Shown: positions 1 through 64,000 of the stretch, in pieces | Layout of the letters: every line of letters starts with the position of its first letter | Numbering within the stretch: position 1 is the stretch's first letter | NCBI GenBank assembly: GCA_034437255.1 | Contig: DAOTUH010000126.1 | Location: forward strand, 19,198-83,197 | Direction: 5' to 3' | Source of the DNA: Anaerolineae bacterium | GTDB taxonomy: Bacteria; Chloroflexota; Anaerolineae; B4-G1; SLSP01 | Length of the DNA stretch: 64,000 bases | Made by a program: the position numbers and the translations under genes | Notes under the pieces: generated by a model | The model's input: only the letters and a program-made list of their open reading frames with translations | Told to the model about the DNA's origin: nothing | Databases searched by the model: none

Positions 1-837
1 GATGACGAAAAAAAGTAAAATGATGTAGAGCGTCAGGCCCGTGCCGCCGGTGAAGCGGAAATAGAGCACAGAGAGGCCGATCAGGCCCAGGAAGAAGATA
101 AGCATACGGGCCGTAGGATTGTCCCGGAGCCACTTGGCGGTCAACTCGAAGATGCTCATCTGGATCACACGCTCCATCTCCCGTTTGGGGAAGGAGACAC
201 CGACGCGATTCGGACCGGTAGCGGAGCCGTTTTCCCATCGCCAATAGACGAGCGTGCGATCCCCATCGATAGCGACCTGGGTGAAAGGCTCATCCTGGTA
301 GCGAACCTCGTCGGGCTGCACGCCTTCGAGCATGGCGACGATAATCTGCACGTCCGTCGAGCCTATGACCAGGCTGGAGTCGAACCACGTCGGCGTAATC
401 TGGAGCGACGCGTACTGCCGGTCTGTCACGTCCTGATAGACGAGATCAGGCATGGTGAACTCGACGTGCAGCGTGCCGGTCTCGCCAGCAGGAATAGCAT
501 GCTCGTCTAGATGAATCTCCACGCCGGTGTCAATATACGTCGATGGGCGGATGTCCGTCAGCGGGTTGCCATCGACGTTCGCGGACATATTGCCAATGTC
601 GTAGTCATCGTGCGGCGTGCCGATATCGACGATGTCGATGGGACTGGCGTAGCCCGCGTTTTCAAAAGTGATGTCATACTCGATCCGCACCGAGGCGTCC
701 GGCTGCACCTCGACGAACATGCGCAGCTCCCGCACGGAGAAGGAATAGTTCTGCGCCGCTGCCGGTCGTCCCAAGGTGAGCAAAGCCAGACAGACGATGA
801 CCAACATGCCGATTCTGTATGTGCGGTGATTTCTCAT
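1..837 (-). CDS. Exported/membrane protein, DUF2207-like architecture (5' end in window, gene runs off the window edge)
   Basis: ATG at 837 sits 5 nt downstream of a GGGAGGTG Shine-Dalgarno. Signal peptide MRNHRTYRIGMLVIVCLALLTLGRPAAA. No in-register minus-strand stop down to position 1. Hydrophobic helices at the C-terminal end. Absent from the ORF track because no stop lies inside the window. The overlapping plus ORF 511..921 is judged spurious. Confidence 0.7.
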   Translation of the reverse strand, partial: MRNHRTYRIGMLVIVCLALLTLGRPAAAQNYSFSVRELRMFVEVQPDASVRIEYDITFENAGYASPIDIVDIGTPHDDYDIGNMSANVDGNPLTDIRPSTYIDTGVEIHLDEHAIPAGETGTLHVEFTMPDLVYQDVTDRQYASLQITPTWFDSSLVIGSTDVQIIVAMLEGVQPDEVRYQDEPFTQVAIDGDRTLVYWRWENGSATGPNRVGVSFPKREMERVIQMSIFELTAKWLRDNPTARMLIFFLGLIGLSVLYFRFTGGTGLTLYIILLFFVI

Positions 838-994
838 TCAGCACCTCCCATATCCTACACACTAAAGCATGGCTCTGCTAAAAATTGGATTTTTAGTATT
901 TCGGTCTGCGCTATTCGCTGACCTTTGATACGTAAACTCACAGACCCTAGAATCAAGTTTCCGAAAAATCCGATTTTTTTGTCTCGATAAGTAA

Positions 995-2350
995 TTAGCC
1001 AGGATTTACAGCCCAAGTTCGAGGATCGCTGGGACAGCCGGCCACGCAAATCAGCAGATCGGGACAGACGTCACAGCGGCTCGGCGCTTCGACCCGTTCC
1101 CGATAGACGCGGAAGGCCTCGTGCTGCCAGATGGTGTCCCAGTCGTCCTGCAGGAGATTACCCGCGCTGCGATAGCGTCCGCGCGGCGGCACCACGGTCC
1201 CGTCCGGCTCGATGCGCGCAGCCACGTCACCTGCACAGCGCGGCCCCAGGCGAACCTGCGCCTTGAGCGGGGTGTCGGGATCGCGCGCCACGGGCGGCGC
1301 CCAGATAAAACGTGCCTGCGCCCCGTGGGCCACCTCCTCGACGCGATTAGCGACCTGCGGCATAGCCTCAGCAACGAAAGCCTCGTCCTCGCTCAAAGCC
1401 GGGTCCGCCGTCGCGTAGGCGACGAAGATGATGTTGTCCGCACCTATCTCCAGGAGCGAGATCACCGTCGGCTCCAGAGCGTCCAGCGTCGGCTCGATCA
1501 GCGGTACCTCGGCCACGGCGCAGAGCCCGCTGGTCTCCAGCCAGGCGAAGAGTTCGGTGGCCGCCACATGGTCGCCCTCACCGAGCAGCGCATCGTGCAG
1601 CGCGCCGTCGGTCGCCGCGTAGGGCAGCGTGACGTGATCGACGCCCGCCATGGCGAGGTCCGGGACGAACTCGGTGATATCCATCGCGCGCCCGCGCACG
1701 CCCGCGATAAGGCCCAGATCCTCGGCCCGCTCCACGGCACGTACGAGGTGCGCGCCTTCCGGCGCGACGGGCGCCAGGAACGTGACGTGCGGAATCCCGA
1801 CCTCCCACAGCCGGTCGAGCAGCGGCACGAGGTGCTCGGGCGATGCCAGCGGCACGGCGGCCTCCAGCGGCGCGATCAACTCCGCCGCCTCCGCCGAGAA
1901 AGGCGCCGACTCCAGGTTGAAGACGGGATACGTGTCCCCCGGTTGTAGGATCTGTGCGATCAGTCCCTGGACGCGCTCAATGTCGGCGCGCATGGTGGCC
2001 TCTGTTGCCCCCTTGAAGTTCTGTTTCAGCCGCCGCAGGATGGTAGCCTCGTCGTCGCCGTCCAGAAGACCCTTGACGATGAGCGTGCCCGTCAGCGTGA
2101 GGCGGGCCGCGGCCGTCGCATTTGCGATGAGCATGCCGCTGCCGTCGCGCTCCACGCGCAGGTGAAAGCGCGTGATGGTGCCGTCGTCGCTCTCCTGCAT
2201 AACGTGGGTGAGTCCCGGCTCCAGGGGCGGGGACGGTTCGGGACGTTGGACGTCAAACAACCGTTTTAGCCAATTCGATGGTGACATCATCTCCTCCTCT
2301 GAGAACAAGTCAAAGGTGATTCTACTGAAAAAAGGTTGTGCCTCACGCAA
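995..2350 (-). CDS. Radical-SAM/SPASM-family paralog with N-terminal PqqD-like RRE domain; CxxxCxxC motif absent, predicted catalytically degenerate
   Basis: N-terminal ITRFHLRVERDGSGMLIANATAAARL resembles a PqqD-like RiPP recognition element. The C-terminal CDVCPDLLICVAGCP is SPASM-like. No CxxxCxxC is present anywhere. Overall co-linear with the 3375-4772 gene. Confidence 0.6.
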   Translation of the reverse strand: MREAQPFFSRITFDLFSEEEMMSPSNWLKRLFDVQRPEPSPPLEPGLTHVMQESDDGTITRFHLRVERDGSGMLIANATAAARLTLTGTLIVKGLLDGDDEATILRRLKQNFKGATEATMRADIERVQGLIAQILQPGDTYPVFNLESAPFSAEAAELIAPLEAAVPLASPEHLVPLLDRLWEVGIPHVTFLAPVAPEGAHLVRAVERAEDLGLIAGVRGRAMDITEFVPDLAMAGVDHVTLPYAATDGALHDALLGEGDHVAATELFAWLETSGLCAVAEVPLIEPTLDALEPTVISLLEIGADNIIFVAYATADPALSEDEAFVAEAMPQVANRVEEVAHGAQARFIWAPPVARDPDTPLKAQVRLGPRCAGDVAARIEPDGTVVPPRGRYRSAGNLLQDDWDTIWQHEAFRVYRERVEAPSRCDVCPDLLICVAGCPSDPRTWAVNPG

Positions 2351-2440
2351 AGACGCCGCCGACCAAAGGTCGGACAGTCGCCAAGATTTTAAATTTGTCC
2401 TTACTTTTCTGAATATTAAAGCCAGCCTAGATCAATAAAA

Positions 2441-2513
2441 TCTACCATCTTATGAATTTCCTTTGCGTTCTTGGCGCCTTTGCGTGAGGTTGATGGTTAT
2501 TTCAGTGAAGTCA
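2441..2513 (+). repeat. Conserved ~72-nt element R, copy 1, containing mini-ORF MNFLCVLGAFA (2452-2487)
   Basis: About 93% identical to 58141-58213. Outer inverted repeat ACCATC...GATGGT. Internal direct repeat CCTTTGCGT x2. Confidence 0.5.
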
Positions 2514-2556
2514 AAGGGCAAAGGTAAAAACCGGATTATTGAGAAGCCTATGAATC

Positions 2557-3351
2557 TCACGTGACGACGCGCAGCCAGCCGCCGTCGACGTAGTACGTCG
2601 AGCCGACGCAGTAACTGGCGCGCGGCGAGCAGAGAAAGACGAAGAAGTCGGCCAACTCCTCCGGCGTGGCGAAGCGCCCGATGGGTGTCTTTTCCTCGGC
2701 GATCTGCCGGAGGTACGTCTCCCAGCCCATCTCCCGACCGGCGGTCAGCGCTTTCGCCGTCTTGATCCAGTCGCCGGTCTGGATCAGGCCGGGGTTGATA
2801 CAGTTGACGCGGATGTTGTCGCCGATAAGCTCCTCGGCCAGGCACTTGGAGAACATGGCGAGTGCCGCTTTGGTGACGTTGTAGATGGGCTCGTAGCCCA
2901 GCGGCTGGCGGGCGCAGATGGAGGCGTTGTTCAGGATCACGCCGCCTCCGCGCGCTTGCATCAGGGGCGCCAGGCCCCGGGAGAGCCGCACCGCCGCCAT
3001 CACGTGCAGGTCCCAGTAATACTGCCACATCTCGTCCGGCGCCTCCAGGATCGTCTCGTTGCTGCCGGTCCCCGCGTTGTTGATGAGGATGTCGACGCCG
3101 CCAAAGGCGCGCTCGACCTCTTCGATCAACCGCTCGATGTCGCCGGCGACGGTCACGTCCGTGCGCACACCCAGCACCTCGACGTCGTGCGCGTCTCGAA
3201 TCTCCGCTGTTGCTTCGTTGAGCCGCGCAGCGTCCCGCGCGCAGAGCACCACGTGGACGCCTTCCGCCGCCAATCCCTTGGCAACCGCCAGTCCAATGCC
3301 CGCGCTCCCGCCCGTGATGACCGCGACGTTGCCTTCCAATCCAAGATCCAT
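2557..3351 (-). CDS. SDR family NAD(P)-dependent oxidoreductase
   Basis: TGGSAGIGLA Rossmann motif. YxxxK-type SDR core inferred from overall SDR-like sequence. Start moved from the track's 3429 to the ATG at 3351 (MDLGLEGNVAVITGG), which has a GAGG upstream and avoids overlap with the preceding gene. Confidence 0.85.
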   Translation of the reverse strand: MDLGLEGNVAVITGGSAGIGLAVAKGLAAEGVHVVLCARDAARLNEATAEIRDAHDVEVLGVRTDVTVAGDIERLIEEVERAFGGVDILINNAGTGSNETILEAPDEMWQYYWDLHVMAAVRLSRGLAPLMQARGGGVILNNASICARQPLGYEPIYNVTKAALAMFSKCLAEELIGDNIRVNCINPGLIQTGDWIKTAKALTAGREMGWETYLRQIAEEKTPIGRFATPEELADFFVFLCSPRASYCVGSTYYVDGGWLRVVT

Positions 3352-3374
3352 GTTTTCCTCTCTTTCTCTACCTT

Positions 3375-4772
3375 CTATCGACAGCCGTATGCGCGTGCCT
3401 CGCGCTCCAACCGGCAGCCGCCGCCGCACATCTCAAGATCAGGGCAATCCCAGCAGGTCTCCGGAAGCCCCGCCGCCTGCGGATTCTCCTCACGCTCCCG
3501 GAAACTACGGAAGAGATCGCTGTTCCAGATGGCGTCCCAGGGATCGCGCAGCAGGTTGCCCGCCGTCACGTAGTACGATTGGCAGGGCAACACGTCGCCA
3601 TTAGGCTCGACGCAGATGGAGTACTCAGCGGCGTTGCAGCGTTTGGGCGCCAGGCCCAGCGCCACCGGCGAGAGCTCGCAGTAGTCGGTCACGGTGTACC
3701 AGAGAAAGCGCATGCCCAGCTCGGCAGCGCGTTCCCGCACGGCCACCAGCACCGACGCCATCTCCTCCGCCGGGATCGCATCGGGCGTCGCCAGGCCGCG
3801 TCCCGCGTAGATTATGCCATTCATCGCGAAGGTCGTCAGGCCGAGGTTGTGCACGAAATCGACGGTCTCCAGAGCGTGATTGACGTTGCGGCGCGTCAGC
3901 GTGGTGTTGGTGATGGTGTGGAAATCGCACACCAGTGCGTTCTCAATGCCCCGCACGGTCTGCTTGAAAGCGTCAGCGTTGACCATAGCGTTGTGCACGT
4001 CGGCGCGGCAGGACTCCAGCGTGATCTGCACGTGGTTGAGGCCCGCGTCGCCCAGCGCGTCCACCAGCGGTCGATGGGAGAGCGCGCGCCCGTTGGTGTT
4101 CATCCCCACGATCTGGCCCAGGTCATCGGCGTGCCGGACGATGGCGGGTAGGTCTGGGTGCAGCGTCGGTTCGCCACCGGTGAGGATGATGTGCGGCACC
4201 CCCACGTCGGCCAGCGTCTCCAGCACGCGGAACCAGTCTTCGGTGGGCAGCGGGGGCATCTCACGTCGGCCCGGCTCGTTGTAGCAATGCGCGCAGGCGT
4301 TGTTGCACCGGTAGGTCAGCGCCAGGTCGGCTTTGAAGGGCGCGCTGACGGGCGTGCTAAAGAGCGGCGCGAATTCCACCAGCGACTGGACCGCGCAGGT
4401 CGGGCAGCCGGATTCGACGGTACGGAACCGGTCGATGAGTTCGTAGACCTGGGCCAGCGCCGCGTCGAGCGCCGCGCGCGCCACACCCCGGTACCGTTGT
4501 GCGAGCGCCGCGCGCGCCCGAGCCTGCGGCACGTCATCCAACGCCAGTTTCGCCATCTCCGTCGCCGTCGCGTTGAGATGCACGGCGTCGGTCACGTCGG
4601 CGAAGAGCACGCCCGATCCGTCCTCTGCAACGCGCAGATGCAAGCGCCGCTTGCCCTCCCTCACCGGCACCGGATACGTGTACAAGCCCGGTTCCGGCGG
4701 TGCAGGCGGCGCTAACAGCGTCCACGCTGCCTGAACCTCTTCTTGAACCTGCGCCCACCAGCTGCCCATCAA
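3375..4772 (-). CDS. Radical SAM/SPASM-domain enzyme (PqqE/MftC-like) with fused N-terminal PqqD-like RRE
   Basis: LTYRCNNACAHCYN carries the CxxxCxxC AdoMet-cluster motif. GGEPTLHPDL. C-terminal Cys-rich SPASM region CWDCPDLEMCGGGC. N-terminal LHLRVAEDGSGVLFADVTDAVHLNATATEMAKLAL resembles a PqqD/RRE fold. Confidence 0.85.
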   Translation of the reverse strand: MMGSWWAQVQEEVQAAWTLLAPPAPPEPGLYTYPVPVREGKRRLHLRVAEDGSGVLFADVTDAVHLNATATEMAKLALDDVPQARARAALAQRYRGVARAALDAALAQVYELIDRFRTVESGCPTCAVQSLVEFAPLFSTPVSAPFKADLALTYRCNNACAHCYNEPGRREMPPLPTEDWFRVLETLADVGVPHIILTGGEPTLHPDLPAIVRHADDLGQIVGMNTNGRALSHRPLVDALGDAGLNHVQITLESCRADVHNAMVNADAFKQTVRGIENALVCDFHTITNTTLTRRNVNHALETVDFVHNLGLTTFAMNGIIYAGRGLATPDAIPAEEMASVLVAVRERAAELGMRFLWYTVTDYCELSPVALGLAPKRCNAAEYSICVEPNGDVLPCQSYYVTAGNLLRDPWDAIWNSDLFRSFREREENPQAAGLPETCWDCPDLEMCGGGCRLEREARAYGCR

Positions 4773-4954
4773 TTACCTCTCATATCGGCCCGCGCGTAAC
4801 CCGCGCCGCGTCTACGAAGCAGGCACCTACACAACCAGACGCTCACCGGACGCGCCGCGCCACCGCTTCCAGCCGCGTTAGCGGCGTCGGGTTGATGCGC
4901 TGGTTAGGTGCCTCCGCTCTGCATACCAACCTCTTTACCCAAAAATCCTTGTTT

Positions 4955-6229
4955 TCAATCGGCTATTGCCATACCTCGTTCAACTACCTCAATCGCTTGT
5001 CCAACACCGTCTTCAGCACGGATCCGCTCACCCAATGCATCAGCATGTACCCGAATGTTTTTGTCTGTGACTGCCGTGGCAATCGCCGCTCCCAACTTCC
5101 TCACTGTCATTCTCTTGCGCGGTATTGCCTTCGGCCCAACACCAAGCCTCATTACCTGCCGCGCCCAGAATGGCTGATCACCAAAGTGGGGCACCAACAC
5201 CGAAGGCACACCTGCTCGCAACCCCGCAGCCGTCGTTCCCGCTCCACCATGATGCACCACCGCGGCTACGCGCGGGAATAGCCAATTGTGAGGCACCGAT
5301 TCAAGTTTGAACACACCATCCGGCAAATCAACACTCTTCAGCCCGCCCCAACCTGACGCAACCAGCCCTCGTTGCCCTGACCGCTTCAGCGCTTTCAGGA
5401 CGATCTCGGTCGTTGATTCTGGATCACGGCTTGACATACTTCCAAAGCCAACATATACCGGAGGTGGGCCAGCCTCAAGGAATCTCACTAAATCGGTGGG
5501 GGGGAGCCAATCTGACGAGTGGTCAAGGAACCAGTATCCTGTGACATGAATGTGCTCATCCCAATCCGGTGGCTTAGGGACGACAGATGGACTGTAGCTG
5601 TAAAGCATGGGTACCGGTCGTCCATCCAGCTGGCCATAGGGCCACTTGAAGAGCGAAATTGGCGGCAATCCCAACTGCTTTTGCCGCCAGTGGTTGATGA
5701 AGCGCCCCGTGAGCTGTTGTGCAAATTGCTCAACCATGATGTGTGTCGAGAGATTGTAACTGCCGCCTAAGGGGAGGAAAGGAAACGCCAGGTTCGGAAA
5801 GCTGCGGGTACGATTGAAGAAAGGAAACGGTAAGGCCCAAAAACAAGGCAATCTTTGCTTCTCAGCAATATGATAAGCTCCTATTCCAAGCGTTGAAAAG
5901 ATGATGGCTTCCGCCGTCTGAGAAGCCTGCCAGACTCTACCCGCGAGTTGCTCCAGCGTCGGCTGCATCATACGGATGATTTGCCACATTCCCTGAATGA
6001 CATTGCGGCCCGATTCTAGCACATCCCACGCAGCTTCTGTCCCCAACAACTCTCGTGCGTTCATGCCAAGAGAAAAGAAATCCAATCCTTGACTTCTGAC
6101 AAACCTCTCGAAATCATCAGTCGTGACAAAAGTCACTTCATATCGCCTGGTCTTCTGCAGCCCTACGCCCAGCGCCACGAGTGGTTGCACGTCACCACGC
6201 GAGCCAAGTGCCAAAATCATACTGCGCAT
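4955..6229 (-). CDS. GT1-family glycosyltransferase (MGT/UDP-glycosyltransferase-like)
   Basis: N-terminal ILALGSRGDVQP. C-terminal HHGGAGTTAAGLRAGVPSVLVPHFGDQPFWA is a UDP-sugar binding signature. AAGGAAA SD before the ATG at 6229. Confidence 0.85.
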   Translation of the reverse strand: MRSMILALGSRGDVQPLVALGVGLQKTRRYEVTFVTTDDFERFVRSQGLDFFSLGMNARELLGTEAAWDVLESGRNVIQGMWQIIRMMQPTLEQLAGRVWQASQTAEAIIFSTLGIGAYHIAEKQRLPCFWALPFPFFNRTRSFPNLAFPFLPLGGSYNLSTHIMVEQFAQQLTGRFINHWRQKQLGLPPISLFKWPYGQLDGRPVPMLYSYSPSVVPKPPDWDEHIHVTGYWFLDHSSDWLPPTDLVRFLEAGPPPVYVGFGSMSSRDPESTTEIVLKALKRSGQRGLVASGWGGLKSVDLPDGVFKLESVPHNWLFPRVAAVVHHGGAGTTAAGLRAGVPSVLVPHFGDQPFWARQVMRLGVGPKAIPRKRMTVRKLGAAIATAVTDKNIRVHADALGERIRAEDGVGQAIEVVERGMAIAD

Positions 6230-6299
6230 CGGCGTTTCCTTGGATATTCTACGTCAACCATTCATAGATTTAACAGCAAAGGGCACCTAACCAGCACGT

Positions 6300-6450
6300 G
6301 TGTGGCTCGGTGGGACACCGGCCACAGCGCATCGTGTCAGCATTCGCACTGTGTGGCTCGGTGGGACACCGGCCACAGCGTATCGTGTTAGCATTCGCAC
6401 TGTGTGGCTCGGTGGGACACCGGCCAAAGCGTATCGTGTCAACATCCAGT
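6300..6450. repeat. Tandem direct repeat, 3 x 51 bp
   Basis: GTGTGGCTCGGTGGGACACCGGCCACAGCG(C/T)ATCGTGT(C/T)AGCATTCGCACT repeated three times with 1-2 mismatches. Contains the hairpin core CGGTGGGACACCG. Confidence 0.9.
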
Positions 6451-6452
6451 AC

Positions 6453-6794
6453 CTACCACTTGGGCGCTTCTTCGATTTGATAGCTGGCGCCGCAGTAGGG
6501 GCACTCGACAAAAATCGCGCCGGCGCGCACCGAGAGATTATCTTTATCCAGAGTTCCGCCGCAGTTTCGGCACGTCATCTCTTCCAGCTTCACGTCGCCG
6601 CTAAGATCGATCTTCTGCACGATGGTCTTCTCCTCGTGCTTGGGCCGCACGCGGGTGAGATAAATCATCACGCCGGCCCCGGCCATCAGGATCACGCCGA
6701 CGATCACGCGGATAAACTGACCTTGCGCGCCGACGACGAACATCACGCCAAAGAACGCCAACACCGCTGCGATGATATAGGTCACAATCTCCAT
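6453..6794 (-). CDS. Small membrane protein with C-terminal zinc-ribbon
   Basis: TM helix IVTYIIAAVLAFFGVMFVVGA and a second hydrophobic segment. CRNCGG...CPYCG zinc ribbon. ACGGAGGTT SD before the ATG at 6794. The track's longer start at 6836 is judged less likely. Confidence 0.65.
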   Translation of the reverse strand: MEIVTYIIAAVLAFFGVMFVVGAQGQFIRVIVGVILMAGAGVMIYLTRVRPKHEEKTIVQKIDLSGDVKLEEMTCRNCGGTLDKDNLSVRAGAIFVECPYCGASYQIEEAPKW

Positions 6795-6910
6795 GGAACC
6801 TCCGTTGTGAATGGATGGTTTGCGCAATACTCTCATTATAGTCTGATTTGGACAGCAGCATAGCGGCGGGACATGAAAGGTCTTCTCAGGAAACGGTGAC
6901 GATCAAGTTG

Positions 6911-6919
6911 TGCTATACT
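6911..6919 (+). promoter_or_regulatory. Possible extended -10 promoter element (TGcTATACT) upstream of 6970 gene
   Basis: TGnTATACT lies 50 nt upstream of the GTG start. No convincing -35. Confidence 0.25.
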
Positions 6920-6969
6920 GGTAGAAACGATGAGCAGTCCATGTCCATCGACCTAAGGAGGCAACTTCT

Positions 6970-8169
6970 GTGAGACGCCCGATACGATTTCTATGGCTGT
7001 TTTTGATGTTCACGACGTTGGCTTGTGTCTTGCTTGCGACGGAGGAGCCCACGACCACACCGACCGAGGAGGAAGCCAACACGGCGGGAGCGCCTACGTC
7101 CACCGACACCTCCGATCCGGCAATGACACAAACGCCAACTGCAACGACTGAAGGCGACGAAACGAGGAACGGCGACACACCCACCTCAACACCGGCAGGC
7201 TGCACGTTAGGCGCGAGCTTCATCGAGGACGTGACCATTCCCGATGACACTGCGCTGGAACCCGGCGCGGACTTCCGCAAGACGTGGCGGCTGCGCAACT
7301 CCGGAAGTTGCAATTGGGAAGCGGGCACGCGGTTGGTTTTCGTGAGCGGGGAGACGCTGAACGGGCCAGACAGCGTGATCGTCCCGGCGGCTGCGGCCGG
7401 ATCGACGGCCGAGGTCAGCGTGGAGCTCACCGCGCCCACGACGCCGGGCACCTATCGCAGCGAGTGGCGGCTGCAAGCGCCGGACGGCACCCGGTTCGGC
7501 ACCACCATCTACGTGCAGATCATCGTGCCGGAGCCACCGACGGTCACGCCCACGCCGACCGATACGCCTGCCCCGATCACTGCAACGCCGACGCCCACGT
7601 CAACGCCAGACGAGACAGGCTGCACCACACCCTACGATCCCGCTTTCACCGCGACGATGGACTACGCCGCCGACCTGGGCTTTGACATTGGATGTGCCGA
7701 GAGCTTTGGATACGATATGTCCGGTGCTGTGCAGATTTTCTGGGCCAACGTCGACGAGCCTAATCCCCATTTGCACTACCGGACGCTGATGATCTGGAAC
7801 AAGCCCTACAAGCAGGGCGAGATTTACTACGTCACCGTCTCCGAGACAACACCCGTGCAGCCCTTCCACGCCAGCTACGACACCTGGGAAGAGGAAATGC
7901 CCGAAGTCCCGCCGGACTGCGCCGACATGCCGGTGCCCGACGGTTACCTCATCCCTATTCGAGGTTTCGGCAAGCTCTGGTGTGAGCAGGAGCTCTGGAC
8001 AACTATCGGCTGGCCCAGTGAGTCGGAGGTTGCCATCACGTTTCGCGTCCAGCAGACCGAACACGGCCGGTTGATGCGCTTTGGCGATCCGCTGATCAAC
8101 ACCTATGTTGTGGCGTGGGATTATGATACGAACGAGGCACTGGTGCACATGAATCCGATTGAGCCGTAG
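6970..8169 (+). CDS. Secreted Thr/Pro-rich protein with central Ig-like (NBR1/CARDB-like) domain
   Basis: AAGGAGG SD then a GTG start. Hydrophobic signal with LACVL lipobox-like motif. Long T/P/E-rich linkers. CNWEAG...TRLVFVSG motif. Confidence 0.7.
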   Translation: MRRPIRFLWLFLMFTTLACVLLATEEPTTTPTEEEANTAGAPTSTDTSDPAMTQTPTATTEGDETRNGDTPTSTPAGCTLGASFIEDVTIPDDTALEPGADFRKTWRLRNSGSCNWEAGTRLVFVSGETLNGPDSVIVPAAAAGSTAEVSVELTAPTTPGTYRSEWRLQAPDGTRFGTTIYVQIIVPEPPTVTPTPTDTPAPITATPTPTSTPDETGCTTPYDPAFTATMDYAADLGFDIGCAESFGYDMSGAVQIFWANVDEPNPHLHYRTLMIWNKPYKQGEIYYVTVSETTPVQPFHASYDTWEEEMPEVPPDCADMPVPDGYLIPIRGFGKLWCEQELWTTIGWPSESEVAITFRVQQTEHGRLMRFGDPLINTYVVAWDYDTNEALVHMNPIEP

Positions 8170-8261
8170 GCGAAAAACGTTAGAACGTTTGAACGTTCAA
8201 ACGCTCTAACGTCTCCGCTTGTGTTCTCGGGTTTCGTGTACCAGCTCGTTATCGTGCGCGG

Positions 8262-11156
8262 CTAGCGTGGTCGATGTCCCGTCAATCTCTCTCGCAGTTC
8301 GATAAACGCTTCGAGATCGCCTTCGGCGAGGAGGCGGGCCTGGTCGAGCCACGTGGACGTGTAACGGACGCGAATGCCGCTCTCGCGGAGTATAGCTTGA
8401 ATCTCCTCCGGCGTCAGGGCCGCCAGCTGCTCGAAGAGCGCGATGCCGGCCGCGTTGAGCAGCTTCTCGCTCTTTGGCCCCAGCCCCCAGATGCGCTGGA
8501 GGTCGTCGGGCTCCGTCAGCTTGCGCTCTTGCACCGGCTCCGGCTTGGCTGCCGGCACAGCAAAGGAGATCGCCGCGGTCGGCGGCGTGGGCATGCGCCA
8601 GCGGTAATCGTGCTGCATGGCCTGCTTGAAATCCTCCTGGATGCCGGACTTATCGTGGATCTTCCACTGATCGCCCGTCCAGCGGTAAAGCAGCAGCCCA
8701 CGGATCTGTTGTGCATACGGCCGCATGTTCCAACCATCGATCTCCTCGTAGATTTTGCGCACCCAGCCGATGTTAGCGTTGATCCACCCCTGCGACGCCG
8801 GATTGTCGCACGTGGGCGCGTTGTCCGGGCGACAGACGTGATTCGTCTCGGTGATGTAGACGGGCAGATCCTTCCACTTGTAGGGAATGCGCTCCATAAA
8901 CTGTCGATAGGTCTGGAAATCGAAGTAGTGATCGTTCAACAACGGATCGCCAAAGGTTTCCAGATGCGTGATGGCTTCCAGCGACGGTCCGTGCGTGTAG
9001 GCGTGCAGGATGAAACCATCCAGCGAATCGATGTTGTCCATCATCTTCTGGAAGTAATCTAAGGGCCGCCAGCGCACATTGCCCAGCAGGGGCATGGACG
9101 AAGAGTTGTAAGGGTCGACGGCGCCAGGACAGACCAAGGCGTTGGGCAGCACGTCCTTGATGGCAGCGTAGATCTTGTTGAAGGCCTCCGCGTAAAGCTC
9201 TGCCGTGATGTGTTGCTTAGGATGATGCAGCCCGCCCGGATGCTCGCTGGGATTGTTTTGCTCGTTGCCAATCTGGATCGTCCAGGTGTAGTCATCCGGC
9301 GAGAGATCGTCCCGCTTGAGGTAAATCTCAACCCAGCGCGCGCACGCCTGCGCGAACTCATCGTAGTGGCGGGATTCGGGCAGCGTGCCGCCGGGATGGT
9401 AGCCATGATTGAGACGTACGATGACACCGTAGTCCTTCTCCATCCAATCCTGGACGCGGTTGCGGATATCCTGATTCAGACCGACGTCCTGGGGACGCCG
9501 CCGTACTACCTCTGTGAAGAAGACCCAGCCCTTCTTCCCCCCGGCGTTGAAGAGATTGCGGATCGGGTCCCGCGTGTAGTGGTCGTCGCTAAGCTGGGCA
9601 GCATGCATGCCGAAGATGTGGGGCGAGAGCCCGCGATCTAGCCAGCCGTCGCGCGCCTGTACCCGCTGATCTTTCTGCTCGGGACGACGCACATACCAGG
9701 CCGCCACATGTCCCTCTCTCCGCGAGGGCGTCCGAACCTTGATCCATTTCTCTTGCTCGCCGATTTTGTTCCCCGTGACTGTAGGATCTTCCAGAGAGCG
9801 CAACACGGCACCATGCGGCACCCACCAGACCTGGACATGATCCGTTCCCGGCCCGCTGCGCACCCGCAGCCCGTACTCGGGGCTTTCCACGACAACGAAT
9901 CGAGCGGGCTCGCCGGACGGCGTCGGTTTTGGCTCAACCTCGGTCTCGAGCTTGAGATACCAGGCCGCCGTGTAGCCGCTCTCATCTTCCGCCGTCTGAA
10001 CGTGTAGCCACTCGTCGTGCTCGCCGATTTTGCGCCGCACCTGGTCGGCCGGTTCTAGCGCTTTAATGATCGCACCATCGGGCATCTGGGCGACGATGTC
10101 GTGCTCCGTGCCCGGCCCGCTGCGGAGCTTGAGCGGCATCTCTGGGCTTTCTACCACTAACAACAGCGTAGGCGTCGGCTTCTCCTTCTCCGGCAGCCGC
10201 AGATACCACGCCGCCGTGTAGCCTTGTTTCCCGTCCGGTGTCTTGACCTTGAGCCATTCCCCGTACTCGCCAATCTTACGGCGCACGTCGATGTCCGGCT
10301 CCAACGCCTTGAGCACCGTCCCGTCGGGCATCTCGGCGACAATCTCATGTTCCGTGTCCGGCCCGCTGCGCAACTTGAGGGGGGTCTCGGGGCTCTGGAC
10401 GACGACGGAGAGCGTCGGCTCCGGCTGTTCCTCCTCCGGCAGTTTCAGATACCAGGCAGCCACGTACCCGTTCTGACCGTTGTGCAGCCGCACCCACAGC
10501 CACTGACCGTGCTGCCCGACCTTCTTGAGCGTGACATCCACCTTTTCCAACGAACCCAGGACAGTCTCATGATCCACGCGCCCAACTTGCTCGCTGCCCA
10601 CGTAAGGCCTGGCCCGCACGTTCAGGAACCCAACCTCCGGGCTGTGCACTTGCACCTTCATGGTGGGCTTAGCGGGTGGTTCCGGCTCCACGCCACCCTC
10701 CGAAAACGGCAACAGATAGGGGCGAGGATTCACGATATCGTAGGGAAAATAGGTCTCGTTGCTTCCCGTCGCGCCATCTTTCTTAAGTGTCAGGTGAAGA
10801 TGCGCACCAAAGGAGTTCCCACTATTCCCGCCCAACCCGATCAGCTGCCCGGCCCGCACGGCCTGGCCTTCGATGACGACGACGGAGGAAAGATGCGCGT
10901 AGACGCTGGTGAAGCCATTGCCGTGCTGAACGCGAACCTGATTGCCGTAGGGTCTCTTGTTGGGATTGGAGTTACCATCAAGACTAACGCGACTCACGAA
11001 GCCATCGGCGACGGCATAGACCTCACTTCCTTCCGGCGCCTTGAAATCCAGCCCCTCGTGTCCAGGCAACCCAAACTTCTGGTAGAACTCCGGTCGGACA
11101 CCGAATTCCTGGGTGATCCTGTTAAACTCTGTCGGCCAACGCATACGAAAACTCAT
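8262..11156 (-). CDS. Multidomain cell-wall hydrolase: M23 peptidase + 4 SH3b-like repeats + clan GH-A glycoside hydrolase + C-terminal helix-hairpin-helix
   Basis: HEGLDF...HLHLT is an M23 signature. Four near-identical ~95-aa repeats end in AAWYLKLP. IGNEQN and YITETN resemble GH-A acid/base and nucleophile motifs. IWGLGPKSEKLLNAAGIALFEQLAALTPEEI is HhH-like. GGAGGG SD before the ATG at 11156. No signal peptide. Confidence 0.8.
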   Translation of the reverse strand: MSFRMRWPTEFNRITQEFGVRPEFYQKFGLPGHEGLDFKAPEGSEVYAVADGFVSRVSLDGNSNPNKRPYGNQVRVQHGNGFTSVYAHLSSVVVIEGQAVRAGQLIGLGGNSGNSFGAHLHLTLKKDGATGSNETYFPYDIVNPRPYLLPFSEGGVEPEPPAKPTMKVQVHSPEVGFLNVRARPYVGSEQVGRVDHETVLGSLEKVDVTLKKVGQHGQWLWVRLHNGQNGYVAAWYLKLPEEEQPEPTLSVVVQSPETPLKLRSGPDTEHEIVAEMPDGTVLKALEPDIDVRRKIGEYGEWLKVKTPDGKQGYTAAWYLRLPEKEKPTPTLLLVVESPEMPLKLRSGPGTEHDIVAQMPDGAIIKALEPADQVRRKIGEHDEWLHVQTAEDESGYTAAWYLKLETEVEPKPTPSGEPARFVVVESPEYGLRVRSGPGTDHVQVWWVPHGAVLRSLEDPTVTGNKIGEQEKWIKVRTPSRREGHVAAWYVRRPEQKDQRVQARDGWLDRGLSPHIFGMHAAQLSDDHYTRDPIRNLFNAGGKKGWVFFTEVVRRRPQDVGLNQDIRNRVQDWMEKDYGVIVRLNHGYHPGGTLPESRHYDEFAQACARWVEIYLKRDDLSPDDYTWTIQIGNEQNNPSEHPGGLHHPKQHITAELYAEAFNKIYAAIKDVLPNALVCPGAVDPYNSSSMPLLGNVRWRPLDYFQKMMDNIDSLDGFILHAYTHGPSLEAITHLETFGDPLLNDHYFDFQTYRQFMERIPYKWKDLPVYITETNHVCRPDNAPTCDNPASQGWINANIGWVRKIYEEIDGWNMRPYAQQIRGLLLYRWTGDQWKIHDKSGIQEDFKQAMQHDYRWRMPTPPTAAISFAVPAAKPEPVQERKLTEPDDLQRIWGLGPKSEKLLNAAGIALFEQLAALTPEEIQAILRESGIRVRYTSTWLDQARLLAEGDLEAFIELRERLTGHRPR

Positions 11157-11244
11157 AATGAAACCCTCCTTGCCTCGTGGATTTAACGTCCCTTTTGGCA
11201 TCTTCCGGGATACTTGGAGCATCCCGGAAGATCAGTGAAAACCC

Positions 11245-11631
11245 TTACTCCTGGGCCTGCTGCACAGCTTTGAGCGCCGCGGCTGCGGCATTCCCCACGG
11301 ATTCGATCATCTTGGCACGGTTGTCCATGGCCTGCTGGACGGTCTGGGTGTGGATGTCCCAGACGCCCCTATCCACCGTGCCGTCCTCGGCCTGGGGTAT
11401 GCAGATATCGATGTCGCCGTCCAGTCGGACCTGGGTGAAGGCGCGTAGCTCGATCTTGCCCTCGCCGGCGGCGCCCGCTACGTCCGGTCGCTCAGCGACG
11501 AAAATCTGCACTTGATCGTGGGGCGTGGTGTACGTTCGCACGTCCAGGACCGCCACGTCGCTGACGAAGGACTCCACCTTTTCCGCCAGGTCACTCGCGA
11601 ACTTCCGAACCGCTTCCTGTAAGTTAGCCAT
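11245..11631 (-). CDS. Hypothetical 128-aa protein, homologous to the C-terminal domain of the adjacent caspase-like peptidase
   Basis: Shared motifs are TYTT, DGDID and W.IH...V..A...RA with residues ~560-650 of the 12405-14375 product. Lies 12 nt downstream of the upstream gene in the same operon. Confidence 0.6.
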   Translation of the reverse strand: MANLQEAVRKFASDLAEKVESFVSDVAVLDVRTYTTPHDQVQIFVAERPDVAGAAGEGKIELRAFTQVRLDGDIDICIPQAEDGTVDRGVWDIHTQTVQQAMDNRAKMIESVGNAAAAALKAVQQAQE

Positions 11632-11643
11632 TGTCCTCTCCTT

Positions 11644-12408
11644 TTAGATTAGAGTTTCGATATCGGGCCACGAAGCCCGTAGTTCTTTCAATACGTCTCG
11701 CACAAACCGCCACGTGGCGGGTAGCAACAGGACCTGTCCTCCGGGAACCGAGGCTTTCACCGCCAACCCGGCGGCGCCCGTCGCCACCACAGAGACGAGA
11801 CGCGTCAGCGCGATGCGCGAGGCCAGCGCCAGATGCACTGCCTGCCGGTGTTCCGCTATCGAGGACGGCGTGAGCGCCGGCGCCCAGGTCGTGCCGAAGT
11901 CGCCCGTCCAGCCCACCTCGGTGCGACCGACGAACCGACCGCCCACGGTGGTCTCGATGCGGACGTAGTGCGAGACCATCTCGCGCACCCGCTCCACAAA
12001 GCTGTTCCATTGTTTGTAGGCGTCGCTGTCCATGACGCGCTCTGATTCACCCGGCCCAAACGCCACCGGCCGCTGCAGCGTGGTGACGCTTTGCCGCAGC
12101 GCTTGCCGAGGATCGGTCAGACGATCACCCGTGCCAAAGGCCACCGGCTCTGACGGGTCAAACCGTGCCAGTTCCCGCTCGGCGTGCGCCAGATCACGCT
12201 GGCTCAGTTCCAGCGCTTTCGCCCGCGCTGCCAACTCGGTCTGCGCCGCCTCTGGGTTTTCTGACAGGTCGACGCGCCAGGTCAGCACGTCGGGTGCTGC
12301 CTCGCCGGCGCCGAAGGAGACGGCCTCCGCTTCGACGGCCCAGATGCCCAGCGGATCTTCGGCCTCCGACCGCGAGACCCCGGTCAGCGTGAATCCGGCG
12401 CCGGTCAT
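11644..12408 (-). CDS. Hypothetical 254-aa protein, translationally coupled (ATGA overlap) to caspase-like gene
   Basis: ATG at 12408 overlaps the TGA of the upstream gene. Internal repeat PVAFGTGDRL / PVAFGPGESE. No recognised domain. Confidence 0.5.
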   Translation of the reverse strand: MTGAGFTLTGVSRSEAEDPLGIWAVEAEAVSFGAGEAAPDVLTWRVDLSENPEAAQTELAARAKALELSQRDLAHAERELARFDPSEPVAFGTGDRLTDPRQALRQSVTTLQRPVAFGPGESERVMDSDAYKQWNSFVERVREMVSHYVRIETTVGGRFVGRTEVGWTGDFGTTWAPALTPSSIAEHRQAVHLALASRIALTRLVSVVATGAAGLAVKASVPGGQVLLLPATWRFVRDVLKELRASWPDIETLI

Positions 12409-14375
12409 ACAGGCTTCAGGCTCTTGAGCAGATTCGTCGCCATCTCCGCCATGGCCTCCAGGAACTGCGCCCGGTTGATCTGGGCCTCCTTGACCATGTC
12501 GGCGTGAATCTTCCACAGCACCTCGTCGACACCGCCGTCCGCTTTCTCCGGCACATAGCTCTGGATGTCCCCGTCAAACTCGATACGCGTCAACGCACGC
12601 GGCGTCGCCGCAGCCTCTGCATCTTTGATGACAGCTGCGAGATCCTCAGTGGTGTAAGTTTCCACCTCCAGCGTGGGGATCTCCTCGGCGGCTTTGCCCA
12701 GCGCCTCCGCCAGTTGATCGGTGAAGGTGCGCAGCGAGTCGGTCAGCCCGGCGAACTGATCCCGCAGGCCGAAGGCGACGGCGTAGTCCTCGGCTCCTGA
12801 TGGCTCTGGTGCGAGCGCCGTGGTCGGTTCGCTTTCTTCCGAGGGTGCTGAGGCGGCTTCGCTCTCTGCTTCTGCCAGCTTCTCTTTTGTGCTCTCGCTG
12901 ATAGTGATGGTGGGACGCTCCGTCTGCGGGCTCTCTTCGTCCTCCGCCACCGAGAGGCGCACCGCCGGATCGCCGATGATGACGTAGCCGCGCGCGTCGT
13001 TGTTCGCCGTCCACATACCCGCTAGCTTCACGTCGTCGCGCCGCTTGTCGAACTCGTTGACCTCCTCGATCTCGCTGGCCAGCACCACGGAGAGCTCGGC
13101 GTGGCGCTCGTTGAACCACTCCAGAGCCGCGCCCACGGGATAACCGGCCATCAGCTGATCCAGCGTGTCTTGAAAGACCTGTAACTGGCGCCCTGCCCCG
13201 CTCCACAGGAAAGAGTATCCCCAGGCGCGCTCGACGTGGCCCACGACGGCCAACGCGCCGCCCTTGGGATGGCCCAGGAGCCGTTGCGGCAACCGCGCGA
13301 TAAAGGCGTGGGGCGCGATCTCGGCCGGCTCATCAAAGGCCCTGTGCGCAAACTGATCCAGCTTGGGCGTTCCCGCACCGTAGCAGGCGAAGAAGAAAGC
13401 CATGGTGCCGGCCAGCCGCGCGTTCGAGGCGACGTCATCGGCCGAGAAGTAGAACGCCTCAGGAATCGGATCGTGCCACTCACGGGGGCCAGGCCAATCC
13501 TCACAGAGCAGCGCGCCCTGGTGCTTGAGCTGGCGCGGGTCTCCTTTGGGAAAGCCCATCCCGTGACTGGCCGAGAAGAACAGTACCGGCGTCCCGTCGC
13601 CGCCCAACAGCGTTTCGAGACGCGCCTTGGTCGCCTGCCCGATGAACTGGCTATCCCACGACGGCTGTTTGTCCGACATGGCCTCGACCAGGGGACGCAC
13701 CAACTCCTTGGCACTCATCTCCGTCGCCCGGTCGTGCTGGTTCTTCACACCAAAGAATCGCGCGCGACGCGGCAGCCGTAAATCGCCGGTCTCCGCTGCC
13801 ACCACACTCTCCGCATACTGCGCGTACTCCTCGAGCGTGTCGAAGAAAATGCGCCCGACGGCATACTGCACGTCGAGCTGATACTGGAAGCGGTAGGGAA
13901 TCGTCTCTGGCCCGCCGACGATCAGCAGATAGTAGGGCACTTTGGCGGGATTGGCCGGCCCCGGCCCCATGTTGCGCGGATCGCGGCCCAAGAAATCCAA
14001 GTAGGAGTCGGCCGGCCGGTAGCCCGCCGCGCGCATGTACTCCTGATAGAATCGTTCGTCGTCCTGCGTGGCCTGCTCCTTGCGCAGATCCAACAGCGGC
14101 TTGAGGGCCTCACGGATCGCCGGGGCCCGTTCGTCCTTTGCTCCGAAAATTACGGCCCATCCCGTCTCCGCCAGGTTCGTCTGATCGGCATTGATGCCAA
14201 AATGTGGCTGCATGCTGTCATGGCGATTCTTCAACTCCCGGTAATACTCGTCATCTTTGCTCAAGGGCTCGCCCAGCGCGACCGACGCCACGTCCTCAGG
14301 CAGCATGGGCGGCGTCCAATACTTCCCGCTGGCACCATTGATACCATTGACGTAAAGCAGCTTCTCTTCATTCAT
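12405..14375 (-). CDS. Clan CD caspase/gingipain-like cysteine peptidase with extra C-terminal domain
   Basis: His motif LFFSASHGMGFP and Cys motif FFFACYGAGTP in the order and spacing typical of C14/C25 peptidases. ATG at 14375 overlaps the NTPase stop by 8 nt. Confidence 0.75.
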   Translation of the reverse strand: MNEEKLLYVNGINGASGKYWTPPMLPEDVASVALGEPLSKDDEYYRELKNRHDSMQPHFGINADQTNLAETGWAVIFGAKDERAPAIREALKPLLDLRKEQATQDDERFYQEYMRAAGYRPADSYLDFLGRDPRNMGPGPANPAKVPYYLLIVGGPETIPYRFQYQLDVQYAVGRIFFDTLEEYAQYAESVVAAETGDLRLPRRARFFGVKNQHDRATEMSAKELVRPLVEAMSDKQPSWDSQFIGQATKARLETLLGGDGTPVLFFSASHGMGFPKGDPRQLKHQGALLCEDWPGPREWHDPIPEAFYFSADDVASNARLAGTMAFFFACYGAGTPKLDQFAHRAFDEPAEIAPHAFIARLPQRLLGHPKGGALAVVGHVERAWGYSFLWSGAGRQLQVFQDTLDQLMAGYPVGAALEWFNERHAELSVVLASEIEEVNEFDKRRDDVKLAGMWTANNDARGYVIIGDPAVRLSVAEDEESPQTERPTITISESTKEKLAEAESEAASAPSEESEPTTALAPEPSGAEDYAVAFGLRDQFAGLTDSLRTFTDQLAEALGKAAEEIPTLEVETYTTEDLAAVIKDAEAAATPRALTRIEFDGDIQSYVPEKADGGVDEVLWKIHADMVKEAQINRAQFLEAMAEMATNLLKSLKPV

Positions 14376-17300
14376 AATTACTCTCCTCTGCGAATCCCTC
14401 CGCGTCCAAGTCCAACTCACTTTCCACGTACTGCCAGGATAAATCCAACACGTCCTCGAACCGTACCAGATACCGCCGTATGGTGCCATCCCTGGAACCG
14501 GAGGCCAGATAGTGGCCATCGGGGCTGAAGGCCAACGTGTACACGATGGGATCGGTATGCCCAGGAAGCACAGCCATCAACGTTGGCGCGCGGGCTGGGA
14601 ATCGATCCAACTTCCAGAGGCGCACGTGACTATCACGCGCCGCCGTCGCCAGGTACAGCCCGTCGGGTGAGAAAGCGACACCATAGACGAAGGCCGGATG
14701 CTTCAACGGCGCTACCACGGTCGTCATGGTCTGCATGCTCCAGAGGCGCGCCGTCTGGTCCCACGCGCCGGAGGCCAAATATTGGCCATCAGGGCTGAAG
14801 TCCAGGGCAGGCACGTAGTTGCTGTGCCCCGTCAGCGTGACCGCCATCGTGACGGAGAGGCCACGCTCGGTCTCTCGCACATCGAAGAGGTGGATGTTCC
14901 CACCCAGGTAGCCCAACGCCATCCGGTCCCCCTGAGGACTTAATGTCCCACCCCAGAGGCCGCCGCGCGGAATCGTCACGCGATGATCAAGCGTCCAATC
15001 CTCCGTCCGCCAGACAAAAGCCTGCCCGCCATTGGAGACAGTGAGGAGGAAGCGACCGTCCGGCGTGAAGAAGGCCCGCTCCACATCTGCACGGTGTCCT
15101 GTCAACGTGGCGATAAGCGCACCCGTGCCCGTGTCCCATACCCTCGCATTGTTATCCGTGGCGCAGGAGACCAGATATGCGCCGCTAGGACTATACACCA
15201 GGTCCCAGAGCTCACCGCCAAGATAGCCTTCGATCTCCCGGACCACGTTGCCGTGCACCTGGGACCAGATACGCACCTCTCCGCTCTTACTGGCCGAAGC
15301 GAGGAACGTGCCATCAGGGCTGTACGTCACCTTGCGCACCAAGTCGCTGTGTCCCGTGAGCGTCGAAAGACCGGCCTGCCGGGGGAAATCCCGGTCCCAG
15401 ATGCGCACCGTGTTGTCACCGGCGCCGGCAGCCACCCAGCGGTCATCCGGGCTGAAAGCAACGTCCAGCACTACGTTGCCCGGCCCCCTCAACACGCTGA
15501 TGGCGTGCTGGTTACGCGAGCCTACGTCCCATAGATGCACCGTCCGATCCCGCGAGCCGGAGAGCAGATAGCGCCCGTCGGCACTGAAGGCCAGGGTTCT
15601 CACCTCGGCGCTGTGCCCGACCAGTGTCAGAACGGCCTCACCTGTGTCGAGATCCCAGAGTCGAATCGTTTTATCGGCGGAGGCCGAGGCCAACAGCGGT
15701 TCCGTCGGGCTGAAAGCCACCGCTTCCACGGCTTCGGTATGGGCCGTCAGTTGGCGCGGCGGGCTGACCGACAGCAGGCTAGGACCTAGAGCCCGCAACT
15801 GCCAGAGCCAAACCGTCCCGTCGTAGCACGCCGCTGCCAGGGTGAATGGCTCTCCAGTAACCATGGCTTCGATAGGTGAAGCGGTGCCTGTGAACGCAAG
15901 ATCGGCCACGCGGCGCGGCAGCTCGTCCAGGGTGAGCAGCAGCTCCGGCACCAGCGTATCGCCCCGCCGGCCCAGGGACCAGATCCGTATCAGCCCCTCT
16001 TGATCAGGTGAGTAGACATCCCGCAGCGTTTCCCCATAATCCCCACCCGTGGCAAGATAGTAGCCCTGCGGGTCGAAGGCCACGGTGTAGATCTCATCGT
16101 ACATCCCATCCGGCGTTATGACGCGCAGGCTTTCTACCCACGTCTCGGCCTCTGTGTCCCAGATTTCCACGATGCCGCCGGTCTCTCCATCGTCGCCGCC
16201 GGTCGCCAGAAACCGTCCGTCGGGACTCAACGCAAGATCGTAAACGGCACCCCGCGTCGGGAGAGGGATTAGCGTTTTCACGTTCATGCGAGTGTCGATG
16301 CGTTGCACGCCGCCGGCGGGCAGTGCTGTATAGAGAAAGCGACCGGTCTCGTCATAGGCTACGCTATGCACTTGATCCATCAGGCCCCCATACACCGAGA
16401 CGGGATAATACTCCTGCACCGCCTGGCGCAGCATGATTTGGGCCTCGTAGGTATTGATCTCGCCCATCAGCGTCTGGCTGCTCTCCTGCCACCAGCCGCG
16501 CAGACTGGGCTGAGTCCCGGCGCGGGCCAACCGGATGCTCTGCTCCCGGTCGGTCTCCAACACCGAGCGTGCCTTGGCGGCCAACTCGCGGGAATAGGCC
16601 TGCAGGCCGTTACGCATGGCTATCCACGCCAGCAGGCTGACCACAACCAGCACCATCCCGGCGAAGACGGCGCCCACGAGACGCAAACGGCGTGCGCGGC
16701 GCTGCGCTTGATCGGCCCGGCGGCTGGCTTCCAAGAACTCCTCTTCGAAGGGCTCCAGCTGGTCGGGATGGACCTCGGCCCAGGCGAGCGCCTCCTCCAG
16801 CGTCGCGTCGAGGTACAGGAGCGCCGCGTCGTCGGTCTCCTTCCACCGCTTAGCCGTGGTGCGCAGCGGCGTCTGCCGCGCCGCCTCCCACGTGCGGTTC
16901 GACTGCCGGATGGGATCGATAAGCCGGTCGTGGACCAGCTCATACCAGCGGGCACCGGCGCGCAGGTCCGAGCGGATGAGGTGCCGGGCATCCAGCACAT
17001 CGACGGCGGTGTTGGGCAGACCGGCGGTCTCCTCCGGCCCGCGCATAGCCAGGCCGCGCGTTCCCACCGACGTGATAAGATGCTCGGCGGTCCAGCGACG
17101 CACCTGCCGTTCGGGCACCTCGGTCTCGGCGATGACGTGGGCGATGGCGCTCTCGTAGAAATCGACCAGGGCACGGTCAATATCGCCGTATTGCTGAACC
17201 TCGTTCCACTGGATCAGGTTGTCTTCCTGAGCCGGCAGGTTCGCCCACAGCCGCTGACAGACCACCTGCAGCTGCACCGGCTCGACGAAGCGCCCCAGCA

Positions 17301-18048
17301 CCTCAACCTCGTCGTCGCGCCCATACCGCTGCACCTTGCTGCGTCGCAGGTCGTCGACCAGGCGCTCGGCCACGCCCTCGTCGAAGGGAACGCCGGTCTG
17401 GGCCGCCGGCTTGCGGACGGCTTGGATGGCGCCCTCGACGCCCAGCCGCTCCATACGGAAGCGAGCGCGGAGCCGGCGGGGCAGCAGCGGCGCGTAGGGC
17501 TCGACTTCGGCAACGTAATCCTCCCGCATGGCAAAGACCACGCCCAACGTGGGCAGCGCGTCCAACGCCCCCTCAACCTGGACGAAGAAACTCTCGGCGT
17601 CCTGCCAGCGGTGGCGGTGCGCCGTAAAGAGCTCCTCGAACTGATCGACGATGAGCAGCGGCGGGCGGTCGTCATCGGGCAGATACGTCTGCAAGAAATC
17701 GAGCAGGGACTGTTCGCCCAGTGGCGCCGGCGGCTCGTCCTCGCCGACCAGCGAGAGCAGCACACTGAAGACGAAGACGTTGTCCACGTCCGCGTCGGTC
17801 AGGCCGGGCGGCAGATCGTTGGCGACGCGCACCACGGGCAGCACGTTGAAAAGCTCCTCCTCCAGCGCGAGGATGACCTCGGCGTTGAGCAATGACGTCT
17901 TGCCGGCGCCAGAGGGCGCGTAGAAGAGCACCACGCGCTCGGCCAGGATCAGGGAGAGCAAGTCGCGTGCCTCGCGGTTGCGCCCGAAGAAATTCTTGCG
18001 GTCGGCGCGCTCGTAGGGGCGGGGACCGACGTAGGGATTTCCTTTCAT
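14368..18048 (-). CDS. STAND-like (nSTAND1-like N-terminus) P-loop NTPase - single TM helix - WD40 beta-propeller
   Basis: The N-terminus NPYVGPRPYERADRKNFFGRNREARDLLSLI...LFYAPSGAGKTSLLNA shows an nSTAND-like signature. Hydrophobic helix LVGAVFAGMVLVVVSLLAWIAM near residue 480. At least 10 WD40 repeats (GHSAEVRTLAFSADGRYLLSGSRDRTVHLWD and others). Start ATG 18048 overlaps the upstream stop as ATGA. Confidence 0.85.
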   Translation of the reverse strand: MKGNPYVGPRPYERADRKNFFGRNREARDLLSLILAERVVLFYAPSGAGKTSLLNAEVILALEEELFNVLPVVRVANDLPPGLTDADVDNVFVFSVLLSLVGEDEPPAPLGEQSLLDFLQTYLPDDDRPPLLIVDQFEELFTAHRHRWQDAESFFVQVEGALDALPTLGVVFAMREDYVAEVEPYAPLLPRRLRARFRMERLGVEGAIQAVRKPAAQTGVPFDEGVAERLVDDLRRSKVQRYGRDDEVEVLGRFVEPVQLQVVCQRLWANLPAQEDNLIQWNEVQQYGDIDRALVDFYESAIAHVIAETEVPERQVRRWTAEHLITSVGTRGLAMRGPEETAGLPNTAVDVLDARHLIRSDLRAGARWYELVHDRLIDPIRQSNRTWEAARQTPLRTTAKRWKETDDAALLYLDATLEEALAWAEVHPDQLEPFEEEFLEASRRADQAQRRARRLRLVGAVFAGMVLVVVSLLAWIAMRNGLQAYSRELAAKARSVLETDREQSIRLARAGTQPSLRGWWQESSQTLMGEINTYEAQIMLRQAVQEYYPVSVYGGLMDQVHSVAYDETGRFLYTALPAGGVQRIDTRMNVKTLIPLPTRGAVYDLALSPDGRFLATGGDDGETGGIVEIWDTEAETWVESLRVITPDGMYDEIYTVAFDPQGYYLATGGDYGETLRDVYSPDQEGLIRIWSLGRRGDTLVPELLLTLDELPRRVADLAFTGTASPIEAMVTGEPFTLAAACYDGTVWLWQLRALGPSLLSVSPPRQLTAHTEAVEAVAFSPTEPLLASASADKTIRLWDLDTGEAVLTLVGHSAEVRTLAFSADGRYLLSGSRDRTVHLWDVGSRNQHAISVLRGPGNVVLDVAFSPDDRWVAAGAGDNTVRIWDRDFPRQAGLSTLTGHSDLVRKVTYSPDGTFLASASKSGEVRIWSQVHGNVVREIEGYLGGELWDLVYSPSGAYLVSCATDNNARVWDTGTGALIATLTGHRADVERAFFTPDGRFLLTVSNGGQAFVWRTEDWTLDHRVTIPRGGLWGGTLSPQGDRMALGYLGGNIHLFDVRETERGLSVTMAVTLTGHSNYVPALDFSPDGQYLASGAWDQTARLWSMQTMTTVVAPLKHPAFVYGVAFSPDGLYLATAARDSHVRLWKLDRFPARAPTLMAVLPGHTDPIVYTLAFSPDGHYLASGSRDGTIRRYLVRFEDVLDLSWQYVESELDLDAEGFAEESNYE

Positions 18049-20090
18049 CGTTGCGTCGCCTCCCACCGCTCGCGCAGCTCGGCCGTGAATTGATGTGTGC
18101 TACCCCAGAAGACGTTGATCTCAGCATCCTGGAAATACTGGCGCAGGAAGTGCTGCACGGCGCCTACGTCCTCCACCTTCCCACTGGCGCTGTCCAGTTG
18201 TACCGTGACGTGCTTGAAACGGTGTCGCTGATTGAGCGTGGTCACCAAGCCCCGCAGGATCACGCGAAACTCCCAATCGTAGAGGCTGTACCCGATGAAG
18301 AGCAGCGTGCTGTTAGCCAGCGCGCCCCGGATGTACGTGGGGATGCGCTCCATCTCCGCCGAGACCTTGACGAGGAAGTCGAGGTAGTGATCGGAGGTGA
18401 GCACCAGGGATTCCGGCACCTCGTCGTGACCGAAGAGATGGTAGACCAGCGGCGTGTCCGGCGTCGGCACGTAGTTGGGATCATCGGCAAAGCGGCTGGA
18501 GAGCCAATCCAGGTCGCGGTGCCAGGGGCAGATCTCGCGTTCAGCGTCTCGACCGCGCGCGGCTAGGGCCGCCGTCATGAAGTTATCGAGGTTGGTGGTG
18601 ACGTAGAGCGGCAAATTTAGATCTGCCAGCACCTCGTGCGGATCGTTAGGATCGTCACCGGCGATGCGCTGCCATTCCACTGCATCCACCAGATCCGACA
18701 CGCTCTCCGGCGGTTGGGATGGTTGCAATTCCTCCGGCAATCGCTCGTAGAAATGGTTCACCATGGTACTCAGCAGTTCGTAGCGGGGGAAATCCTCGCC
18801 CTGGCTGCTGGCGAGATACTGCGCCACCCACGGCAAGACGATGCGGTCGGCGAAGGGATAGGCGTGAAGTCGCGTCCACCCACCGGCGATTTCTCGGGGC
18901 AGGGGCAACCAGCGCCCATGCACTCTTGGCCCGATCACGGGGATGCACTTGCCGCGCTGGATCATACGCAGGAGTCCGGTCCAGAAGATCCGGGGATTCT
19001 GCCCACCCAGCACCGCGCCGCGCGCGTCGGCTTCGGCGCTCCACAGTTGGGCTGACTTGAGCCGCATAAAGAGCACGGGCACGGCAGCATCGGGGCGACC
19101 GGCGGAAAGCAACGTGCTCCGCGCCACGTTGAGCGCCACGTCCACCTGCCCGTCTTCAAGGAGTCGACAGTAGAACGTCGCGCTGAGCTTGCGGGCCGTC
19201 TCCACCGCCACAAAATCCTGCATGGCAACGACGGCGGGCACGCCGACGGCGACCAGCTTCGGCGCCAGTCCCCGGAAGGCGTCGCCGGTAGCCCGCTGCG
19301 CGCTCTGGCAGGCATTCAGAAAGATCAGGCGGGGTCGCACGTCCTGGCGCGCCAGCGTATGCACCAGCGCCTCGTCGGTAACGAGCTCCGTGGCGCCGTC
19401 CTCGTTCTGGAGAAAGAGCACGGCCCGCTCGCGCCGCCGGCTGTAGGCGCCGTGCCCCACGTAGTGCAGGATGTGATACCCTTCGCGCAACGCTGCTTCA
19501 AGCCGTTCCAGCGTGACGGGCGGCTCCAGAAAATCGAGGGCGATCTCGTCCTCGCTCATCTCTTCAAAAGCCGCCGTGAGCAGCGCGCGCTCGGTCTCCG
19601 TCTCCACCGGCGTCAGCTCGTAGGCCGATGCCAGATCACTGGGATTGGAGATGACCGCCAGCACACGAATGGGGCGTTCTTCGACGGCGCCGCCCCAAGG
19701 TAGCGAGACGGGCAGATAGCGCGAGAAGGGTGTCTTCGCCGTCGCCGAGAGCAGCGTCGTCCCGGTGTGGAGCAGTTCCCAGGGCAGCACGTGGAGCTCC
19801 GCCGCCTGCGCGTCGATGCGCAGCCTGATCCGGCGGCGTTCCGCTTGCCCGCGCACCTCGCTCCAGGCCTGGCGCAGCGCGTCGTCTTCTAGAAGCAAAT
19901 CGAGGAGCTGCTGCCCATCGGCTACGGGATCGCCGCTAGAGGTCCAGTTGGCCGCCTCCGCCGCCAGATAACCCCGGGGGAACTCCTGCTCTCCCTCAAG
20001 CGTGATCTCGACGGGATACCCTTGCTCTCGTCGGGGAAAGATGCGGACTTCCAAATCCGCGAATCCGTTCTTGGTGCCGGTTTCACGCAT
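18045..20090 (-). CDS. CHAT-domain protease fused to SIR2-like (SIR2_2-type) domain
   Basis: CHAT His/Cys dyad HYVGHG...LIFLNACQSA. C-terminal PLYVTTNLDNF...LLFIGYSLYDWEFRVIL matches SIR2_2-like motifs. ATG at 20090 with AAGGA SD preferred over the TTG at 20186. Confidence 0.8.
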   Translation of the reverse strand: MRETGTKNGFADLEVRIFPRREQGYPVEITLEGEQEFPRGYLAAEAANWTSSGDPVADGQQLLDLLLEDDALRQAWSEVRGQAERRRIRLRIDAQAAELHVLPWELLHTGTTLLSATAKTPFSRYLPVSLPWGGAVEERPIRVLAVISNPSDLASAYELTPVETETERALLTAAFEEMSEDEIALDFLEPPVTLERLEAALREGYHILHYVGHGAYSRRRERAVLFLQNEDGATELVTDEALVHTLARQDVRPRLIFLNACQSAQRATGDAFRGLAPKLVAVGVPAVVAMQDFVAVETARKLSATFYCRLLEDGQVDVALNVARSTLLSAGRPDAAVPVLFMRLKSAQLWSAEADARGAVLGGQNPRIFWTGLLRMIQRGKCIPVIGPRVHGRWLPLPREIAGGWTRLHAYPFADRIVLPWVAQYLASSQGEDFPRYELLSTMVNHFYERLPEELQPSQPPESVSDLVDAVEWQRIAGDDPNDPHEVLADLNLPLYVTTNLDNFMTAALAARGRDAEREICPWHRDLDWLSSRFADDPNYVPTPDTPLVYHLFGHDEVPESLVLTSDHYLDFLVKVSAEMERIPTYIRGALANSTLLFIGYSLYDWEFRVILRGLVTTLNQRHRFKHVTVQLDSASGKVEDVGAVQHFLRQYFQDAEINVFWGSTHQFTAELRERWEATQR

Positions 20091-20206
20091 GATCGTATCC
20101 TTGGCTATGGAAAATGCGCCACTTGAAGTGTGTCGGCCCAGATTCACCGAAGGTTCAAAAATAGTATAGCATAGATTTGAGGGCAAAACAATAGAGGTGT
20201 GGGAAG

Positions 20207-20262
20207 TGTTGCGTGTTGCGTATTGCGTGTTGCGTGTTGCGTGTTGCGTGTTGCGTGTTGCG
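20207..20262. repeat. Heptanucleotide microsatellite (TGTTGCG)x8, one unit TATTGCG
   Basis: Directly visible. Lies in the divergent intergenic region between the CHAT-SIR2 operon start and degV. Confidence 0.95.
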
Positions 20263-20386
20263 TGATGGTCTCTGTCGGGGTTTGACTTTGTAGGCGTACG
20301 ATGAGAGGATGCCGGGGCGGATGGGTGTCTTGAGTCTGGTGTGGAGTATAATAAGAATCGACAATAAGAGATCCAGGAAGGAGATT

Positions 20387-21250
20387 ATGAGCAGTTCAAA
20401 GGTAGCACTGGTCACCGATAGCACCTGCGATATTCCCGTCGAGATGGTAGAGCGGTACGAGATTGTCGTCATTCCGGCGTACGTCATCTGGGGTGAGGAG
20501 CAATTCAAGGACCGTGTGGATCTGCATGCCAGGGAGTTCTATCAACGTTTGCAGAGCGATTCGGTCTATCCGTCGTCGTCTCATCCTACGCCCGGCGATT
20601 TCTTCAAGCTTTACCAGCGCCTGATTGACGAGGGCGCCGAGGAGATCGTGGTCGTCACTGTGAGTAGTGCCATGAGCGGCACGTACAACGCCGCCAAACA
20701 GGCCGGCGGGATGGTTGAGTCTCCCGTCCACGTGGTGGATTCGAAGGGACCGTCTATGTCTCTGGGCTGGCAGGTGCTGGCGGCGGCCCGGGCGCGCGAG
20801 GCCGGCGGCGGGGCGGAGGCCATGGTCGCCGCGGCCGAGGACGCGCGCTCGCGCATGGCCCAGCTGGTCTACATGGAGTCCATCGAGTATCTCCACAAGG
20901 GCGGGCGCATCGGCAACGCGGTGAATCTACTGGGGACGCTGCTCAAAATCAAGCCCGTGGTGTACATCGATCACGAGACCGGCATGGTGAACGTGGAGAC
21001 CGCCGCGCGCACGCGCAAGCGCGGCATCAACACGCTCTACAAGGGCTTCTTCAAGCGGCTGGACACGACGAAGCCGCTCCACGTCGCCGTGCTCCATGGC
21101 GACGTGCCGGAGGACGCGCAGGCGCTGGCGGCGCGCATCCGCGAGGAACTCAACCCTAAGGAACTGGTCATCAACATCACCGGGCCCGTGCTGGGAATCA
21201 ACACCGGCCCGGAGGCGCTGGCGCTGGCGGGATATACGGAAGCGACATAG
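20387..21250 (+). CDS. DegV family fatty-acid-binding protein
   Basis: KVALVTDSTCDIP N-terminus and overall DegV/EDD fold signature. GGAAGGAG SD before the ATG at 20387. Confidence 0.85.
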   Translation: MSSSKVALVTDSTCDIPVEMVERYEIVVIPAYVIWGEEQFKDRVDLHAREFYQRLQSDSVYPSSSHPTPGDFFKLYQRLIDEGAEEIVVVTVSSAMSGTYNAAKQAGGMVESPVHVVDSKGPSMSLGWQVLAAARAREAGGGAEAMVAAAEDARSRMAQLVYMESIEYLHKGGRIGNAVNLLGTLLKIKPVVYIDHETGMVNVETAARTRKRGINTLYKGFFKRLDTTKPLHVAVLHGDVPEDAQALAARIREELNPKELVINITGPVLGINTGPEALALAGYTEAT

Positions 21251-21346
21251 GCTCGTAGTCAGCGACAAAGCGTGAGCGGAGTCGCGTCTTGAGACGGCGC
21301 TCCGGCTGCGCCTGCGTGCCTGACTACAAACTTACGGGAGGTTTCT

Positions 21347-21700
21347 ATGACGACCAAAGTCATCGTACACGTCGATCTGGATGACGTCACGCGCGTGAAA
21401 AGCGCGTTAGCCAACATCGAGAATCTGCTGGCTGCCGTAAATCCACGTGAGGCCGACGTGGTACTGTTAGCCAACGGGCAAGCGGTGAAGTTTCTGCAGA
21501 CTGAGACCAGCGTAGGCTACGCGGATCGGCTCCAGCGGCTGACGCGGTTGGGCGTGCGCGTCCTCGTCTGCCGGAACTCGCTGGAGCATCTGGAGATCGC
21601 GCCGGAACGCCTGCTTGACGTCTGCCAGATCGTGCCCGCCGGCATTGTGACGCTGGCCCGTCTGCAGAACGAGGAAGAATTCGGTTACGTCAAGCCATGA
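21347..21700 (+). CDS. DsrE/DsrF-like (YchN-like) family protein
   Basis: 117 aa, MTTKVIVHVDLDD...VLLANGQAV, typical size and pattern. GGGAGG SD. Confidence 0.55.
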   Translation: MTTKVIVHVDLDDVTRVKSALANIENLLAAVNPREADVVLLANGQAVKFLQTETSVGYADRLQRLTRLGVRVLVCRNSLEHLEIAPERLLDVCQIVPAGIVTLARLQNEEEFGYVKP

Positions 21701-21822
21701 GGTGATTGAGGTCGAGTTGTGCAAGATAGGTTCGTATTAGCGACGAAGTCCTTGGACACTTGGCCTGGGGCCAATGCCCAAGGGTTGCCCGTGGGGCAGG
21801 CATCAGCGGAGTCGCGTTTCTC

Positions 21823-22125
21823 TTAGAACCTAACGGAGAAAGGAGGATAAGGATCATTACGAACTTGCTCTTCGTACTCTGAGCGTCCTTTATGACAAGC
21901 GAAAATCGACATCAATAAGGATTTGCGAATTCGAAGCTGCTTTGCGATCAGGCTTTCTAATTTACGAGAAAGCTCTTTTTGTCCATGGGACACCTTAGTT
22001 GCGATAGTCGGTAGACCAGGAAGAGAAAGCTCATACCAAACATGATCAGCACTACGATGCTTCGCCTCAGTGAACCCTAATTTGCGCGTAAGAGCCTTTT
22101 CCAATTTATGGACTTTGATCGGCAT
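21823..22125 (-). CDS. HicA-like toxin (YcfA family) candidate
   Basis: KLEKALTRKLGFTEAKHRSADHVWYEL and VSHGQKELSRKLESLIAKQL match the HicA consensus pattern. AT-rich context. Confidence 0.5.
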   Translation of the reverse strand: MPIKVHKLEKALTRKLGFTEAKHRSADHVWYELSLPGLPTIATKVSHGQKELSRKLESLIAKQLRIRKSLLMSIFACHKGRSEYEEQVRNDPYPPFSVRF

Positions 22126-22131
22126 TTGTTT

Positions 22132-22389
22132 CTAAGCAGGAATAGGGCGAAGATATGATTTCAGATGACGGAACAAAGATCGAGTTGGCCCATCTGTTTT
22201 GTCAACAAGAATATCATAGTACTCCAGCAAAGACTGTATATAATCCGCACGAGCGGCTTCTAGCGAATCCCCATATCCATAAACGAGAAAAATGTCATTG
22301 CTAATGATAAAAAAGCCCTCGTCTCGTTCGATGTCTAGAGCGATAGGTTTTACGATCTTCCAACCGGGAGCAATTTTGCCGGTCAGCAC
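22132..22389 (-). CDS. HicB-like antitoxin (UPF0150-like) candidate
   Basis: 85 aa. IERDEGFFIISNDIFLVYGYGDSLEAARADYIQSL resembles HicB N-domain. Lies 7 nt upstream of the HicA-like gene. Confidence 0.45.
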   Translation of the reverse strand: MLTGKIAPGWKIVKPIALDIERDEGFFIISNDIFLVYGYGDSLEAARADYIQSLLEYYDILVDKTDGPTRSLFRHLKSYLRPIPA

Positions 22390-22695
22390 AACACGGAGGT
22401 CGGGCTCTTAGCAGGTTCAGTACGAGACGCCAAGCCGACGCGAGTGAAAGTATCACTAGCATGAGTGTGCCAGTCTCCTGACGAAACATGGTACCGTTTG
22501 ACCAAGACAGTCATCTATTTTACTCCTCTTCTGTTTCCTCGGGAGTCTCTACATCAGTAAAAACTGATTCCTCGTCTTCTTCGGTACTATCCCATTCCTC
22601 GCGAAGTAAACATCCTATCGCCAACCAACGGGCAAGCAGTAAAATTCCTGAAGTCCAAGACCAACGCAGCGTACGTGCGTCACCTCTAGTATGAG

Positions 22696-24522
22696 TCAAA
22701 CCATGAGTTGGTCGAGATTAAGTTGCTTCAAAGTTAGTCCGGTGGGCGCGCCCGTCTCCAGATCCCAGCCGTATTCGGCGTAGGCGCCCGCGAGCAGCGC
22801 GTCCAGGTCGGGGACGTGGCCCTCGGTGCCACCCTCCAGGGATTTGCGCAGCAGCTTCGGCAGGCGCTCGTCGGCGCGCGTGAGGCCCCGTTGCAGGTTG
22901 AGCAACCGCTTGAGCGTGACCATGCGCTTGCCCAACGTGAGCAGATCCTCGGTCGCCAGGTCCCAACCCGTGACGGCGTTCATGGCGCGCAGCACCCGCT
23001 CGACGCCGGGATTCTGGAACTGGCAGAGGATCATGGCGTTGTAGAGCGAGCGCCACGCCTGATGCCGCGCTGCCATTTGCCCCTTGGCCTCGGAGTCATC
23101 GAAGCGGTCGCCGGGCGTCACGCCCAGCTCGAAGGGCGGCCCCTGGCCCGTATCGACGCCGTACATGTCGCCCTGCATGTGGCAGGCGCCGCGCGGGGAG
23201 AGCGCGTAGGTCGCGGCCATGGCGCCAAAGGCGCGGGGATCGTGCATAGGCACCTCGAGCTGGTTTACGGTGACGGCCAGCTCGGGCGCGCCGACGTGGG
23301 CCGCCAGCGCAGCGCTGCCGTCGGCCAGCAGCGCGCCGATGCCCTCCCGGTGCGCCATCAATTCGATAAGGCGATGCGCGGTCTCGACGTCGCCGTAGCG
23401 GATCTCCAGGCCGCCGGTCTCCTCGGGCGTGAGCATGCCTCGCTCGAAGAGCTCGCAGGTCAGCGCGAGGGTGCTGCCGGTGCTGATGGTGTCGAGGCCA
23501 TAGCGGTTGCAGAGGTGCCCCGCCTTGATCACCGCCTGCAGGTCATCGATCATCATCAGCGAACCGAAGGCGATGATGGTCTCGTACTCCGGCCCGTCGA
23601 CGCGGTCCAGGCCGTAGCGAGGCGCGCGGGTCTCGCGCCCACAGACGATGGGACAGCGATAGCAAGCGCGGTTGCGGTTCTGGTATTGCTCGGCCATGAG
23701 CACGCCGGAGAGGTTGCTGGCTTCGGGCCAGCGCCCCTGCTGGAAATAGCGGATGGGCACGTCGCCGTACATCAGCCCCATATCGACGTAGCCGGCGGTG
23801 CCCGCCATGCGCAGCGACATCGCCGCCACGTCCTCGTCGAGGTCGGCCAGGATCTCCTTGACCACGGCTTTGAACGCGGCCTCGTCGGCCAGCGGGACGG
23901 ACGCCGTGCCCCGCACGCCGATGGCCTTGAGCCCCTTGGCGCCCATGACGGCGCCCATGCCGGTGCGCCCGGCAGCGCGCCCGTGGTCGTTCATCACGGC
24001 GGCCATAAGCGCGCGGTGCTCCCCCGCCGGGCCGATGCAGGCGACGCGGGCCTTGGGCTCGTCCAGCCGCTCGCGGACGCGATCCTGGGTCTCGTAGCTA
24101 TCGAGGCCCCAGAGCGCCGTTGCGTCGTGCAGCGCGGCGTCGCCCTCCACGATGGAGAGCCAGACCGGCTGCTCGGCCTGCCCGGTGATGACGACGCCGT
24201 CGTAGCCGGCGAAGCGCAGTTCCGGCCCGAAGAAGCCGCCCGCGTTGGCCTCGCCCCAGATGCCGGTGGCGGGCGAGAGCGCGCAGACGCTGTACCGTCC
24301 CGCCGAGGGCATGGTGGTGCCCACCAACGGGCCGGTCATGAAGATCAGGGGGTTCTCCGGGCCGAGGGGATCGGTAGTCGCGTCCACCAGGTCGTAGGCG
24401 TAGCGCGCCGCCAGCCCGCTCCCGCCGACGAAGCGGCGAGCATAGGTCGCGTCGACAGCCTCGTCACGCAGTTGGCCGGTCGTGAGATCGACGTATAGAG
24501 TTTTGCCTGTATAGCCGTACAT
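22696..24522 (-). CDS. aor: Aldehyde ferredoxin oxidoreductase (tungsten AOR family)
   Basis: 608 aa. N-terminal MYGYTGKTLYVDLTTG and full-length AOR-like sequence. Confidence 0.9.
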   Translation of the reverse strand: MYGYTGKTLYVDLTTGQLRDEAVDATYARRFVGGSGLAARYAYDLVDATTDPLGPENPLIFMTGPLVGTTMPSAGRYSVCALSPATGIWGEANAGGFFGPELRFAGYDGVVITGQAEQPVWLSIVEGDAALHDATALWGLDSYETQDRVRERLDEPKARVACIGPAGEHRALMAAVMNDHGRAAGRTGMGAVMGAKGLKAIGVRGTASVPLADEAAFKAVVKEILADLDEDVAAMSLRMAGTAGYVDMGLMYGDVPIRYFQQGRWPEASNLSGVLMAEQYQNRNRACYRCPIVCGRETRAPRYGLDRVDGPEYETIIAFGSLMMIDDLQAVIKAGHLCNRYGLDTISTGSTLALTCELFERGMLTPEETGGLEIRYGDVETAHRLIELMAHREGIGALLADGSAALAAHVGAPELAVTVNQLEVPMHDPRAFGAMAATYALSPRGACHMQGDMYGVDTGQGPPFELGVTPGDRFDDSEAKGQMAARHQAWRSLYNAMILCQFQNPGVERVLRAMNAVTGWDLATEDLLTLGKRMVTLKRLLNLQRGLTRADERLPKLLRKSLEGGTEGHVPDLDALLAGAYAEYGWDLETGAPTGLTLKQLNLDQLMV

Positions 24523-24614
24523 AATGATCTCCCTGGATAGTCAGATAGTCGTTAGTCGGGTAGTCGCTTAGTCATCTGGTCATTTTCAGGCGATAGAACG
24601 GACATAAGAAAGTC

Positions 24615-24759
24615 GTATCCGTTTAGTATTTTGGAGGTGCGACGCACTTAGGGATGCACATGCTACTGAATCTTCATGAACGACGCAAGAAGCCTCTGGT
24701 ATCATAGACTTGGGTTCGAAAGTGCGTTGCACCTGTCGTTTGCTCACAAAACTAAACGA
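24615..24759 (+). repeat. Conserved structured element E, divergent copy D
   Basis: Shares CCGTTTAG...GAGGTGCGACGCACT...AGTGCGTTGCACCTG...CTAAACG framework with copies at 30184, 42973 and 47229. Interior differs. Confidence 0.45.
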
Positions 24760-24850
24760 TTACAGAAAGTCAACGGATGCAAAAGGATGCAACGGATGGA
24801 ACGGATTAAAGATCAGAAATCCGTTCCATCCGCTAAATCCGTCGATCTGA

Positions 24851-26017
24851 TCAGAAGTCGATGGACTCGCCCTCATAGGCATATTCAAAGAAGCGCCGCA
24901 GTTCGTCCACGTTGGGTGTGCGGGCGGAGGCCACCAGGGAGCCGTCGGTGAAGGCTTTCTCCACCAGGGCCTCGACGTTGGCCTCGAACTCCGCGCGGCT
25001 GACGCCTATCTCCGCGATGCTGACCGGGCTATCGAGGTCGCGGAGGAGTGTGCGGACGCATAGCGCCAGCGCGCGAGCCGCCGCCACGTCGTCATGCTCC
25101 TCGGCACAGCCAACGACCTCGGCCAGCTCTGCGAAGCGCGCCGGCGCTTCCCGGGCGATGAACTCAACGGTATACGGGAGCAGCAGGCCGACGGCGCGAC
25201 CGTGGGGGACGTGGAAGACGGCGCCAAGCGCGTGTCCCGTCGCGTGGGCCATGGACGCCAGGGCGTTGCCGAAGCCCAATCCGGCCAGCGTCGCCGCGTT
25301 GTGCATCTTGGTGCGCGCCTCGCGGTCAGCGCCGTCGGCGTAGGCGCGCGGCAGATAGGTCATAATCTTGCGGATAGCGTCCAGGCAGAGGCCATCGGTC
25401 ATGTCGGTGTGCCAGGTGCAGGTGTAGCCTTCGAAGGCGTGGGCCAGCGCGTCGAGGCCGGTGTCGGCGGTGAGCTGGGGCGGCATCTCCATCACCATGT
25501 CGGGATCGACGATGGCGAGGTCGGCAACGTTCTCGCGGTTGCCCAGGCTCAGCTTACGCTGCGCGCCGGTGTCGGTGAGGATGATGGGCCAGGTGACCTC
25601 GGCGCCGGTGCCGCTGGTGGTGGGCACGGTGATGAGCCGCGCTTTTTCCCGCAGCCCCAGGTCGATAAAGGGCAGGATCTCGTCGGGCGCCAGGTCGGGG
25701 CACTCGTAGAGAATCCAGATGGCCTTGGCGGCGTCCATGGCGGAGCCGCCGCCCACGCCAACAATCCAATCCGGTGCGAAGGCCTGCGCCGTCACCGCGC
25801 CCTCTCGTGCCGTTTGCAGGCTGGGTTCGGGTTCGACGGCGTCGAAGATCTCGCTGGCGAGGCCGGCCTTGGTCAGATGGCGTGTGACGGTATCGACCAG
25901 GCCCAACTCGACCAATGTTTTGTCGGTGACGACCAGCGCGCGTTCACCCTGGATATCGTCCAGCGCGTCCAGCGCATCGTCACCAAAGATGATCTGCGGA
26001 GCGGTGAAGTACCACAT
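24851..26017 (-). CDS. Iron-containing alcohol dehydrogenase
   Basis: 388 aa. GGGSAMDAAK and HAxxHxxG metal-binding motifs. Confidence 0.9.
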   Translation of the reverse strand: MWYFTAPQIIFGDDALDALDDIQGERALVVTDKTLVELGLVDTVTRHLTKAGLASEIFDAVEPEPSLQTAREGAVTAQAFAPDWIVGVGGGSAMDAAKAIWILYECPDLAPDEILPFIDLGLREKARLITVPTTSGTGAEVTWPIILTDTGAQRKLSLGNRENVADLAIVDPDMVMEMPPQLTADTGLDALAHAFEGYTCTWHTDMTDGLCLDAIRKIMTYLPRAYADGADREARTKMHNAATLAGLGFGNALASMAHATGHALGAVFHVPHGRAVGLLLPYTVEFIAREAPARFAELAEVVGCAEEHDDVAAARALALCVRTLLRDLDSPVSIAEIGVSRAEFEANVEALVEKAFTDGSLVASARTPNVDELRRFFEYAYEGESIDF

Positions 26018-26427
26018 TATTCACCAAACTCCGTGGGAATCTGGCTTGTGCAAGCCATGATCTCCTTGGCGGCCTGGGGATAGCGCATGATCTTCATCAT
26101 GTTGCCCGCAAGCTTAAGCTGACGGGTCATCAGTCCCTGGATGGGATCAATCTTGCCCTCGATGACTTTGCGCCACGTGTTGAAAGGAGCCTTGATAACG
26201 AACTCCGCCGGCTCCTCGACGAGGCTCTCCAGTTCCTTGGCGCCGGTGCTCTCGCCGTGATAGAGTCCCAGAAAGAGGTAGCGAGTCTCAGGACAGGCAT
26301 CGTCGCTCTCAACGACGAAGGTGAAGTCGCCCTCCCAGTCCTTGGCAGATTCGGCGTAGGAGTCGCTGGTGTTCAGCAACCCGCTGAGTTCTTTGATCCA
26401 TGCATCTGAGGGGAATGTCAGTGCCAT
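26017..26427 (-). CDS. SCP2 sterol-binding domain protein
   Basis: 136 aa. C-terminal KLAGNMMKIMRYPQAAKEI is an SCP2-type motif. Confidence 0.7.
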   Translation of the reverse strand: MALTFPSDAWIKELSGLLNTSDSYAESAKDWEGDFTFVVESDDACPETRYLFLGLYHGESTGAKELESLVEEPAEFVIKAPFNTWRKVIEGKIDPIQGLMTRQLKLAGNMMKIMRYPQAAKEIMACTSQIPTEFGE

Positions 26428-26582
26428 GCTTATCTCCTTGTGATAAAGTTTAGAATCTGTTATGCGTTAGTGGATATAGGCTGCGTGATACGCAAAACGT
26501 GAAACGTGAGGATATCTGTAGAAGTCACGCTTCACGTCTTACCGTCCGTCAAAAGAGGCATGATGGTAAAAGTGACACCTTG

Positions 26583-26680
26583 ATCTCGTCTGAGCCGCCC
26601 CCGGGAGCGCGGAGCCTGCCTGGAGAGGCCCGGGGCCGGGAGCATCATTGCGCGGCTTTTACCCCAATGCCAAAAGAGGC
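26583..26680 (+). repeat. GC-rich ~95-nt element F, copy 1
   Basis: About 85% identical to 31796-31895. Inverted repeat CCCCGGG...CCCGGGG. Ends in CTTTTACCCCAATG. Confidence 0.5.
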
Positions 26681-26687
26681 GTCATGA

Positions 26688-27374
26688 TTACTCGGTAGCG
26701 TAGGTCTCCTCGAAGGGCTGTAGAACCACCCAGCCGTCGCCGTCGAACTTGAGCTGGATCGATTCGCCGCTGCCCTTGCCGATAAAAGTCTTGAAGGAGA
26801 TGTCGGTCACGATCTCCGGCGATAGGGAGCCCGACCAGGCCACGGTGGCGTTGGGATCGGTGAAGATGGGCTGTCCGGCGCCGACGCGCAGCGTGAGCGG
26901 ATCGTAGTGTGTGGTAAGGGCAACGAGGCCCCGGCCCGAGAGCTCGACGTTGAAGAGCCCGCCGGCGAGCATGCTGGACGCGCGCCGCATCATCTTGATG
27001 TCCCACGTGATGCCTTCTTCGAAAGCCAGCAGATCGTTGCCGTTGACGAAGATGGTATCGTCTTCGAGCCGCAAAATCTGCACCTTCTTGCCCTCGTCGG
27101 CCAAGTAGACGCGACCCTGCCCCTCCATCCGCATGAGCCGCGCGCCTTCGCCGGAAACCATCTTTTTCAAGAGCTTCTTCATCCCCTGTTTCATGACGCT
27201 CTCGCGCGTGAACTTGACGCTGCCGACGTAGGCGATCATGGTGCCGATCTTGGCCCACGCGCGATCCTTCAGGTTGACCTCCAGCAGATAGGGATTCTCA
27301 AGTTCGAAGAAACTATTGGCCGCACTATCTTGCGCACTGGACTTCACGAATTCCTCAACCGAATACTTGGACAT
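26688..27374 (-). CDS. AIM24 family protein (DUF124)
   Basis: 228 aa beta-rich protein with the AIM24 pattern (GxxxxxxLxGxGxxxxQ). Confidence 0.75.
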   Translation of the reverse strand: MSKYSVEEFVKSSAQDSAANSFFELENPYLLEVNLKDRAWAKIGTMIAYVGSVKFTRESVMKQGMKKLLKKMVSGEGARLMRMEGQGRVYLADEGKKVQILRLEDDTIFVNGNDLLAFEEGITWDIKMMRRASSMLAGGLFNVELSGRGLVALTTHYDPLTLRVGAGQPIFTDPNATVAWSGSLSPEIVTDISFKTFIGKGSGESIQLKFDGDGWVVLQPFEETYATE

Positions 27375-27488
27375 CTCTGCCTCCTCGTTTAGGATTTGGG
27401 AGTTGATTTGTCTATAACGCCTCTATATCTATGCAGGGACATCTACGACACCTTCAACTATAGCACAAACCTGACAGTTTGTTGAATA

Positions 27489-28763
27489 CTATCCCTGCCC
27501 CAGAGACAGCGTCGGTTCATCGGAGCGAAGTTGCGGTTCCATGACCCGGCCCCGTCGCACAAACCACCGGTAGACCAAGTAGACGGAGAGTCCGTAAGAG
27601 ACGATGGTGGTGATGAAGACCGGGTTGAAGCCGTAGGCCTCCTGGACCGGCCCGCTGATGGAGGGCGTGACGGCGCGGCCAAAGTTCCAGATCATGCTGT
27701 AGAGGCTGGCGGTCATATTGCGCGAGGCCTCGTCGCTCTCCTCCATGACCATGGTCTGGTAGACCGGGCCGGAGAGGTTCATCAGCGCCATCCGCATGAA
27801 GAACGAGATCACGGCCAAGGCGAGGCTAGGCACAAAACCCAGCGCGATCAAGAAGGGGATGGAAAGCCCTTGGGTGATGACCACCGTCTTGGCTTTACCC
27901 CACTTCTCCGCCAACACCGGCGCAATGAGCAGCGCCACGCCCATGCCCAGCGAGCCGAAGCCGAAGAGCGAGCCGATGACGTCGTCGGGCAGAGCATAGC
28001 GATAGCGGAAGAAGATGTTCAGGAAGGGGATGAGCATCCCAGCACCTAGCGAAATGATGAGCGAGGGAAGCAGCAGGCGTGTCATGGGGCGTCGATGGCG
28101 CCACAGCGCCCGGAACGGAGCCACCGGATCCTCGGCGTGGACGGCCTGGCCGACGGGCAGACGGCTGATGGGAACCAGCGCGATGAGATTCAAGAAGGTG
28201 GTCATTCCCAGGGCGCCCGCGTAAGCCGGGCTGGCGGTTGGTGTGGTACCGATCCATCCTGCGATCAGCGCCGGCAGCGAGCCGCCGAAGAACCTCCCGA
28301 CGAAAGACGACATGGTCATCACGCCGGAGTTGAAACTGAAGAGATGGGTGCGCTCGGTCTCGCTGCTGTGTTCCATAAGAAAGGGCGCCGAGGTGACGCT
28401 GAAGAGGCTCATCCCCACGCCACGCAACGCCCCGGTGCCGATAAGCATCCAGCGGGTGGGAACGAGGAGCATCAACGCCTGAGCCAGCACAGTCAGCCCG
28501 CTGCCCAGCACCATGGTGCGCTTGTATCCCACGCGATCGCTGACGTAGCCGGCGAACAGTGCGACGATGAGCGCCGTCAGTGGCGGGATGCTAATCAGCA
28601 TGCCTAAAAAGTCCCGCCGGTATCCCAGGCTGAGGACGTAGAAGTTGAAGAAGAGCTGGTAGATGCCCCATCCGGTGCCCTGCAGCGCCGTGATCAACAG
28701 ATAGAGGCGCGCCTCGGGCGAGAACCTCCGCAGGTTATTCAGATAAGATCGTACGGTTTCCAT
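27489..28763 (-). CDS. MFS transporter
   Basis: 424 aa with 12 predicted TM segments. D-R-x-G-R-K-like motif DRVGYKRTM. Confidence 0.85.
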   Translation of the reverse strand: METVRSYLNNLRRFSPEARLYLLITALQGTGWGIYQLFFNFYVLSLGYRRDFLGMLISIPPLTALIVALFAGYVSDRVGYKRTMVLGSGLTVLAQALMLLVPTRWMLIGTGALRGVGMSLFSVTSAPFLMEHSSETERTHLFSFNSGVMTMSSFVGRFFGGSLPALIAGWIGTTPTASPAYAGALGMTTFLNLIALVPISRLPVGQAVHAEDPVAPFRALWRHRRPMTRLLLPSLIISLGAGMLIPFLNIFFRYRYALPDDVIGSLFGFGSLGMGVALLIAPVLAEKWGKAKTVVITQGLSIPFLIALGFVPSLALAVISFFMRMALMNLSGPVYQTMVMEESDEASRNMTASLYSMIWNFGRAVTPSISGPVQEAYGFNPVFITTIVSYGLSVYLVYRWFVRRGRVMEPQLRSDEPTLSLGQG

Positions 28764-28818
28764 GCATCATTTCTCCAAATAATGGTTTGCCATGCTAAGG
28801 ATAATGGAGGGTTAGTAT

Positions 28819-28846
28819 TTGTCAACCCTCACCCTAAGAGTATAAT
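28819..28846 (+). promoter_or_regulatory. Sigma70-like promoter TTGTCA-16-TATAAT upstream of rnz
   Basis: Read directly. About 90 nt upstream of the RNase Z start. Overlaps a 7-bp inverted repeat GGAGGGTT/AACCCTC. Confidence 0.5.
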
Positions 28847-28938
28847 GGCGCCATGTACATTTGGTGGTGGGACGCAGGTCTGCATTGCTTGCGCACGACG
28901 GGCGTTCTCTGCCACACAACATCTTTGCACACCGGAGA

Positions 28939-29940
28939 TATACCATGATTGAAGCCGTTCTGCTCGGCACCGCCGCCTCGGCCCCCACCATTCAGCGCGG
29001 CCTGCCCGCCCAAATTGTCATTCACCAGGATGAGCGGTTCCTCATCGACTGCGGCGAGGGCACCCAGCGGCAGATCCTGCGCAGTGGCCTCGGTTTCCGC
29101 CGTTTGGAGCGGGTTCTGATCACCCACGGGCACCTGGATCACATACTAGGTCTGGGCGGCCTGGTCTCCACCTTCGCCCGTTGGGAAGCGGTGGATCAGC
29201 TGAATATCTACGGCGGGCGCTGGGCCTTGGATCGGATCGAAGATTTGCTCTTCCGCGTGGTACTGCGCGGCGCGCGTCCGCCGGTGCCGGTTGAACTTAA
29301 CGATATTCAACCGGGTCTGTTGTTTGAAAGCGAGACACTCAACGTTTCAGCCTTTGCCGTCGAGCACCGGGGCCCTGGCTGTCACGGCTATCTTTTTCAG
29401 GAGAAGGCGCGCCGGCCCTTCCTGGTAGAAAAAGCCGAGGCGCTGGGCGTGCCCGCCGGCCCCGAGCGCCGCGAGCTGGTCAACGGACAGTCTGTCACAC
29501 TGGAAGATGGGCGCGTTATTGAGCCGGACGACGTGCTGGGGCCAGATCGACCCGGTGTCTCCGTGGCGATTACGGGCGACGTCGCCAGCATTGCCGAGCT
29601 GGTCGTGTCGCTTCAAGGTGTCGATCTGCTGGTCTGTGAGGCGACCTATCTTGAGGAAGATGCCGAGATGGCCAAGCAGTTCGGTCACCTGACGGCAGCG
29701 CAGGCTGCAACGTTGGCGCGCGAGGCCGGCATGCGGAGCCTGGTGCTCAATCACCTCTCGCAGCGCTATCGCGTGCGCGATATGCTGACGGAAGCGCGGG
29801 CCATCTTCCCCAACACCATCGTCGCCCGCGATTTTGACCGGTTCCGCGTCACCCGAGATCGCATCGATCTGGTGAACGAGGAGCTCCACAATGATGAGAC
29901 GTTCTTCAAGACGTTAGTCGACGAGAGCGCAGACAGATAA
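28939..29940 (+). CDS. rnz: Ribonuclease Z (metallo-beta-lactamase tRNA 3'-processing endonuclease)
   Basis: ITHGHLDHILGL is the HxHxDH motif. Overall RNase Z/ElaC pattern. Start at MIEAVLLGTAAS (28939) preferred over the track's 28861. Confidence 0.85.
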   Translation, partial: YTMIEAVLLGTAASAPTIQRGLPAQIVIHQDERFLIDCGEGTQRQILRSGLGFRRLERVLITHGHLDHILGLGGLVSTFARWEAVDQLNIYGGRWALDRIEDLLFRVVLRGARPPVPVELNDIQPGLLFESETLNVSAFAVEHRGPGCHGYLFQEKARRPFLVEKAEALGVPAGPERRELVNGQSVTLEDGRVIEPDDVLGPDRPGVSVAITGDVASIAELVVSLQGVDLLVCEATYLEEDAEMAKQFGHLTAAQAATLAREAGMRSLVLNHLSQRYRVRDMLTEARAIFPNTIVARDFDRFRVTRDRIDLVNEELHNDETFFKTLVDESADR

Positions 29941-29972
29941 TCCCCCACTTGAGCCAACAAGCAAAGTCTGAT

Positions 29973-30002
29973 TTGACAACACCGCCTTTTCCTCTGTATA
30001 AT
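29973..30002 (+). promoter_or_regulatory. Consensus promoter TTGACA-18-TATAAT
   Basis: Perfect -35 and -10 hexamers. About 370 nt upstream of the BMP gene start, implying a long leader that contains element E copy A. Confidence 0.6.
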
Positions 30003-30183
30003 GGCAGATGTCAGACAAATACATCCCCATTCGGATGCCCTTTATTAAGATGTTTCTTGTTCTGACACGTTTTCCCGGTAAAATCAGTCAAAGTGAAGTG
30101 TAACTATCGAATCCACCCTTGATCAGTGACGTGAAGGAGGTGAGAACTCGGCACCACTCGAATCAAGATAATGATCAAGTTTT

Positions 30184-30332
30184 GTATCTGTTTAGTCTTC
30201 TGGGGTACGACGCACTTTCGCTGACGTTCACGAACCTGGGATTCCTAAACTATGCTCGTAAAATATTGTAGCCCGGTTTGTTTCGGTTCGTAAGTGCGTT
30301 GCACCTGGACGCTCACAAACCTAGACGGTTAC
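30184..30332 (+). repeat. Conserved structured element E, copy A (5' leader of BMP gene)
   Basis: Nested potential helices CTGTTTAG/CTAGACGG and GGTACGACGCAC/GTGCGTTGCACC. Ends 40 nt before the GTG start at 30374. Confidence 0.55.
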
Positions 30333-30373
30333 CAAGTTTTTAGCAACATATCCTAAAGAGGAAGAAAAACACT

Positions 30374-31471
30374 GTGAAACGCAACCTATGGAAAGTTCTC
30401 TCTGTGGCAATGGGTTTGATTATCGTCCTCACGGGATGTGGCCTGGGTGCCCCGCCCGAACCTGAAGAGGCCTTCAAGGTAGCCTTCGTCTACATCGGCC
30501 CTCCCGGCGACCCGGGCTGGACGTACGAGCACGACCGCGGACGCAAGATGCTGGAGGAGGAGTACGGCGACGCGGTCGAGACGACGTATATCGAAAACGT
30601 GCCCGAAGGCCCCGACGCCGCCCATGTGATCCGCAACTACGTGCAGCAGGGCTACGACATGATCTTCACCACGTCTTCTGGATACATGGATCCCACGCTC
30701 GAAGTGGCCCAGGAGTTCCCCAACGTCCTCTTCGAACACTGCTCCGGCTACGAGACCGCCGATAACATGTCCACGTACTTCGGACGCATGTACCAGCCGC
30801 GCTATCTTTCCGGCATCGTCGCCGGCGAGATGACGGAAGCCAACCAGATCGGCTACGTCGCGGCCTTCCCCATCCCCGAGGTGATTCGCGGCATCAACGC
30901 CTTCACCCGTGGCGTGCGCTCCGTTAACCCGGAGGCCGTGGTCAGCGTGGTGTGGACCAACACCTGGTACGATCCCGTCAAGGAGCGTGAGGCGGCTGTC
31001 GCGTTGTTAGACGAGGGCGTCGACCTCGTCACCCAGCACCAGGACACGACCGAACCCCAGAAGGCCGCGCAGGAACGCGGCGCGCTGAGCGTCGGCTACG
31101 ACTCCGACATGCGGTCCTTCGTCGGCGACACGGTGCTGACCAGCCCGGTTTGGAACTGGGGCACCTACTACGTCGATACCGTCGGCGCGGCCATGAACGG
31201 CGAGTGGGAAACCCACCAGTTCTGGGGCGGCATGGAAACCGGCGTCGTGGAGCTGGCTGACTACAGCCCCAAGGTATCCGAGGACGTTCGGAACACGGTG
31301 GCCTCGGAACGCGAGCGGATCGTTGATACCGACTGGGATATCTTCTGCGGCCCGGTCAAGGACCAGGACGGCAACGTCGTGGTCGCCGAGGGCGAATGCA
31401 TGAGCGACGAAGATATGCTCAACATGAACTTCTTCGTCGAGGGCGTCTCCGGCACCATCCCGGAAGGGTAA
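30374..31471 (+). CDS. BMP-family ABC transporter substrate-binding lipoprotein (nucleoside-type)
   Basis: Lipobox LTGCG. KVAFVYIGPPGDPGWTYEHDRG and overall PnrA/Med/TmpC family similarity. Confidence 0.9.
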   Translation: MKRNLWKVLSVAMGLIIVLTGCGLGAPPEPEEAFKVAFVYIGPPGDPGWTYEHDRGRKMLEEEYGDAVETTYIENVPEGPDAAHVIRNYVQQGYDMIFTTSSGYMDPTLEVAQEFPNVLFEHCSGYETADNMSTYFGRMYQPRYLSGIVAGEMTEANQIGYVAAFPIPEVIRGINAFTRGVRSVNPEAVVSVVWTNTWYDPVKEREAAVALLDEGVDLVTQHQDTTEPQKAAQERGALSVGYDSDMRSFVGDTVLTSPVWNWGTYYVDTVGAAMNGEWETHQFWGGMETGVVELADYSPKVSEDVRNTVASERERIVDTDWDIFCGPVKDQDGNVVVAEGECMSDEDMLNMNFFVEGVSGTIPEG

Positions 31472-31795
31472 TCACTGGGGTGTGTTTCGTTTGAGTCGCG
31501 TGCGTATTGCGTGTTGCGTATTCTACGCGAGAAGCTATCTTAGCGATGCCCGGCTCATTCAGAATACACGTAGTTCGTTCGGGTGGAGGGGGGGGACGCA
31601 CGTCTGCTCCCTCCGCCCCTCCAGCCTAGGACAGAAAACGTGAGGGGCAATGCCGGCTCACCAGGGAAGAGTAAAAATCGGACACGGACGAACACAGAAA
31701 AACACGGCAAAAACAAAAAACGAAGCGAAGCCGTAGCGAAGCCGTGGCGAAGCCGTGATCGCAGTCCGTGTTCTGCCGTGTCCTAAAATGGCATG

Positions 31796-31895
31796 ACGGT
31801 AGAGTACGCTTGAGGCGCCCCCAGGAGCGCGGAGCCTGCCTGGAGAGGCACGGGGGCTGGGAGCATCATTGTGCGTCTTTTACCCAAATGTCTAA
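31796..31895 (+). repeat. GC-rich ~95-nt element F, copy 2
   Basis: Matches 26583-26680. Located inside the 505-nt spacer between the SBP and ATPase genes. Confidence 0.5.
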
Positions 31896-31976
31896 AATAG
31901 AACCCTCGTTGTAGTAGTGTTAGCTGCTGCCAGACATTGCCGTTGACGTTTTAGGTTCTATGAAGAGGAGAAATTT

Positions 31977-33506
31977 ATGACCGAAGAACACGCCCCGGTC
32001 CTTGAGATGCACAATGTCACCAAGCGATTTCCCGGGGTTCTCGCCAACGACCACGTCGATTTAGAGCTCTATCCTGGCGAAGTGCTGGCCCTGCTGGGCG
32101 AAAATGGCGCCGGAAAAAGCACCTTGATGAACGTCCTGGTGGGGCTCTACCGCCAAGACGAGGGTGAGGTCTACGTGCGCGGCGAGCGGGTGGAGATCCA
32201 TTCGCCCCGCGACGCCGACGCGCTGGGTATCGGCATGGTCCACCAGAACTTCAAGCTGGTGGAGACAATGACTGTCGCCGAAAACATCGTCCTGGGCATG
32301 CGCGACCTGGCCTTCACGCCAGACATGAACCAAGTTGCAGCGCGTATTAACGAGATCTCCGAACGCTACAATCTCAAAGTCGATCCTAAAGCCAACATCT
32401 GGCAGTTGAGCGTCGGCGAGCAACAGCGCGTGGAGATACTCAAGCTGATCTATCGCGGCGCCAACATCCTGATCCTGGATGAGCCCACGGCTGTGCTCAC
32501 CCCGCAGGAGTCCGAGGAACTGGCGCGCGTGCTCAACGTGATGACCGGTGAGGGAAAGTCCGCCGTTTTTATCACCCACAAGCTGGACGAGGTCATCGCC
32601 TTCTCTGACCGGGTGCAGGTGCTGCAGCAAGGAAAGAGCGTGGCGGTCAAGAAGACATCCGAGACAACGCGGCAAGAGCTGGCGCGCCTGATGGTCGGGC
32701 GCGAGGTGCTCTTCCGGCTGGAGAAGGAGCCGTGCGAGCCAGGTGGCGTGGTGCTAGAACTAGAAAACGTGCACGCCCTCGACGATAAAGGACTTCCGGC
32801 CTTGCGTGGCGTGTCCCTGGAGGTCCGATCGGGCGAAATCCTGGGCATCGCCGGGGTGGCTGGCAACGGACAGCGCCAGCTCTCCGAGGTGATCACGGGG
32901 TTACGCCAGGTGATGAAGGGAACGATTCAGATCAACAGCACACCCATGACGAACACATCGCCCTTGCGCGTGATTAAGGCGGGTGTCAGCCACATCCCCG
33001 CCGACCGCATTGGCATGGGCGCCGTCAGCGACATGGCTGTCTCCGACAACCTGGCGATGAAAGGCTACCGCTCACCGCCGCTGGCCGAGAGCGGCATCCT
33101 GCGTCCCAAGCGGATCCTGGAATTCGCCAGACACCTGATCACCACGTTCAATATCAAGACGCCTACCCCGCACACCCACATCAAGTTCCTCTCTGGCGGT
33201 AACATTCAAAAAGCGATCCTGGCCCGCGAGATCGAGGCGTGCAGCGGGCTTCTGATCGCCGTCTATCCATCGCGGGGTCTGGACGTGGGCGCCACGGAGT
33301 CGGTGCGCAAGTTGTTACTTGAAGAGCGGGACGAGGGCAACGCGGTTCTGCTCATCTCCGAAGACCTTCAGGAGCTGATGACCATCGCCGACCGCATCGC
33401 CGTCCTCTTTGAGGGCCGTATCATGGGTGTGGTGCCGGCTTCGGAGGCCGATATCGAACAGCTGGGCATGATGATGGCCGGTGAGGAAAAAGTGCCCGCC
33501 GGGTAG
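31977..33506 (+). CDS. ABC transporter ATP-binding protein with duplicated ATPase domains
   Basis: Two Walker A motifs (GENGAGKST, GVAGNGQ-type), LSGGxQQ signatures and a duplicated arrangement typical of nucleoside/sugar CUT2 ATPases. Confidence 0.9.
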   Translation: MTEEHAPVLEMHNVTKRFPGVLANDHVDLELYPGEVLALLGENGAGKSTLMNVLVGLYRQDEGEVYVRGERVEIHSPRDADALGIGMVHQNFKLVETMTVAENIVLGMRDLAFTPDMNQVAARINEISERYNLKVDPKANIWQLSVGEQQRVEILKLIYRGANILILDEPTAVLTPQESEELARVLNVMTGEGKSAVFITHKLDEVIAFSDRVQVLQQGKSVAVKKTSETTRQELARLMVGREVLFRLEKEPCEPGGVVLELENVHALDDKGLPALRGVSLEVRSGEILGIAGVAGNGQRQLSEVITGLRQVMKGTIQINSTPMTNTSPLRVIKAGVSHIPADRIGMGAVSDMAVSDNLAMKGYRSPPLAESGILRPKRILEFARHLITTFNIKTPTPHTHIKFLSGGNIQKAILAREIEACSGLLIAVYPSRGLDVGATESVRKLLLEERDEGNAVLLISEDLQELMTIADRIAVLFEGRIMGVVPASEADIEQLGMMMAGEEKVPAG

Positions 33507-33598
33507 CCAGCAATCTCACATCGGGTAGCGGATAGGATCAACAAACCCTCCTATTGTGAGTTCCGACCACCGCTGCCAGATCACGTAAGGAGTCATAG

Positions 33599-34711
33599 AT
33601 GCAAATTGTCTTTGAAAAACGAGGATCCGTTTCACGTCGCGCCATTGTCCTGGTTCCCATAATCTCATTCTTAGTCTCGCTCTTGCTGGGCGCGATCCTG
33701 CTCATCGCCTCCGGCGTCAATCCGCTGATCACCTACGCGGCCATGACCCGAGGCGCTTTCGGCTCGTGGCGCAGCATCTCCGAGATGCTGGTGAAAGCCA
33801 TTCCGCTGATGCTGACCGGTTTGGGCGTCTCCATCGCCTTCCAGATGCGATTCTGGAACATCGGAGCCGAGGGACAGTTGGCCCTGGGCGGCGTTGCAGC
33901 CGCCTGGGTGGCGCTCTTTCTCGCCGATTTCATCCCCAATCCCCTGTTGCTCCCGACGGTACTGCTCTTCGGCGTACTGGCCGGCGCGCTGTGGGCCGGC
34001 ATCCCCGCGACACTGAAGGCAACGCTGGGCGTGGACGAGACGCTGACCACGCTGATGCTCAACTACGTCGCCATTCTGTTCTCTGAGCATCTCTACTACG
34101 GCCCCTGGCGCGATCCCGGCGGCTACGGATTCCCGGGGACGGCGCCCTTCCCCGAAGCCGCGTGGCTCCCGCGTTTGGGCAACACCCGCGCGCACCTGGG
34201 ACTGATCTTCGCCCTTATCGCGGCGGCGGCGCTCTGGTTCATCTTCAGACGCACCCGCTGGGGATTCGAGCTGCGCATCATCGGCGAAAATCAACGCGCG
34301 GCCCGCTACCTGGGCATTAACATCGGGCGGAACATCGTGCTGGCCCTTCTCATCTCTGGCGCGCTGAGCGGCCTGGCCGGCGCCTGCGAGGTAACCGGCA
34401 TCTCGCGCCGTTTGCAGCAGGGGCTCTCTTTGGGCTACGGTTACACGGCCATCATTGTGGCCTGGATGGCACACCTCAATCCCATCGGCGTCATTTTCGT
34501 CGCCCTTCTGATGGGGGCGCTGCTGGTCGGCGGCGATCAGGTGCAGATGATGATGCGATTGCCGGCTGCCGTGGGCGTCGTGCTTCAGGGCATGATCCTC
34601 TTCCCCATGTTAGCAGGGAGCCTGTTCACCGAATTCAAGCTGCGTATCATCCGTCCTGCGCAAGACAAAACGAGCATCCCGACAACCACAACCACGGAGG
34701 TACCATCGTGA
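33599..34711 (+). CDS. ABC transporter permease
   Basis: 370 aa polytopic membrane protein. BPD/branched-chain-type permease pattern. Confidence 0.9.
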   Translation: MQIVFEKRGSVSRRAIVLVPIISFLVSLLLGAILLIASGVNPLITYAAMTRGAFGSWRSISEMLVKAIPLMLTGLGVSIAFQMRFWNIGAEGQLALGGVAAAWVALFLADFIPNPLLLPTVLLFGVLAGALWAGIPATLKATLGVDETLTTLMLNYVAILFSEHLYYGPWRDPGGYGFPGTAPFPEAAWLPRLGNTRAHLGLIFALIAAAALWFIFRRTRWGFELRIIGENQRAARYLGINIGRNIVLALLISGALSGLAGACEVTGISRRLQQGLSLGYGYTAIIVAWMAHLNPIGVIFVALLMGALLVGGDQVQMMMRLPAAVGVVLQGMILFPMLAGSLFTEFKLRIIRPAQDKTSIPTTTTTEVPS

Positions 34712-35667
34712 GCGCTATGCCACTGTTGACTTCGATCTTGGCCATCACGCTACGCGCCGGCGCGTCGCTCATCTACGCGACGGTCGGCGAGATCTACACC
34801 GAACGCTCCGGCATCCTCAACCTGGGACTTGAGGGCATCATGCTCATGGGCGCGGTGACCGCTTTTGCCACCGCTTATTACACGAAAAGCACCTGGGCAG
34901 GCATCGCCGTCGCGATGCTGGTGGGCGCTGCATTAGCTGCCGTTCACGCATTTCTATCCGTCACCATGCGCGCTAACCAGGTGGTGAGTGGCCTGAGCAT
35001 CACGCTCTTTGGACGTGGCATGGCCAGCTTCCTGGGACAGCGTCTGGGACCGGCAAGTAACGGTTACTATCTCGTCGGTCTGGTAGGCCCCCGCTTCACC
35101 GCCAAGGCCATCCCGTTCTTGAGCGACGTTCCCATCCTGGGCGCAGCCTTCAAACAAGACGTTCTCACCTATCTACTCTACGTTCTGGTGCCGGTGGCGT
35201 GGTACTACCTCTACAAGACCCGCAACGGTCTGAACCTGCGCGCCGTGGGCGAGAATCCGCAGACGGCCGACGCCATGGGCATCAACGTGATCCGGGTACG
35301 CTATATCTACACCATCCTCGGCGGCATGCTGGTAGGCCTGGGCGGCGCCCATCTTTCTCTGGCCTACACGCCGGGCTGGGCGGAGAATATCACCGGCGGG
35401 CGCGGCTGGATTGTCATCGCGCTGGTCATCTTCGCCATGTGGAATCCGGGACGCGCGGCGCTGGGCGCCATCCTCTTCGGCGGCATCAATGCCGTGCAGT
35501 TCCGCCTGCAAGCAGCGGGCACGACGATTCCCTCGGCCTTTCTGAACATGATGCCCTATTTCGCCACCATCCTGGTGCTCATCGCCATGACGTGGTGGGA
35601 AAACCTGAGTAAGCGGATCGGGGCGCCAGCAGCGCTGGGTGAATCCTATATGCGCGAGGAGAAGTAA
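34708..35667 (+). CDS. ABC transporter permease
   Basis: 319 aa polytopic. Overlaps the upstream permease by 4 nt. Confidence 0.9.
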   Translation: MSAMPLLTSILAITLRAGASLIYATVGEIYTERSGILNLGLEGIMLMGAVTAFATAYYTKSTWAGIAVAMLVGAALAAVHAFLSVTMRANQVVSGLSITLFGRGMASFLGQRLGPASNGYYLVGLVGPRFTAKAIPFLSDVPILGAAFKQDVLTYLLYVLVPVAWYYLYKTRNGLNLRAVGENPQTADAMGINVIRVRYIYTILGGMLVGLGGAHLSLAYTPGWAENITGGRGWIVIALVIFAMWNPGRAALGAILFGGINAVQFRLQAAGTTIPSAFLNMMPYFATILVLIAMTWWENLSKRIGAPAALGESYMREEK

Positions 35668-35669
35668 GT

Positions 35670-36086
35670 ATGACAGATGACTATCGAGCTGCTTTTTACC
35701 GACATTGGGATAGCTCTGCCTTATTAGCACAAGAAGCCCAGGGAGAGTCCGGTTCTACCGCCCTACGATACTGGCAGGAAGCCGCTTACTTGGCAGGGTA
35801 TATCGTTGAATGTGGCACGAAGATGATGATAGAGGAAGCTGATGGCAATCCTTGGGGACACGATCTCGGAGAGCTAAAAAACCAGGCTCTGGCGGTCGCC
35901 AGCACCTTGCGTTTACCCGCCCAACTTTCCAGTCTGTTGAGCAGAATAGACACAGGAGATCTCCAAAATTGGCACCCGAGCCTGCGTTATGCTGCAGAGG
36001 AGCCAGGGGAACTTGGCTCTTATCAAGGTATCGTGAGTGAATCTCATGACCTTGCAAATGAGTTGTATGTCTGGATAACAAGGTAA
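35670..36086 (+). CDS. HEPN-like small protein (candidate)
   Basis: 138 aa. ALRYWQEAAYLAGYIVECGTKMMI resembles the HEPN helix pattern. Lower-GC DNA. Start is 3 nt after the permease stop. Confidence 0.4.
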   Translation: MTDDYRAAFYRHWDSSALLAQEAQGESGSTALRYWQEAAYLAGYIVECGTKMMIEEADGNPWGHDLGELKNQALAVASTLRLPAQLSSLLSRIDTGDLQNWHPSLRYAAEEPGELGSYQGIVSESHDLANELYVWITR

Positions 36087-36101
36087 GAGGATAGGGGGAA
36101 C

Positions 36102-37472
36102 ATGATGCAGAGCATCAGGTTCGATGATGTGTTAGCAAAGATAGTTGACATTATTTGCAATTTTCAGCATGCCAACCTCTTGCAGAGCGTCACGCTTATC
36201 CGCGATCCTTTGGGACGGGTTCAATTGGCCTTGGCGTGGAAAGCCGAAGGGGAAGGCCGTCAAAGGATACCAGAGTGGGTTGCAGAATTGGAACACAAGT
36301 GTCGAGAGGGCCTGGGTATCTATTGGCGATCCGTCATCTGGACGTTGACGGGGATGGAAGAACAGCTGTCAGAGCCAGGTGCCCAACAACTCATGCGTCA
36401 GGCCCGCGGCGATTCGGGACAACAGGCTTGGTCGGCGTTGTGGGAGGAGATATGTGCGCAACGGGTGCCTTGGTCCCACCCCCTCACCAAAACGTCGGCG
36501 TTTGCCTGGTACAAGATCGAGAAGGTTTTTTCCAATGCCAGTTGGTTGACTCCCCCGGCTAAACCGCTGTGGCCTTTAGACGCCCAAAATCCGGCCGTGG
36601 TGGCATTTCATTCTTTTAAAGGCGGTGTTGGTCGGACATTGTCCGTCGCCGCCGTAGCCCTTATCTTGGCACAGAACGGGCAAAACGTTGCTATACTCGA
36701 TCTGGATCTGGAAGCACCAGGGTTGGGAGAACTGTTCTTTGATGTAGAAAATTTTGACTTGGGCGTGGTGGATTATTTGCTGGCGTATCAACTCACAGGG
36801 CAACGGCCCAGCACACTCAGCCGGCACGTTGCCAACATCACAGATTCCACGTTAATTGGAGATATATACCAACAACCCATTCGGCTTTTGCCAGCTGGCC
36901 CCATTGATACGAATTTCCCGGAGAAGATAAGTCGCCTGGATTGGGGTGCGAGCATGCGGACGCAAATCTCTGGAGACGCGCTGAAAGCATTGCTCCGACA
37001 TGTACGCGATCAATATAGCCCGGATTTTGTCCTCCTTGATTCTCGCTCCGGTTTGCACGATCTTGGGGGTCTGTCTCTGCTGCACCTCAGTCACCTGGCG
37101 ATTTTGTTGGGGCGTGATACGTCCGCAAGCTGGCATGGATTACAGGTCATCCTAGAACTCTTCCGAGATGCCCCGCACGCGCCCCTATTTTTCCTAGTTG
37201 AGGCATTGGTCAGGCCGGAAGAGCTGAACGGCGAGCTTTGGGATCTAGACTATCAAAGCCGCGCTCAGCAGATCATGATGGAGATCAGTTACCCTAAAGA
37301 TCTACCCGATCTGGGTTTCTCTCTTTATGGCGTACCGATTGTGTACGATAAGACGCTCCACGCGGTGACGCGGATCAACGAATCTGTGGCAGAGCGCCTA
37401 ACTGGGGCAGAAAGCGACTATGTTCGTCTGACACAGGAGATCTGTTTGCAGGTGGAACGAACGTGTTTCTAG
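36102..37472 (+). CDS. ParA/MinD-family deviant Walker A (KGGVGRT) ATPase with ~200-aa N-terminal domain of unknown function
   Basis: VVAFHSFKGGVGRTLSVAAVALILAQNGQNVAILDLDLEAPGL. Walker B-like FVLLDSRSG. Lower-GC DNA. Confidence 0.7.
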   Translation: MMQSIRFDDVLAKIVDIICNFQHANLLQSVTLIRDPLGRVQLALAWKAEGEGRQRIPEWVAELEHKCREGLGIYWRSVIWTLTGMEEQLSEPGAQQLMRQARGDSGQQAWSALWEEICAQRVPWSHPLTKTSAFAWYKIEKVFSNASWLTPPAKPLWPLDAQNPAVVAFHSFKGGVGRTLSVAAVALILAQNGQNVAILDLDLEAPGLGELFFDVENFDLGVVDYLLAYQLTGQRPSTLSRHVANITDSTLIGDIYQQPIRLLPAGPIDTNFPEKISRLDWGASMRTQISGDALKALLRHVRDQYSPDFVLLDSRSGLHDLGGLSLLHLSHLAILLGRDTSASWHGLQVILELFRDAPHAPLFFLVEALVRPEELNGELWDLDYQSRAQQIMMEISYPKDLPDLGFSLYGVPIVYDKTLHAVTRINESVAERLTGAESDYVRLTQEICLQVERTCF

Positions 37473-37497
37473 TCGATCACGTTGAGGGCAGGAAAAC

Positions 37498-39042
37498 ATG
37501 AAACATAGGGATGAGTTGTTACACGCTCTGGAAAAAATCGGTCAATGGGGAGCCAAGGCCGAGACACTGGATCAAGAAACTTTACTCCATGCCACCCTCC
37601 CTACCCAGGCATTGAAACTCATTCATGATCCCGAGATTCTGCTCATTGTGGGAGGACGTGGGGCCGGGAAAACCCATCTTTTCCGTCTACTGAACATCTT
37701 GGAAGCGCGCGAGATTCATCTGGAGGAGATGATACTCCGACAACGCGAGCAGGATCGTTGGCTTACCGGTTTCAGCACGTTGACCGATGCCGGGCAGCGA
37801 TTCCCAACGTCCTCTACCCTCCATGCGCTGGCCAAAGACCGGACTCGCGCAGAGCTGGTTTATTTCTGGCGAGGCTTGTTGGCCCACGTCTTGCTGCGCA
37901 AGCGTGACGAGGCCTTTCTTGCGCCTTTCCACGCGACCCTGCAAGATGCCCTTTCAGCTCAAGCGTTCAAGACGTTAAGCCAGGATGTTTTCAAAATCAA
38001 CCATATATGGGACCTCACGCAATCTTCCAACGTCTCTGCGGCTATGGATCAAGCCTTCTACAAGCTAGACGCGAGCTTGAAGTCGTCGGGTCAAGAGCAG
38101 TATCTGTTCATCACCTATGATGACCTAGATCATCTGGCTCTAGATTGGGAACAGGGCCGTAAATTGATCCAATCCCTGTTTCAGTTCTGGATGGAACAAT
38201 GGCGAATTCTGCATTACATACGCCCCAAGATTTTTATCCGTCAGGATTTGTGGGCACCGGAGTTCTTGGATTTCCCCGATGCCAGTAAATTCAACGCACA
38301 CCGGATAGTGTTGACGTGGACGCCGCGCCTGCTATACCAGCTGGTGTTCAAGGCCTGGGCCAACGTGCCGGAGCCACTCGGTAAGGCGGTGCGCGATTTT
38401 TTAGATCATCATCTTCAAATCCGATTTAGCCAAGGCGCATTGGGTTGGATGTACGAAGATTACCCCCGCCATCCCAACGAAGGCGAACTCCAAGCGGTGA
38501 TGCACGCCCTCGTCGGACCATATATGGGCAGCGGCCCGACCAAAGGCCGCTCTTACAATTGGCCCCCCAATCACCTGCAGGATGCGAAAGGCGACCTTTA
38601 CCCCCGTTCTATGCTGCTACTTTTCTCCAAAGCGGCGAGTGATGAGCTCAGCTATGGACGTGGGCGCGAAGATCCGGCATATCTACTGACGCCGACTTCA
38701 TTCCGACAAGCGATGACGGAAGTCTCCAAGCAGCGGCTTCTAGAACTGGAAGAGGAATATCCTTGGATTAAACGGCTTAAGCCTCATTTGCAAGATAAGT
38801 TGGTTCCCATGCCGCAGAGTGAAATGGAGGAACTACTAAAGGAGATTTCATGGGAGGAAGCGTCGTCCCGCGAGACCCCGCCACATACCGCTCCGCGCCA
38901 GTTGATAGCGTACATGCTTTCCATTGGCGTCCTCCGCCGGACCAATGACGGGCGACTACATGTGCCCGATATCTATCTTTATGGCTTTGAGCTTAAGCGC
39001 AAAGGCGGTATTCGTAAGCCAAGAGAGGAACTCCAATTTTGA
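37498..39042 (+). CDS. P-loop NTPase (AAA/STAND-like) of unknown family
   Basis: Walker A LIVGGRGAGKTHLF. Walker B YLFITYDDLDHL. 514 aa. Lower-GC DNA. Confidence 0.7.
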   Translation: MKHRDELLHALEKIGQWGAKAETLDQETLLHATLPTQALKLIHDPEILLIVGGRGAGKTHLFRLLNILEAREIHLEEMILRQREQDRWLTGFSTLTDAGQRFPTSSTLHALAKDRTRAELVYFWRGLLAHVLLRKRDEAFLAPFHATLQDALSAQAFKTLSQDVFKINHIWDLTQSSNVSAAMDQAFYKLDASLKSSGQEQYLFITYDDLDHLALDWEQGRKLIQSLFQFWMEQWRILHYIRPKIFIRQDLWAPEFLDFPDASKFNAHRIVLTWTPRLLYQLVFKAWANVPEPLGKAVRDFLDHHLQIRFSQGALGWMYEDYPRHPNEGELQAVMHALVGPYMGSGPTKGRSYNWPPNHLQDAKGDLYPRSMLLLFSKAASDELSYGRGREDPAYLLTPTSFRQAMTEVSKQRLLELEEEYPWIKRLKPHLQDKLVPMPQSEMEELLKEISWEEASSRETPPHTAPRQLIAYMLSIGVLRRTNDGRLHVPDIYLYGFELKRKGGIRKPREELQF

Positions 39043-39530
39043 AAGAAACAGAACCTGCTTTCAGATCCATGCAGCCCACTTCGCGCATGTGTTTCGTATG
39101 TGGACGAGAAAATCCGACCGGTTTGCATATCCAGTTCTACGAAAACCGTGCCGAAGAGCAGGTCGTCGCGCACGTCGAAATCCCCGATTCGTATCAGGGC
39201 TATCCCGGCATCGCCCACGGCGGGATTGTCGCCGCGATTCTGGACGAGGTCTCCGGTCGCGCCGTCATGATGGACGCGGACGAGACGCCCTTCTGGGTCA
39301 CGGCGAAACTCGAGATCCGTTACCGCGAGCCGACGCCCACCGAAACGCCGCTGGAAGCGGTCGGCTGGGTAGAGGAGCGCCACCGACGTTCGGCCCGGGT
39401 CGCCGGGGAGCTCCGGCGTGAAGATGGCACCGTCACCGCCGAGGTCACGTCCGTCGTCGTCTGCCCCAGGGAGGAGACGCTGCGCGAGTGGCAACAGGAG
39501 CGCGAGTTCTGGCGAGTGACGGACACCTGA
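39039..39530 (+). CDS. PaaI/hotdog-fold thioesterase
   Basis: GIAHGGIVAAILDEVSGRAV hotdog motif. 163 aa. Confidence 0.75.
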   Translation: MKETEPAFRSMQPTSRMCFVCGRENPTGLHIQFYENRAEEQVVAHVEIPDSYQGYPGIAHGGIVAAILDEVSGRAVMMDADETPFWVTAKLEIRYREPTPTETPLEAVGWVEERHRRSARVAGELRREDGTVTAEVTSVVVCPREETLREWQQEREFWRVTDT

Positions 39531-39585
39531 GTCTTGTAACGGGGTAAGAGTTGCCAATAGCTGGAGGCTAGAGAGGGAATAACTT

Positions 39586-40719
39586 ATGAGAGAACGACGA
39601 CGAGGACTCCTGAAACCAGAACTGCTGGATGCGGCGCTGCCGCTGCTGGCGACACTGGCGGCGCTGATCATCGGCGCGGTGTTGCTGCTCTTTCTGGGCG
39701 CGAATCCCATTTCTGCCTACGGCGCGCTGTTTGAGGGCGCTTTTGGCAGCGCCAACTCGATAGCCGAGACCCTGGTGAAGGCGACGCCCCTGCTGCTGGT
39801 CGGCGTGGGCATCTGCATCGCGGCGCGCGGCGGCGTCAACAACATCGGCGGTGAAGGACAGCTGGTGGTCGGCGCGCTGAGCGCGACCATCATCGGACTG
39901 GCACTACCAGGAGTCAGCGGCTGGCTTATCATCCCGCTGGCGATGCTCGCAGGATTTGTCGGCGGCGCGATCTGGGGCGGCATTCCCGGCTATCTCAAGG
40001 CGCGCTTCAACGTCAACGAGATCCTGAGCACCATCATGATGAACCAGATCGCCGTCCACGGGATGAACTTCTTGCTCAACGGCCCGCTCATCGATCCGGT
40101 GCAGCTGCAACGCGCCTCGCGTATCCCCCAGACGGCGCGCCTCGCGCGCGGGTTTGATCTGCCACGCCTGGTGCCCACCCGCCTGCACCTTGGGGCCGCC
40201 TTCGCCGTGTTGGCGGCCATCGTCGTCTATATCTTGCTCTGGCGCACCACGCTGGGCTATCGCATCCGCGCCGTGGGACTGAATCCAGAGGCGTCACGGT
40301 ACGCCGGCATCAACGTGCCCCAGCACATCGTCCTCTCGCTCCTGTTAAGCGGCGCCCTGGCCGGGCTGGCCGGCGCCGTGCAGGTCTACGGTCTGCATCA
40401 CCGGATGTTCACCGATGGCTCCACCACCGGCTTCACCGGCAACGCCGGCTTCAACGGCATCGTCACGGCGCTCTTTGGACAGCTGCACCCGTTAGGGACG
40501 ATTCCGGCCTCTTTTCTCTTCGGCGGATTGCTCGTTGGTGCGAATAAGTTACAGCGGACTGCACAGGTGCCCGGCGCCCTGATCACCACGCTGAACGGCC
40601 TGGTCGTGATCTTCGTCGTCAGCAGCGAGATCTGGCAGCGGCGGCGCGCGAAGCGACGGTTGACTGCCGAGGAGACGCCCGGCACTGACGACGAAATATC
40701 TGAGGAGGTGGAGGCATGA
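39586..40719 (+). CDS. ABC transporter permease (second BMP-type system)
   Basis: Paralogous to 33599-34711 (PLITYAAM / PISAYGAL pattern). Confidence 0.9.
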   Translation: MRERRRGLLKPELLDAALPLLATLAALIIGAVLLLFLGANPISAYGALFEGAFGSANSIAETLVKATPLLLVGVGICIAARGGVNNIGGEGQLVVGALSATIIGLALPGVSGWLIIPLAMLAGFVGGAIWGGIPGYLKARFNVNEILSTIMMNQIAVHGMNFLLNGPLIDPVQLQRASRIPQTARLARGFDLPRLVPTRLHLGAAFAVLAAIVVYILLWRTTLGYRIRAVGLNPEASRYAGINVPQHIVLSLLLSGALAGLAGAVQVYGLHHRMFTDGSTTGFTGNAGFNGIVTALFGQLHPLGTIPASFLFGGLLVGANKLQRTAQVPGALITTLNGLVVIFVVSSEIWQRRRAKRRLTAEETPGTDDEISEEVEA

Positions 40720-41651
40720 TCGCTGATCTCTTTTCCGCGCAGGTCTTGATCGGCATACTGGCGTCGGCTATCCGGCTGGCGACGCCCTATCTCTACGCCG
40801 GGATCGGCGAGACCATCGCTCAGCGCAGCGGCGTGCTCAATCTGGGCGTCGAAGGTCAGATGCTGTTGGGGGCCTTCGCCGCATTCTACACCGTCTATCT
40901 GACCGGCAATCTCTGGCTGGGCATCGGCGTTGCGCTCATCGTTGGGATTGTCATGGGGTTGATCATGGCCCTTGTCAGCGTCACGCTCCAGGCGCAGCAG
41001 GGCATCAGCGGCATCGGCGTCTTCCTCTTTGGGCTGGGGCTGAGCGATCTGCTCTTCCAGAAGCTGATCGGCACGGTGGAGACGGTCAGCGGTTTTCCGC
41101 CTCTGCACTTGCCCATCCTCAGTGATCTACCGGTGCTGGGAAAGATTTTCTTCCAGCACAACATCCTGGTCTACATCGCCTTCGCCTTGGTTCCCGTGGC
41201 CGGATTTCTGCTCAACAAGACGACGCTGGGGCTGAAGATCCGCTCCATCGGCGAGAATCCGAAGGCTGCTGATTCGCTCGGCGTCAACGTCAACAGGATT
41301 CGCTATCTGACCGTCACGGTGGGAAGTATGTTGGCAAGTCTGGCGGGCGCGTCGCTGTCCATCGCCCTGCTCAACGTCTTCCAGCAGAATCTCACCAGCG
41401 GCCTGGGGTTCATTGCCGTGTCGCTCGTCTACTTCGGCGGCTGGCGACCGGTCGGCGTGCTGGGTGGCGCGCTGCTCTTCAGCGCTGTCAACGCCTTGCA
41501 GCTCTGGGTGCAGGTGTTGGGCATTCCGATCCCGTCGGAATTCGCCGTGATGATGCCCTATCTGCTGACCATCGTTGCGCTTATCGCCGCCGGGCGGCGG
41601 GCGCAGGCGCCCAGCGCGTTGACCAAACCCTTCGTCCGAGGCGGTGAATAG
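40716..41651 (+). CDS. ABC transporter permease
   Basis: Paralogous to 34708-35667. 4-nt overlap with the upstream gene. Confidence 0.9.
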   Translation: MIADLFSAQVLIGILASAIRLATPYLYAGIGETIAQRSGVLNLGVEGQMLLGAFAAFYTVYLTGNLWLGIGVALIVGIVMGLIMALVSVTLQAQQGISGIGVFLFGLGLSDLLFQKLIGTVETVSGFPPLHLPILSDLPVLGKIFFQHNILVYIAFALVPVAGFLLNKTTLGLKIRSIGENPKAADSLGVNVNRIRYLTVTVGSMLASLAGASLSIALLNVFQQNLTSGLGFIAVSLVYFGGWRPVGVLGGALLFSAVNALQLWVQVLGIPIPSEFAVMMPYLLTIVALIAAGRRAQAPSALTKPFVRGGE

Positions 41652-41857
41652 TCGATGTTGAGCTCTGTCCGAGACAAAAACCAACCAACGGATTGAACGG
41701 ATGAAACGGATTCTTACTTGATCTGTTGCATCCAAGGATGACCTTTGACCTTTGGCATTCGACATTTGACATAGACTCCTTTTCAAGGAGGTGCGATGGA
41801 CCCAATCTGGCATTTAGCTTAACGATTCTTTCAGCCCTTACCAAGAGGAGATAAACA

Positions 41858-42859
41858 ATGCGTAAACTATACAGCACCATGATCGGCTTAGTTCTGTTGA
41901 GTTTGTTGCTTGTCGGCTGTGGTGGCGCGGCGGAGGATGACGGCGTCTTCCGCGTGGCGGTGGTCATGCCCAGTGCGATCAATGACCTCGCTTTCAGCCA
42001 GAGCATGTACGATGCGTTGATAACGCTTCAGGAAGAGCGCGGCGGTGAAGAGAATTTCGAGATTGCCTACTCCGACGGGACCTTTGTCGTCGACGAGGCT
42101 GCGGCCGCCATCCGCGACTACGCCGCCGAGGGCTATGACCTGGTCATCGCTCACGGCTCGCAGTATGGCAGTTCGTTGCAGGAAATCGCGCCCGACTTCC
42201 CCGACACCAGCTTCGCCTGGGGCACCACGGTGGACACCTTCGTCGATCAGGGCATAGACAACGTCTTCGCCTACGAGGCGCGGGCGGAAGAGGGCGGCTA
42301 CGTCAACGGCGTCATGGCTGGCACGCTGACGGAAAGCGGCGTCATCGGCGTGGTGGGACCCATTGAGACTGGCGATGCCAAGCTCTACGTGGACGGCTTC
42401 GTCGCGGGCATTAACGCCGCCAATCCAGACGCGCAGGTTAACGTCAACTGGATCGGCTCTTTCAGCGACGTGGCCCTGGCCTCTGAGGCCGCGCAGACCC
42501 ACGTCAACGCCGGTGCGGACCAGCTTAGCGGCACCGCCCAGATGGTCGTAGGCGCCATTGGCGTGGCCGAGGAGAACGACGTCGCCTGGTACGGGACCCA
42601 GTCCAGCCAGACGTCGCTGGCGCCCAGCGTTGTTGTCGCCAACCAGATCTACGATTGGACAGGCATCTTGAATGAGATACTGACCCTGATCGAGGAAGGA
42701 ACCTTGGGTGGCAAAGCCTTTGCCCTGACGCTGGAAAACGGCGGCCTGGTCATCGAATACAACCCGGATTATCCACTGCCTGATGACGTAAAGACGCTGG
42801 CCGAGGATACCATCCAGGGCATCATCGACGGCTCCATCACCGTGGACGTGGCCGAGTAG
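41858..42859 (+). CDS. BMP-family ABC transporter substrate-binding lipoprotein
   Basis: Lipobox LVGCGG. RVAVVMPSAINDLAFSQ. BMP family. Confidence 0.9.
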   Translation: MRKLYSTMIGLVLLSLLLVGCGGAAEDDGVFRVAVVMPSAINDLAFSQSMYDALITLQEERGGEENFEIAYSDGTFVVDEAAAAIRDYAAEGYDLVIAHGSQYGSSLQEIAPDFPDTSFAWGTTVDTFVDQGIDNVFAYEARAEEGGYVNGVMAGTLTESGVIGVVGPIETGDAKLYVDGFVAGINAANPDAQVNVNWIGSFSDVALASEAAQTHVNAGADQLSGTAQMVVGAIGVAEENDVAWYGTQSSQTSLAPSVVVANQIYDWTGILNEILTLIEEGTLGGKAFALTLENGGLVIEYNPDYPLPDDVKTLAEDTIQGIIDGSITVDVAE

Positions 42860-42972
42860 TTGTAGGATAGGACGACGAGCACGAGGAGACATCCGATTTC
42901 GCGTGAAGTTCACGTTGAGAAATCGGATGTCTTTTCCCAACCACAGGCATTTGAGCTGTGGCTTTAGCAGAA

Positions 42973-43121
42973 GTATCTGTTTAGTCTTCTGAGGTGCGAC
43001 GCACTTTCGCCGAAGTTCACGAGCCGAGGACTCCTAAACCATGCTCGGAGAACTTTGTAGCGCGGTTTATTTCGATCCGTAAGTGCGTTGCACCTGGACG
43101 CTCATAAACCTAAACGGTTGC
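42973..43121 (+). repeat. Conserved structured element E, copy B (5' leader of ABC ATPase gene)
   Basis: About 95% identical to copy C and about 85% to copy A. Ends 20 nt before the ATG at 43142. Confidence 0.55.
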
Positions 43122-43141
43122 TAGCAAAAAAGGATAAGCGC

Positions 43142-44707
43142 ATGACATACGAGGATCGATTACCTTCGAGCGACCAGCGAATTGAGCGGCTGGAGATGTG
43201 CGACATCACCAAGCGCTTTCCCGGCGTGCTTGCCAATAGCTGCGTCCGCTTCGACGTGCATGCCGGTGAGGTTCACGCGCTGCTCGGTGAAAACGGCGCC
43301 GGCAAGAGCACGCTGATGAACGTCCTCTACGGGCTCTACCAGCAGGATGAGGGCGAGATCAGGATTAATGGCGAACCGGTGACCATCGAATCGCCCGTCG
43401 ACGCCATCAAGTTGGGCATTGGCATGATCCATCAGCACTTCATGCTGGTCCCCACGCTGACGGTGGCCGAAAACGTCGCGCTGGGGCTGCCCTCGTCGCG
43501 GGGATTCCTGACCGATCTTGACCGGGTCGCCGAGCGCATCATCGAGCTGGGGGAGACCTACGGCCTCGTCGTCGATCCCGAGGCTTACGTCTGGCAGCTC
43601 TCCGTCGGCCAGCAGCAGCGCGTGGAGATCATCAAGGCGCTCTATCGAGGTGCCCAGCTGCTTATCCTGGATGAGCCTACGGCGGTGCTGACGCCTCAGG
43701 AGGTCGATGACTTCTTCGCCATTCTCCGTCAGATGGTGGCGGAGGGCCATGCAGTGATCTTTATCTCCCATAAGCTCCACGAGGTCCTGGCCATCAGCGA
43801 CCGAGTGACCGTGCTGCGCGATGGCGTCGTGACCGGCAGCCGTCCGCTGGGCGAAGCCACCAAAGAGGATCTGGCGCGCATGATGGTGGGACGCGAGGTG
43901 GATTGGCAGCCGGAGCGTCCGCCGGTGGAACGCGGCGACGTGCGGCTCTCGCTTCGGAACCTTCAGGCCTTCAACGACCGGGAACAGCTGGCGCTGAAGG
44001 GCGTCGACCTCGACGTGCACGCGGGGGAGATCCTGGGGCTGGCGGGCGTCTCCGGCAACGGTCAGCGGGAACTGGCGCAGGTCGTCACCGGGCTACGGGA
44101 GGCCACGCAGGGCGCGGTGTTGATGGACGGTCAGGAAGTGACCGAGGCCTCGGCCAAGGCTCGTATTGAGCGCGGGATCTCCTACATCCCCGAAGAGCGG
44201 ATGCGCGACGGGATGATCAAGGAGTTCAGCGTGGCGGAAAACCTGATCCTGCGCGAGCATCACCAGACGCCCTATTCGGAGCGTGGCTTTCTCAGATTTT
44301 CGGCCATAGCAGAGCGCTCCAAATCGCTGATCCAGCGGTTCAATGTGAAAACGCCTTCCCAGGAGACCCCGGCGCAGAACCTCTCCGGCGGCAATATTCA
44401 GAAACTTATCCTCGCCCGGGAGATATCGCGTCATCCCAAAATCATCGTCGCTGCCCAGCCGACGCGCGGTCTGGACATCGGCGCGACCGAGTACGTGCGC
44501 AATCAGCTGCTGAAACAGCGCTCTGACGGCGTCGCCATCCTGCTGATCTCCGAGGACCTGGACGAGATCCTCGCCCTCTCGGATCGCATCGCCGTCATCT
44601 ACGAAGGGCAGATCATGGACGTGCTGCCGGCTGATGAGGCGACGGCGGAGCAGCTGGGCTTGCTGATGGCTGGCGTGAAGTCTGAGAGGACAAGAGAGGT
44701 TACTTGA
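43142..44707 (+). CDS. ABC transporter ATP-binding protein with duplicated ATPase domains
   Basis: Paralogous to 31977-33506. Start at MTYEDRL with AAGGA SD preferred over the track's 43088. Confidence 0.9.
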   Translation: MTYEDRLPSSDQRIERLEMCDITKRFPGVLANSCVRFDVHAGEVHALLGENGAGKSTLMNVLYGLYQQDEGEIRINGEPVTIESPVDAIKLGIGMIHQHFMLVPTLTVAENVALGLPSSRGFLTDLDRVAERIIELGETYGLVVDPEAYVWQLSVGQQQRVEIIKALYRGAQLLILDEPTAVLTPQEVDDFFAILRQMVAEGHAVIFISHKLHEVLAISDRVTVLRDGVVTGSRPLGEATKEDLARMMVGREVDWQPERPPVERGDVRLSLRNLQAFNDREQLALKGVDLDVHAGEILGLAGVSGNGQRELAQVVTGLREATQGAVLMDGQEVTEASAKARIERGISYIPEERMRDGMIKEFSVAENLILREHHQTPYSERGFLRFSAIAERSKSLIQRFNVKTPSQETPAQNLSGGNIQKLILAREISRHPKIIVAAQPTRGLDIGATEYVRNQLLKQRSDGVAILLISEDLDEILALSDRIAVIYEGQIMDVLPADEATAEQLGLLMAGVKSERTREVT

Positions 44708-44830
44708 CCCTAGGGCGGTCGTCGCTGGCGACAGACTTGCTCTTTCTTTCACATCTGGCTACAATGGGCGTGCATGACTTGGCTAACCACCCGGCCCTGT
44801 TAGGGGCCGTTTTAGTTGAGGAGGTTCTTG

Positions 44831-45682
44831 ATGCTACGTAACGTGAAAACCTATCACAGACCGGCTACCGTTGAGGACGCCGTATCGTTGGTGCAGACCA
44901 GCGCCCACGCGGCTTATCTCGGCGGCGGCGCATGGCTCATGGCGCAGGGCGACACCCAGCTCGAGGTCGCTGTGGATTTACAGGATATCGGTCTCGATGT
45001 GCTAAAGGGCGATATTGACGCGGTGCGCATCGGCGCGATGGTCACACTCCAGGAGATCATCGATCACAGCGACGCGGGTAAGCTGGCCAACGGCGGGCTG
45101 GCGAAAGCCGCCGGGCTGACCCAATCCCGCAATCTGCGTGAGCAGGGCACGCTGGGCGGCACGCTGATCACCGCCGGGCCCGCCGACCCCCTGACCACAG
45201 TGCTACTGGTGCTCGATAGCGAGATCTTCTACGCCGATTCCACGGGCCACTCCGCGCCCTTCGCGAGTTTTGTCGCGTACCGGGACCGGCTGATTAAGGC
45301 CCGCGCGCTTCTCACCGAGGTGCGCGTCACGCGCCCGCCCACGCGCAGTGCAGCCGCCTACGAGGTCGTCGGACGCTCGCCCAAGGACAAGCCCATCGTC
45401 GGCGCGGCGGCCTACATTGAGATTGAAGAGGGGCTGGCCGCCACGGTGCGCCTGGCCGTCGGCGGCGCTGACGCCAAGCCCGTGCGCCTGCTCAAAGCGG
45501 AGCATCTGCTGAAAGATACCTTACTCAGTCAGACCAATATTGATGCTGCCTTGCGTCCGGCGCTGGCGCAACTCAAGCCTGTTGGCGATTTTCGTGGCAG
45601 CGCAGAGTACCGCCTAGAAATGGCGAAGGTGCTCTCTCGCCGCGCGCTCACGGCGGCGTGGAAAAAGGCGCGACGCGGGTGA
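44831..45682 (+). CDS. FAD-binding subunit of molybdopterin-dependent dehydrogenase (CoxM/XdhB-like)
   Basis: YHRPATVEDAVSLV...AYLGGGAWLM is an FAD_binding_5 pattern. GAGGAGG SD before the ATG at 44831. Confidence 0.8.
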   Translation: MLRNVKTYHRPATVEDAVSLVQTSAHAAYLGGGAWLMAQGDTQLEVAVDLQDIGLDVLKGDIDAVRIGAMVTLQEIIDHSDAGKLANGGLAKAAGLTQSRNLREQGTLGGTLITAGPADPLTTVLLVLDSEIFYADSTGHSAPFASFVAYRDRLIKARALLTEVRVTRPPTRSAAAYEVVGRSPKDKPIVGAAAYIEIEEGLAATVRLAVGGADAKPVRLLKAEHLLKDTLLSQTNIDAALRPALAQLKPVGDFRGSAEYRLEMAKVLSRRALTAAWKKARRG

Positions 45683-46617
45683 ACAACGCCAAAGAATCGA
45701 GACTGCCCCACAGCGAGAAGGACGAATCACGCGAATCGTTGGGCTGGAATTACGGCGGTCAGGCCGTCATTGAGGGCGTCTTGATGCGCGGCGCGCACCA
45801 GGCAGCCATCGCCGTGCGCCGGCCCGACAACGGGGAGATCGTCGTCAAGACAGAGCCGGTCAGCGCGCTCTATCGCGGCCCCATCAGCAAGATCCCCTTT
45901 CTGCGCGGCATCCCCATGCTCTGGGACGCGCTGGGGCTGGGGATGCGGGCGCTCTTTTACTCCGCCGAGGTGGTGGGACAGGCTGAAGATCCTGAGTTCA
46001 CTATGGAAGGCGGCGCCGGCATCGCCACAGGCGCGTTCTCGCTGCTCGTTGGCGTGTCGCTCTTCATGCTCTTTCCTTCTTGGCTGGCGGGGCTGCTGGT
46101 CCCAGAGAACGAGCTCCTCTTCAACTTCGTGGAGGGCGGCATTCGCCTGCTGATGCTGGTGGCGTATATGGTGCTCGTCGCGCAGATGGAGGAGATCCGC
46201 CGGGTCTTCGCCTATCACGGTGCCGAACACGCGACCATCAACGCCTACGAAGACGGCGCGCCGCTCACCGTCGAAGATGTGCGTCCCTACTCCACGGCTC
46301 ACGCGCGCTGCGGGACGGCCTTTCTGCTCCTGGTGGTGCTGATCTCCATCCTGGTCTTCCTACCCTTCGGCAAGCCACCGCTGCTGATCCGCCTGGCGTC
46401 GCGCCTGGTGATGGTCCCGGTCATCTCCGGCATCGCCTACGAGGTGCTGCGCTTTACCGGCAAGCACGCCGATAATCCGCTGATCCAGTGGCTCATCAAG
46501 CCCAACCTGGCGCTCCAGCGGCTCACCACGCGGAAGCCGGACGACGAGATGCTGGAAGTCGCCATCATGGCGTTGAAGGCGGTGCTGGAGAAGGAGAAGG
46601 CGCCAACCGCTCCGTAG
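45658..46617 (+). CDS. DUF1385 family membrane protein (YqhQ-like)
   Basis: YHGAEHATINAYE motif and TM segments. Start uncertain because it overlaps the upstream gene by 25 nt. Confidence 0.7.
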   Translation: MEKGATRVNNAKESRLPHSEKDESRESLGWNYGGQAVIEGVLMRGAHQAAIAVRRPDNGEIVVKTEPVSALYRGPISKIPFLRGIPMLWDALGLGMRALFYSAEVVGQAEDPEFTMEGGAGIATGAFSLLVGVSLFMLFPSWLAGLLVPENELLFNFVEGGIRLLMLVAYMVLVAQMEEIRRVFAYHGAEHATINAYEDGAPLTVEDVRPYSTAHARCGTAFLLLVVLISILVFLPFGKPPLLIRLASRLVMVPVISGIAYEVLRFTGKHADNPLIQWLIKPNLALQRLTTRKPDDEMLEVAIMALKAVLEKEKAPTAP

Positions 46618-46671
46618 GGCTGACGCAAGCTTTCTTAATGCTCCCCGCTCTCGTCAACCGCGTAGCCTAGT

Positions 46672-46900
46672 GGAGGCCGGGGGCGGGCACGGTGGGGACA
46701 CCGGCCCGAACGAGAAGGTAGGCGTGATGGGGAGGCCGGGAACGGGCACGGTGAGGACACCGGTCCGAACTAGAGAAGAGCGGGCGCGGTGGGGAGACTG
46801 GGGGCGGGCACGGTAGGGACACCGGCCCGAGCGAGAGAAGGGCGGGCGCGGTGGGGAGATCGGCCCGAACTTTAGGGACACCGGCTCGAGATACCCGTGG
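46672..46900. repeat. Tandem direct repeat, ~60 bp x 3.5
   Basis: Units GGAGGCCGGGGGCGGGCACGGTGGGGACACCGGCCCGAACGAGAAG.... Shares the core CGGTGGGGACACCGGCC with the 6300-6450 array. Confidence 0.9.
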
Positions 46901-47033
46901 GGACGACGCGATTGGGCTCCAGGAAGAGCGAGATATTGGCGGCGATGATCAGCGCACCGAGGGTGATCAACAGATAGTCCCAGAGATGACGGAGCGCACG
47001 CCGCCAGCGCGATGATAGACGGGGTCGTTTCAC
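46872..47033 (-). pseudogene. Truncated remnant (53 codons) of a YitT-like membrane protein gene, ending in the tandem array
   Basis: Strong GAGGAGG SD then a GTG at 47033. LITLGALIIAANISLFLEPNRVVPTGISS resembles the YitT/DUF161 N-terminus. The frame terminates inside repeat unit 4. Confidence 0.35.
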
Positions 47034-47228
47034 GTAGTTTCCTCCTCGTCGTACAAAATCATCAACGGATTTAGCGGGTTAAATACGAGTACGGACTTAC
47101 CAGCATGATCGTGGACTGCTTTGTGACTTTGGAAGGACATGCTCACAGGAGCGAGTCGCCCTTTGAATCTGTTGGGAAAGCTCGCACGTGTACTGAAGAA
47201 GACATTCGCGTCTGGGAAAACGGAGGGT

Positions 47229-47377
47229 GTATCTGTTTAGTCTTCTAAGGTGCGTCGCACTTTCGCCGACGTTCACGAGCCGGGGACTCCTAAACCATGC
47301 TCGGAGAACTTTGTAGCGCGGTTTGTTTCGATCCGTAAGTGCGTTGCACCTGGACGCTCACAAACCTAAACGGTTGC
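47229..47377 (+). repeat. Conserved structured element E, copy C
   Basis: Nearly identical to copy B. Lies 3' of the convergent CAP-domain gene and is not in a leader. Confidence 0.55.
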
Positions 47378-47384
47378 CGGAGGG

Positions 47385-48512
47385 TTAGCGGCGGCGCAGA
47401 AAGAGTGCGATGCCCAGAAGCCAGGCGATGCCCTGCAGGAGGAAGATGATCAGCACCGGCCAATCGGTGCCACCGTTGGATTCGACCCACGTTTCGGTGG
47501 GAAGCGGCGTCCACGTCGGTAGAGGCGTGATCTCGGCGCTCTCGGTTGTATCGAGCGGCGTCTGCGTCGGGAGCGGCGTGCTCTCCTCGACGGAGGGGAC
47601 GGGCCTTGTCGGGAGCGGCGTCGGCGCGGTCTCACCACCGGCGCCCTCGGGCGTGGATGTGGGCAACGGCGTGACTTCGGGCACCGCCGTCGTCTCGGGC
47701 AGCGGCGATTCTGTCGGCGCATCACCGGGAGACACCAGCCGAATCGTGTCCTCGCTGATCGTGGTTCGCCCTGCGCCATCCCGGAACTGTACGTAGACCG
47801 CGTAGCTCCCCGGTTCCGTGCCCTCCAACGTCCAGGGCACGAGTTCCTCCCAGGGCTGCCACGGTTCGCCGTCAAAATCGGGGCTGTTGCTGATGCGGAT
47901 CTCAATGGCCTCGCCGATCCGCGCGCCCTCGCCGAGCGGCTCGGCCTGCTCGTTGGTAAGGCGCAGCGCAACTTGTGGGGACTCCGTCACCTTGGCTCCA
48001 TCGTTGATGAAAATGGGGAGTACGCCAGGACGCGAGCCGAAGTCGACGACAAAGTAATTGACGCCCTGGGGATCGCTGGCGTAGCCCACGCCGACCTCGC
48101 GATAGCGCGGATCAACGAAGAACTTCCAGCGGTCCGGCTCCTCACGGAACCAGTTGAGGGCATTCTCCGCCGTTCCCAACCCGGCCCAGATGGTCTCATT
48201 GACCAACAAGCCGTTGTCCCAGGCCTGATAGCCCGCTTCCCGGATGCGCTGCTGGTACGTGGACCCGTCCGACCCCACCTGATCGATGCGGGCATTCTCG
48301 GCCATGTCGGTGGCGTGACGCTGGGCCGCGTTGGTCAAGAGCGTGGAGGAGGCCAGCGGCGGCAGGCCCTGATCCAGTCGCGCCTGGTTGATCAGGCGAA
48401 GAAAGAGCCGCGCCGGATCGTCCTGCGTCCGCGCGATGGGCCGACCTGCGTGCAGCCAGAGCAGACTGCCAAATAGAATGCTCGCCAAGATGATGCGCAG
48501 GGTCCGCCTCAT
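47385..48512 (-). CDS. CAP (SCP/PR1-like) domain protein with Pro/Thr-rich linker and C-terminal TM anchor
   Basis: CAP motifs HATDM...ENI..G...A...W..E and VGVGY...YFVVDFG. Signal peptide at M54. ATG 48512 overlaps the upstream stop (ATGA). Confidence 0.8.
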   Translation of the reverse strand: MRRTLRIILASILFGSLLWLHAGRPIARTQDDPARLFLRLINQARLDQGLPPLASSTLLTNAAQRHATDMAENARIDQVGSDGSTYQQRIREAGYQAWDNGLLVNETIWAGLGTAENALNWFREEPDRWKFFVDPRYREVGVGYASDPQGVNYFVVDFGSRPGVLPIFINDGAKVTESPQVALRLTNEQAEPLGEGARIGEAIEIRISNSPDFDGEPWQPWEELVPWTLEGTEPGSYAVYVQFRDGAGRTTISEDTIRLVSPGDAPTESPLPETTAVPEVTPLPTSTPEGAGGETAPTPLPTRPVPSVEESTPLPTQTPLDTTESAEITPLPTWTPLPTETWVESNGGTDWPVLIIFLLQGIAWLLGIALFLRRR

Positions 48513-49297
48513 ACGTGCTCCTCGGTCAAGACGGCTCTGAACTCGGTAATCAGCGCAGACGTGGCACCGATCAATGGATCGGACACCGCGTCCGTCCATG
48601 GGCCGCCAGACAGCCGCTCTACAGCGCCGCCCGCCTCTTCCACGAGGAGCACGGCCGCCGCCTGATCCCACGTCCCCAGATGTTGAGCCACGAAGAGATC
48701 AAGCCAGCCGGCAGCGACGTAAGCCATATTGAGCGCCGCCGAGCCCAGGCAACGCAGCGTGCGCGCCTCGACCAGCATCCGGCTGACCAGAGCGGCGTGC
48801 TGCTTGCGAAGATCATAGTCGCGCGGCCAATCCGTGGCAAAGACCATCTCCTCGACGCGGGTCCGGCCCGACGTGCGGAGCGATGCGCCGTTGAGCGTAG
48901 CCCCGCCGTTGCGGTAAGCCGCAAAACAATGATCGCGCAAGGGATCGTAAATCACGCCCACTGAGGGCTGCCCCGCGTCCAGCGCGGCGATGGAGACACA
49001 GAAATTCGGGTTGTTCCGCGAGAAGTTTGTAGTGCCGTCCAACGGATCCACGAACCAGCGCACCCGGCCCTCATGCGCGTCGGGGCCTGCCTCCTCCGAG
49101 GTGATGGCGTGGTCAGGAAAAGCCTCGTGCAGCCCCTGGATAATGATCGCTTCTGCCGCCAGGTCGGCCTCGGTGACGATGTCGCGGAAGCCCTTGGACG
49201 TGACCGCGTGCGCCGTCGCCCAACGCTCACCCAACTCGGCGCCCGCCTCCCGGGCAAGCCGCACCGCGACGGACATCCACTGTTCGTATTCGCTCAT
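48509..49297 (-). CDS. Inositol monophosphatase family protein
   Basis: WFVDPLDGTTNF and other IMPase motifs. Confidence 0.85.
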   Translation of the reverse strand: MSEYEQWMSVAVRLAREAGAELGERWATAHAVTSKGFRDIVTEADLAAEAIIIQGLHEAFPDHAITSEEAGPDAHEGRVRWFVDPLDGTTNFSRNNPNFCVSIAALDAGQPSVGVIYDPLRDHCFAAYRNGGATLNGASLRTSGRTRVEEMVFATDWPRDYDLRKQHAALVSRMLVEARTLRCLGSAALNMAYVAAGWLDLFVAQHLGTWDQAAAVLLVEEAGGAVERLSGGPWTDAVSDPLIGATSALITEFRAVLTEEHV

Positions 49298-50550
49298 GGC
49301 AGCTCCTCAGCCGCTCGCGCGCACGCTTCCTGGGCGGTGGTCAACACGTCGAGCACACTTTGGTCGGTGTTCAGATTGAAGAGGCTCCGCACCAGCGCAG
49401 CGCGGCACTCCGGCTGACCGGTGACCGGCCTCCACGTTGACCAGCCATTCTGCTCGGCTGCAGTCAGCGTCATGGCAAGCAGTTGTCGTTTTGATGCACG
49501 CAGCGTTTCGTCAGCCTGCCAGGACTCCGCCAGCGAACGCCGGACCGGCAGGTAATTCGTCTGTTCAAACCAGATGGCCTGCGCTTCAGGGGAGAGCATC
49601 CAAATGGCGACCTCCAGGGCAGCATCGTGCTGTGAGCCATCGGAGGACAGAGGCAACACGGCCGGCCCGCGCCAGAGCGAGCCGCCTGTGTCGGAGACCG
49701 GGGGCAATGTCATCACCCCCAGAGGAAAATTCCACCCGCTTAACACACGGTTGACCACCTCAGGCTCCTGTAGACTAGAAGCGATAAGCAATGCAAGGGT
49801 GCTGTCTCCAAACTGGTCGATCCCGGCATCCAGAAATTCGTAAACCCGCCCACATCCCCGGCTGAGCACGTCATGCCCAACGCTGGCTGCGGCGACCGCA
49901 CCGGAACTCTCGAAGTTATAGTGCCCATGGGCGTCAACGATGGATTCGCCGCCTGTGGTCAGCAAGCTCAACAGGACATCGGCCTGCGCCGGGATACCCA
50001 GACCTATCTGTCCGTTTCCCATGTCCGTGGCAGCACAGGCCGTGTCGAGCAGATCCGACGCCGTCGCGGTCTCCGCCTCGTAGCCCAGATCTCGCACCCA
50101 GGCCTGATTGTAATAAAGCACGCTGGTCGCCAGCCCCAGCGGGAAGGCGACCAACGTTCCATCATCTTCGTACAGAGCCTCCGCCATCGGCAGTAGATCA
50201 CGCCGTATGGAAGAAGGCAGCGCCAAGGAGACCATCCTATCATGAAACTGGGGGACCGTATCGGCTCCGGTCACGACGAGATCGGGTTGCTGTGCCGCCG
50301 GCAACGTGTTCAGCTTCTCTAGAATCTCTTCCTGGTATTCTACAATCAACGTTGGCCCGTCGGGATGCCCAGCGTCGAACCGGTCTCCCAATGCCTCAAG
50401 CGCCGCCCGTTCTGCCCCGGCGAAGGTGTGCCAGAGCACAACGATATCCGGCCCCGGGCCCAAAGCCGATATGGTGTTATTACAGCCTGCCATGAGAAGA
50501 AGCACCATGGCGCCGATGATCAAACGGTATACCTTACAGATATGTCTCAT
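49294..50550 (-). CDS. ABC transporter substrate-binding lipoprotein (solute-binding family 1)
   Basis: Lipobox LLMAGCNN. 418 aa periplasmic binding protein pattern. Confidence 0.8.
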   Translation of the reverse strand: MRHICKVYRLIIGAMVLLLMAGCNNTISALGPGPDIVVLWHTFAGAERAALEALGDRFDAGHPDGPTLIVEYQEEILEKLNTLPAAQQPDLVVTGADTVPQFHDRMVSLALPSSIRRDLLPMAEALYEDDGTLVAFPLGLATSVLYYNQAWVRDLGYEAETATASDLLDTACAATDMGNGQIGLGIPAQADVLLSLLTTGGESIVDAHGHYNFESSGAVAAASVGHDVLSRGCGRVYEFLDAGIDQFGDSTLALLIASSLQEPEVVNRVLSGWNFPLGVMTLPPVSDTGGSLWRGPAVLPLSSDGSQHDAALEVAIWMLSPEAQAIWFEQTNYLPVRRSLAESWQADETLRASKRQLLAMTLTAAEQNGWSTWRPVTGQPECRAALVRSLFNLNTDQSVLDVLTTAQEACARAAEELP

Positions 50551-50608
50551 GTCTTAAACTCACTGTTCTTTTGTCTCGACAGATGACGTGCTTCGACGGC
50601 CCATCATA

Positions 50609-52213
50609 TCACAGATCGGTGCGATGGTTTATCCGCTTTAGGCGCCGCATGACCACGTCACGCAGCAACGTCAATTCCTCAAGGCCCATGTAACGCATTA
50701 ACATGATGTAGATTAGCATGCCCAGGCCGCTCGCCAATCCCACCTGCATCAGTACGCCCTCGAAGCCGGTCTGACCGAGGCGCTTGACGGCCCAGTTCCC
50801 GGCGAAGACAAAGGGCGCCATTACGACCGAAGCGCCCAGCGAAAGGCGCACCGTGTGTCCCAGGCCGTAGTCACTCAAATTCCCCACTTCGCGAATAAAA
50901 AGCGCCAACATCAACAACGCATGGAGGGTCAATTTGATAGAATTGGCCAGGATCAGCAGGGGGAGCGTCAGCTGGCCCGCGACCGTGGGCAAAAAAGCCA
51001 ACAGAGAGTAGATGGCCGTGGTCACCACCCCAACGAGCGCCGGCGTCCAGGTGTTCTTGCGGGCGTAGAAAGCAAAGATCAACGGCTGATCAAGTGCGGC
51101 AAAGATCAGCCCCAATAGATTGAATCGTAGTGCGACGGCGACGGCTTGCGTATCCGCCACCATAAAGTTTCCCCGTTGGAAGAGCAGCGCCACCAGAGGC
51201 TCAGCGAGGACGAGCATCAGTGAGGCAGCCGGCAAGACCAGGATGAGCACCAACCGCAGGCCCTGGGCCAGGGTCGCCCGGAACTGGGTCTCCTCCTCAT
51301 CGGTGGCGTAGCGGGAGAGCGTGGGCAGGATGGCGATGGAAATGGCGGTCACCACCATGCCCAGCGGAAACTGGATGATAGTGGCCGCGTACTTCATCCA
51401 CGCGATGCCGCTGGGTCCGGTCCGAGAGGCCAGGTTGAAGCTGAGCGCCACGGCCACTTGATCGACGATCAAGCCCAGGCCGATGGGCAGGTACAACGCG
51501 GCGATGGTGCGTAGGGCTGGGTGCCCCACAAAGGGGAAGATAAAACGCAGATGTGCGTCCCGGAGATCACCGAGCTGGAAGAGCACCTGCATCAGACTGC
51601 CCGCCAGGAGGCCCACGGCCAGGCTGAGCGCGCCTAGACGGCTCCGCCCCAGCAGAACCACGACGATGACCAACGTCGCGTTGGAAACCGCGCCCAGAAA
51701 CGCCGGACGTTTGAAGCGTTGAAGGGCATAAAGCACGCCGGAGAGCAAACCGGCGGTGTTTAGGAAGAGAATGGCAGGTGTGGTGATGCGGATCATCTGC
51801 GCCGCCAGCGTCAGGTACTCAGTCGTCAGCCCGGCGCCCAGGATTCGCGCCACGGCGGGCGCAGTCACCTCGATGATCAGGATGAAGGCGCCCAGAAAGA
51901 TCGCCAAGAGGGAGATCAGCAGGCTGATCAACCGCCAGAGCTCTGAACGGCGCTCTTCGGGCGTATAATCAGAGAAAACCGGCACCAGGGCCGAGCTCAA
52001 CATGCCCCCAACCAGCAGATCGTAGAGCATGATCGGCACTTGCGCCGCCACGTCGAAGGCGCTGACCGCGCCGCCGGCGCCGAAGAAGTACGACTTGGCC
52101 ATCTCGCGCACCAGGCCCAGCACCCGGCTGCTCACATTGCCGATGGAAATCAGCGCAGCGGCGCGGGTGACCTGCCGTGTTTCACTTGAGATGATCGTCG
52201 TTTCTTGACCCAT
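50609..52213 (-). CDS. murJ: Lipid II flippase MurJ (MviN)
   Basis: 534 aa, 14 TM segments. N-terminal RAAALISIGNVSSRVLGLVRE is MurJ-typical. Confidence 0.9.
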   Translation of the reverse strand: MGQETTIISSETRQVTRAAALISIGNVSSRVLGLVREMAKSYFFGAGGAVSAFDVAAQVPIMLYDLLVGGMLSSALVPVFSDYTPEERRSELWRLISLLISLLAIFLGAFILIIEVTAPAVARILGAGLTTEYLTLAAQMIRITTPAILFLNTAGLLSGVLYALQRFKRPAFLGAVSNATLVIVVVLLGRSRLGALSLAVGLLAGSLMQVLFQLGDLRDAHLRFIFPFVGHPALRTIAALYLPIGLGLIVDQVAVALSFNLASRTGPSGIAWMKYAATIIQFPLGMVVTAISIAILPTLSRYATDEEETQFRATLAQGLRLVLILVLPAASLMLVLAEPLVALLFQRGNFMVADTQAVAVALRFNLLGLIFAALDQPLIFAFYARKNTWTPALVGVVTTAIYSLLAFLPTVAGQLTLPLLILANSIKLTLHALLMLALFIREVGNLSDYGLGHTVRLSLGASVVMAPFVFAGNWAVKRLGQTGFEGVLMQVGLASGLGMLIYIMLMRYMGLEELTLLRDVVMRRLKRINHRTDL

Positions 52214-52368
52214 GACAAGAAGACATTCTACCGGCTTTCAGACGATTGGCAAGAGATCAACGACGCCACAGATCCACGTCTTATGAAAAAGCCCCCGGAA
52301 GCGTGTGTCAAAGGGCAAAGACCTCAACGTGATCGAGGGTCTTTTCCAAAGCACCGTCCGCGTTCGAG

Positions 52369-53676
52369 TCAGGCGAGGACGCCGGCTGCCTCGGCGCGAG
52401 CGTTCTCCTCGCGCGCGATGCGACGCCCCTCGTCCTCGTCCACGCGGGTCAGCAGGAAGATGCCCCCCAGGAAGAAAATGATGAGTGAGACGATGCTCAG
52501 CCGGCTCTCGCCGGCCAACTGCGAGACGATGCCGAAGAGTAACGGTCCCACGATGCCCGCGAACTTGCTGGAGATGTCGTAGAAGCCGAAGAACTCCGCG
52601 CTGCGAGCCTTGGGCGCCATCTGGCTGTAAAGACTACGGCTGAGGCCCTGCGTCCCGCCCTGGACCATGCCGACGGCGAAGGCCAGTGCCCAGAAATGCC
52701 ACGCGGTGCTCATAAAGTAGCCACCCACGGTGATGAGCGCGTACCAGCCCAGCCCCAGGATAATGGCGCGTTTGGTGCCGAGCCACTTGCTGATCTTTCC
52801 AAAGAGCAGGGCGAACGGAATCCCCACGAATTGGGTCAAGAGCAACGCGCCGACGAGATCCAGCGTGCCGATACCGATTTCCTGGCCGTAGATGGTGGCC
52901 ATCTTGATGATGGTGCCGATGCCATCGTTGTAGAGCCAGAACGCGATAAGGAACTTGAGGAGCTCTTGATACTTGCGGATATCCTGGAAGGTATGGCCCA
53001 GGCGCCGGAAGCCTGCGATCCACGGCGTGACGCCCTCGCCAATGCCGGTCTTGTTAGCCGGCGGTTCGGGGACGCGCCGCAGCAAGGGCACGGTGAAGAT
53101 CGCCCACCAGATGGCCACGGTGAGGAAAGAGAGCCGCGTGCCCCAGTTGTTGCCGGTGATGAACCAGATCATGGCGATGTTGACAGCCAGCAGCAACCCA
53201 CCGCCAACGTATCCCAGCGCGTAGCCTTTAGTCGAGACGTAGTCTCGTTCGTCCTCGTCCGTGATGTGGGAGAGCAGAGCATCGTAGAAGATGTACGAGC
53301 CGCCGAACCCGACGGAGCCGAAGAAAAACAGGGCCATGGCCAGCATCCAGTCGCCCGTGTTGATGAATACCATGAGCGTGGTCGCCACAATGCCTATCGC
53401 AGCAAAGAGTGACAGAAGCCGCTTCTTCCCGCCGGTATAGTCGGCGATGCTGCCCAAGATGGGTGCCAGTAGCGCGACGACGAGCAGGGAGAGCGAGTTG
53501 ACATAGCCCCAATACGCCGTCGCCACGTTGCCCGCGAAGACACCCTGCGCGATCTGACCGAAATAGGTGGGCAGCACTGCCGCTTCGACCGTCGTCGAAA
53601 AGGCCGAACTGCCCCAATCGTAGAGACACCAAGCGTTCGTGATTTGTTTGTGGTTGTACTGCTGCTCTTTGTTCAT
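52369..53676 (-). CDS. MFS transporter (UMF1-like)
   Basis: About 435 aa polytopic. AAGGAAG SD before the ATG at 53676 (MNKEQQ...), preferred over the track's 53766. Confidence 0.85.
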   Translation of the reverse strand: MNKEQQYNHKQITNAWCLYDWGSSAFSTTVEAAVLPTYFGQIAQGVFAGNVATAYWGYVNSLSLLVVALLAPILGSIADYTGGKKRLLSLFAAIGIVATTLMVFINTGDWMLAMALFFFGSVGFGGSYIFYDALLSHITDEDERDYVSTKGYALGYVGGGLLLAVNIAMIWFITGNNWGTRLSFLTVAIWWAIFTVPLLRRVPEPPANKTGIGEGVTPWIAGFRRLGHTFQDIRKYQELLKFLIAFWLYNDGIGTIIKMATIYGQEIGIGTLDLVGALLLTQFVGIPFALLFGKISKWLGTKRAIILGLGWYALITVGGYFMSTAWHFWALAFAVGMVQGGTQGLSRSLYSQMAPKARSAEFFGFYDISSKFAGIVGPLLFGIVSQLAGESRLSIVSLIIFFLGGIFLLTRVDEDEGRRIAREENARAEAAGVLA

Positions 53677-53879
53677 GTGTCTTCCTTGTGGAGTATGAAA
53701 ATAACAACGAAAGCATTGTACTGTAGGGGAGTATAGACGCAAGTGAAATCTGGATACTGATAGCACTCAAGCATCCACTAGAATTATGGACAAATCCGCC
53801 GTTCCAGCTATAATAACACTCCGATGAAATGATGAAATAAGGTATGCCCGTCTCCCACACCGATCAAAGGAGATCACAC

Positions 53880-54215
53880 ATGAAATTGACCACAGAGAAG
53901 TTCAAGAACGCTACGCTGATCCGCATTGAAGGTCGTATTGACAGCCAGACCGCGCCGGAACTGGAAACCGCCCTGACAGACATCATGGACGACGGACGCT
54001 ACAAAATTGTGCTGGACATGAATGAGGTGGAGTTCACCTCGAGCGCCGGATTGCGCGTGCTGATCAGTGCGCAGAAGAAATGCAAGCACCTGAATCGAGG
54101 TGAGATCGTGCTGGCCGACGTCCCGGAACGCATCGAGAAGGCCCTCGATCTGGCGGGCTTGCTGCCCATCTTCCGCATTACTGATGACGTATTGCACGCC
54201 GTAGGCAACATCTGA
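53880..54215 (+). CDS. STAS-domain anti-sigma-factor antagonist (RsbV/SpoIIAA-like)
   Basis: FTSSAGLRVLIS phospho-Ser region. AAAGGAG SD before the ATG at 53880. Confidence 0.85.
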   Translation: MKLTTEKFKNATLIRIEGRIDSQTAPELETALTDIMDDGRYKIVLDMNEVEFTSSAGLRVLISAQKKCKHLNRGEIVLADVPERIEKALDLAGLLPIFRITDDVLHAVGNI

Positions 54216-54293
54216 GATCGTTTTTTTCCGTCTTAGCGAGGGACCGCCCATTTGTCTTACAAGCAGCCCCCCACGACCTGTTGATCAAGCCTC

Positions 54294-54737
54294 ATGACTA
54301 AGAAGAGAGCAACCTTCACCGCTCGCTTTGAGAACCTCGCGCTGATTGACGCGCTGGCTGCCGAAGCCGCGGCCGCGGCCGGATTGGACGTACAAGCCAC
54401 TTATGGCGTCGAGATGGCCGTCGATGAAGCATGTTCCAATATCATCGAACACGCCTATGGCGGCGAATCCGACGAAGTTATCGAATATACGCATGAGATC
54501 AAAAAAGACCGTCTGATCATTACATTGCGCGATTACGGCGAGCCGTTCGATCCTAGCTGCGTCGCCGAACCGGATCTGTACTCAGATGTCGAAGAGCGGA
54601 ATGTGGGCGGCCTGGGATTTTTCTTTATATGTCAACTGATGGATGAAGTGGACTTTGAATTCTCCCCGGACCAAGGCAACCTATTGACGATGGTGAAGCA
54701 CAGGCCTGCCGCCGGAAACCGTGAGCGCGTAGCATGA
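54294..54737 (+). CDS. Anti-sigma regulatory factor Ser/Thr kinase (RsbW/SpoIIAB-like, HATPase_c)
   Basis: EACSNIIEHAY N-box. GGLGFFFICQLMDEV G-box. Confidence 0.8.
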   Translation: MTKKRATFTARFENLALIDALAAEAAAAAGLDVQATYGVEMAVDEACSNIIEHAYGGESDEVIEYTHEIKKDRLIITLRDYGEPFDPSCVAEPDLYSDVEERNVGGLGFFFICQLMDEVDFEFSPDQGNLLTMVKHRPAAGNRERVA

Positions 54738-56776
54738 GAACGTGGCTGCGCACCCTCGCCCGGCGACTGTTCCCCGAGATTGAATCCTTGGGACCGCGCG
54801 AGCGCACCTACAGCCTTGCGGACATCACCGGGGTGCTTTATGCGTCACCGTTAGCCGTGGTAGGCCTGATCTGGCTGATCACCGTCACCGATCTTACCCT
54901 ATTCCTCGAGGCGTGGTCTCTCCTGCTCCTGCTGCTGGGGTTGCTCTTTATCTTCGAGTGGCTCGATTTCTTCGTCTTCGTCGAGGTCACGCCGGGTATT
55001 TACGCGGATTGGCGCTGGTCCCTCTGGAGCGTTATCACGTGGTCGGCCGTACTGATCCTCGGTCCTATGACGCTCTGGCTGACAACGCTCTGGCGAACCA
55101 TCGCGTTCATCCGAAAATGGCAACGAGCCAAGGTCAAGGATTGGCGGTGGAATATCTCCCGGAACTTCGCCATCGACATCGCCTCGGTGACTTTTAACGG
55201 ACTCGTTGCACTCTATCTTTATCAGAGGTGGGGTGGGCAAATCCCTCTGCCTGGTCTGAGCCTGCTGGACTTACTGCCGGCGCTTTACGCGATGCTGGTT
55301 TGGCTCTTACTCTCCGTCCTTCTCTGGACGCCACTTCTGGCGCTCTTCAGCACCTCCAAGGAGTTCGCCTGGGCCCAAAATCCCTGGGTTACCTTCATCC
55401 GCTACATGGGGCTGACCGTGGGCTGGCACCTGTTGATGGATCCCTTCGCTATTCTCGCGGCCGGTCTGTACGCCGAGTACGACATAGGCGGCTACTCGCT
55501 CTTCATCCTGATCCTGCTAATGGCCGGATTACTGGCGCACCAGCTGAGCCAGGCCGTCGAACGGAGCCAGCTCCGTTCCCGTGAGCTGGAAAAACTGGAA
55601 CGCCTGGGGCGCGCCCTTATCAACATGCCGCCGGATGCCTCCCGGCTCTCCGAGATTCTGGCAGAACATCTCTGCAACATGTTTCCCTATGGCCAGATCG
55701 AGATCCGGTGTTTTCCCGATACCACGCTGTTGCACACGCCCGACGATTGGTCCCCCGTACCCGAAGGCGCGTGGTCATGGTTGCAGACGACCTGCGAAGC
55801 CCAAGTCTTCCAACCCGAAACGACGACGCCCTGGGCCGAGACGCTTGAACACAAAGCCGTGATCCTGGCGCCCATCGTGACGCAAGATAGCCGCGTTCCG
55901 CTGGGCGGTATCTATCTCGCCCGCTACCGCGACACCGACAGCATCGCCAATTTGCTGCCGGCCGTCCAGACGTTGACGGCTCAGATTGCATCGGCCCAGC
56001 AACAGGCCCAGGCCTACCGGCGGACGTTGGCCTTGCAACAAGCCGAGCAAGAGTTGCGCGTTGCGGGGCAGATCCAGGCCAGTTTTTTGCCGCGCGAGTT
56101 ACCACATATCCCAGGCTGGGAAATCACGGCGAGCCTGCGTCCGGCGCGCGAGACCTCTGGCGACTTTTACGACGTGATCCCGCTTCCCAACGGACGCTTC
56201 GGCATCCTCATCGCCGACGTGGCCGGGAAGGGCACCGGCGCCGCGCTCTACATGGCCCTCAGCCGCACGCTGCTACGCACCTACGCGCTCCAGTATCACA
56301 CGCGCGCTGACTACGTTCTACGCGTGGCGAACCGCCGCATCTTGATGGACACCGACACCGATCTCTTCGTCACCGTCTTCTACGGGGTACTTGATCCCAT
56401 GACGGGTACACTGCGCTACGGTAACGCCGGTCATATCCCACCCTACGTGCTGCGTGCCGGGGTGAACGCCGCGTCCCAGGGGTTGATCCGCACCGGAATG
56501 CCCTTGGGCCTCTACGAAGGCGAGAACTGGCGCGAGGAAGAGACGACGCTTGACGCGGGAGACACGCTGATTCTTTACACGGATGGCGTCACCGACGCAG
56601 AGAATGCAGAAGGAACTTTCTTCGGACACGAGCGTCTGCTCGACAGGGCCCAGGCTCATGCCGGATCTCCCGCGTCCGCACTCCAAGACGCCCTTCTCTC
56701 CGAGGTATACGGATTTGTCGGTGAAGGCATGCAATCCGACGACGTTACACTGATGGTTCTGTCAAGGCAAAAATGA
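54734..56776 (+). CDS. Membrane-integral PP2C (SpoIIE/RsbU-type) Ser/Thr phosphatase
   Basis: About 8 N-terminal TM helices. C-terminal GDFYDV...ADVAGKG...LYTDGVTDA PP2C motifs. Confidence 0.85.
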   Translation: MRTWLRTLARRLFPEIESLGPRERTYSLADITGVLYASPLAVVGLIWLITVTDLTLFLEAWSLLLLLLGLLFIFEWLDFFVFVEVTPGIYADWRWSLWSVITWSAVLILGPMTLWLTTLWRTIAFIRKWQRAKVKDWRWNISRNFAIDIASVTFNGLVALYLYQRWGGQIPLPGLSLLDLLPALYAMLVWLLLSVLLWTPLLALFSTSKEFAWAQNPWVTFIRYMGLTVGWHLLMDPFAILAAGLYAEYDIGGYSLFILILLMAGLLAHQLSQAVERSQLRSRELEKLERLGRALINMPPDASRLSEILAEHLCNMFPYGQIEIRCFPDTTLLHTPDDWSPVPEGAWSWLQTTCEAQVFQPETTTPWAETLEHKAVILAPIVTQDSRVPLGGIYLARYRDTDSIANLLPAVQTLTAQIASAQQQAQAYRRTLALQQAEQELRVAGQIQASFLPRELPHIPGWEITASLRPARETSGDFYDVIPLPNGRFGILIADVAGKGTGAALYMALSRTLLRTYALQYHTRADYVLRVANRRILMDTDTDLFVTVFYGVLDPMTGTLRYGNAGHIPPYVLRAGVNAASQGLIRTGMPLGLYEGENWREEETTLDAGDTLILYTDGVTDAENAEGTFFGHERLLDRAQAHAGSPASALQDALLSEVYGFVGEGMQSDDVTLMVLSRQK

Positions 56777-56862
56777 GCCTCGTGCGTCGCTGTAATGTAA
56801 TGAGGCGCGGACATGATCCAGCGTGCTTCGCAACAAACTCATATCGAAAGGATGGTTGATCC

Positions 56863-57879
56863 ATGAACATCTTAGTCACCGGTGGGGCCGGCTACATCGG
56901 CAGTCACACCTGCGTCGAGCTGTTGAACGCCGGGCATGACGTCGTGGTCGTCGATAACCTCGCCAACAGCAAGCGGGAATCTCTGCGGCGAGTGCAGGAG
57001 CTGACCGGGAGGCCGCTCACGTTCCACAAAGCCGATCTTCGGGATCGTGCGGCGCTAGACGCGGTCTTCGCGGCGACCCCCATCGACGCGGTGATTCACT
57101 TCGCCGGGCTCAAAGCCGTGGGCGAGTCCGTGGAAAAGCCGCTGACTTACTATCACAACAACGTCACGGGCACACTGGTGCTCTGCGACGTGATGCGAAC
57201 GCACGACGTGGACGACATTGTCTTCAGCTCGTCGGCCACGGTCTACGGCGATCCTGAGGAGGTGCCCATCCCGGAGACTGCGCCGCTGGGGCCGACTAAT
57301 CCCTACGGGCGCACCAAGTGGATGATCGAGGAGATTCTGCGCGACTTGCACGGCGCCGATCCGGCCTGGAACATCGCCTTGCTACGCTACTTCAATCCGG
57401 TCGGGGCGCATCCCAGTGGGCGCATCGGCGAGGATCCCAGCGGCATCCCCAACAACTTGCTCCCATACATCGCGCAGGTCGCCGTGGGCAAGCTCGACGA
57501 GCTGCGCGTCTTCGGCGCCGATTATCCCACCCACGATGGGACCGGCGTCCGCGATTACATCCATGTGGTGGATCTGGCCGTGGGCCATCTCCGCGCGCTG
57601 GACAAGCTGACCACCGATCCCGGCGTCGTGACCTACAATCTGGGCACCGGTCAGGGCTACAGCGTGCTTGACGTCGTCCAGGCCTTCGAGCGCGCATCGG
57701 GACAGGAGATCCCCTACCGGATCACGGGCCGGCGTCCCGGCGACGTGGCGACCAGCTACGCGGACCCCAGCAAGGCCGGAGAAGAGCTGGGCTGGGAAGC
57801 GGAGCGCGGTATCGAGGAGATGTGTGCCGACGTCTGGCGCTGGCAGTCCAACAATCCGAACGGGTACGAGGAAACCTGA
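56863..57879 (+). CDS. galE: UDP-glucose 4-epimerase
   Basis: [19 protein letters not shown]...YGRTK catalytic YxxxK. Confidence 0.9.
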
Positions 57880-58016
57880 ACAAGGCGCCGTCTGCCGGAT
57901 GGACTTGCAGTTTCAGATCAGCACATCACTTAAAAAGCACCGATACTGACGCGCGCCATCTGATACGAGAACAAAATAACGGTCAACTCGCAACCTTGGC
58001 TGCCATGAAAAAAGGT

Positions 58017-58116
58017 CCAAAACTCGGAGTTTTAGTGGTTTACCCCCTACATCTAGTGATTTTGGTTACGAAAAATCTACATGTAGTGTCAAGTTCCGGA
58101 AAACTCCGAGTTTTCC
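58017..58116. repeat. Inverted pair of 15-bp near-palindromes AAAACTCSGAGTTTT separated by ~60 bp
   Basis: 58017-58035 and 58097-58116 are reverse complements. Between them lies a CTACATCTAGTG / CTACATGTAGTG repeat. Confidence 0.7.
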
Positions 58117-58133
58117 CAGTTATTTCAGTGCAG

Positions 58134-58215
58134 TCAAAATTTACCATCTTATGAATTTCCTTTACGTTCTTGGCGGCTATGCATGAGGTTGATGGTTATT
58201 TCAGTGCAGTCAACA
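58134..58215 (+). repeat. Conserved ~72-nt element R, copy 2, with mini-ORF MNFLYVLGGYA (58151-58186) and 19-bp flanking direct repeat
   Basis: Matches 2441-2513. GTTATTTCAGTGCAGTCAA occurs at 58119-58137 and 58195-58213. Confidence 0.5.
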
Positions 58216-58250
58216 GTAGGCCAGGAAAAGTATATTAACAAATGCTCGGA

Positions 58251-58320
58251 GCCCCCGTCTCGGGGGCGGTCTCCCTAAAACCGAGAGGTTCGCGATTAGC
58301 CGTCCCCGAGACGGGGACGG
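58251..58320 (+). other. Two GC hairpins that are also mutually complementary (CCCCCGTCTCGGGGG ... CCCCGAGACGGGG)
   Basis: Read directly. In the 630-nt AT-rich spacer upstream of the cyclase gene. Confidence 0.4.
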
Positions 58321-58509
58321 GAAGCGGAGGGTGTATAAGGCTAACGTAAAGAAACTTTTACGGACGTACTTAGTAATTCAGTTCTCCCAGGAGAGCCAAA
58401 GATTAGGCTCAATCAGGCTGGTAAGTAACTTATCCCAACCCTCCGGCTCATCGTCTTACTTGTCACCAGTATCCCAAAGTCACGATCACAAAGCTGAAAC
58501 GAGGCACCG

Positions 58510-61500
58510 ATGAAGCAAAGGGACCCTGTCCCCGATAATCGAGAGCTGCTGACGGCCTTACGCAACTATTTACCCCCGTCACTCGCACAGTGCAAACTCC
58601 AGGCCGGCGCGCAGGACCTACCCCTCGCTTGCGTGCAGCACCTGGATGCGCTGCTGCGCACCATCGCCACGTACCTGCCCCGCCAGGTGGTCGAGCCGCT
58701 GCTGATTGATCCGCGGCTGGGCCGCGCCGAGGGCGGCTTTGTCCACGGCACGGTGATGTTCGCCGATATCTCCGGCTTCACGCCGCTCTCCGAGACGCTG
58801 TCGAAGTTGGGCAAGGCCGGCGCCGAGGAGATCACGAACATCGTCAACCATTTCTTCACCGAGCTCATCGCCGTCGCCGAGCAGTACGGCGGCGATCTAT
58901 TTAAGTTCGGCGGGGACGCACTGTTGCTCTTCTTCGGCGGCGAAGCCCACGAGTTGCGCGCCTGCTGGGCCGCGCTGCACATGCAGGAGACCATGGCGCA
59001 ATTCCGGGAGACGGTCACCTCGCAGGGTGTCTTCAAGCTGCAAATGAGCGTGGGCATCGGCACCGGCCCGCTGTTTATGGCCAACCTCGGCTCGGACGAA
59101 GGCATGGAGTTCGCCGTCATGGGCCAGACGATGACGCAGATGGCCCAGGCGGAGCACTACGCTTCGGCCGGCGAGATCTTCGTTGATACAGAGACGTATC
59201 ACGCCCTCGCCGGTCAGGCTAACGTTCAAACGCCGGGACCCCGAAAGGGCGAAATGCCAGAAGGCTTCTACCAGCTGCTGGGATTCAAGAAAGGACGGCC
59301 CGATCCGACAGGCATGGTGGCCGTGACGCTGCCGTTTCCCGCGTTACCTCAAGACAACACGCTGGCATGGGCCAGAGAAGCGGTGCGGCGCATTCAGGCC
59401 CTGGCGCTTTTTCTGCCGCCCGGCCTGCTGGATCGCATCAAGCTGGAGCCGGAGCGCGTCGTCATTGGCGGCGAGTATCGCCCGGTGACGATCTTCTTCG
59501 CCAATTTCTACGGCATCAACGAGATCATCGCGCGGCTGGGGCCGGAGCGCAGCGCCGAGATCACGGCGATTCTCAACACGCACTTCACCAAGATGCGCCG
59601 GATCATCGACAAGTACGGGGGCGTGGTCAACAAGGTCAACACCTACGTCGTGGGGCACAGCATTATGGCGCTCTTTGGTGCGCCCCGCGCCCACATCGAC
59701 GATCCGGAGCGGGCCGTGCGCGCCGCACTGGAGATGCAGGCGGCCATGGCGGCCTTCACGAACCTGGAGACCTCGGAGGGCACCTTCTCGCTTAAGCAGC
59801 GCATCGGCGTGAACACCGGCCTCGTCTTCGCCGGAAACGTCGGCTCGCCCACGCGCCAGGAGTATTCCGTGATGGGCGACGAAGTCAACCTTTCTTGCCG
59901 CCTGATGGGCGTCTCCGAGGAAGGACAGGTGCTCATCAGCCTGCATACCGCACGCCAGACGGGCAGCACCCTGCTCTTACAGTCGCAGCCTCCGGTCAAG
60001 GTCAAGGGGAAGTCGCAGTTCATCTCTGTTTACGAAGCGGAGGGGGTGCGAGAGCAGCGCGCCCACGAGCGGCGTCCCTTGGTCGGGCGGGAGATGACGT
60101 GGGCTACGATTCATGACTTGAGCGAGCAGGCGCTGGCCGGGGAGACACGGATCTTGACCCTGGTGGGCAACGTCGGCCTGGGCAAGTCGCGGCTTCTGGC
60201 GGAGCTGGCAGTCCACTGGCTGGAGGAGCATGGCGCATTGAGCGTCGAGACCGCCTGCCCGTCCTTTGGTCGCCACACGCCCTACCTACCCTGGCGTAAT
60301 TTACTTCGCCCCCTCTTCGGCCTGGAGGCTAACGACACCCCAGCAGAGAAGCTGGAAAAAATCGATGCGTGCCTCACGGACATCGATCCGACGTGGAGCG
60401 ATTGGACCGTGTTGATGGCACGACTGCTGGGCATGGAGATCAAGGAGACGGACCTGGTGCGGGCCCTCGACGCGCAGACCCGGCAACGGTTGATCTTCCG
60501 CGTGGTAGCCGGGCTGGTGGATCACGTCGCTGCCCGGCAGCCGCTGCTGCTGATCATCGACGACCTCCAGTGGGCCGACGATACCTCGGTGGCTCTGGTC
60601 AATCACGTGGCACACGAGGTGACGGGACGCCCGCTGCTGCTGGCGCTGGCGTATCGCCCCGATGACAGTCTGGCCCTGGAGGTCGCGGATCTGCCGCATC
60701 AGGCCCACGTCCAGCTGGATGGGCTCTCGGAGGACGCGGCGCTGCAGCTGCTGGACACCCTGCTCCCCACGACGCCGCAGATGCCGACCCGGCTCAAATC
60801 CCTGATCCTGCGCAACGCCCAGGGCAATCCGCTCTTTATCGAGAAGATGGCCCACACCCTTATCGAGAGCTACCTGACGCTCGATGAGGAGAGCGGCACC
60901 TATCGCGCCCGGGAGGACCTGGAGCAGATCGAAGTCCCAGAGACGATCAACCGTGTGATCATGAGCCGCATGGATCGCCTGGACGAGAGCAGCCGCAACG
61001 TGTTGAAAGTGGCCTCTGTCATCGGCAAGGAGTTCAAGCACTGGCTGTTGAACGAAATCTACCCCTATCGGCACGCCGAAGGAGAACTCCAAGAGCGGCT
61101 AGATCGGCTCTCAGAGCGCGACATCCTGGAGGGGCCCCACTCTGAACTGCTTTATTTATTCCGCCACATCCTGACCCGCGAAGTTGCCTACGAAAGCCTG
61201 CTCTACGCCGACCGGCGCCAGCTGCATCGCAACATCGGCACGTCCATCGAGCGGCAGCGTGCCGGTCGGTTAGCAGAGTACTGGGAGGTGCTGGCCTATC
61301 ACTTCGGCCTGGCTGAAGAATGGAGCAAAACCCTGGACTATCGTCTCAAAGCCGCGCACAAGGCCCAGGAGATCTACGCCAACGAGGACGCCCTGCACCA
61401 CTATCGCGCCGCGTTGAAGGCAGCGGACAAGGTGACGGAGAGTGCTGCCTCCCGGCTGGAGGCCCACGAAGGCCTGGGCGAGGTGCTGGATACGCTGGGC

Positions 61501-62757
61501 GAGTACGATGAAGCGTTGGCGCACCTTGAACAGGCGCGGGCGCTGGTGGGCGAGGCTGGATTTGAGGAAGAAACGGCAGCACGTCGGCTGGCGGATCTGT
61601 GTCGGAAGACGGCGGCGGTTTATGAGAAGCAAAGCAAGTACGATACGGCATTTGAGTGGTTACAACAGGGACTTGCTCAATTAGACAGATTAGAAACAAT
61701 TGAAACAGCACGTATCTGTTTATTGGGAGCAGGAGTCTACAGAAGACAAGGAAATAACGACAAAGCGATTACCTGGTGTCAAAAAAGCCAACATGTGGCT
61801 TCTCAGATTCATACTCGAGAGAGTCAGCAAGTTATAGCACATGCCTACTATAACCTTGGTGGGATTTATACACGGCTAGGCGACTTGACTCGTGCAGAGT
61901 GGTTCTGCAAAGAAAGCATAAAAGTTTATCGAGGGATTGAGGGCCTCGTTGGATTATCACAAGCATATCTTAATCTAGCCAACGTGTATTTGGATAGAGC
62001 AGACGAAGGAGATTGGGTAAGAGGTACAGAATACTACCTACAAGCTTTGGAGATCAAGCGCAAAATCGGCGATGTTTATGGTCAAGCCATGATCACACTT
62101 AACCTAGGACAAGCTTACTTAGAACAAGGTTCTCTTGAACAAGCCTCTAGCTACAACGAACAAAGCCTGGAAGTGTGGCAAGATCTGGGGTCACCTTACA
62201 TGATTGCTGTGCTCAACAACAATATGGCAGCTGTAAATCTACGTCGCGGCTATCCTGAAAGAGCACTGAGACTTCTCCAAAAGAGCCTGGAAACCTTCAA
62301 ACAAATAGAGTCTTTTGACATTCTCCCCGAAATATACCGGCACCAAGCCATAGCTTATCTACTACAAAACAGATTCGATAAAGCGTTGAGATCTTGCCAA
62401 TCTTCTCTCAGGCTAGCTCAAGATCAAGAAATGCAACTGGAAGAAGGTGCCACTCGCCGGGTATTGGGACAAATCTATCTGGCCCAGGGCGAGCTCGCTA
62501 AAGCAAAACGAGAGCTCCAACAAAGCCTACACATTTTAGAGGAACTCAACAGTCGTTACGAAATCGGCAAGACGCACTTCCAGCTGGCACGATTGTACCA
62601 GGCGTTGGGGGAACAGGATTTTCTGGAGGTGTACGTGGATAAGGCCCAGACGATTTTCGAGGACCTGGGCGCGCGCCTGGATCTTGAAGAGGCCCGCACG
62701 CTGCGTGAAGAGATGGCCCAATCATCAGTGGATAAAGAAACAGAGGAAAAGGAGTGA
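58510..62757 (+). CDS. Adenylate/guanylate cyclase (two class III cyclase domains) - AAA/STAND ATPase - TPR repeats
   Basis: FADISGFTPLSE and FANFYGINEI cyclase motifs. LTLVGNVGLGKSRL Walker A. LLIIDDLQWAD Walker B. Multiple C-terminal TPR-like repeats. Confidence 0.9.
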   Translation: MKQRDPVPDNRELLTALRNYLPPSLAQCKLQAGAQDLPLACVQHLDALLRTIATYLPRQVVEPLLIDPRLGRAEGGFVHGTVMFADISGFTPLSETLSKLGKAGAEEITNIVNHFFTELIAVAEQYGGDLFKFGGDALLLFFGGEAHELRACWAALHMQETMAQFRETVTSQGVFKLQMSVGIGTGPLFMANLGSDEGMEFAVMGQTMTQMAQAEHYASAGEIFVDTETYHALAGQANVQTPGPRKGEMPEGFYQLLGFKKGRPDPTGMVAVTLPFPALPQDNTLAWAREAVRRIQALALFLPPGLLDRIKLEPERVVIGGEYRPVTIFFANFYGINEIIARLGPERSAEITAILNTHFTKMRRIIDKYGGVVNKVNTYVVGHSIMALFGAPRAHIDDPERAVRAALEMQAAMAAFTNLETSEGTFSLKQRIGVNTGLVFAGNVGSPTRQEYSVMGDEVNLSCRLMGVSEEGQVLISLHTARQTGSTLLLQSQPPVKVKGKSQFISVYEAEGVREQRAHERRPLVGREMTWATIHDLSEQALAGETRILTLVGNVGLGKSRLLAELAVHWLEEHGALSVETACPSFGRHTPYLPWRNLLRPLFGLEANDTPAEKLEKIDACLTDIDPTWSDWTVLMARLLGMEIKETDLVRALDAQTRQRLIFRVVAGLVDHVAARQPLLLIIDDLQWADDTSVALVNHVAHEVTGRPLLLALAYRPDDSLALEVADLPHQAHVQLDGLSEDAALQLLDTLLPTTPQMPTRLKSLILRNAQGNPLFIEKMAHTLIESYLTLDEESGTYRAREDLEQIEVPETINRVIMSRMDRLDESSRNVLKVASVIGKEFKHWLLNEIYPYRHAEGELQERLDRLSERDILEGPHSELLYLFRHILTREVAYESLLYADRRQLHRNIGTSIERQRAGRLAEYWEVLAYHFGLAEEWSKTLDYRLKAAHKAQEIYANEDALHHYRAALKAADKVTESAASRLEAHEGLGEVLDTLGEYDEALAHLEQARALVGEAGFEEETAARRLADLCRKTAAVYEKQSKYDTAFEWLQQGLAQLDRLETIETARICLLGAGVYRRQGNNDKAITWCQKSQHVASQIHTRESQQVIAHAYYNLGGIYTRLGDLTRAEWFCKESIKVYRGIEGLVGLSQAYLNLANVYLDRADEGDWVRGTEYYLQALEIKRKIGDVYGQAMITLNLGQAYLEQGSLEQASSYNEQSLEVWQDLGSPYMIAVLNNNMAAVNLRRGYPERALRLLQKSLETFKQIESFDILPEIYRHQAIAYLLQNRFDKALRSCQSSLRLAQDQEMQLEEGATRRVLGQIYLAQGELAKAKRELQQSLHILEELNSRYEIGKTHFQLARLYQALGEQDFLEVYVDKAQTIFEDLGARLDLEEARTLREEMAQSSVDKETEEKE

Positions 62758-62762
62758 GGGAG

Positions 62763-64000
62763 ATGAAAAAGAGATGGATTTGGTTCAGCTTCGCACTGTT
62801 AACGGGTATGATTCTGTTACTGCCCTGGATATTTGGAGAGAGTCAATCGTCTGTTTCGGCGGCGCCCATTGAGCCCATGACGGGGGGTGAGGAGGCGCCG
62901 GATACAACGGTCTCGTCCACGTCGCATCCACAATCCACCGAGCGGCAGGTCTGCCCCAGCGGCTGCGCGTACGACTCTATTCAAGGCGCCGTCGACGCGG
63001 CCAATGATGGCGACATTATCAAAGTTGCCGAGGGTGTATATACGCACGCCCATCAAACCAAAGGCCTTACGCAGATCGTGTATCTCACCAAAAGTGTGAC
63101 TATCCGGGGCGGATATGATACAAGTTTCACCGAACCCCCTGACCCCTGGGCGCACCCCACAACGCTCGACGCGCATGGCTTAGGGCGCGTGCTCTACATA
63201 ATGGGTGACATCAGCACGACTATCGAAGGTCTGGAGATAACAGGCGGTGACGCCACTGGATTGGGAGGAGCAGAATATGATGCCGGTGGCGGTGTGTATG
63301 TCCTCAGCGCCACGGTCACGTTGAATCACAACAGCATCTACAGTAACACGGTAACCAGCCTTTCTGCCAAAGGGGGCGGGGTATATCTTCGCGCTGCCAC
63401 CAACGCGATATTGGAGAGCAACTCAGTTTATATGAACGTGATGACGAATACGGGGAGCAATGGCGGCGGTATAGCTATCCAAGATTGTCCAGGCATCTCG
63501 TTGAGTTGGAATAACGTCGAGGGAAATGTAGCGACTGAGTTTGGAGGTGGTGTCACGGTTGTAGGCGGATCAGGGACAACGTTGAACGATAACTTCGTTT
63601 ACAACAACATGGCTGCCTATGGGGGCGGCATCAACGTCGGTGCCCCGGACACTGTGCTCAGTCGAAACGACGTGCAACATAACCATGCAAGCGCCGATGG
63701 TGGAGGCATTTCATTGAGCGAGGGGAGCGACGGTGCCAAGGTCACCGGCAATCTGGTACATCACAACCACGCGAATCAACTGGGCGGCGGCCTCAAACTC
63801 CACGCGATTCAAGGGGTCACATTGGACAATAACGTTATTGTGGATAATACCTCCCTCGCTGATGGCAGTGGCCTCCATATTGGGGGAAGCGTTGTCGAAC
63901 TTTACCACAATACCCTCGCCCACAACGAAGGTTCCGGTGATGGAATTAATATCGTGCAGATCGGAATCGTAACACCCACGTATAGCCGCGTCGCATTGAC
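62763..64000 (+). CDS. Secreted right-handed parallel beta-helix repeat protein (3' partial, runs off window)
   Basis: GGAGTGAGGGAG SD then an ATG. Signal peptide MKKRWIWFSFALLTGMILLLPW. Repeated GGG(V/I)...N..(Y/V).N beta-helix turns. Open frame to the window end. Absent from the track because there is no stop in the window. Confidence 0.75.
   Translation, partial: MKKRWIWFSFALLTGMILLLPWIFGESQSSVSAAPIEPMTGGEEAPDTTVSSTSHPQSTERQVCPSGCAYDSIQGAVDAANDGDIIKVAEGVYTHAHQTKGLTQIVYLTKSVTIRGGYDTSFTEPPDPWAHPTTLDAHGLGRVLYIMGDISTTIEGLEITGGDATGLGGAEYDAGGGVYVLSATVTLNHNSIYSNTVTSLSAKGGGVYLRAATNAILESNSVYMNVMTNTGSNGGGIAIQDCPGISLSWNNVEGNVATEFGGGVTVVGGSGTTLNDNFVYNNMAAYGGGINVGAPDTVLSRNDVQHNHASADGGGISLSEGSDGAKVTGNLVHHNHANQLGGGLKLHAIQGVTLDNNVIVDNTSLADGSGLHIGGSVVELYHNTLAHNEGSGDGINIVQIGIVTPTYSRVAL

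Follow-up and report, generated by a model that had tools for sequence, protein, structure and literature searches.

On balance, positions 1-6794 of the DNA analysed here (the window, a stretch of 64,000 nucleotides) are best read as a single copy of a conserved protein-maturation cassette, which is split by two unrelated genes (SDR and GT1) and is proposed to mature a Cys-Ala tail at the C-terminus of a membrane protein. The cassette has not been described so far; it is conserved throughout the Anaerolineae and is also present in Asgard archaea. Its core genes code, in the order of transcription, for a small Zn-ribbon membrane protein (ZnR), an RRE-radical SAM-SPASM enzyme, a catalytically dead paralog of this enzyme keeping a predicted RRE, then for one or two membrane proteins of DUF2207-like layout and, in most genomes, for a class I SAM methyltransferase. 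The features of the window are the following:

1..837, minus strand: DUF2207-like membrane protein, 5' part of the gene (279 of 631 codons), the tail end lying beyond the window start
995..2287 (ORF 995-2350), minus strand: catalytically dead radical SAM paralog (pseudo-rSAM), 430 aa, start at 2287
2557..3351, minus strand: classical SDR oxidoreductase, 264 aa (Pfam adh_short_C2, 4e-54)
3375..4769 (ORF 3375-4772), minus strand: active RRE-radical SAM-SPASM enzyme, 464 aa from the ATG at 4769 (Pfam, NCBIfam, orthologs, AF2, Foldseek)
4955..6229, minus strand: GT1-family glycosyltransferase, 424 aa (Pfam EryCIII-like_C, Glyco_transf_28, UDPGT)
6294..6445, no strand: 51-nt tandem repeat in 3 copies (TRF), at the insertion junction between the ZnR gene and GT1
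6453..6794, minus strand: ZnR, small membrane protein, 113 aa (two TM helices; IDLSGDV motif; zinc ribbon CxxC...CxxC; conserved C-terminus YQxEExPKW)

All the genes given in the preliminary description of this locus were found on the minus strand at the places assigned to them; the low-end boundary of the cluster, however, had been set too far in, since the system also includes the gene at 1-837.

Conservation and gene order of the cassette

Relatives of the window radical SAM enzyme with an identity of 60-70% are encoded in at least 351 species genomes of the Anaerolineae. In a set of 80 genome loci, the enzyme gene is immediately preceded by a ZnR gene of the same strand in 61 of 72, and it is ZnR, not the tail protein, that shows the tightest linkage to the enzyme gene. 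Of these loci, 56 extend at least 6 kb downstream; the pseudo-rSAM is found in 50 of them and the tail-protein family in 49, and ZnR is kept in five of the six where the pseudo-rSAM is not near the enzyme. In nearly all loci the tail-protein gene directly follows that of the paralog. A methyltransferase gene occurs in 48 of the 80 genome loci and, in about 41 of these, comes right after the tail-protein gene on the same strand. A reciprocal metagenome scan anchored on the tail protein gave the order pseudo-rSAM, tail protein, methyltransferase on every contig long enough. A variant cassette with a SPASM-less paralog is paired with a (CA)3-4-G-(CA)3 tail (3 of 3 loci) and the main cassette with a (CA)2-3-G-(CA)4 one. 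Some cassettes also encode a protein resembling the MetH activation domain (Pfam Met_synt_B12, 24.5 bits with the cutoff at 25).

In Asgard archaea (contigs with a GC of 36%), the homolog bearing the tail has GGGGCACACAGCACACAGGGR at its end, and a gene coding for an RRE-radical SAM-SPASM protein 40% identical to the window enzyme begins 1 nt past the stop codon of the tail. The Hodarchaeales contig L162 has a methyltransferase gene after the enzyme gene and no ZnR gene within 8 kb of the latter. Its tail lies in the +1 frame relative to the called gene, which is likely an assembly error since the tail is in frame in L165. In a Helarchaeales contig, a ZnR homolog with the C-terminus ...EEPKW is encoded directly upstream of the tail-protein gene, and a protein of the same family from a Korarchaeota MAG likewise ends in the tail.

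The occurrence of enzymes with such identity in so many Anaerolineae species, together with the Asgard MAGs and the Korarchaeota tail bearer, makes the distribution of the cassette housekeeping-like. A classical RiPP gene cluster was rejected, there being no conserved small precursor ORF and no sporadic or accessory distribution.

The active radical SAM enzyme

The 464-aa enzyme (465 aa in the preliminary description) contains the motif CNNACAHC, the Cys residues of which (C156, C160 and C163) are invariant across 60 orthologs. The Pfam profile Radical_SAM (PF04055) scores 90.9 bits against a threshold of 29.5, placing the protein in the radical SAM superfamily, and SPASM (PF13186) scores 45.6 bits against 21.5, indicating a SPASM/twitch domain, so that both the motif and the SPASM domain described earlier are confirmed. 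Judging by the sequence, nine further conserved Cys between residues 365 and 464 could serve as ligands for two auxiliary clusters; the linker has a conserved CPxC (C123 and C126).

An RRE was defined as a winged helix of about 90 aa with a three-stranded sheet and three helices (Pfam PqqD, PF05402). This profile has no match in the window's own enzyme or in its paralog; it matches 14 of the 60 orthologs of the enzyme, as well as the paralog at locus L003 (30.6 bits). In the AF2 model of the enzyme (pLDDT 84, pTM 0.86), residues 29-118 are predicted to form four strands (29-66) and three helices (68-118) in a PqqD-like arrangement, that is, an N-terminal RRE fold. The best and second best hits of a PDB profile search were SkfB (6e-24) and PqqE (3e-21), and the best Foldseek matches were SkfB, SuiB, PqqE and CteB, with SkfB at the top (E 8.6e-16, 404 columns) and SuiB aligned nearly full-length over about 450-475 columns (448-475). 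All four are peptide maturases, and SuiB and SkfB have an N-terminal RRE. The peptide-maturase-type architecture (RRE, radical SAM and SPASM) proposed earlier is thus in line with the nearest solved structures, and its PqqD-like domain finds support in the orthologs, the modelled fold and the Foldseek matches to SuiB and SkfB despite the lack of a Pfam match in the window protein.

On the enzyme, the NCBIfam models PqqE, MftC, AlbA, SkfB and StsB all remain far below their cutoffs. PqqE membership was rejected (TIGR02109, 117 bits against 381; no pqq genes in the window or related loci), as was MftC membership (TIGR03962, 97 bits against 265; no conserved small ORF, GT and SDR not conserved). 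The highest raw NCBIfam score, just above that of PqqE, belongs to a non-peptide family, the heme b synthase AhbD, with 121 bits against a cutoff of 500; the AhbD/NirJ family was rejected on account of this score, the presence of the RRE and the lack of heme-pathway genes in the cassette. A grouping with the non-peptide anSME family, which the preliminary description had named as a point to check, was not observed either: anSME takes rank 18 in Foldseek (E 1.5e-10) and is outside the best 25 NCBIfam matches, and the RRE is present. In its architecture and its co-encoded Cys-rich tail the system corresponds to a sactipeptide/ranthipeptide system, with the tail being part of a large membrane protein and the family-specific models below cutoff.

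The catalytically dead paralog

The 430-aa paralog, the start of which at 2287 is backed by P0157 (100% identical over 430 aa), shares 29% identity with the active enzyme (E 1e-39). Of the two radical SAM/SPASM paralogs proposed earlier, the second is indeed co-linear but is not a radical SAM enzyme: no PF04055 match was found in it, and the region corresponding to CxxxCxxC reads ...AELIAPLEAAVPL... and contains no Cys. The motif is missing in 55 of 55 paralog orthologs, so the protein is a pseudo-enzyme. Its N-terminal domain is RRE-like, its TIM-barrel lacks CxxxCxxC, and its SPASM domain (PF13186, 24.3 bits) is partial, with the motif CxxCPxLxICxxxCP and five Cys left. In the AF2 model (pLDDT 83) the radical SAM fold is kept, the strands and helices of the RRE are arranged as in the active enzyme, and the best PDB matches by Foldseek are SuiB and SkfB.

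The Cys-Ala tail and its membrane protein

In contig L158, which is 98.98% identical, the membrane protein is complete, has 631 aa and ends with …CACACAGCACACACAGGGR at the stop codon; read from this contig, the invariant tail of the intact window gene is ...SSCACACAGCACACACAGGGR. The DUF2207-like proteins of the cassette have a tail of the form (CA)2-3-G-(CA)4-GGGR, preceded by a Gly/Ser linker. The tail-bearing proteins are about 520-770 aa in size, with the tail making up the C-terminal 17-19 residues, and occur in 54 genome loci and about 50 metagenome loci; the tail is located at the C-terminus in about 120 of 148 representatives, one per 50%-identity cluster. In 69 tails with 69 distinct DNA sequences, there is synonymous variation in every codon, and the final 17 residues are identical.

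The membrane protein of the window has a signal peptide and a hydrophobic block of 68 residues (about three TM helices) with RKRRK after it, a layout that would place the C-terminal half, including the tail, in the cytoplasm. Pfam and NCBIfam gave no significant match on the tail-bearing proteins. Membership in DUF2207 (PF09972/PF20990) was rejected by the Pfam gathering score, and the likeness to this family is one of layout only; a DUF2207_C match was found only on a tail-less 311-aa paralog (E 0.006, 16.7 bits against 33).

The preliminary description had found no precursor, and there is indeed no small precursor gene here, nor a conserved small ORF for a free precursor in the related loci; however, a strong substrate candidate is present in the next gene (1-837). 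The earlier statement that the intergenic regions have no ORF longer than 10 codons is right for ATG starts, but ORFs with a TTG or GTG start reach 33 codons, none of them being conserved in any related locus. It is probable that the substrate of the radical SAM enzyme is the Cys-Ala tail of the membrane protein.

It is unlikely, in our estimate, that the tail is instead a metal-, iron-sulfur- or lipid-binding motif and the radical SAM pair acts on a peptide encoded elsewhere or on a small-molecule cofactor precursor for a membrane complex. Alternating CxC motifs such as those of the tail are typical metal ligands (metallothionein-type sequences), AhbD has the best NCBIfam score (121 bits), a Met_synt_B12-like protein is encoded in some cassettes (24.5 against 25), and the common methyltransferase would suit cofactor chemistry. 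Metal ligation, however, does not need invariant Ala, Gly and GGGR, the scores of all non-peptide families are far below cutoff, and the Asgard enzyme gene begins 1 nt past the stop codon of the tail; in addition, a peptide-binding domain, the RRE, appears from the models to be kept in both paralogs.

Several observations were counted against the tail as a substrate. The end of a membrane protein of about 600 aa is unusual for RRE-dependent maturases, an alternating-Cys run could bind a metal or a cluster with no modification, AhbD tops the raw NCBIfam scores, and the enzyme gene is linked most tightly to ZnR. The 6 of 56 loci with no pseudo-rSAM near the enzyme and the +1 frame of the L162 tail were counted on this side as well.

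The Zn-ribbon protein and the tandem repeat

ZnR is a core, conserved member of the cassette. Both the tandem repeat (6294-6445) and the Zn-ribbon gene are present where the preliminary description had seen the upstream edge of the cluster, but ZnR is a core component and not an edge. Residues Y54, E58, K61 and W62 of its soluble domain are invariant in 18 diverse sequences; in the alignment of 67 orthologs the C-terminus is conserved, not invariant, with variation of Q/S, I/L/F/M and E/T. The similarity of ZnR to PDB structures is limited to that of a generic Zn-ribbon.

Having a conserved C-terminus of its own, ZnR could be the substrate. The enzyme would then modify Y-Q-x-E-E-x-P-K-W, for example by joining Glu and Tyr or Lys and Trp through a carbon-carbon bond as PqqE or StrB/SuiB do, and the Cys-Ala protein would be a partner or beneficiary. 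The tightest linkage (61 of 72 loci), the retention of ZnR in five of the six loci without pseudo-rSAM, the four invariant residues, the ...EEPKW end retained in the Helarchaeales homolog, and PqqE and SuiB being among the nearest solved relatives of the enzyme are all consistent with such a role. We nevertheless consider it improbable: L162 has no ZnR within 8 kb of the enzyme, yet the tail abuts the enzyme gene there, the C-terminus of ZnR varies where the tail is invariant, and the zinc ribbon is only generically similar to solved structures.

Among strains about 99% identical, the 51-nt repeat is present in 3 copies (window), 6 copies (L158, with frame-breaking indels) and 2 copies (L159), and a 52-codon ORF within it is not in the protein collection. 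The repeat is a non-coding VNTR.

The SDR and GT1 insertions

The SDR gene is located between the genes of the active enzyme and the pseudo-rSAM, 23 nt past the stop of the former. Apart from same-species contigs, it is limited to the two nearest relatives, L009 and L010 (2 of 80 loci; 1 of 56 with at least 6 kb downstream), and is a lineage-specific late insertion outside the conserved cassette. GT1 was found in none of the 80 related genome loci and is also absent from the 87%-identical L009. With a GC3 of 0.55 compared to 0.78-0.88 in the neighbouring genes, GT1 is foreign in composition and was inserted recently between the ZnR and enzyme genes; it too stands outside the cassette. The SDR and a DegT aminotransferase, which adjoins GT1 in L158, are shared with L009. 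As later insertions, the SDR and GT1 have no demonstrated role in the cassette.

The preliminary description had likened the SDR and GT1 to the gene set of mycofactocin or PQQ loci, which does not agree with these counts and the GC3 of GT1. It is very unlikely that the locus is a RiPP or peptide-cofactor cluster specific to this species, with the SDR and GT1 (and DegT in L158) tailoring or glycosylating the product of the enzyme in a mycofactocin-like manner. Such a cluster would fit the three sugar-type genes (SDR, GT1 and DegT) lying in or beside the cassette on the same strand, the 23-nt distance of the SDR from the enzyme gene and the sharing of SDR and DegT with L009. Against it are not only the occurrence of GT1 in 0 and the SDR in 2 of 80 related loci but also the foreign codon composition of GT1 with a VNTR at its flank, the MftC and PqqE models far below cutoff, the absence of MftA/B and PqqA/B/C/D genes, and the retention of the cassette without SDR and GT1 in a whole bacterial class and in archaea.

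Proposed maturation of the tail

With the Cys-Ala tail as the substrate, the RRE domains would bind to the C-terminal region of its protein, and ZnR might help to tether the soluble enzymes to the membrane. The active enzyme, aided by its dead paralog, would modify the tail via 5'-deoxyadenosyl radical chemistry and the auxiliary clusters. By analogy with sacti- and ranthipeptides, the reaction is probably thioether cross-linking, the most likely product being intramolecular Cys-S-to-carbon cross-links. The methyltransferase would add a further modification, and the modified product would stay tethered to the membrane protein.

Comparison with known systems

The PqqE/PqqD/PqqA system likewise combines a radical SAM-SPASM enzyme with a PqqD-type RRE for the peptide, PqqE is second best for the window enzyme in both NCBIfam and PDB searches, and Pfam PqqD also matches some members of its family. 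In contrast to the PQQ system, pqqA, pqqB and pqqC are absent here and the enzyme carries its RRE as a fused domain. Mycofactocin loci (MftC, MftA/B, MftF, SDRs) resemble the window in that a glycosyltransferase and an SDR lie close to a radical SAM-SPASM peptide maturase, but neither an MftA-like ...GVY peptide nor MftB is present here, the glycosyltransferase is a foreign GT1, and the SDR and GT are missing from nearly all orthologous cassettes.

For both the active enzyme and the pseudo-paralog, the structure that aligns best over nearly the full length (448-475 columns) is SuiB/StrB (PDB 5v1q-5v1t), although the identity is just 13-16%. Streptide substrates are small secreted KxxxW peptides; no evidence of a Lys-Trp link was found here, though ZnR ends with PKW.

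In layout the membrane protein resembles DUF2207 (PF09972/PF20990): the signal peptide is followed by an extracytoplasmic domain, the TM helices and a cytoplasmic domain whose C-terminus is Gly-rich and of low complexity. The function of the DUF2207 family is given as unknown in a functional paper on S. mutans SMU.243. The invariant Cys-Ala tail is not described for DUF2207.

The SCIFF/ranthipeptide (CteB, PDB 5why) and sactipeptide (SkfB, 6efn; AlbA) maturases have the same N-terminal RRE, radical SAM core and SPASM domain with auxiliary clusters, and their Cys-rich substrate comes from the same operon, as does the candidate here. The window enzyme matches SkfB best in both sequence and fold, and CteB ranks among the top ten. 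SCIFF is conserved across Clostridia as a whole taxon, and such taxon-wide rather than sporadic conservation is common to both systems. The candidate substrate here differs from their free peptides of about 45 aa in consisting of the 17-19 C-terminal residues of a membrane protein. The enzyme also has a dead paralog, ZnR and a methyltransferase at its side, and the thioether chemistry is a putative one.

The radical SAM-SPASM enzyme QhpD introduces Cys thioether cross-links into QhpC, the gamma-subunit of quinohemoprotein amine dehydrogenase, and the modified protein stays a functional subunit. QhpC differs from the tail of a membrane protein in being a small soluble subunit, and the QhpD system has no pseudo-paralog or ZnR partner. 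Likened by function, not by sequence, QhpD/QhpC is the closest analogy for a product that would remain tethered to its protein.

Gene content and conservation of the cassette

All the genes listed in the preliminary description were found, each on the minus strand, together with a membrane-protein gene which had not been listed.

6453-6794, minus: ZnR, small Zn-ribbon membrane protein, 113 aa
6294-6445: tandem repeat, unit of 51 nt, 3 copies
4955-6229, minus: GT1 glycosyltransferase
3375-4769, minus: radical-SAM-SPASM protein (rSAM), 464 aa, with CNNACAHC
2557-3351, minus: SDR
995-2287, minus: rSAM paralog (pseudo-rSAM), 430 aa, start backed by the 100% identical protein P0157
837 down to 1, minus: DUF2207-like membrane protein (tail protein), running past the window start

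Across 80 loci the gene order is ZnR, rSAM, optional genes, pseudo-rSAM and one or two membrane proteins of ~560-630 aa, the optional genes coding for a 179-aa LiaF-like membrane protein and a 232-aa protein resembling the MetH-activation domain. Of the 72 loci that have 500 nt or more of upstream sequence, 61 show ZnR immediately before rSAM on the same strand. Among the 56 loci extending 6 kb or more downstream, the pseudo-rSAM is present in 50 and the membrane protein family in 49, while the SDR and GT1, previously counted as part of the cluster, occur in one and none, respectively. A class I SAM methyltransferase, first spotted through small-ORF clustering, is found in 48 of the 80 genome loci; in about 41 it comes immediately after the membrane-protein gene, on the same strand. 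When metagenome contigs were scanned reciprocally, with the membrane protein as anchor, 69 further loci showed the order pseudo-rSAM, membrane protein, methyltransferase wherever the contig was long enough. The functional unit is very probably this conserved cassette rather than the SDR and GT1.

Neither Pfam nor NCBIfam has a model covering ZnR or the tail protein. A LysW/ArgW carrier-like reading of ZnR was rejected, its NCBIfam matches being below threshold and its similarity in the PDB that of a generic Zn-ribbon, as was a defence system, for which the PADLOC matches were generic only (viperin models for the core of rSAM, the mad2 model for the methyltransferase of the cassette). The Rfam scan of positions 1-9000 at E values up to 1 returned no RNA family.

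A variant, Anaerolineaceae-type cassette is present in seven loci (L003, L057, L062, L068, L070, L077 and L082), where rSAM is followed by a tail-less homolog (~290-390 aa) of the C-terminal half of the membrane protein, ending in ATFYG, ATFFG or ATFRG in four of the seven. Its pseudo-rSAM keeps GGEPT but none of the SPASM cysteines, and is encoded, like the tail protein and ZnR, on the opposite strand in some of the loci. In some of the variant-type rSAMs the C-terminus is extended by a Cys-rich stretch (GGCSGCSGSCGT...).

The rSAM enzyme and its paralog

In the 464-aa protein Pfam detects Radical_SAM (90.9 bits) and SPASM (45.6 bits). No NCBIfam model reached its cutoff for rSAM, the paralog, ZnR or the tail protein, and the comparison with subfamily models assigned rSAM to none of AhbD (score 121, cutoff 500), PqqE (117, cutoff 381), MftC (97, cutoff 265) and SkfB (74.5, cutoff 300). 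A profile built from 60 orthologs and searched against PDB sequences ranked SkfB first (6e-24) and PqqE second (3e-21). In the AlphaFold2 model (pLDDT 84, pTM 0.86) residues 29-118 form four strands and three helices preceding the barrel, and a Foldseek search of the PDB with this model placed SkfB, SuiB, PqqE and CteB in the top ranks, with the SuiB alignments spanning 448-475 columns. The PqqD domain was matched by Pfam in 14 of the 60 orthologs. Judging by its domains and predicted fold, the protein is a peptide-maturase type of RRE-rSAM-SPASM enzyme, as had been proposed from the sequence; since the profile, Foldseek and RRE-fold results all point to peptide maturases, with anSME only at Foldseek rank 18, a grouping with non-peptide enzymes of that kind or the lack of an RRE is not what was found.

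The orthologs are 60-70% identical, all the named ones come from Anaerolineae-class Chloroflexota, and a scan with one genome per species detected rSAM relatives in at least 351 genomes; this is no natural-product gene of sporadic occurrence. Cassettes of the typical Anaerolineae kind, with a ZnR 61% and an rSAM 56% identical to those of the window, were also seen on two contigs binned to other phyla, L163, labelled Thermoguttaceae, and that of protein P0125, labelled Armatimonadetes, which reflects either mis-binning or horizontal transfer.

The paralog is 29% identical to rSAM (E 1e-39), and Pfam finds SPASM alone in it (24.3 bits). There is no Cys in its segment corresponding to CxxxCxxC, and the motif is absent from all 55 paralog orthologs examined, while the RRE and the C-terminal CxxCPxLxICxxxCP group are kept. 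Its model (pLDDT 83) has the same fold as rSAM, with SuiB and SkfB as the best matches, and the paralog of the variant locus L003 gave a Pfam PqqD match of 30.6 bits. Of the two PqqD-rSAM-SPASM paralogs described earlier, both indeed fold alike with an RRE, but one is, from its missing cysteines, a pseudo-enzyme with a dead active site.

The SDR, GT1 and tandem repeats

The GC3 of GT1 is 0.55, versus 0.77-0.88 for ZnR, rSAM, SDR, pseudo-rSAM and the membrane protein, and such a value among neighbours at 0.78-0.88 points to a recent horizontal acquisition. The 87%-identical relative L009 lacks GT1 and has a ZnR-rSAM gap of ~30 nt. The SDR is shared, together with a DegT/DnrJ/EryC1-type aminotransferase downstream of the cassette, by L009 and L010 only; the aminotransferase follows the tail protein (18156-19391 in L158, a near-identical strain, and 15850-17079 in L009), taking the place of the methyltransferase seen in most Anaerolineae. 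On this distribution, and for GT1 also on its composition, the SDR and GT1 are read as insertions. Nothing was found in support of a lineage-specific tailoring role for them, and the glyco-RiPP or cofactor model of the preliminary description, in which they act as tailoring enzymes, is regarded as very improbable. With the SDR, GT1 and DegT, the lineage of the window has three genes of the sugar type within its cassette or next to it, and members of the 90% cluster of GT1 are named 'sterol 3beta-glucosyltransferase' by JGI.

The 51-nt repeat between ZnR and GT1 differs in copy number among the window, L158 and L159, which represent roughly 99%-identical strains, with 3 copies at 6294-6445 in the window, 6 at 10343-10700 in L158 and 2 at 10343-10480 in L159. 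The unit starts with ATG and has exactly 17 codons; the indels in L158 break the frame, so the repeat is taken as a VNTR that does not code for protein, situated at the junction where GT1 was inserted. A 52-codon ORF formed by three repeats, considered as a multi-core precursor for GT1, was rejected because of the copy number of 2, 3 or 6 and the frame-breaking indels, and it was not found in the protein collection. A second tandem repeat (46672-46863; 62 nt, 3.2 copies, 82% matches) has the core GGGGACACCGGCC, which resembles the GGTGGGACACCGGCC core of the 51-nt unit, and both may belong to one intergenic-repeat family of this genome; a heptamer repeat, GTGTTGC, is located at 20206-20264 (8.4 copies, 96% matches). 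Adjoining the cassette are genes coding for a secreted protein of 399 aa that contains an N_BRCA1_IG (Ig-like) domain (6970-8169, plus) and for a protein of 986 aa in which an M23 peptidase domain is combined with several SH3-like modules (8262-11222, minus), both kept in the same-species contigs L006 and L158.

The Cys-Ala tail as a candidate substrate

The membrane-protein gene is truncated at the window start, there is no CxCxC motif anywhere in the window, and metagenome contigs, searched for exact matches to window bases 21-84 so as to extend beyond that start, gave none. Contig L158 was reached through its identical ZnR protein; it has 98.98% identity over 6.4 kb and encodes the complete membrane protein of 631 aa with the terminus ...SSGGGGSSGGSSCACACAGCACACACAGGGR before the stop codon.

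Every cassette membrane protein ends in a Gly/Ser linker followed by terminal CACACAGCACACACAGGGR or CACAGCACACACAGGGR. The 69 tails from 54 genome loci are encoded by 69 distinct DNA sequences with synonymous variation at every tail codon, while the last 17 residues are unchanged throughout, a pattern indicative of extreme purifying selection acting on this peptide. When 1.84 billion representative proteins were searched with phmmer, 515 clusters were found; in ~120 of the best 148 of these, (CA)n-G-(CA)m-GGGR with 6-7 Cys is the terminus, the remainder of the 148 being mostly fragments or a tail-less paralog of ~333-349 aa. The main type of cassette carries (CA)2-3-G-(CA)4, and the variant one, whose paralog lacks the SPASM cysteines, (CA)3-4-G-(CA)3. 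That this tail would be a plain metal-binding motif, with rSAM acting elsewhere, seems unlikely.

The hydropathy profile comprises a signal peptide, an N-terminal domain of ~210 aa and a 68-residue hydrophobic block (about three helices) followed by RKRRK; from this layout, the C-terminal half and the tail should be cytoplasmic and within reach of rSAM. Small-ORF clustering over the 80 loci revealed no conserved small ORF that could be a free precursor; the clusters obtained were artefacts, read antisense or out of frame from genes lying downstream. The earlier statement that no precursor was found thus holds for small ORFs of the cassette, but a candidate substrate tail is encoded by the adjoining membrane-protein gene.

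An [IV]DLSGxD motif is common to ZnR (IDLSGDV, residues ~60-66, window 6597-6617) and to tail proteins of the 620-aa type (VDLSGVDRVTGDVF), located ~40 residues before the tail in the L158 protein. It could serve as a common docking strand for both RRE domains.

Archaeal relatives

The Hodarchaeales (Asgard) contig L162 (36% GC) codes for a membrane-protein homolog with 36% identity, directly followed by an RRE-rSAM-SPASM gene with CNNKCEHC, 40% identical to the window enzyme, and then by a UbiE-like methyltransferase. The tail GGGGCACACAGCACACAGGGR, ending at a stop codon, is encoded in frame in the related contig L165 and in the +1 frame in L162 (9298-9495, the called membrane-protein gene being 8001-9392), which is probably due to an assembly frameshift, the alternative being a real one. 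In both contigs the rSAM start codon is located 1 nt after the tail stop codon; the tail and rSAM genes physically abut across two domains of life. Protein P0152, considered as a tail-less Asgard negative control, was discarded, as its end is frameshifted or miscalled and the tail is present.

In L162 there is no pseudo-rSAM within 8 kb, this being the sole archaeal locus where its presence could be checked, and no ZnR within the same distance. The lack of ZnR bears on the alternative that ZnR itself is the rSAM substrate: no other gene is as tightly linked to rSAM, and Y, E, K and W are invariant close to the C-terminus of ZnR, but given its absence there, this alternative is considered improbable. 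A ZnR homolog (...CPYCGTIYELSEEPKW at its end) does lie directly upstream of the membrane-protein gene in a Helarchaeales contig, and further tail-bearing representatives come from MAGs named Korarchaeota and Ranarchaeia.

Proposed mechanism

We suggest that the RRE domains bind the membrane protein in its C-terminal region, that ZnR may help to keep the soluble proteins at the membrane, that the active rSAM would modify the Cys-Ala tail and that the methyltransferase would add a second modification. The tail as the rSAM substrate is the reading we favour, if only by a little. As to the chemistry, thioether cross-linking is proposed tentatively and by analogy, because SkfB, CteB and AlbA, the closest characterised enzymes acting on Cys-rich substrates, form thioethers, because SPASM auxiliary clusters bind substrate thiols and because the invariant Ala/Gly positions suggest chemical or steric involvement.

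A more speculative picture, doubtful when taken as a whole, is that of a protein-tethered, radically cross-linked Cys-Ala ladder that would serve a membrane complex as an integral prosthetic structure for redox or metal handling, an ancient module of Asgard archaea, Korarchaeota and Anaerolineae for which the pseudo-rSAM would have been recruited as a substrate chaperone in the bacterial lineage. Such a ladder could, for example, consist of lanthionine-type Cys-S to Ala-C-beta bonds put in directly by rSAM, which would explain why Ala is as invariant as Cys.

Comparison with known systems

A full-text literature search returned no relevant paper on the tail sequence, on DUF2207 with radical SAM or on Anaerolineae with SPASM. 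Should the tail prove to be modified, the modification would be a new post-translational one, carried by a housekeeping membrane protein. Some members of the large DUF2207-like group would thereby gain a function, and the cassette would provide a clean case of an rSAM pseudo-enzyme acting as a partner. The hypothesis is directly testable owing to the short tail, its Arg end and the co-expressible genes. For genome mining, cluster borders drawn around 'tailoring' neighbours such as the SDR and GT1 would mis-annotate the locus.

To our knowledge, RRE-dependent radical-SAM maturases come almost only from accessory natural-product clusters and act on small free peptides. By its likeness to RRE-dependent rSAM-SPASM maturase systems, the cassette may work in the same manner. 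It differs from the known ones in having no free precursor, its candidate substrate being the invariant end of a large membrane protein, in its obligatory-looking pseudo-enzyme partner, and in its spread, which is class-wide in bacteria and includes Asgard archaea, with the tail-bearing family also represented in a Korarchaeota MAG.

Follow-up and report, generated by a model that had tools for sequence, protein, structure and literature searches.

The window, the whole stretch of 64,000 nucleotides that was analysed, encodes a full-length, dead copy of a radical SAM (rSAM) enzyme, which selection has maintained as strongly as the active enzyme itself. This pseudo-rSAM is under strong purifying selection and is a functional pseudo-enzyme rather than a pseudogene. 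The tightest linkage of its gene is to the gene of a membrane protein with a Cys-Ala tail, not to that of the active enzyme. On balance, the pseudo-rSAM is probably a functional but non-catalytic subunit that handles the substrate and acts together with the active paralog on this tail.

The pseudo-rSAM gene and its active paralog

The features of the region are compiled in Table 1. In the ORF list, the pseudo-rSAM was a minus-strand ORF at 995..2350, comprising 451 aa from a TTG start. The true start is almost certainly ATG 2290 or 2287. The ATGATG stands immediately 3' of the SD sequence GAGGAGGAG, and the TTG start at 2350 over-extends the protein by about 20 codons. Homologues in the database comprised 429-435 aa, and an identical 430-aa product was also present in the protein collection.

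A BLASTP comparison with the 465-aa rSAM-SPASM protein (3375..4772, minus strand) showed 29% identity over 416 columns with an E value of 2e-33. Residues 61-439 of the pseudo-rSAM were aligned with residues 43-453 of the active enzyme. As this alignment is nearly full-length, the pseudo-rSAM is an end-to-end paralog, in agreement with the original prediction, which had been made on the over-extended 451-aa form. The active paralog carries CNNACAHC (4284..4307) and CWDCPDLEMCGGGC (3414..3455) and was assigned to Pfam Radical_SAM with 1.3e-25 and to SPASM with 8.9e-12.

Table 1. Positions of the pseudo-rSAM gene, its domains and neighbouring features in the window.
Feature	Position	Strand	Remarks
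Cys-Ala-tailed membrane protein, first 279 codons	1..837	-	probable substrate; gene exits the left edge of the window
Pseudo-rSAM/SPASM gene	995..2287/2290	-	430/431 aa; based on ORF, SD, database product and paralogy
SPASM remnant	1031..1246	-	GPRC 1235..1246; Cx2Cx5Cx3C (CDVCPDLLICVAGC) 1034..1075
Degenerate partial TIM-barrel core	1301..1864	-	residues ~143-330; cluster loop deleted
RRE-like (PqqD-like) N-terminal domain	1946..2215	-	residues ~26-115; DSSP of the AF2 model
AT-rich gap upstream of the pseudo-rSAM gene	2291..2556	-	265 bp
SDR-family oxidoreductase	2557..3351	-	264 aa; Pfam adh_short_C2 4e-54
Active RRE-rSAM-SPASM paralog	3375..4769	-	464/465 aa, 16 Cys
GT1-family (MGT/Rgt-like) glycosyltransferase	4955..6229	-	424 aa; Pfam and NCBIfam matches
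TM/zinc-ribbon protein	6453..6794	-	113 aa, two TM helices, C-terminal zinc ribbon

Loss of the radical SAM site and partial retention of SPASM

The motif CxxxCxxC was found neither in the pseudo-rSAM protein, as stated in the original prediction, nor in a six-frame translation of 995..2350. A frameshift can therefore not restore it. An alignment was calculated from 18 pseudo-rSAM proteins of the window clade (P1), 20 active paralogs and seven pseudo-rSAM proteins of a second clade (P2). In P1, a deletion of about 20 residues at the PLA/SPE junction (1832..1852) takes out the CxxxCxxC cluster loop. The region is missing through this internal deletion within a retained barrel and not through a different domain boundary, which had been considered as a possible cause. 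The GGE SAM motif was lost as well: P1 proteins have LAPVAPEG where the active enzymes have FTGGEPT (APVAPEG, 1754..1774). Among the 110 columns conserved to at least 95% in the active enzymes, P1 retained 40, most of which belong to the RRE-like domain, to structural Gly, Pro and Trp positions or to the four cysteines of Cx2Cx5Cx3C. The peptide-binding strand reads A(A/I)RL...G in the aligned pseudo-rSAM proteins and HLNxTA in the active ones. Pfam Radical_SAM (PF04055) had no match to the pseudo-rSAM at E ≤ 0.1.

The predicted retention of SPASM proved to be partial. GPRC and Cx2Cx5Cx3C are present, and Pfam SPASM (PF13186) scored 24.3 bits against a cutoff of 21.5, whereas NCBIfam TIGR04085 reached 20.5 against a cutoff of 27. 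Five of the six cysteines are family-conserved and belong to these two motifs: C406, C409, C415 and C419 are invariant in the pseudo-rSAM family, and C352 is present in at least 90% of its members. Three SPASM cysteines are gone, namely the SIC equivalent (ARI in the pseudo-rSAM), the Gx4C (LPC) equivalent (the Cys position is PPR, within PPRG, 1178..1189) and the distal C-terminal Cys. The full seven-Cys pattern, Cx9-15Gx4C ... Cx2Cx5Cx3C ... C, is thus not reproduced. By analogy with anSME and PqqE, the pseudo-rSAM is presumably left with three ligands of auxiliary cluster II and two for cluster I. Given the loss of three ligand cysteines, it likely binds no more than one auxiliary cluster, the fourth site of which would be open or have a non-Cys ligand.

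Fold and RRE-like domain

The AF2 model of the pseudo-rSAM had a mean pLDDT of 86.7 and a pTM of 0.82. Only residues 125-138, located just ahead of the lost cluster-loop site, were modelled with lower confidence. The N-terminus was modelled as four strands with three helices behind them, followed by a six-stranded beta/alpha core, and a partial (beta/alpha)6 TIM-barrel fold was retained. In fold comparisons it resembled SkfB, SuiB and PqqE, with a Foldseek alignment to the RRE-bearing SuiB that spanned 464 columns. When the PDB sequences were searched with a profile of the pseudo-rSAM family, no match was obtained at E ≤ 0.01, and only the fold comparison was informative.

The RRE-like domain was modelled with strands in residues 26-64 and helices in residues 66-115. 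It carries an invariant RFHLRV motif, in which H43, L44 and R45 are invariant. Its profile scores were below the sequence cutoffs, with 16.4 bits against 23.4 for PqqD (PF05402) and 21.4 against 70 for lasso_PqqD. As modelled, the pseudo-rSAM is an RRE-rSAM-SPASM maturase scaffold, composed of an RRE-like domain, partial TIM barrel and SPASM/twitch, without the catalytic site.

Conservation and selection

Homologues elsewhere, which had been suggested as a check, also lacked the radical SAM motif. All of the 120 best database homologues (56-100% identity) were without CxxxCxxC and had Cx2Cx5Cx3C. A profile search in 1.84 billion cluster representatives identified 142 proteins at E ≤ 1e-30. About 54 full-length representatives at 50% clustering ranked higher in score than the best-placed true active enzyme. 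An N-terminal CxxxCxxC was present in none of them; the C-terminal Cys motif was retained in 44 and absent from about ten. Within the pseudo-rSAM family, 68 columns were invariant among 49 sequences. The members of the family fall into no fewer than about 140 clusters (50% identity) and come from several phyla.

The window was compared with L035, an independent metagenome contig with 99% identical DNA and equal gene order. The pseudo-rSAM genes of the two differed by only two synonymous and four non-synonymous substitutions. As these were too few, more distant pairs of moderately diverged orthologues were used for dN/dS, which amounted to 0.08-0.17 for the pseudo-rSAM gene (eight pairs) and to 0.04-0.20 for the active paralog. 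The classification as a pseudo-enzyme in the original prediction was borne out by these values together with the consistent motif loss among the homologues.

Gene linkage across loci

The comparison covered 34 loci from the genome collection and five more from metagenome contigs. In the conserved, co-oriented gene set, the TM/zinc-ribbon protein and the active rSAM-SPASM enzyme are followed by variable inserts, then by the pseudo-rSAM and by one or two paralogous tail membrane proteins. A methyltransferase (about 245 aa) was also encoded in most clade-1 loci, and a CvpA-like gene was present in three loci. The active paralog was located at most 5 kb upstream of the pseudo-rSAM gene, in the same orientation, in 20 of the 25 informative clade-1 loci. 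The other five (L001, L005, L011, L012 and L020) had no active paralog in the available 2.4-10 kb upstream. They held the pseudo-rSAM, the tail protein and usually the methyltransferase, with unrelated upstream genes such as MoaA/MoaC. The pseudo-rSAM gene showed a dN/dS of 0.10-0.11 in these loci. It was followed by the tail gene, usually directly, in every clade-1 locus with a contig reaching that far, and the gaps between the two genes were 3-160 bp where measured. One protein of 948 aa (P0292) was a fusion of the pseudo-rSAM to the tail protein; this single sequence could be an assembly or gene-calling artefact.

The second, deeper clade (L023-L034) was represented by loci with the zinc-ribbon protein, the tail protein and the active enzyme, seven of which also held the different pseudo-paralog P2. 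P2 retains the loop length and FTGGEPTLR, without the Cys triad or the Cys-rich SPASM end (1-4 Cys in total). The dead paralog therefore exists in two degenerate forms, one with a Cys remnant (P1) and one without these cysteines (P2). Since P2 is present beside the active enzyme, the pairing of active and inactive proteins is persistent. In an NJ tree, the P1 and P2 groups clustered in 98 of 100 bootstraps. Clade-2 pseudo-rSAM proteins shared 39% identity with clade-2 active enzymes versus 25.5% with clade-1 pseudo-rSAM proteins, and their joint grouping is possibly a result of long-branch attraction.

The TM/zinc-ribbon protein is encoded by the first gene of the conserved set and ends in ...YQIEEAPKW with an invariant C-terminus. 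Its identity was 73-77% in most clade-1 loci and 44-58% in more distant loci of both clades. Matches to zinc-ribbon profiles were weak, and an identical 113-aa product was found in the database. Two further genes of the window are lineage-specific. The SDR gene separates the active and pseudo-rSAM genes only in the window and L035 and is outside the conserved set; its position is held elsewhere by a Met_synt_B12-like gene, a kinase or nothing. The glycosyltransferase gene is inserted between the TM/zinc-ribbon and active rSAM genes and was present in L035 and absent from the other loci.

A consensus scan of the 265-bp gap upstream of the pseudo-rSAM gene gave a promoter-like TTCAGA-16-TAAAAT at 2413..2386, which is a pattern match only. 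The pseudo-rSAM and tail genes are possibly transcribed separately from the genes upstream. Rfam had no match within positions 1..8000 of the window. No conserved small precursor ORF was found among the loci, and gaps in compact loci were too short (57 bp in L003). A leader-core precursor gene beside the maturase, which characterises RiPP maturase systems, was not seen.

The Cys-Ala-tailed membrane protein

The tail gene starts with ATG at position 837, preceded by the SD sequence GGGAGGTG. The complete gene in the 99% identical L035 encodes 631 aa with the C-terminus SSCACACAGCACACACAGGGR. The C-terminal tail comprises 19 residues with seven Cys. The tail CACACAGCACACACAGGGR, or CACACACAGCACACAGGGR in the second clade, ends membrane proteins in 32 of 34 loci, and the remaining two loci reach the contig end. 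Two tail copies (L007 and L010) have Ser-Ser instead of the first Cys-Ala. Amino acids of the tail are invariant, whereas third codon positions vary freely; the constraint on the tail therefore acts on the protein.

Tail proteins comprised 560-690 aa and had more than 1100 homologues annotated as 'hypothetical'. Neither the tail protein nor the zinc-ribbon protein was affiliated with a Pfam or NCBIfam family, even at E ≤ 10. An AF2 model of a tail-protein homologue had a pLDDT of 73.9. It comprised an N-terminal TM helix, a confident beta-sandwich (residues 42-225) and a long membrane helix, followed by a winged-helix-like and helical domain (302-457) and a disordered Gly/Ser-rich stretch. Both the tail and a conserved amphipathic segment (FGDVxxSFAGWAExTMGG) are located in this last stretch. 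The beta-sandwich is similar to ribophorin I/Ost1 and also to the N-domain of M1 aminopeptidases.

In the model, the extracytoplasmic beta-sandwich is followed by the membrane helix and, further on, by the tail. The hydrophobic segments suggest an odd number of membrane passes, by which the tail is predicted to be cytoplasmic and would be within reach of a radical SAM enzyme.

Proposed role and alternative explanations

As a substrate-handling subunit, the pseudo-rSAM would bind the FGDVxxSFAGWAExTMGG... segment upstream of the tail with its RRE-like domain and would hold the predicted cytoplasmic Cys-Ala tail or present it to the active paralog. The cysteines of the tail would then be modified by the active paralog in a radical reaction, with thioether cross-links as one example. 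One auxiliary Fe-S cluster may be bound to the SPASM remnant through three Cys and a non-Cys or open site. In favour of this role are the paralogy, the purifying selection, the conserved gene set, the protein-level constraint on the tail and its predicted location, the pairing of active and inactive proteins in the second clade as well, and the single fusion P0292. A scaffold or chaperone function for the active partner, as raised in the original prediction, is plausible; the probable substrate and the wider gene system had not been recognised there. Several points speak against parts of this proposal. The pseudo-rSAM may work without the active paralog, because five of the 25 loci have no adjacent active gene, or the partner may be encoded elsewhere. 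The true substrate could also be the TM/zinc-ribbon protein, the C-terminus of which is invariant as well. In the window, the AT-rich gap with its promoter-like site separates the two halves of the cluster, and the RRE-like domain scores below the sequence cutoffs.

The main alternative, a stand-alone role of the pseudo-rSAM, is unlikely. The protein would then be dedicated to Fe-S or metal handling, or be a redox chaperone, and would load, protect or sense the metallothionein-like tail encoded directly downstream. The order of pseudo-rSAM and tail genes as the tightest linkage, the dN/dS of still 0.10-0.11 where no active paralog is adjacent (five loci) and the possible separate promoter before the pseudo-rSAM gene in the window are all consistent with it, as is the retention of Cx2Cx5Cx3C and GPRC in the family. 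CxCxC patterns are typical of metal-binding tails. However, the active paralog is close and co-oriented in 20 of 25 loci, about ten of the 54 representatives are without the Cys motif, and the clade-2 pseudo-paralogs hold the equivalent position beside the active enzyme although they have no metal-binding Cys. A regulatory or inhibitory protein that competes with the active enzyme for the recognition segment, limiting or timing the modification, is quite improbable. The overall fold and the RRE-like domain, common to both proteins, and the differing peptide-binding strand, with A(A/I)RL...G versus HLNxTA, would allow for such competition, but a stoichiometric helper would better explain the conserved co-orientation with the substrate gene and the short distance to it, and literature searches gave no precedent for an inhibitor.

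The pseudo-rSAM could also still be a radical enzyme, with its AdoMet-cleaving cluster on non-canonical ligands such as the Cys of the SPASM region. Non-canonical radical SAM cluster sites are known in other families, for example Dph2, and five conserved Cys are left in the pseudo-rSAM. This is nevertheless very improbable, considering the deleted cluster loop, the replaced GGE and the 40 of 110 columns kept from the active enzymes. The remaining Cys belong to the SPASM region, which is far from the barrel top in known structures, and ten representatives and the whole clade-2 pseudo group are without them. Decay of a once-active gene, or an error in sequencing or reading frame, was refuted; nothing beyond the missing motif speaks for it. 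The ORF is intact with a good SD and has CxxxCxxC in no frame, a 99% identical copy is present in an independent assembly, hundreds of homologues have the same architecture, and dN/dS is about 0.1.

The substrate-handling subunit could be part of a larger, undescribed tail-modification machine of Anaerolineae and a few other phyla, a reading we offer tentatively and regard as doubtful. The active enzyme and an obligatory, substrate-holding dead paralog would form a heteromer, with the zinc-ribbon protein as anchor, and would convert the tail CACACAGCACACACAGGGR of a ribophorin-like membrane protein into a new structure. The product might be cross-linked or cofactor-like, for example a Cys-to-Ala thioether ladder or a built-in metal/sulfur site. 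Studies of radical SAM maturases usually deal with one enzyme, in some cases accompanied by a small RRE chaperone. If the pair is a heteromer, it would be a case for studying the contribution of a non-catalytic subunit, such as substrate capture, electron relay or the order of modification. The candidate substrate tail is a directly testable target, in Anaerolineae with largely unknown cell biology.

Comparison with known systems

The RRE-rSAM-SPASM/twitch maturases SuiB (5V1Q/5V1S), SkfB (6EFN), PqqE (6C8V) and anSME (4K36) differ from the pseudo-rSAM, which is without CxxxCxxC, GGE and a Radical_SAM match and can therefore not be filed as a radical SAM enzyme. Its SPASM region holds five Cys, versus about nine in its active paralog. 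Searches of the literature for non-catalytic rSAM/SPASM partners, the mechanism of pseudo-SAM/SPASM proteins, the family names and the tail motif gave nothing relevant.

The original prediction had considered degenerate paralogs uncommon among SPASM enzymes. This was only partly supported, as NCBIfam already names TIGR04347 'pseudo-SAM/SPASM protein' and TIGR04304 'GeoRSP system SPASM domain protein', although no paper on their mechanism was found. Judged by the family names, both represent the same concept, that is, rSAM-like/SPASM proteins without the radical SAM site that accompany active rSAM/SPASM enzymes. The GG-Bacteroidales system also has a 'pseudo-rSAM protein'. Dead rSAM-like partners are thus a known kind, given the existing NCBIfam families. 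TIGR04347 (cutoff 525) had no match to the window pseudo-rSAM at E ≤ 0.1, and relatives scored 17.8-71.9 bits. With TIGR04304 (cutoff 300), the window pseudo-rSAM scored 14 bits and that of L022 17.1 bits. Taxa, partners and candidate substrate of the pseudo-rSAM all differ from those of the two families. Apart from the match to the Pfam SPASM domain, none of the curated families reached its cutoff as an rSAM or pseudo-SAM family for either pseudo-rSAM group. The pseudo-rSAM family itself appears to be new, in a gene system of Anaerolineae bacteria that looks undescribed.

PqqD is an RRE protein that binds the substrate and delivers it to the rSAM-SPASM enzyme PqqE. The role proposed for the pseudo-rSAM is similar to that of the stand-alone RRE chaperones PqqD and MftB, with PqqE and MftC as their respective partners. 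In contrast to these, the pseudo-rSAM is a full-length degenerate enzyme copy of about 430 aa with a Cys remnant, and the active enzyme carries an RRE-like domain of its own. The candidate substrate is likewise different, being the C-terminal tail of a large membrane protein and not a small peptide.

Tail proteins and the zinc-ribbon protein

The tail proteins, candidate substrates with a Cys-Ala C-terminus, make up a family with over 1100 members, membrane proteins 560-690 aa long that are annotated as 'hypothetical'. Searches of Pfam and NCBIfam gave no match for the family. The C-terminus was CACACAGCACACACAGGGR or, alternatively, CACACACAGCACACAGGGR. In two copies the first Cys-Ala of the tail was replaced by Ser-Ser, and the genes varied freely at synonymous sites. 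One database protein from outside the window, P0292 (948 aa), combined a pseudo-rSAM, represented by residues 1-340 without its Cys-rich end, and a complete tail protein in a single chain. P0292 may be a fusion that occurs in nature, or else an artefact of assembly or gene calling.

The first gene of the conserved set encodes the TM/zinc-ribbon protein and was kept in both clades. Its product ended invariantly in ...YQ(I/M/L)xE(A/E)PKW. One source names it 'HypA/HybF-like', a name backed by weak zinc-ribbon matches only. No Rfam match was obtained for the tandem repeat next to this gene.

Features in and around the cluster
Feature	Position	Strand	Remark
Tail-protein gene	window 1..837 and L035:11451-13346	(-) in window	window portion, first 279 codons only
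SDR gene	window 2557..3351	(-)	insert within or beside the cluster, window lineage
GT1 glycosyltransferase gene	window 4955..6229	(-)	insert within or beside the cluster, window lineage
DegT-type aminotransferase gene	L035:13490-14725		just outside the window; insert within or beside the cluster, window lineage
51-bp tandem repeat	window 6294..6445		between zinc-ribbon and glycosyltransferase genes; 3.0 copies, 94% matches
TM/zinc-ribbon protein, 113 aa	window 6453..6794	(-)	zinc ribbon plus two TM helices
399-aa secreted protein	window 6970..8169	(+)	Thr/Pro-rich
986-aa protein	window 8262..11222	(-)	M23 peptidase domain plus SH3-like repeats
Second-type dead rSAM-like paralog	L023, L027, L028, L030, L031, L032, L034		second rSAM-like gene of each locus

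Inserted, accessory and adjoining genes

Taken together, the SDR, glycosyltransferase and aminotransferase genes are of kinds that serve amino sugar synthesis and transfer, and were not conserved at other loci. There, a protein of 228-304 aa was encoded between the active and the pseudo-rSAM genes, just upstream of the latter (L003:9042-9956; L036-L039); it weakly resembled PF02965, the activation domain with which methionine synthase binds AdoMet. In three loci a Ser/Thr protein kinase gene also lay in this interval, and a methyltransferase and a CvpA-like gene were present downstream of the tail genes at other loci. The genes for the 986-aa and 399-aa proteins, whose Pfam labels were taken from the identical genes of L035, adjoin the cluster but do not share its conservation.

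A second type of dead paralog

The second-type paralog retained GGE, and its loop was not shortened; it lacked the Cys triad and had none of the SPASM cysteines. Therefore, one system tolerates two distinct routes of partner inactivation.

Follow-up and report, generated by a model that had tools for sequence, protein, structure and literature searches.

Short repeats of the MITE type have been described in several bacterial groups, among them the Correia or NEMIS elements of Neisseria, ERIC or IRU in the enterobacteria, RUP in Streptococcus pneumoniae and Nezha in the cyanobacteria. Such elements are non-coding, 100 to 200 nt long, and bounded by long imperfect terminal inverted repeats, which allow them to fold into a hairpin; a dinucleotide of the target is duplicated on insertion. 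They lie between genes, close to gene starts, occur as nested or abutting copies, and are places at which assemblies break. Correia elements have also been described as signals for the processing, stability or termination of mRNA. The IS30 family is known for targeting inverted repeats and for a junction in which two inverted repeats are spaced by 2 bp. Another kind of short intergenic sequence is the leader-peptide attenuator, as found upstream of trp, his and erm, with a very short ORF beginning with ATG, a ribosome-binding site, regulatory codons, alternative hairpins and a terminator.

The window, which is the whole stretch of 64,000 nt of Anaerolineae DNA analysed here, contains two conserved intergenic stretches that resemble the MITEs in each of the traits listed for them. 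Each is very probably the right arm of a separate copy of a non-coding MITE of 199–201 nt, referred to below as family C. The elements are short and free of a transposase gene, they have terminal inverted repeats and a target duplication, their copies are dispersed, and an insertion polymorphism was found for a second element, A. There is no sequence similarity to Correia, ERIC, RUP or Nezha, and the host belongs to the Anaerolineae (Chloroflexota), a group for which no description of MITEs was found in the literature, either under this name or under Chloroflexi. The duplicated dinucleotide can have any sequence here, whereas it is TA in Correia, ERIC or IS630-derived elements. Unlike in the MITEs named above, one terminus of 19 nt is common to several families with unrelated interiors. 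The conserved stretches are thus a real but ordinary finding, and biologically they are a selfish repeat.

When compared within the window, positions 2437–2514 and 58136–58213 align without gaps over 78 nt and are 92% identical (72/78). The flanking 21- and 22-mers have exactly two matches each in the 64-kb window at up to three mismatches, with 0.00 expected from 100 shuffles. The preliminary description had reported a conserved repeat in two copies, at 2441 and 58134, and this is borne out; none would be expected by chance. It had also correctly read an 11-codon frame in each copy, as well as the inverted hexamers ACCATC (2444–2449) and GATGGT (2492–2497). The length of about 72 nt that it assigned to the conserved unit has to be revised. 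Homology continues leftwards, and once copies from other contigs are aligned, the unit comprises 199 nt (2316–2514).

In this complete copy, C1, which lies between an SDR gene and a radical-SAM paralogue, positions 2317–2357 pair with 2473–2513 as an imperfect terminal inverted repeat of about 41 nt. Because the one is the inverted complement of the other, 2316–2514 is a single element, and the stretch noticed before (2441–2513) is its right arm, corresponding to the right 40% of C1. As RNA or DNA, it forms a single long hairpin (−61.9 kcal/mol, z −4.9). Four distinct copies of C are available, namely C1 and those at loci L045, L032 and L007. After removal of nested inserts before alignment, they measure 199–201 nt and are 82–90% identical from end to end; as they are alike over their full length, the conserved unit is about 200 nt and not 72.

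The contigs of sister strains used here come from strains 99.8% identical to the window, include those of the MAG GCA_964457985.1 and of microbial-mat metagenomes, and were found by exact-protein look-ups. Microbial-mat samples with this species include PRJEB25599. The cyclase and the radical-SAM paralogue of the window have no exact-protein record, and the cyclase locus was reached by homology search. An identical C1 occupies the same site in the sister-strain contigs L043 and L044. As the sister strains carry C1 at the same place, an empty site for C itself was not found. The flanks are imperfect in two C copies (CT/CA in L045 and CC/CG in L032). Roughly 90 kb of sequence from this species contain three C loci and two A loci, and a further C together with A is present in L007. 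The sole reading frame of C is the 11-codon ORF, so that the element has no coding capacity and is without a transposase gene. A metagenome scan with the C-specific 20-mer GAGGTTGATGGTTATTTCAG returned three unrelated, AT-rich chance matches only, a blastn comparison of the full element with a plasmid collection returned no match, and a tRNA/tmRNA scan returned nothing.

Table 1. Features of elements C and A in the window (positions count from its first nucleotide).
Feature	Position	Strand	Basis or remark
Complete C copy (C1), 199 nt	2316..2514	+	terminal repeats, hairpin fold, end-to-end homology
Target-site duplication AG of C1, left copy	2314..2315	.	read from sequence, scored as duplication
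Target-site duplication AG of C1, right copy	2515..2516	.	read from sequence, scored as duplication
Mini-ORF in C1, 11 codons, MNFLCVLGAFA*	2452..2487	+	judged incidental
MITE A, 142 nt	57996..58137	+	termini TTGGCTGCCATGAAAAAAGG and GTTATTTCAGTGCAGTCAA; interior differs from C
Right 19-nt terminus of A (left "target-site duplication" copy of the preliminary description)	58119..58137	+	19-mer GTTATTTCAGTGCAGTCAA
C2, right fragment (copy 2 of the preliminary description)	58138..58213	+	reconstruction from L045
Mini-ORF in C2, MNFLYVLGGYA*	58151..58186	+	sequence
Right 19-nt terminus of C2 (right "target-site duplication" copy of the preliminary description)	58195..58213	+	19-mer GTTATTTCAGTGCAGTCAA

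Around copy 2, the right terminus of C comes 57 nt after that of A. Both elements have their terminal repeats in common and differ in their interiors. Like C, A folds as a hairpin (−48.6 kcal/mol, z −6.2), and it has homologues at L007, L022, L016, L002, L006 and L025. The arrangement can be read from the sister MAG, where the region upstream of the cyclase gene (L045) consists of a left part of C (9361–9486), A (9487–9628) and a right part of C (9629–9704). The two outer parts together rebuild a C of 200 nt. The left part ends in ...GATCAATAAAA, the right part begins with AATTTACCATC..., and intact C reads CAATAAAATTTACC, which means that A has inserted into C at CAATAA[AA] and duplicated AA (flanks AA/AA). 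In L007, A lies directly behind the left terminus of C, with GG/GG as its flanks, and the whole composite is flanked by GCG/GCG. The other C copies are uninterrupted at both of these positions, so that filled and empty sites are available for A.

Copy 2 is therefore the C upstream of the cyclase gene, split by a nested A, and its left half is absent from the window. The 19-bp repeats that had been seen on either side of copy 2 do exist; their interpretation as a target-site duplication does not stand, since they are the right termini of the nested A and of C. Much the same applies to the suggestion of a small mobile element, which was right as to the kind of sequence and wrong as to its anatomy: the 72 nt are the right arm of a 199-nt MITE, and the true duplication is 2 bp long. 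In the sister strains, the epimerase locus (L031, L032, L034) has A next to a full C, with CC between the two.

The window joins two loci inside A, and this is why it lacks the left half of C2. Positions 46863–58137 correspond to the epimerase locus of the sister strains at 99.8%, positions 57996–64000 correspond to their cyclase locus (L045), likewise at 99.8%, and the two matches overlap exactly in A (57996–58137). The sister MAG has two identical A copies, one with the flanks CC/CC at the epimerase locus and one with AA/AA at the cyclase locus, and the A of the window has the hybrid flanks CC/AA. Such a pattern is typical of homologous recombination between the two A copies, and would arise equally from a chimera in which the assembler took a wrong path through an exact repeat of 142 nt. 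In both cases, the placing of copy 2 between the epimerase and the cyclase is a secondary state, and gene-neighbourhood inference across 57996–58137 should not be trusted without long reads. In a related species (L046, GCA_964612845.1), a cyclase of 76% identity is followed by a 2606-aa protein, STAS, HATPase and SpoIIE; the two regions that meet in the window are thus neighbours in that species too, in the opposite order. Short metagenome contigs (L035–L039, L044) break inside the elements, as is expected for multicopy repeats. Repeats of this kind break and mis-join metagenome assemblies of Anaerolineae.

The terminus TTGACTNNNCTGAAAWAA, which is the left end read inwards, delimits many elements of 77–205 nt whose interiors are unrelated; they come from at least five Anaerolineae MAGs. 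A scan with the corresponding right-end 19-mer, covering one genome per species, gave seven loci in JBNGCW01, nine in CAZCPK01 and two in CAYVKR01; the 19-mer is also present once in L007, a contig of 1.7 kb. The remaining matches of the scan are singletons within coding sequence of unrelated taxa, and they are about as frequent as chance would give for an 18-base pattern. At the Anaerolineae loci, the 19-mer always forms the right end, with the inverted complement as the left end, and several families are represented; the 19-nt terminus is kept in both arms of all elements. Scans of viral contigs gave two chance matches to the terminus, both inside coding sequence, and none to the ORF core.

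Target duplications accompany these termini. Identical flanks of 2 or 3 bp were found in 21 of 26 non-redundant elements, with 2 bp in 17 of them (binomial P about 2.5e-19), compared with 0/26 in a control in which the flanks were shifted by 2 bp. The duplicated sequences vary and include AG, CC, GG, TA, TG, CG, AC and AA. At four independent loci, a right terminus abuts a left terminus with 2 bp in between, namely CC at L032 (10938–10944), AA at L006 (6717–6723), TA at L016 (909–915) and TG at L026 (6552–6558). These four abutments suggest that insertion is targeted to the ends of resident elements.

The mode of mobilisation may be pictured as follows. A putative transposase, supplied in trans, would recognise the 19-nt termini, and the element would be inserted between genes, or within or next to resident copies, which apparently would be preferred as targets. 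Staggered cuts of 2 bp would then lead to the duplication of 2, occasionally 3, bp of any sequence. In its 2–3-bp duplication without fixed sequence, and in the 2-bp abutments of right and left ends, the system is reminiscent of the IS30 family, a possible source of the transposase, although the termini found here do not seem to resemble the IS30 inverted repeats. The loci compared contained neither an IS30-type transposase nor a full-length IS with these termini, and no autonomous partner in the form of a transposase gene bounded by them. Two intervals between a pair of termini were considered as autonomous IS and rejected on their gene content: L028 5331–7023 encodes a response regulator and a GTPase, and L019 6720–7476 encodes an SSB.

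A broader proposal is that the 19-nt terminus marks a previously undescribed, class-wide superfamily of modular MITEs that targets resident ends and reshuffles gene neighbourhoods through recombination between copies. This is possible rather than probable. If it were true and the junction in the window were real, recombination would have put the adenylate-cyclase gene behind the epimerase operon. The conserved terminus offers a way to search for the transposase and to catalogue mobile DNA in a phylum that has been little studied.

The preliminary description had also considered a leader-peptide attenuator and an sRNA. An attenuator, in which translation of the ORF controls the downstream gene, or a functional small peptide, is highly improbable, even if the ORF is very short, begins with ATG, is intergenic and lies upstream of and on the same strand as a gene at two of three loci, ending about 324 nt before the start of the cyclase gene and about 55 nt before that of the NTP-transferase gene. 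All five sequence variants keep the ATG, the frame and the TGA. The survival of the frame through nine point changes and no indels is weak evidence and not significant (estimated chance about 0.1–0.2). With the majority sequence MNFLCVLGAFA as the reference for these variants, copy 2 differs by C5Y, A9G and F10Y and one synonymous change, L007 by F3S, G8C and A11V, and L034 by A9V. The resulting eight nonsynonymous events to one synonymous event, mostly at codon position 2, speak against constraint on the peptide. Three of the four differences between the two window copies inside the ORF are nonsynonymous second-position changes, which contradicts the earlier impression of mainly conservative substitutions. 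Moreover, change in the ORF region is no slower than in the remainder of the 78 nt, and no Shine–Dalgarno motif is present in the 15 nt before the ATG (AAAATCTACCATCTT). At the first site, the ORF is antisense to both neighbours, which are on the minus strand: the SDR gene, whose end is at 2557, and the radical-SAM paralogue, with its start at about 2290. In contrast to known attenuators, regulatory codons are lacking, no alternative terminator or antiterminator was found, and neither the unit nor the sequence after it has a terminator-like site. The three downstream genes are functionally unrelated, and the sequence belongs to a transposable repeat. For a structured small RNA or a cis-regulatory RNA formed by the 72–78-nt unit, the 92% conservation between two intergenic sites and the outer 6-bp inverted repeat could be cited. 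It is nevertheless very unlikely, as the minimum free energy of the 78 nt is no better than that of shuffles on either strand (z −0.27 to +0.79), and a T-to-G change (ACCAGC) in the outer stem of the epimerase-locus copies L031, L032 and L034 is left uncompensated. The Rfam scan proposed earlier gave no match at the gathering score across the whole window or at E ≤ 1 for both loci, and the unit is not enclosed by a promoter and terminator pair. Recent common descent of the repeat copies explains the conservation, over the full 199 nt. Accordingly, the 11-codon ORF and the ACCATC/GATGGT repeat look like accidental features of the subterminal sequence of a MITE, and annotation of the mini-ORF as a gene or leader peptide should be avoided.

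That the repeat spread by segmental duplication or recombination, or that it is of a different class, for instance REP/BIME or integron attC, has hardly any probability. The elements often abut in mosaic arrays, which gives them a superficial likeness to BIMEs or cassette arrays. Segmental duplication is at odds with the sharp boundaries at the terminal repeats and the varying direct duplications of 2–3 bp mentioned above, and also with the nesting of A in C at two separate positions, where the duplications differ. By inspection, the termini have no attC core sites (RYYYAAC and GTTRRRY). Elements of 140–200 nt with long terminal repeats are unlike REPs of 20–40 nt, and the gene lists of the loci show no integrase or RAYT-type gene beside the arrays. 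Integron attC and REP/BIME were rejected on inspection of the termini and on the target duplications. A further reading would add to the MITE explanation and not replace it: copies of the element may also affect neighbouring genes through an internal promoter or through an mRNA hairpin acting in processing, stability or termination. At many loci, the elements occupy the short spacers between co-oriented genes, and their ends lie 20–60 nt from a start codon, for example 25 nt in C1 of the window, 27 nt in L032, 21 nt in L022 and 22 nt in L006. The full elements form very stable hairpins, and since they fill such spacers, they would in many cases be co-transcribed, in the form of long hairpins. 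In C1, a sigma-70-like match (TTCAGA-16-TAAAAT) in the AT-rich centre points at the radical-SAM paralogue; matches to a consensus are, however, no evidence of function. The orientation of the elements to the downstream gene differs between loci, and in the epimerase-locus copy another repeat interrupts the promoter-like centre, which faces away from the NTP-transferase gene. A preference for gene starts over gene ends was rejected, because the elements are equally near upstream stop codons, so that their proximity to genes reflects the short spacers. Regulatory exaptation is thus rather unlikely, being possible but unsupported.

Several other repeats were observed. Another family, MITE-like and about 150 nt long, with the termini GTATCTGTTTAG and CTAAACGGTTRC, is present three times in the window (30184–30332, 42973–43121 and 47229–47377); L032 11029–11186 and L031 18581–18710 belong here as well. 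A 158-nt relative, counted as a third repeat family beside C and A, is the insert carried by the epimerase-locus C of the sister strains, where it is flanked by CTTA on both sides. A direct repeat of 85 nt (26591–26675 and 31811–31896), whose copies are 86–90% identical and 5.2 kb apart, is GC-rich with an AT-rich tail and had no match in the whole-window Rfam scan. Intergenic tandem repeats of 51 nt (three units) and of 59–62 nt, located at 6299–6451 and 46662–46890, have units built on GC-rich hairpin cores, for example CGGTGGGACACCGGCC and GGCACGGTGGGGACACCGGCCCG. The heptamer TGCGTGT (or TGCGTAT) is repeated in runs at 20203–20268 and 31501–31522, two intergenic sites of the window that lie far apart.

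Follow-up and report, generated by a model that had tools for sequence, protein, structure and literature searches.

Do the two short tandem arrays in this 64,000-nt stretch of Anaerolineae DNA (the window) have a common origin, and do they encode a peptide or act as nucleic acid? The initial annotation treated the arrays as unrelated in spite of a common hairpin core, considered a multi-core peptide precursor conceivable for the first of them, and on balance preferred a REP/BIME-like element or operator array. REPs (repetitive extragenic palindromic elements) are small pieces of DNA that a dedicated transposase-like enzyme, RAYT, is known to disperse in bacterial genomes. We find it highly likely that both arrays are tandem, head-to-tail REP clusters and part of a REP-RAYT system with a wide distribution in Chloroflexota. 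To judge by its hairpins and predicted transposase genes, this system is found especially in Anaerolineae, Ardenticatenaceae and Promineifilaceae.

Tandem Repeats Finder bore out both arrays (Table 1). Array 1 has three 51-bp units in head-to-tail order, in each of which a REP hairpin is joined to a 21-nt spacer. Array 2 has about 3.5 units of some 60 bp, each made up of one intact REP hairpin of the 4-nt-loop type and a degenerate copy; here the program called 46672-46863 (period 62, 3.2 copies, 82% matches), with a partial copy reaching to about 46890. As described in the initial annotation, array 1 lies between a Zn-ribbon membrane gene and a glycosyltransferase gene, which are two genes of one minus-strand operon, and rSAM/SPASM, SDR and SPASM-like genes follow on the same strand beyond the glycosyltransferase. 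The Zn-ribbon protein is conserved in Anaerolineae, with 235 homologues named as Anaerolineae MAG proteins. Array 2 is neighbored by a DUF1385 gene and a truncated YitT-like ORF (a 53-aa N-terminal fragment).

Table 1. Positions of the two arrays, their hairpins and the features around array 1 in the window.
Feature	Position	Strand	Evidence or remark
Glycosyltransferase, GT28/EryCIII-type	4955-6229	-	Pfam; flanks array 1 downstream
52-aa ORF through array 1	6287..6445	-	Judged incidental, not a gene
Array 1	6294..6445	-	Tandem Repeats Finder: period 51, 3.0 copies, 94% matches
REP hairpin, array 1 unit 3, 3-nt loop type	6296..6331	-	R1 46.6 bits, E = 4e-10
REP hairpin, array 1 unit 2	6347..6382	-	R1 47.7 bits, E = 2e-10
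REP hairpin, array 1 unit 1	6398..6433	-	R1 38.5 bits, E = 5.5e-8
Zn-ribbon gene, 113-aa membrane protein, CxxC...CxxC motifs	6453-6794	-	Flanks array 1 upstream
Array 2	46672..46890	-	About 3.5 head-to-tail units, 59-62 bp
REP hairpin, array 2	46678..46714	-	R1 48.1 bits, E = 1.5e-10
REP hairpin, array 2	46737..46773	-	R1 37 bits, E = 1.4e-7
REP hairpin, array 2	46799..46835	-	R1 41.6 bits, E = 8e-9
Degenerate REP copy ending array 2	46837..46873	-	R1 20.4 bits, E = 0.0034

The core CGGTGGG(G)ACACCGGCC is indeed present in both arrays. The 64 kb contain seven copies of the 9-mer GGACACCGG, all of them within the two arrays, against an expectation of 1.02, and none of 100 shuffles reached that count, though copies within one array are not independent. 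Because of this non-independence, a covariance model (R1), built from 65 seeds of which 63 came from other genomes and 2 from the window, provides a better test of relatedness. R1 matched both arrays (E = 1.5e-10 to 1.4e-7) and nothing outside them below E = 0.1; its matches comprise seven hairpins at two loci, all on the minus strand and head to tail. Both cores run GGC, one bulged base, CGGTG, loop, CACCG, GCC, with the bulge at the identical position, and the loop on the plus strand is GGA (3 nt) in array 1 or GGGA (4 nt) in array 2. The element is a G+C-rich hairpin of 10-12 bp with a one-base bulge in its 3' arm and a conserved unpaired GCT directly 5' of the stem. Unit 3 of array 1 reads GCT-GT-GGC-CGGTG-TCC-CACCG-A-GCC-AC and the first hairpin of array 2 in Table 1 reads GTT-CG-GGC-CGGTG-TCCC-CACCG-T-GCC-CG, such that the arrays carry the family tag and outer pairs as GCT-GT...AC and GTT-CG...CG, respectively. 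Comparison of the unit sequences showed a G-to-T change in unit 1 of array 1 that breaks one outer pair. The R1 E-values and the common flanking tag speak against chance similarity, and together with the shared bulge position they overturn the view that the arrays are unrelated: on sequence grounds, arrays 1 and 2 are the 3-nt-loop and 4-nt-loop hairpin types of one REP system.

Three familiar kinds of element were considered for the arrays and rejected. A CRISPR array would have unique spacers, and here the 51-bp units are contiguous and 94% identical. For an intrinsic terminator, there is neither a T-run after the stems nor an orientation bias. A riboswitch or other known RNA is likewise rejected, as the element is found in any gene context and Rfam gave no match in the window at gathering score, nor any relevant match at E <= 1 in five element-bearing loci or a 149-bp repeat.

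We then assessed the distribution of the hairpin by scanning one genome per species with the pattern GGCCGGTGT-N(0,1)-CYCACCG-N-GCC. At least 105 stretches in species-representative genomes matched the core pattern. About 23 of the 105 matches listed, mostly from Streptomyces, Pseudomonas and similar genomes and with loops TGCC, TGCT, TTCT, TTCC or TACC, were coding sequence and were excluded, as were a few coding matches with family-type loops among the other 82. Such coding matches reflect chance or a protein motif, for example 'AGVPTVPG' in ATP-grasp enzymes. The 82 had loops TCC, TCT, TCCC or TCCT and came mostly from Chloroflexota MAGs, with hosts in Anaerolineae, Anaerolineales, Ardenticatenaceae, Promineifilaceae, Ca. 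Leptofilum, Thermoflexales and Chloroflexia; the hairpin family was also seen in a single MAG labelled Acidobacteriota. The matches listed include several loci per genome; JAGNBF, for example, has at least 9 and DATHSI at least 12.

Since the genome scan required an exact core, it overstates the constancy of the sequence, and the more informative positions are those outside the searched pattern. There, a G-C/T-T motif is conserved five to three bases 5' of the core, which in alignment A2 appears as an unpaired tag directly 5' of the stem, with G in at least 90% of sequences, then C or T, then an invariant T. The two outer pairs covary (UA 38, GC 11, CG 10; and GC 47, CG 8), with a covariation score of 0.153 compared to 0.038 in shuffles, a score reached by 0 of 500 shuffles. 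Paired cells made up 98.8% across the 65 sequences, and folding energies were well below those of shuffles. Applied to 733 kb of fetched loci, R1 gave 107 matches, including extra copies within 8-kb loci. Inverted doublets 28-29 nt apart were frequent (L013, L058, L076, L077, L082, L085, L098 and L110). By a crude ORF call, 57 of the 75 strong R1 matches were intergenic, and these 75 showed no orientation preference relative to neighboring genes. The initial annotation had proposed that a core scattered as a generic REP would speak for a non-coding element, and the core does turn up in many Chloroflexota genomes, at numerous places that lie for the most part between genes.

Hairpins of this family also stand beside genes for a predicted transposase. 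In L029, a 181-aa ORF (372-917) scored 83.8 bits on the NCBIfam model NF047646, 'REP-associated tyrosine transposase' (RAYT), and is bracketed by inverted hairpins at 306(+) and 1042(-). A homologue in L031 and a RAYT remnant in L075 each adjoin hairpins as well. Pfam did not recognize the RAYT queries, L029 and the L075 remnant; the NCBIfam model did recognize RAYT, with scores of 83.8, 80.9 and 83.7 bits against a cut-off of 80. Across nine RAYTs, H59 and H61 (HUH) and Y139 (the catalytic Tyr) are invariant, and the family comprises 694 proteins at E <= 1e-10, members of which several sources name RayT or REP-associated tyrosine transposase in Anaerolineae, Ardenticatenaceae and Promineifilaceae MAGs. 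In the reverse test, the RAYT alignment was used to fetch relatives from metagenome contigs, which yielded eight loci, and R1 hairpins adjoin the RAYT gene at 6 of these 8 loci found independently by protein homology; they have the expected orientation wherever they were seen, upstream hairpins being on plus and downstream ones on minus. Overall, hairpins were seen on both sides of the gene in L029, L128 and L130, on one side in L129, L131, L133 and L135, and as clusters in L136 and L141. Many of the RAYT contigs are only about 1 kb long.

No RAYT gene is present within the 64-kb window, and none of the eight metagenome loci came from the window's samples. A protein search combined with exact look-up found one, P0120 (80.9 bits on NF047646), in five samples, all of which also hold the window's organism, and one of which is a long-read assembly with a 256-kb version of the window locus. 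The P0120 gene lies between two REP clusters (L136, 2166-2486 and 3067-3408) that hold 3-nt-loop hairpins in one orientation (TTGT-GAC-CGGCG-TCC-CGCCG-T-GTC-ACAGTG) and 4-nt-loop hairpins in the opposite orientation (GGGC-A-CGGCG-GGGA-CGCCG-GCCC-GAAC), including some head-to-tail runs; inverted doublets also adjoin the gene. One of these REPs matches the array 2 core at 97% identity over 30 nt, and both are followed by the GAGAAGGT spacer. On the basis of sample co-occurrence and REP similarity, P0120 probably resides in the same genome as the arrays. The tetranucleotide correlation between the P0120 contig and the window was 0.92, a value that does not discriminate, and P0120 lies on a different contig. 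We counted 7 hairpins in the 64-kb window and about 20 around P0120 on that other contig from the same samples. A further RAYT, P0110, from another community, has tandem arrays of inverted doublets upstream, with a period of 76 nt and 2 to 4 copies depending on assembly, which indicates that tandem amplification is a habit of the family.

To compare the arrays among strains, contigs of the same organism were found by exact look-up of flanking proteins in several metagenomes, with sources including an Andean microbial-mat project, two JGI samples and one NCBI MAG. For array 1, the longest-ORF start of the Zn-ribbon gene (127 aa) gave no exact match, and the 113-aa start retrieved the exact product on 15 contigs. 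For array 2, the longest-ORF start of DUF1385 gave no exact match and a neighboring gene did. The three units of array 1 in the window compare with 2 in L002, L007 and L011, with 6 in L001 and with 7 in L006, an Illumina assembly with unit lengths of 51, 51, 52, 52, 53, 53 and 53. Array 2 ranges from about 1.5 to about 12 units: relative to the window, some 121 nt (two units) are missing in L118, L120 and L121, the length is equal in L122 and within 3 nt in L123, and L119 has roughly 12 units. Some of the unit-length variants in L001 and L119 may be long-read errors. Strains that differ in unit number share an identical looked-up flanking protein (the Zn-ribbon protein for array 1, inositol monophosphatase for array 2), and because unit number differs between such near-identical strains, both arrays behave as VNTRs. 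Six of the 10 Zn-ribbon contigs listed end a few tens of bases after the gene, at array 1. In L119, a 243-aa 'gene' (8423-9154) has been annotated straight through array 2.

By analogy with E. coli TnpA-REP and IS200/IS605 (PMC8266576), the RAYT would bind the folded hairpin on single-stranded DNA, with the bulge and the 5' tag as putative recognition or guide elements, and would cut at a nearby dinucleotide and so seed new copies. Most copies have a C before the invariant T of the tag, and the resulting CT is the dinucleotide at which cutting occurs in E. coli (PMC8266576). Once seeded, the arrays in the window probably grew by duplication of whole units, through replication slippage or unequal recombination, rather than by repeated insertion, given that the identity of about 94% between units extends over hairpin and spacer together. 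Junction variants such as CACACACGTACTGGATG, which join the right end of array 1 to its left end, are consistent with whole-unit duplication. REPs in E. coli have secondary effects on mRNA. If transcribed within its operon, array 1 would form three RNA hairpins of about -21 kcal/mol each, and these, by analogy with E. coli REPs, could stabilize the part of the message upstream of them or lower expression of the glycosyltransferase and rSAM genes that follow.

An expression effect of this kind might instead be the reason why the hairpins exist, as a cis-regulatory device of these operons (an RNA attenuator or stabilizer, or an operator array) that is conserved for that role and is neither mobile nor linked to RAYT. 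Array 1 does lie on the sense strand within an operon, and its unit 3 hairpin, taken singly, folds at -21.2 kcal/mol as RNA (z = -3.5; -11.8 as DNA). Folding of the whole of array 1 was unremarkable (z = -1.75 and -2.66), and the plus strand of array 2 folded better than shuffles (z = -4.4). We nevertheless consider a regulatory origin very improbable, as the hairpin adjoins unrelated genes in either orientation, including divergent and convergent pairs, and also flanks RAYT genes, while the orthologous site in relatives is without it and unit number varies between strains. The promoter and terminator scan of array 1 found nothing, the stems are not followed by a T-run, and there was no Rfam match; the operator array of the initial annotation gained no support. 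The REP-RAYT explanation leaves room for a secondary effect on expression, which is not an alternative origin.

The hairpins could also be the terminal parts of a MITE moved by a classical DDE transposase, with the RAYT link being coincidental. In L013, L081 and L110, the doublet sits within a longer palindrome with inverted ends of its own (GTAACTGTACAG...CTGTACAGTTAC), and loci from DATHSI have gggagcactaaaagtttgtga...tcacaacattttcgcactc ends, as such an element would. These outer flanks vary by genome, however, whereas the hairpin is constant, and no target-site duplications were seen around single copies when the sequences were read. Moreover, the adjacency of hairpin and RAYT emerged from both search directions (three loci from the hairpin side, 6 of 8 loci from the protein side, and P0120 and P0110) and is far above chance for a single-copy gene, which leaves little credence for a MITE.

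The proposal that array 1 is a multi-core precursor, with three 17-aa units MLTRYA(L/V)AGVPPSHTVR (a MLTRYAVAGVPPSHTVR-repeat peptide) modified by the adjacent rSAM/SPASM enzymes, has next to nothing left of its probability. The minus-strand ORF from the ATG at 6445 was described correctly as 52 aa with three 17-aa units, although it begins 7 nt past the upstream stop codon and not 6, and every unit of array 1 has its own ATG. The two rSAM/SPASM-like proteins are extended at the N terminus, and one of them gave a weak PqqD/RRE-like match that falls far short of the cut-off (E = 2e-4), so that a peptide substrate for the cluster is plausible. In the other strains, however, the reading frame is not maintained: unit start frames are 0,0,0,1,2,1,0 across the seven units of L006 and 0,0,0,2,1,0 across the six of L001, the out-of-frame units are conserved as DNA equally to the in-frame units, and ORF length is 35, 52, 53 or 70 aa depending on strain. 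Of four recurrent polymorphisms, two alter the residue (Tyr/Cys, and Pro/Ser at a loop position of the hairpin) and the remaining two are silent at Leu, whereas the stem is invariant. The string 'AVAGVPPSH' is the translation of a hairpin present at many unrelated intergenic sites in both orientations, and the peptide matches no family model. Two of the three minus-strand frames are open through a unit, and an ORF through the array is therefore expected by chance.

Relatives of the operon point the same way. Zn-ribbon relatives that are 87% and 78% identical have neither the array nor such an ORF, and between the Zn-ribbon and rSAM/SPASM genes of L149-L153 there is no glycosyltransferase, hairpin or ORF of the 52-aa type, the gap being 27 nt in L149-L151 and 190 nt in L152 and L153. 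Because these relatives have the rSAM gene right behind the Zn-ribbon gene, array 1 and the adjoining glycosyltransferase gene are lineage-specific additions within a conserved cassette. The rSAM cluster may have a peptide substrate, but if so it is not array 1. The preference of the initial annotation for a REP/BIME-like element over a peptide was thus well placed, with the core dispersed and linked to RAYT.

As REP clusters, the arrays are not genes, and ORF calls that run through them should be masked, while a precursor for the rSAM cluster should be sought away from array 1. The repeats break contigs and so matter for assembly and binning. Unit number distinguishes co-occurring strains and could serve as a strain marker, and R1 can be used to map the element across Chloroflexota. 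For RAYT biology, a bulged hairpin without GTAG offers a contrast case for the choice of substrate and cleavage site.

The closest comparison is with the E. coli REP/BIME elements and TnpA-REP (RayT/YafM), together the 'REPtron' (PMC8266576). Both systems have G+C-rich imperfect palindromes with an irregularity in the stem, an unpaired motif 5' of the stem, a single HUH/Tyr transposase gene flanked by repeats, and mostly extragenic repeats of two types that differ in loop length; in E. coli REPs, the bulge is required for activity (PMC8266576). They differ in that the tag here is G-C/T-T and not GTAG, and a single bulged base takes the place of two mismatches. REP orientation alternates in E. 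coli BIMEs, whereas each array in the window has a single orientation and the loop-length types occur in separate arrays. The Chloroflexota RAYTs are about 181 aa long and just pass the NCBIfam cut-off (80.9-83.8 compared to 80), their activity being predicted.

The REPIN-RAYT system of Pseudomonas fluorescens SBW25 (PMC3116915) is similar in that inverted doublets are common, singlets also occur, and REP clusters lie by the RAYT gene. Ordered tandem REP arrays, in which flanking sequence is repeated with the REP, are known from P. fluorescens too (PMC3116915). The present family differs in phylum, sequence and tag, and in having one-orientation runs whose periods are 51 and about 60 bp and whose unit number differs from one co-occurring strain to another. 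The head-to-tail order of the window arrays contrasts with the replicative REPIN unit, which is an inverted doublet and was found elsewhere in the family. From IS200/IS605 elements (IS608, ISDra2), which likewise pair a HUH/Tyr enzyme with subterminal single-stranded DNA hairpins and a guide sequence 5' of the hairpin, the system differs in that its hairpins are free-standing and far outnumber the gene, and the gene fits the RAYT model and not a full IS.

The GTAG- and CGTC-tagged REP superfamilies (PMC3733652) have stems of 8-13 bp, loops of 3-5 nt, head-to-head dimers, occasional intragenic copies and clusters, all in common with the Chloroflexota hairpins. Neither tag is present in the Chloroflexota family (alignment A2), and for that reason it should not be filed in the tagged superfamilies. 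The only Chloroflexi entry in that survey is GTAG-23 of Thermomicrobium roseum; bulged repeats escaped it, and head-to-tail dimers were rare (PMC3733652). It is conceivable, if rather doubtful, that the family forms a distinct REPtron group without GTAG, in which the G-C/T-T tag and single bulged base replace GTAG and the double mismatch, the core is near-invariant across several Chloroflexota orders, the pair has a host-level role, and in-operon arrays act as strain-variable expression dials. If that reading were true, the near-invariant core would suggest a host-level role of the RAYT-REP pair and not simple parasitism. Our literature search found no description of this REP sequence and no paper pairing REPIN with Anaerolineae, while RAYT genes of the family are already named in public annotations. 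Every defining REPtron feature that could be checked is present, except the GTAG (or CGTC) tag, and the arrays are an ordinary case, in Chloroflexota, of a known kind of repeat.

In the window lineage, a glycosyltransferase gene and array 1, the first of two tandem REP hairpin clusters, were inserted behind the opening gene of an otherwise conserved Anaerolineae cassette, which is also found in relatives at loci L149-L153. The cassette runs from a 113-aa membrane Zn-ribbon protein through an rSAM/SPASM protein with an N-terminal extension and, in the closer relatives, an SDR to a 430-aa SPASM-like protein containing a faint PqqD-like match. No precursor peptide gene was seen in its intergenic gaps.

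Array 2 is entered directly by a 53-aa ORF that matched only the first 30 of the 205 positions of the YitT membrane-protein profile, and the REP cluster appears to occupy the place of the remainder of a YitT-like gene. In the long-read assembly that contains locus L119, a 243-aa "gene" was called across an expanded array 2; this call, which had no match in a Pfam search, is an annotation artefact caused by the repeats.

A second dispersed element of ~149 bp, unrelated to the REP hairpins, was also present in the window. Identity to the first window copy was 96% and 87% for the other two window copies, and a different Anaerolineae MAG (locus L038) carries a copy with 93% identity. The element has sharp ends and imperfect terminal inverted repeats (GTATCTGTTTAG / CTAAACGGTTGC), and every copy is surrounded by an 8-bp direct duplication (CGGAGGGT, CAAGTTTT, GAACTACC, and TAGCAGAA/TAGCAAAA). 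It had no match in an Rfam search, and looks like a MITE.

Elsewhere in the window, several large genes in a row carry domains of the kinds usually met in conflict or NLR-like systems, and a heptamer repeat (GTGTTGC × 8.4, 96% identity) sits between the CHAT-SIR2 and DegV genes. Cumulative GC skew reaches its minimum at ~17000-20000, near which the prevailing gene strand changes from minus to plus.

Positions of features in the window and in comparison loci
Feature	Position	Strand
Zn-ribbon/rSAM cassette	995-6794	minus
Large genes with conflict/NLR-type domains	12405-20186	minus
C25-like peptidase, weak match	within 12405-20186	minus
nSTAND1 NTPase-WD40 repeat fusion, 1232 aa	within 12405-20186	minus
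CHAT protease fused to SIR2-like domain	18045-20186	minus
GTGTTGC repeat	20206-20264	
DegV gene	20309-21250	plus
~149-bp element, copy 1	42973-43121	same for all window copies
~149-bp element	30184-30330	as copy 1
~149-bp element	47229-47377	as copy 1
~149-bp element, other MAG	L038 4818-4967	
53-aa YitT-like ORF (E = 4e-4)	46872-47033	minus
243-aa "gene" call	L119 8423-9154	
Tandem doublets upstream of P0110	L141 972-1236; L143 760-1100; L144 786-1050; L146 409-597	
Hairpin core in DATHSI	L023, L028, L044, L048, L060, L063, L076, L082, L098, L109	

The identical hairpin core was found at 10 or more loci of the MAG DATHSI, whose label places it in Candidatus Sulfomarinibacteraceae (Acidobacteriota). 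At most of these loci the hairpin lies within a longer palindromic element (gggagcactaaaagtttgtgagttg ... cacaacattttcgcactccc). Either REPs and their tyrosine transposase (RAYT) have spread across phyla, or the MAG is mis-binned or mis-labelled. Many contigs bearing RAYT are just ~1 kb long, consistent with assembly breaks at flanking REPs. Upstream of P0110, a RAYT protein from another community, inverted REP doublets are arranged in tandem with a period of 76 nt, in two, three or four copies depending on the assembly.
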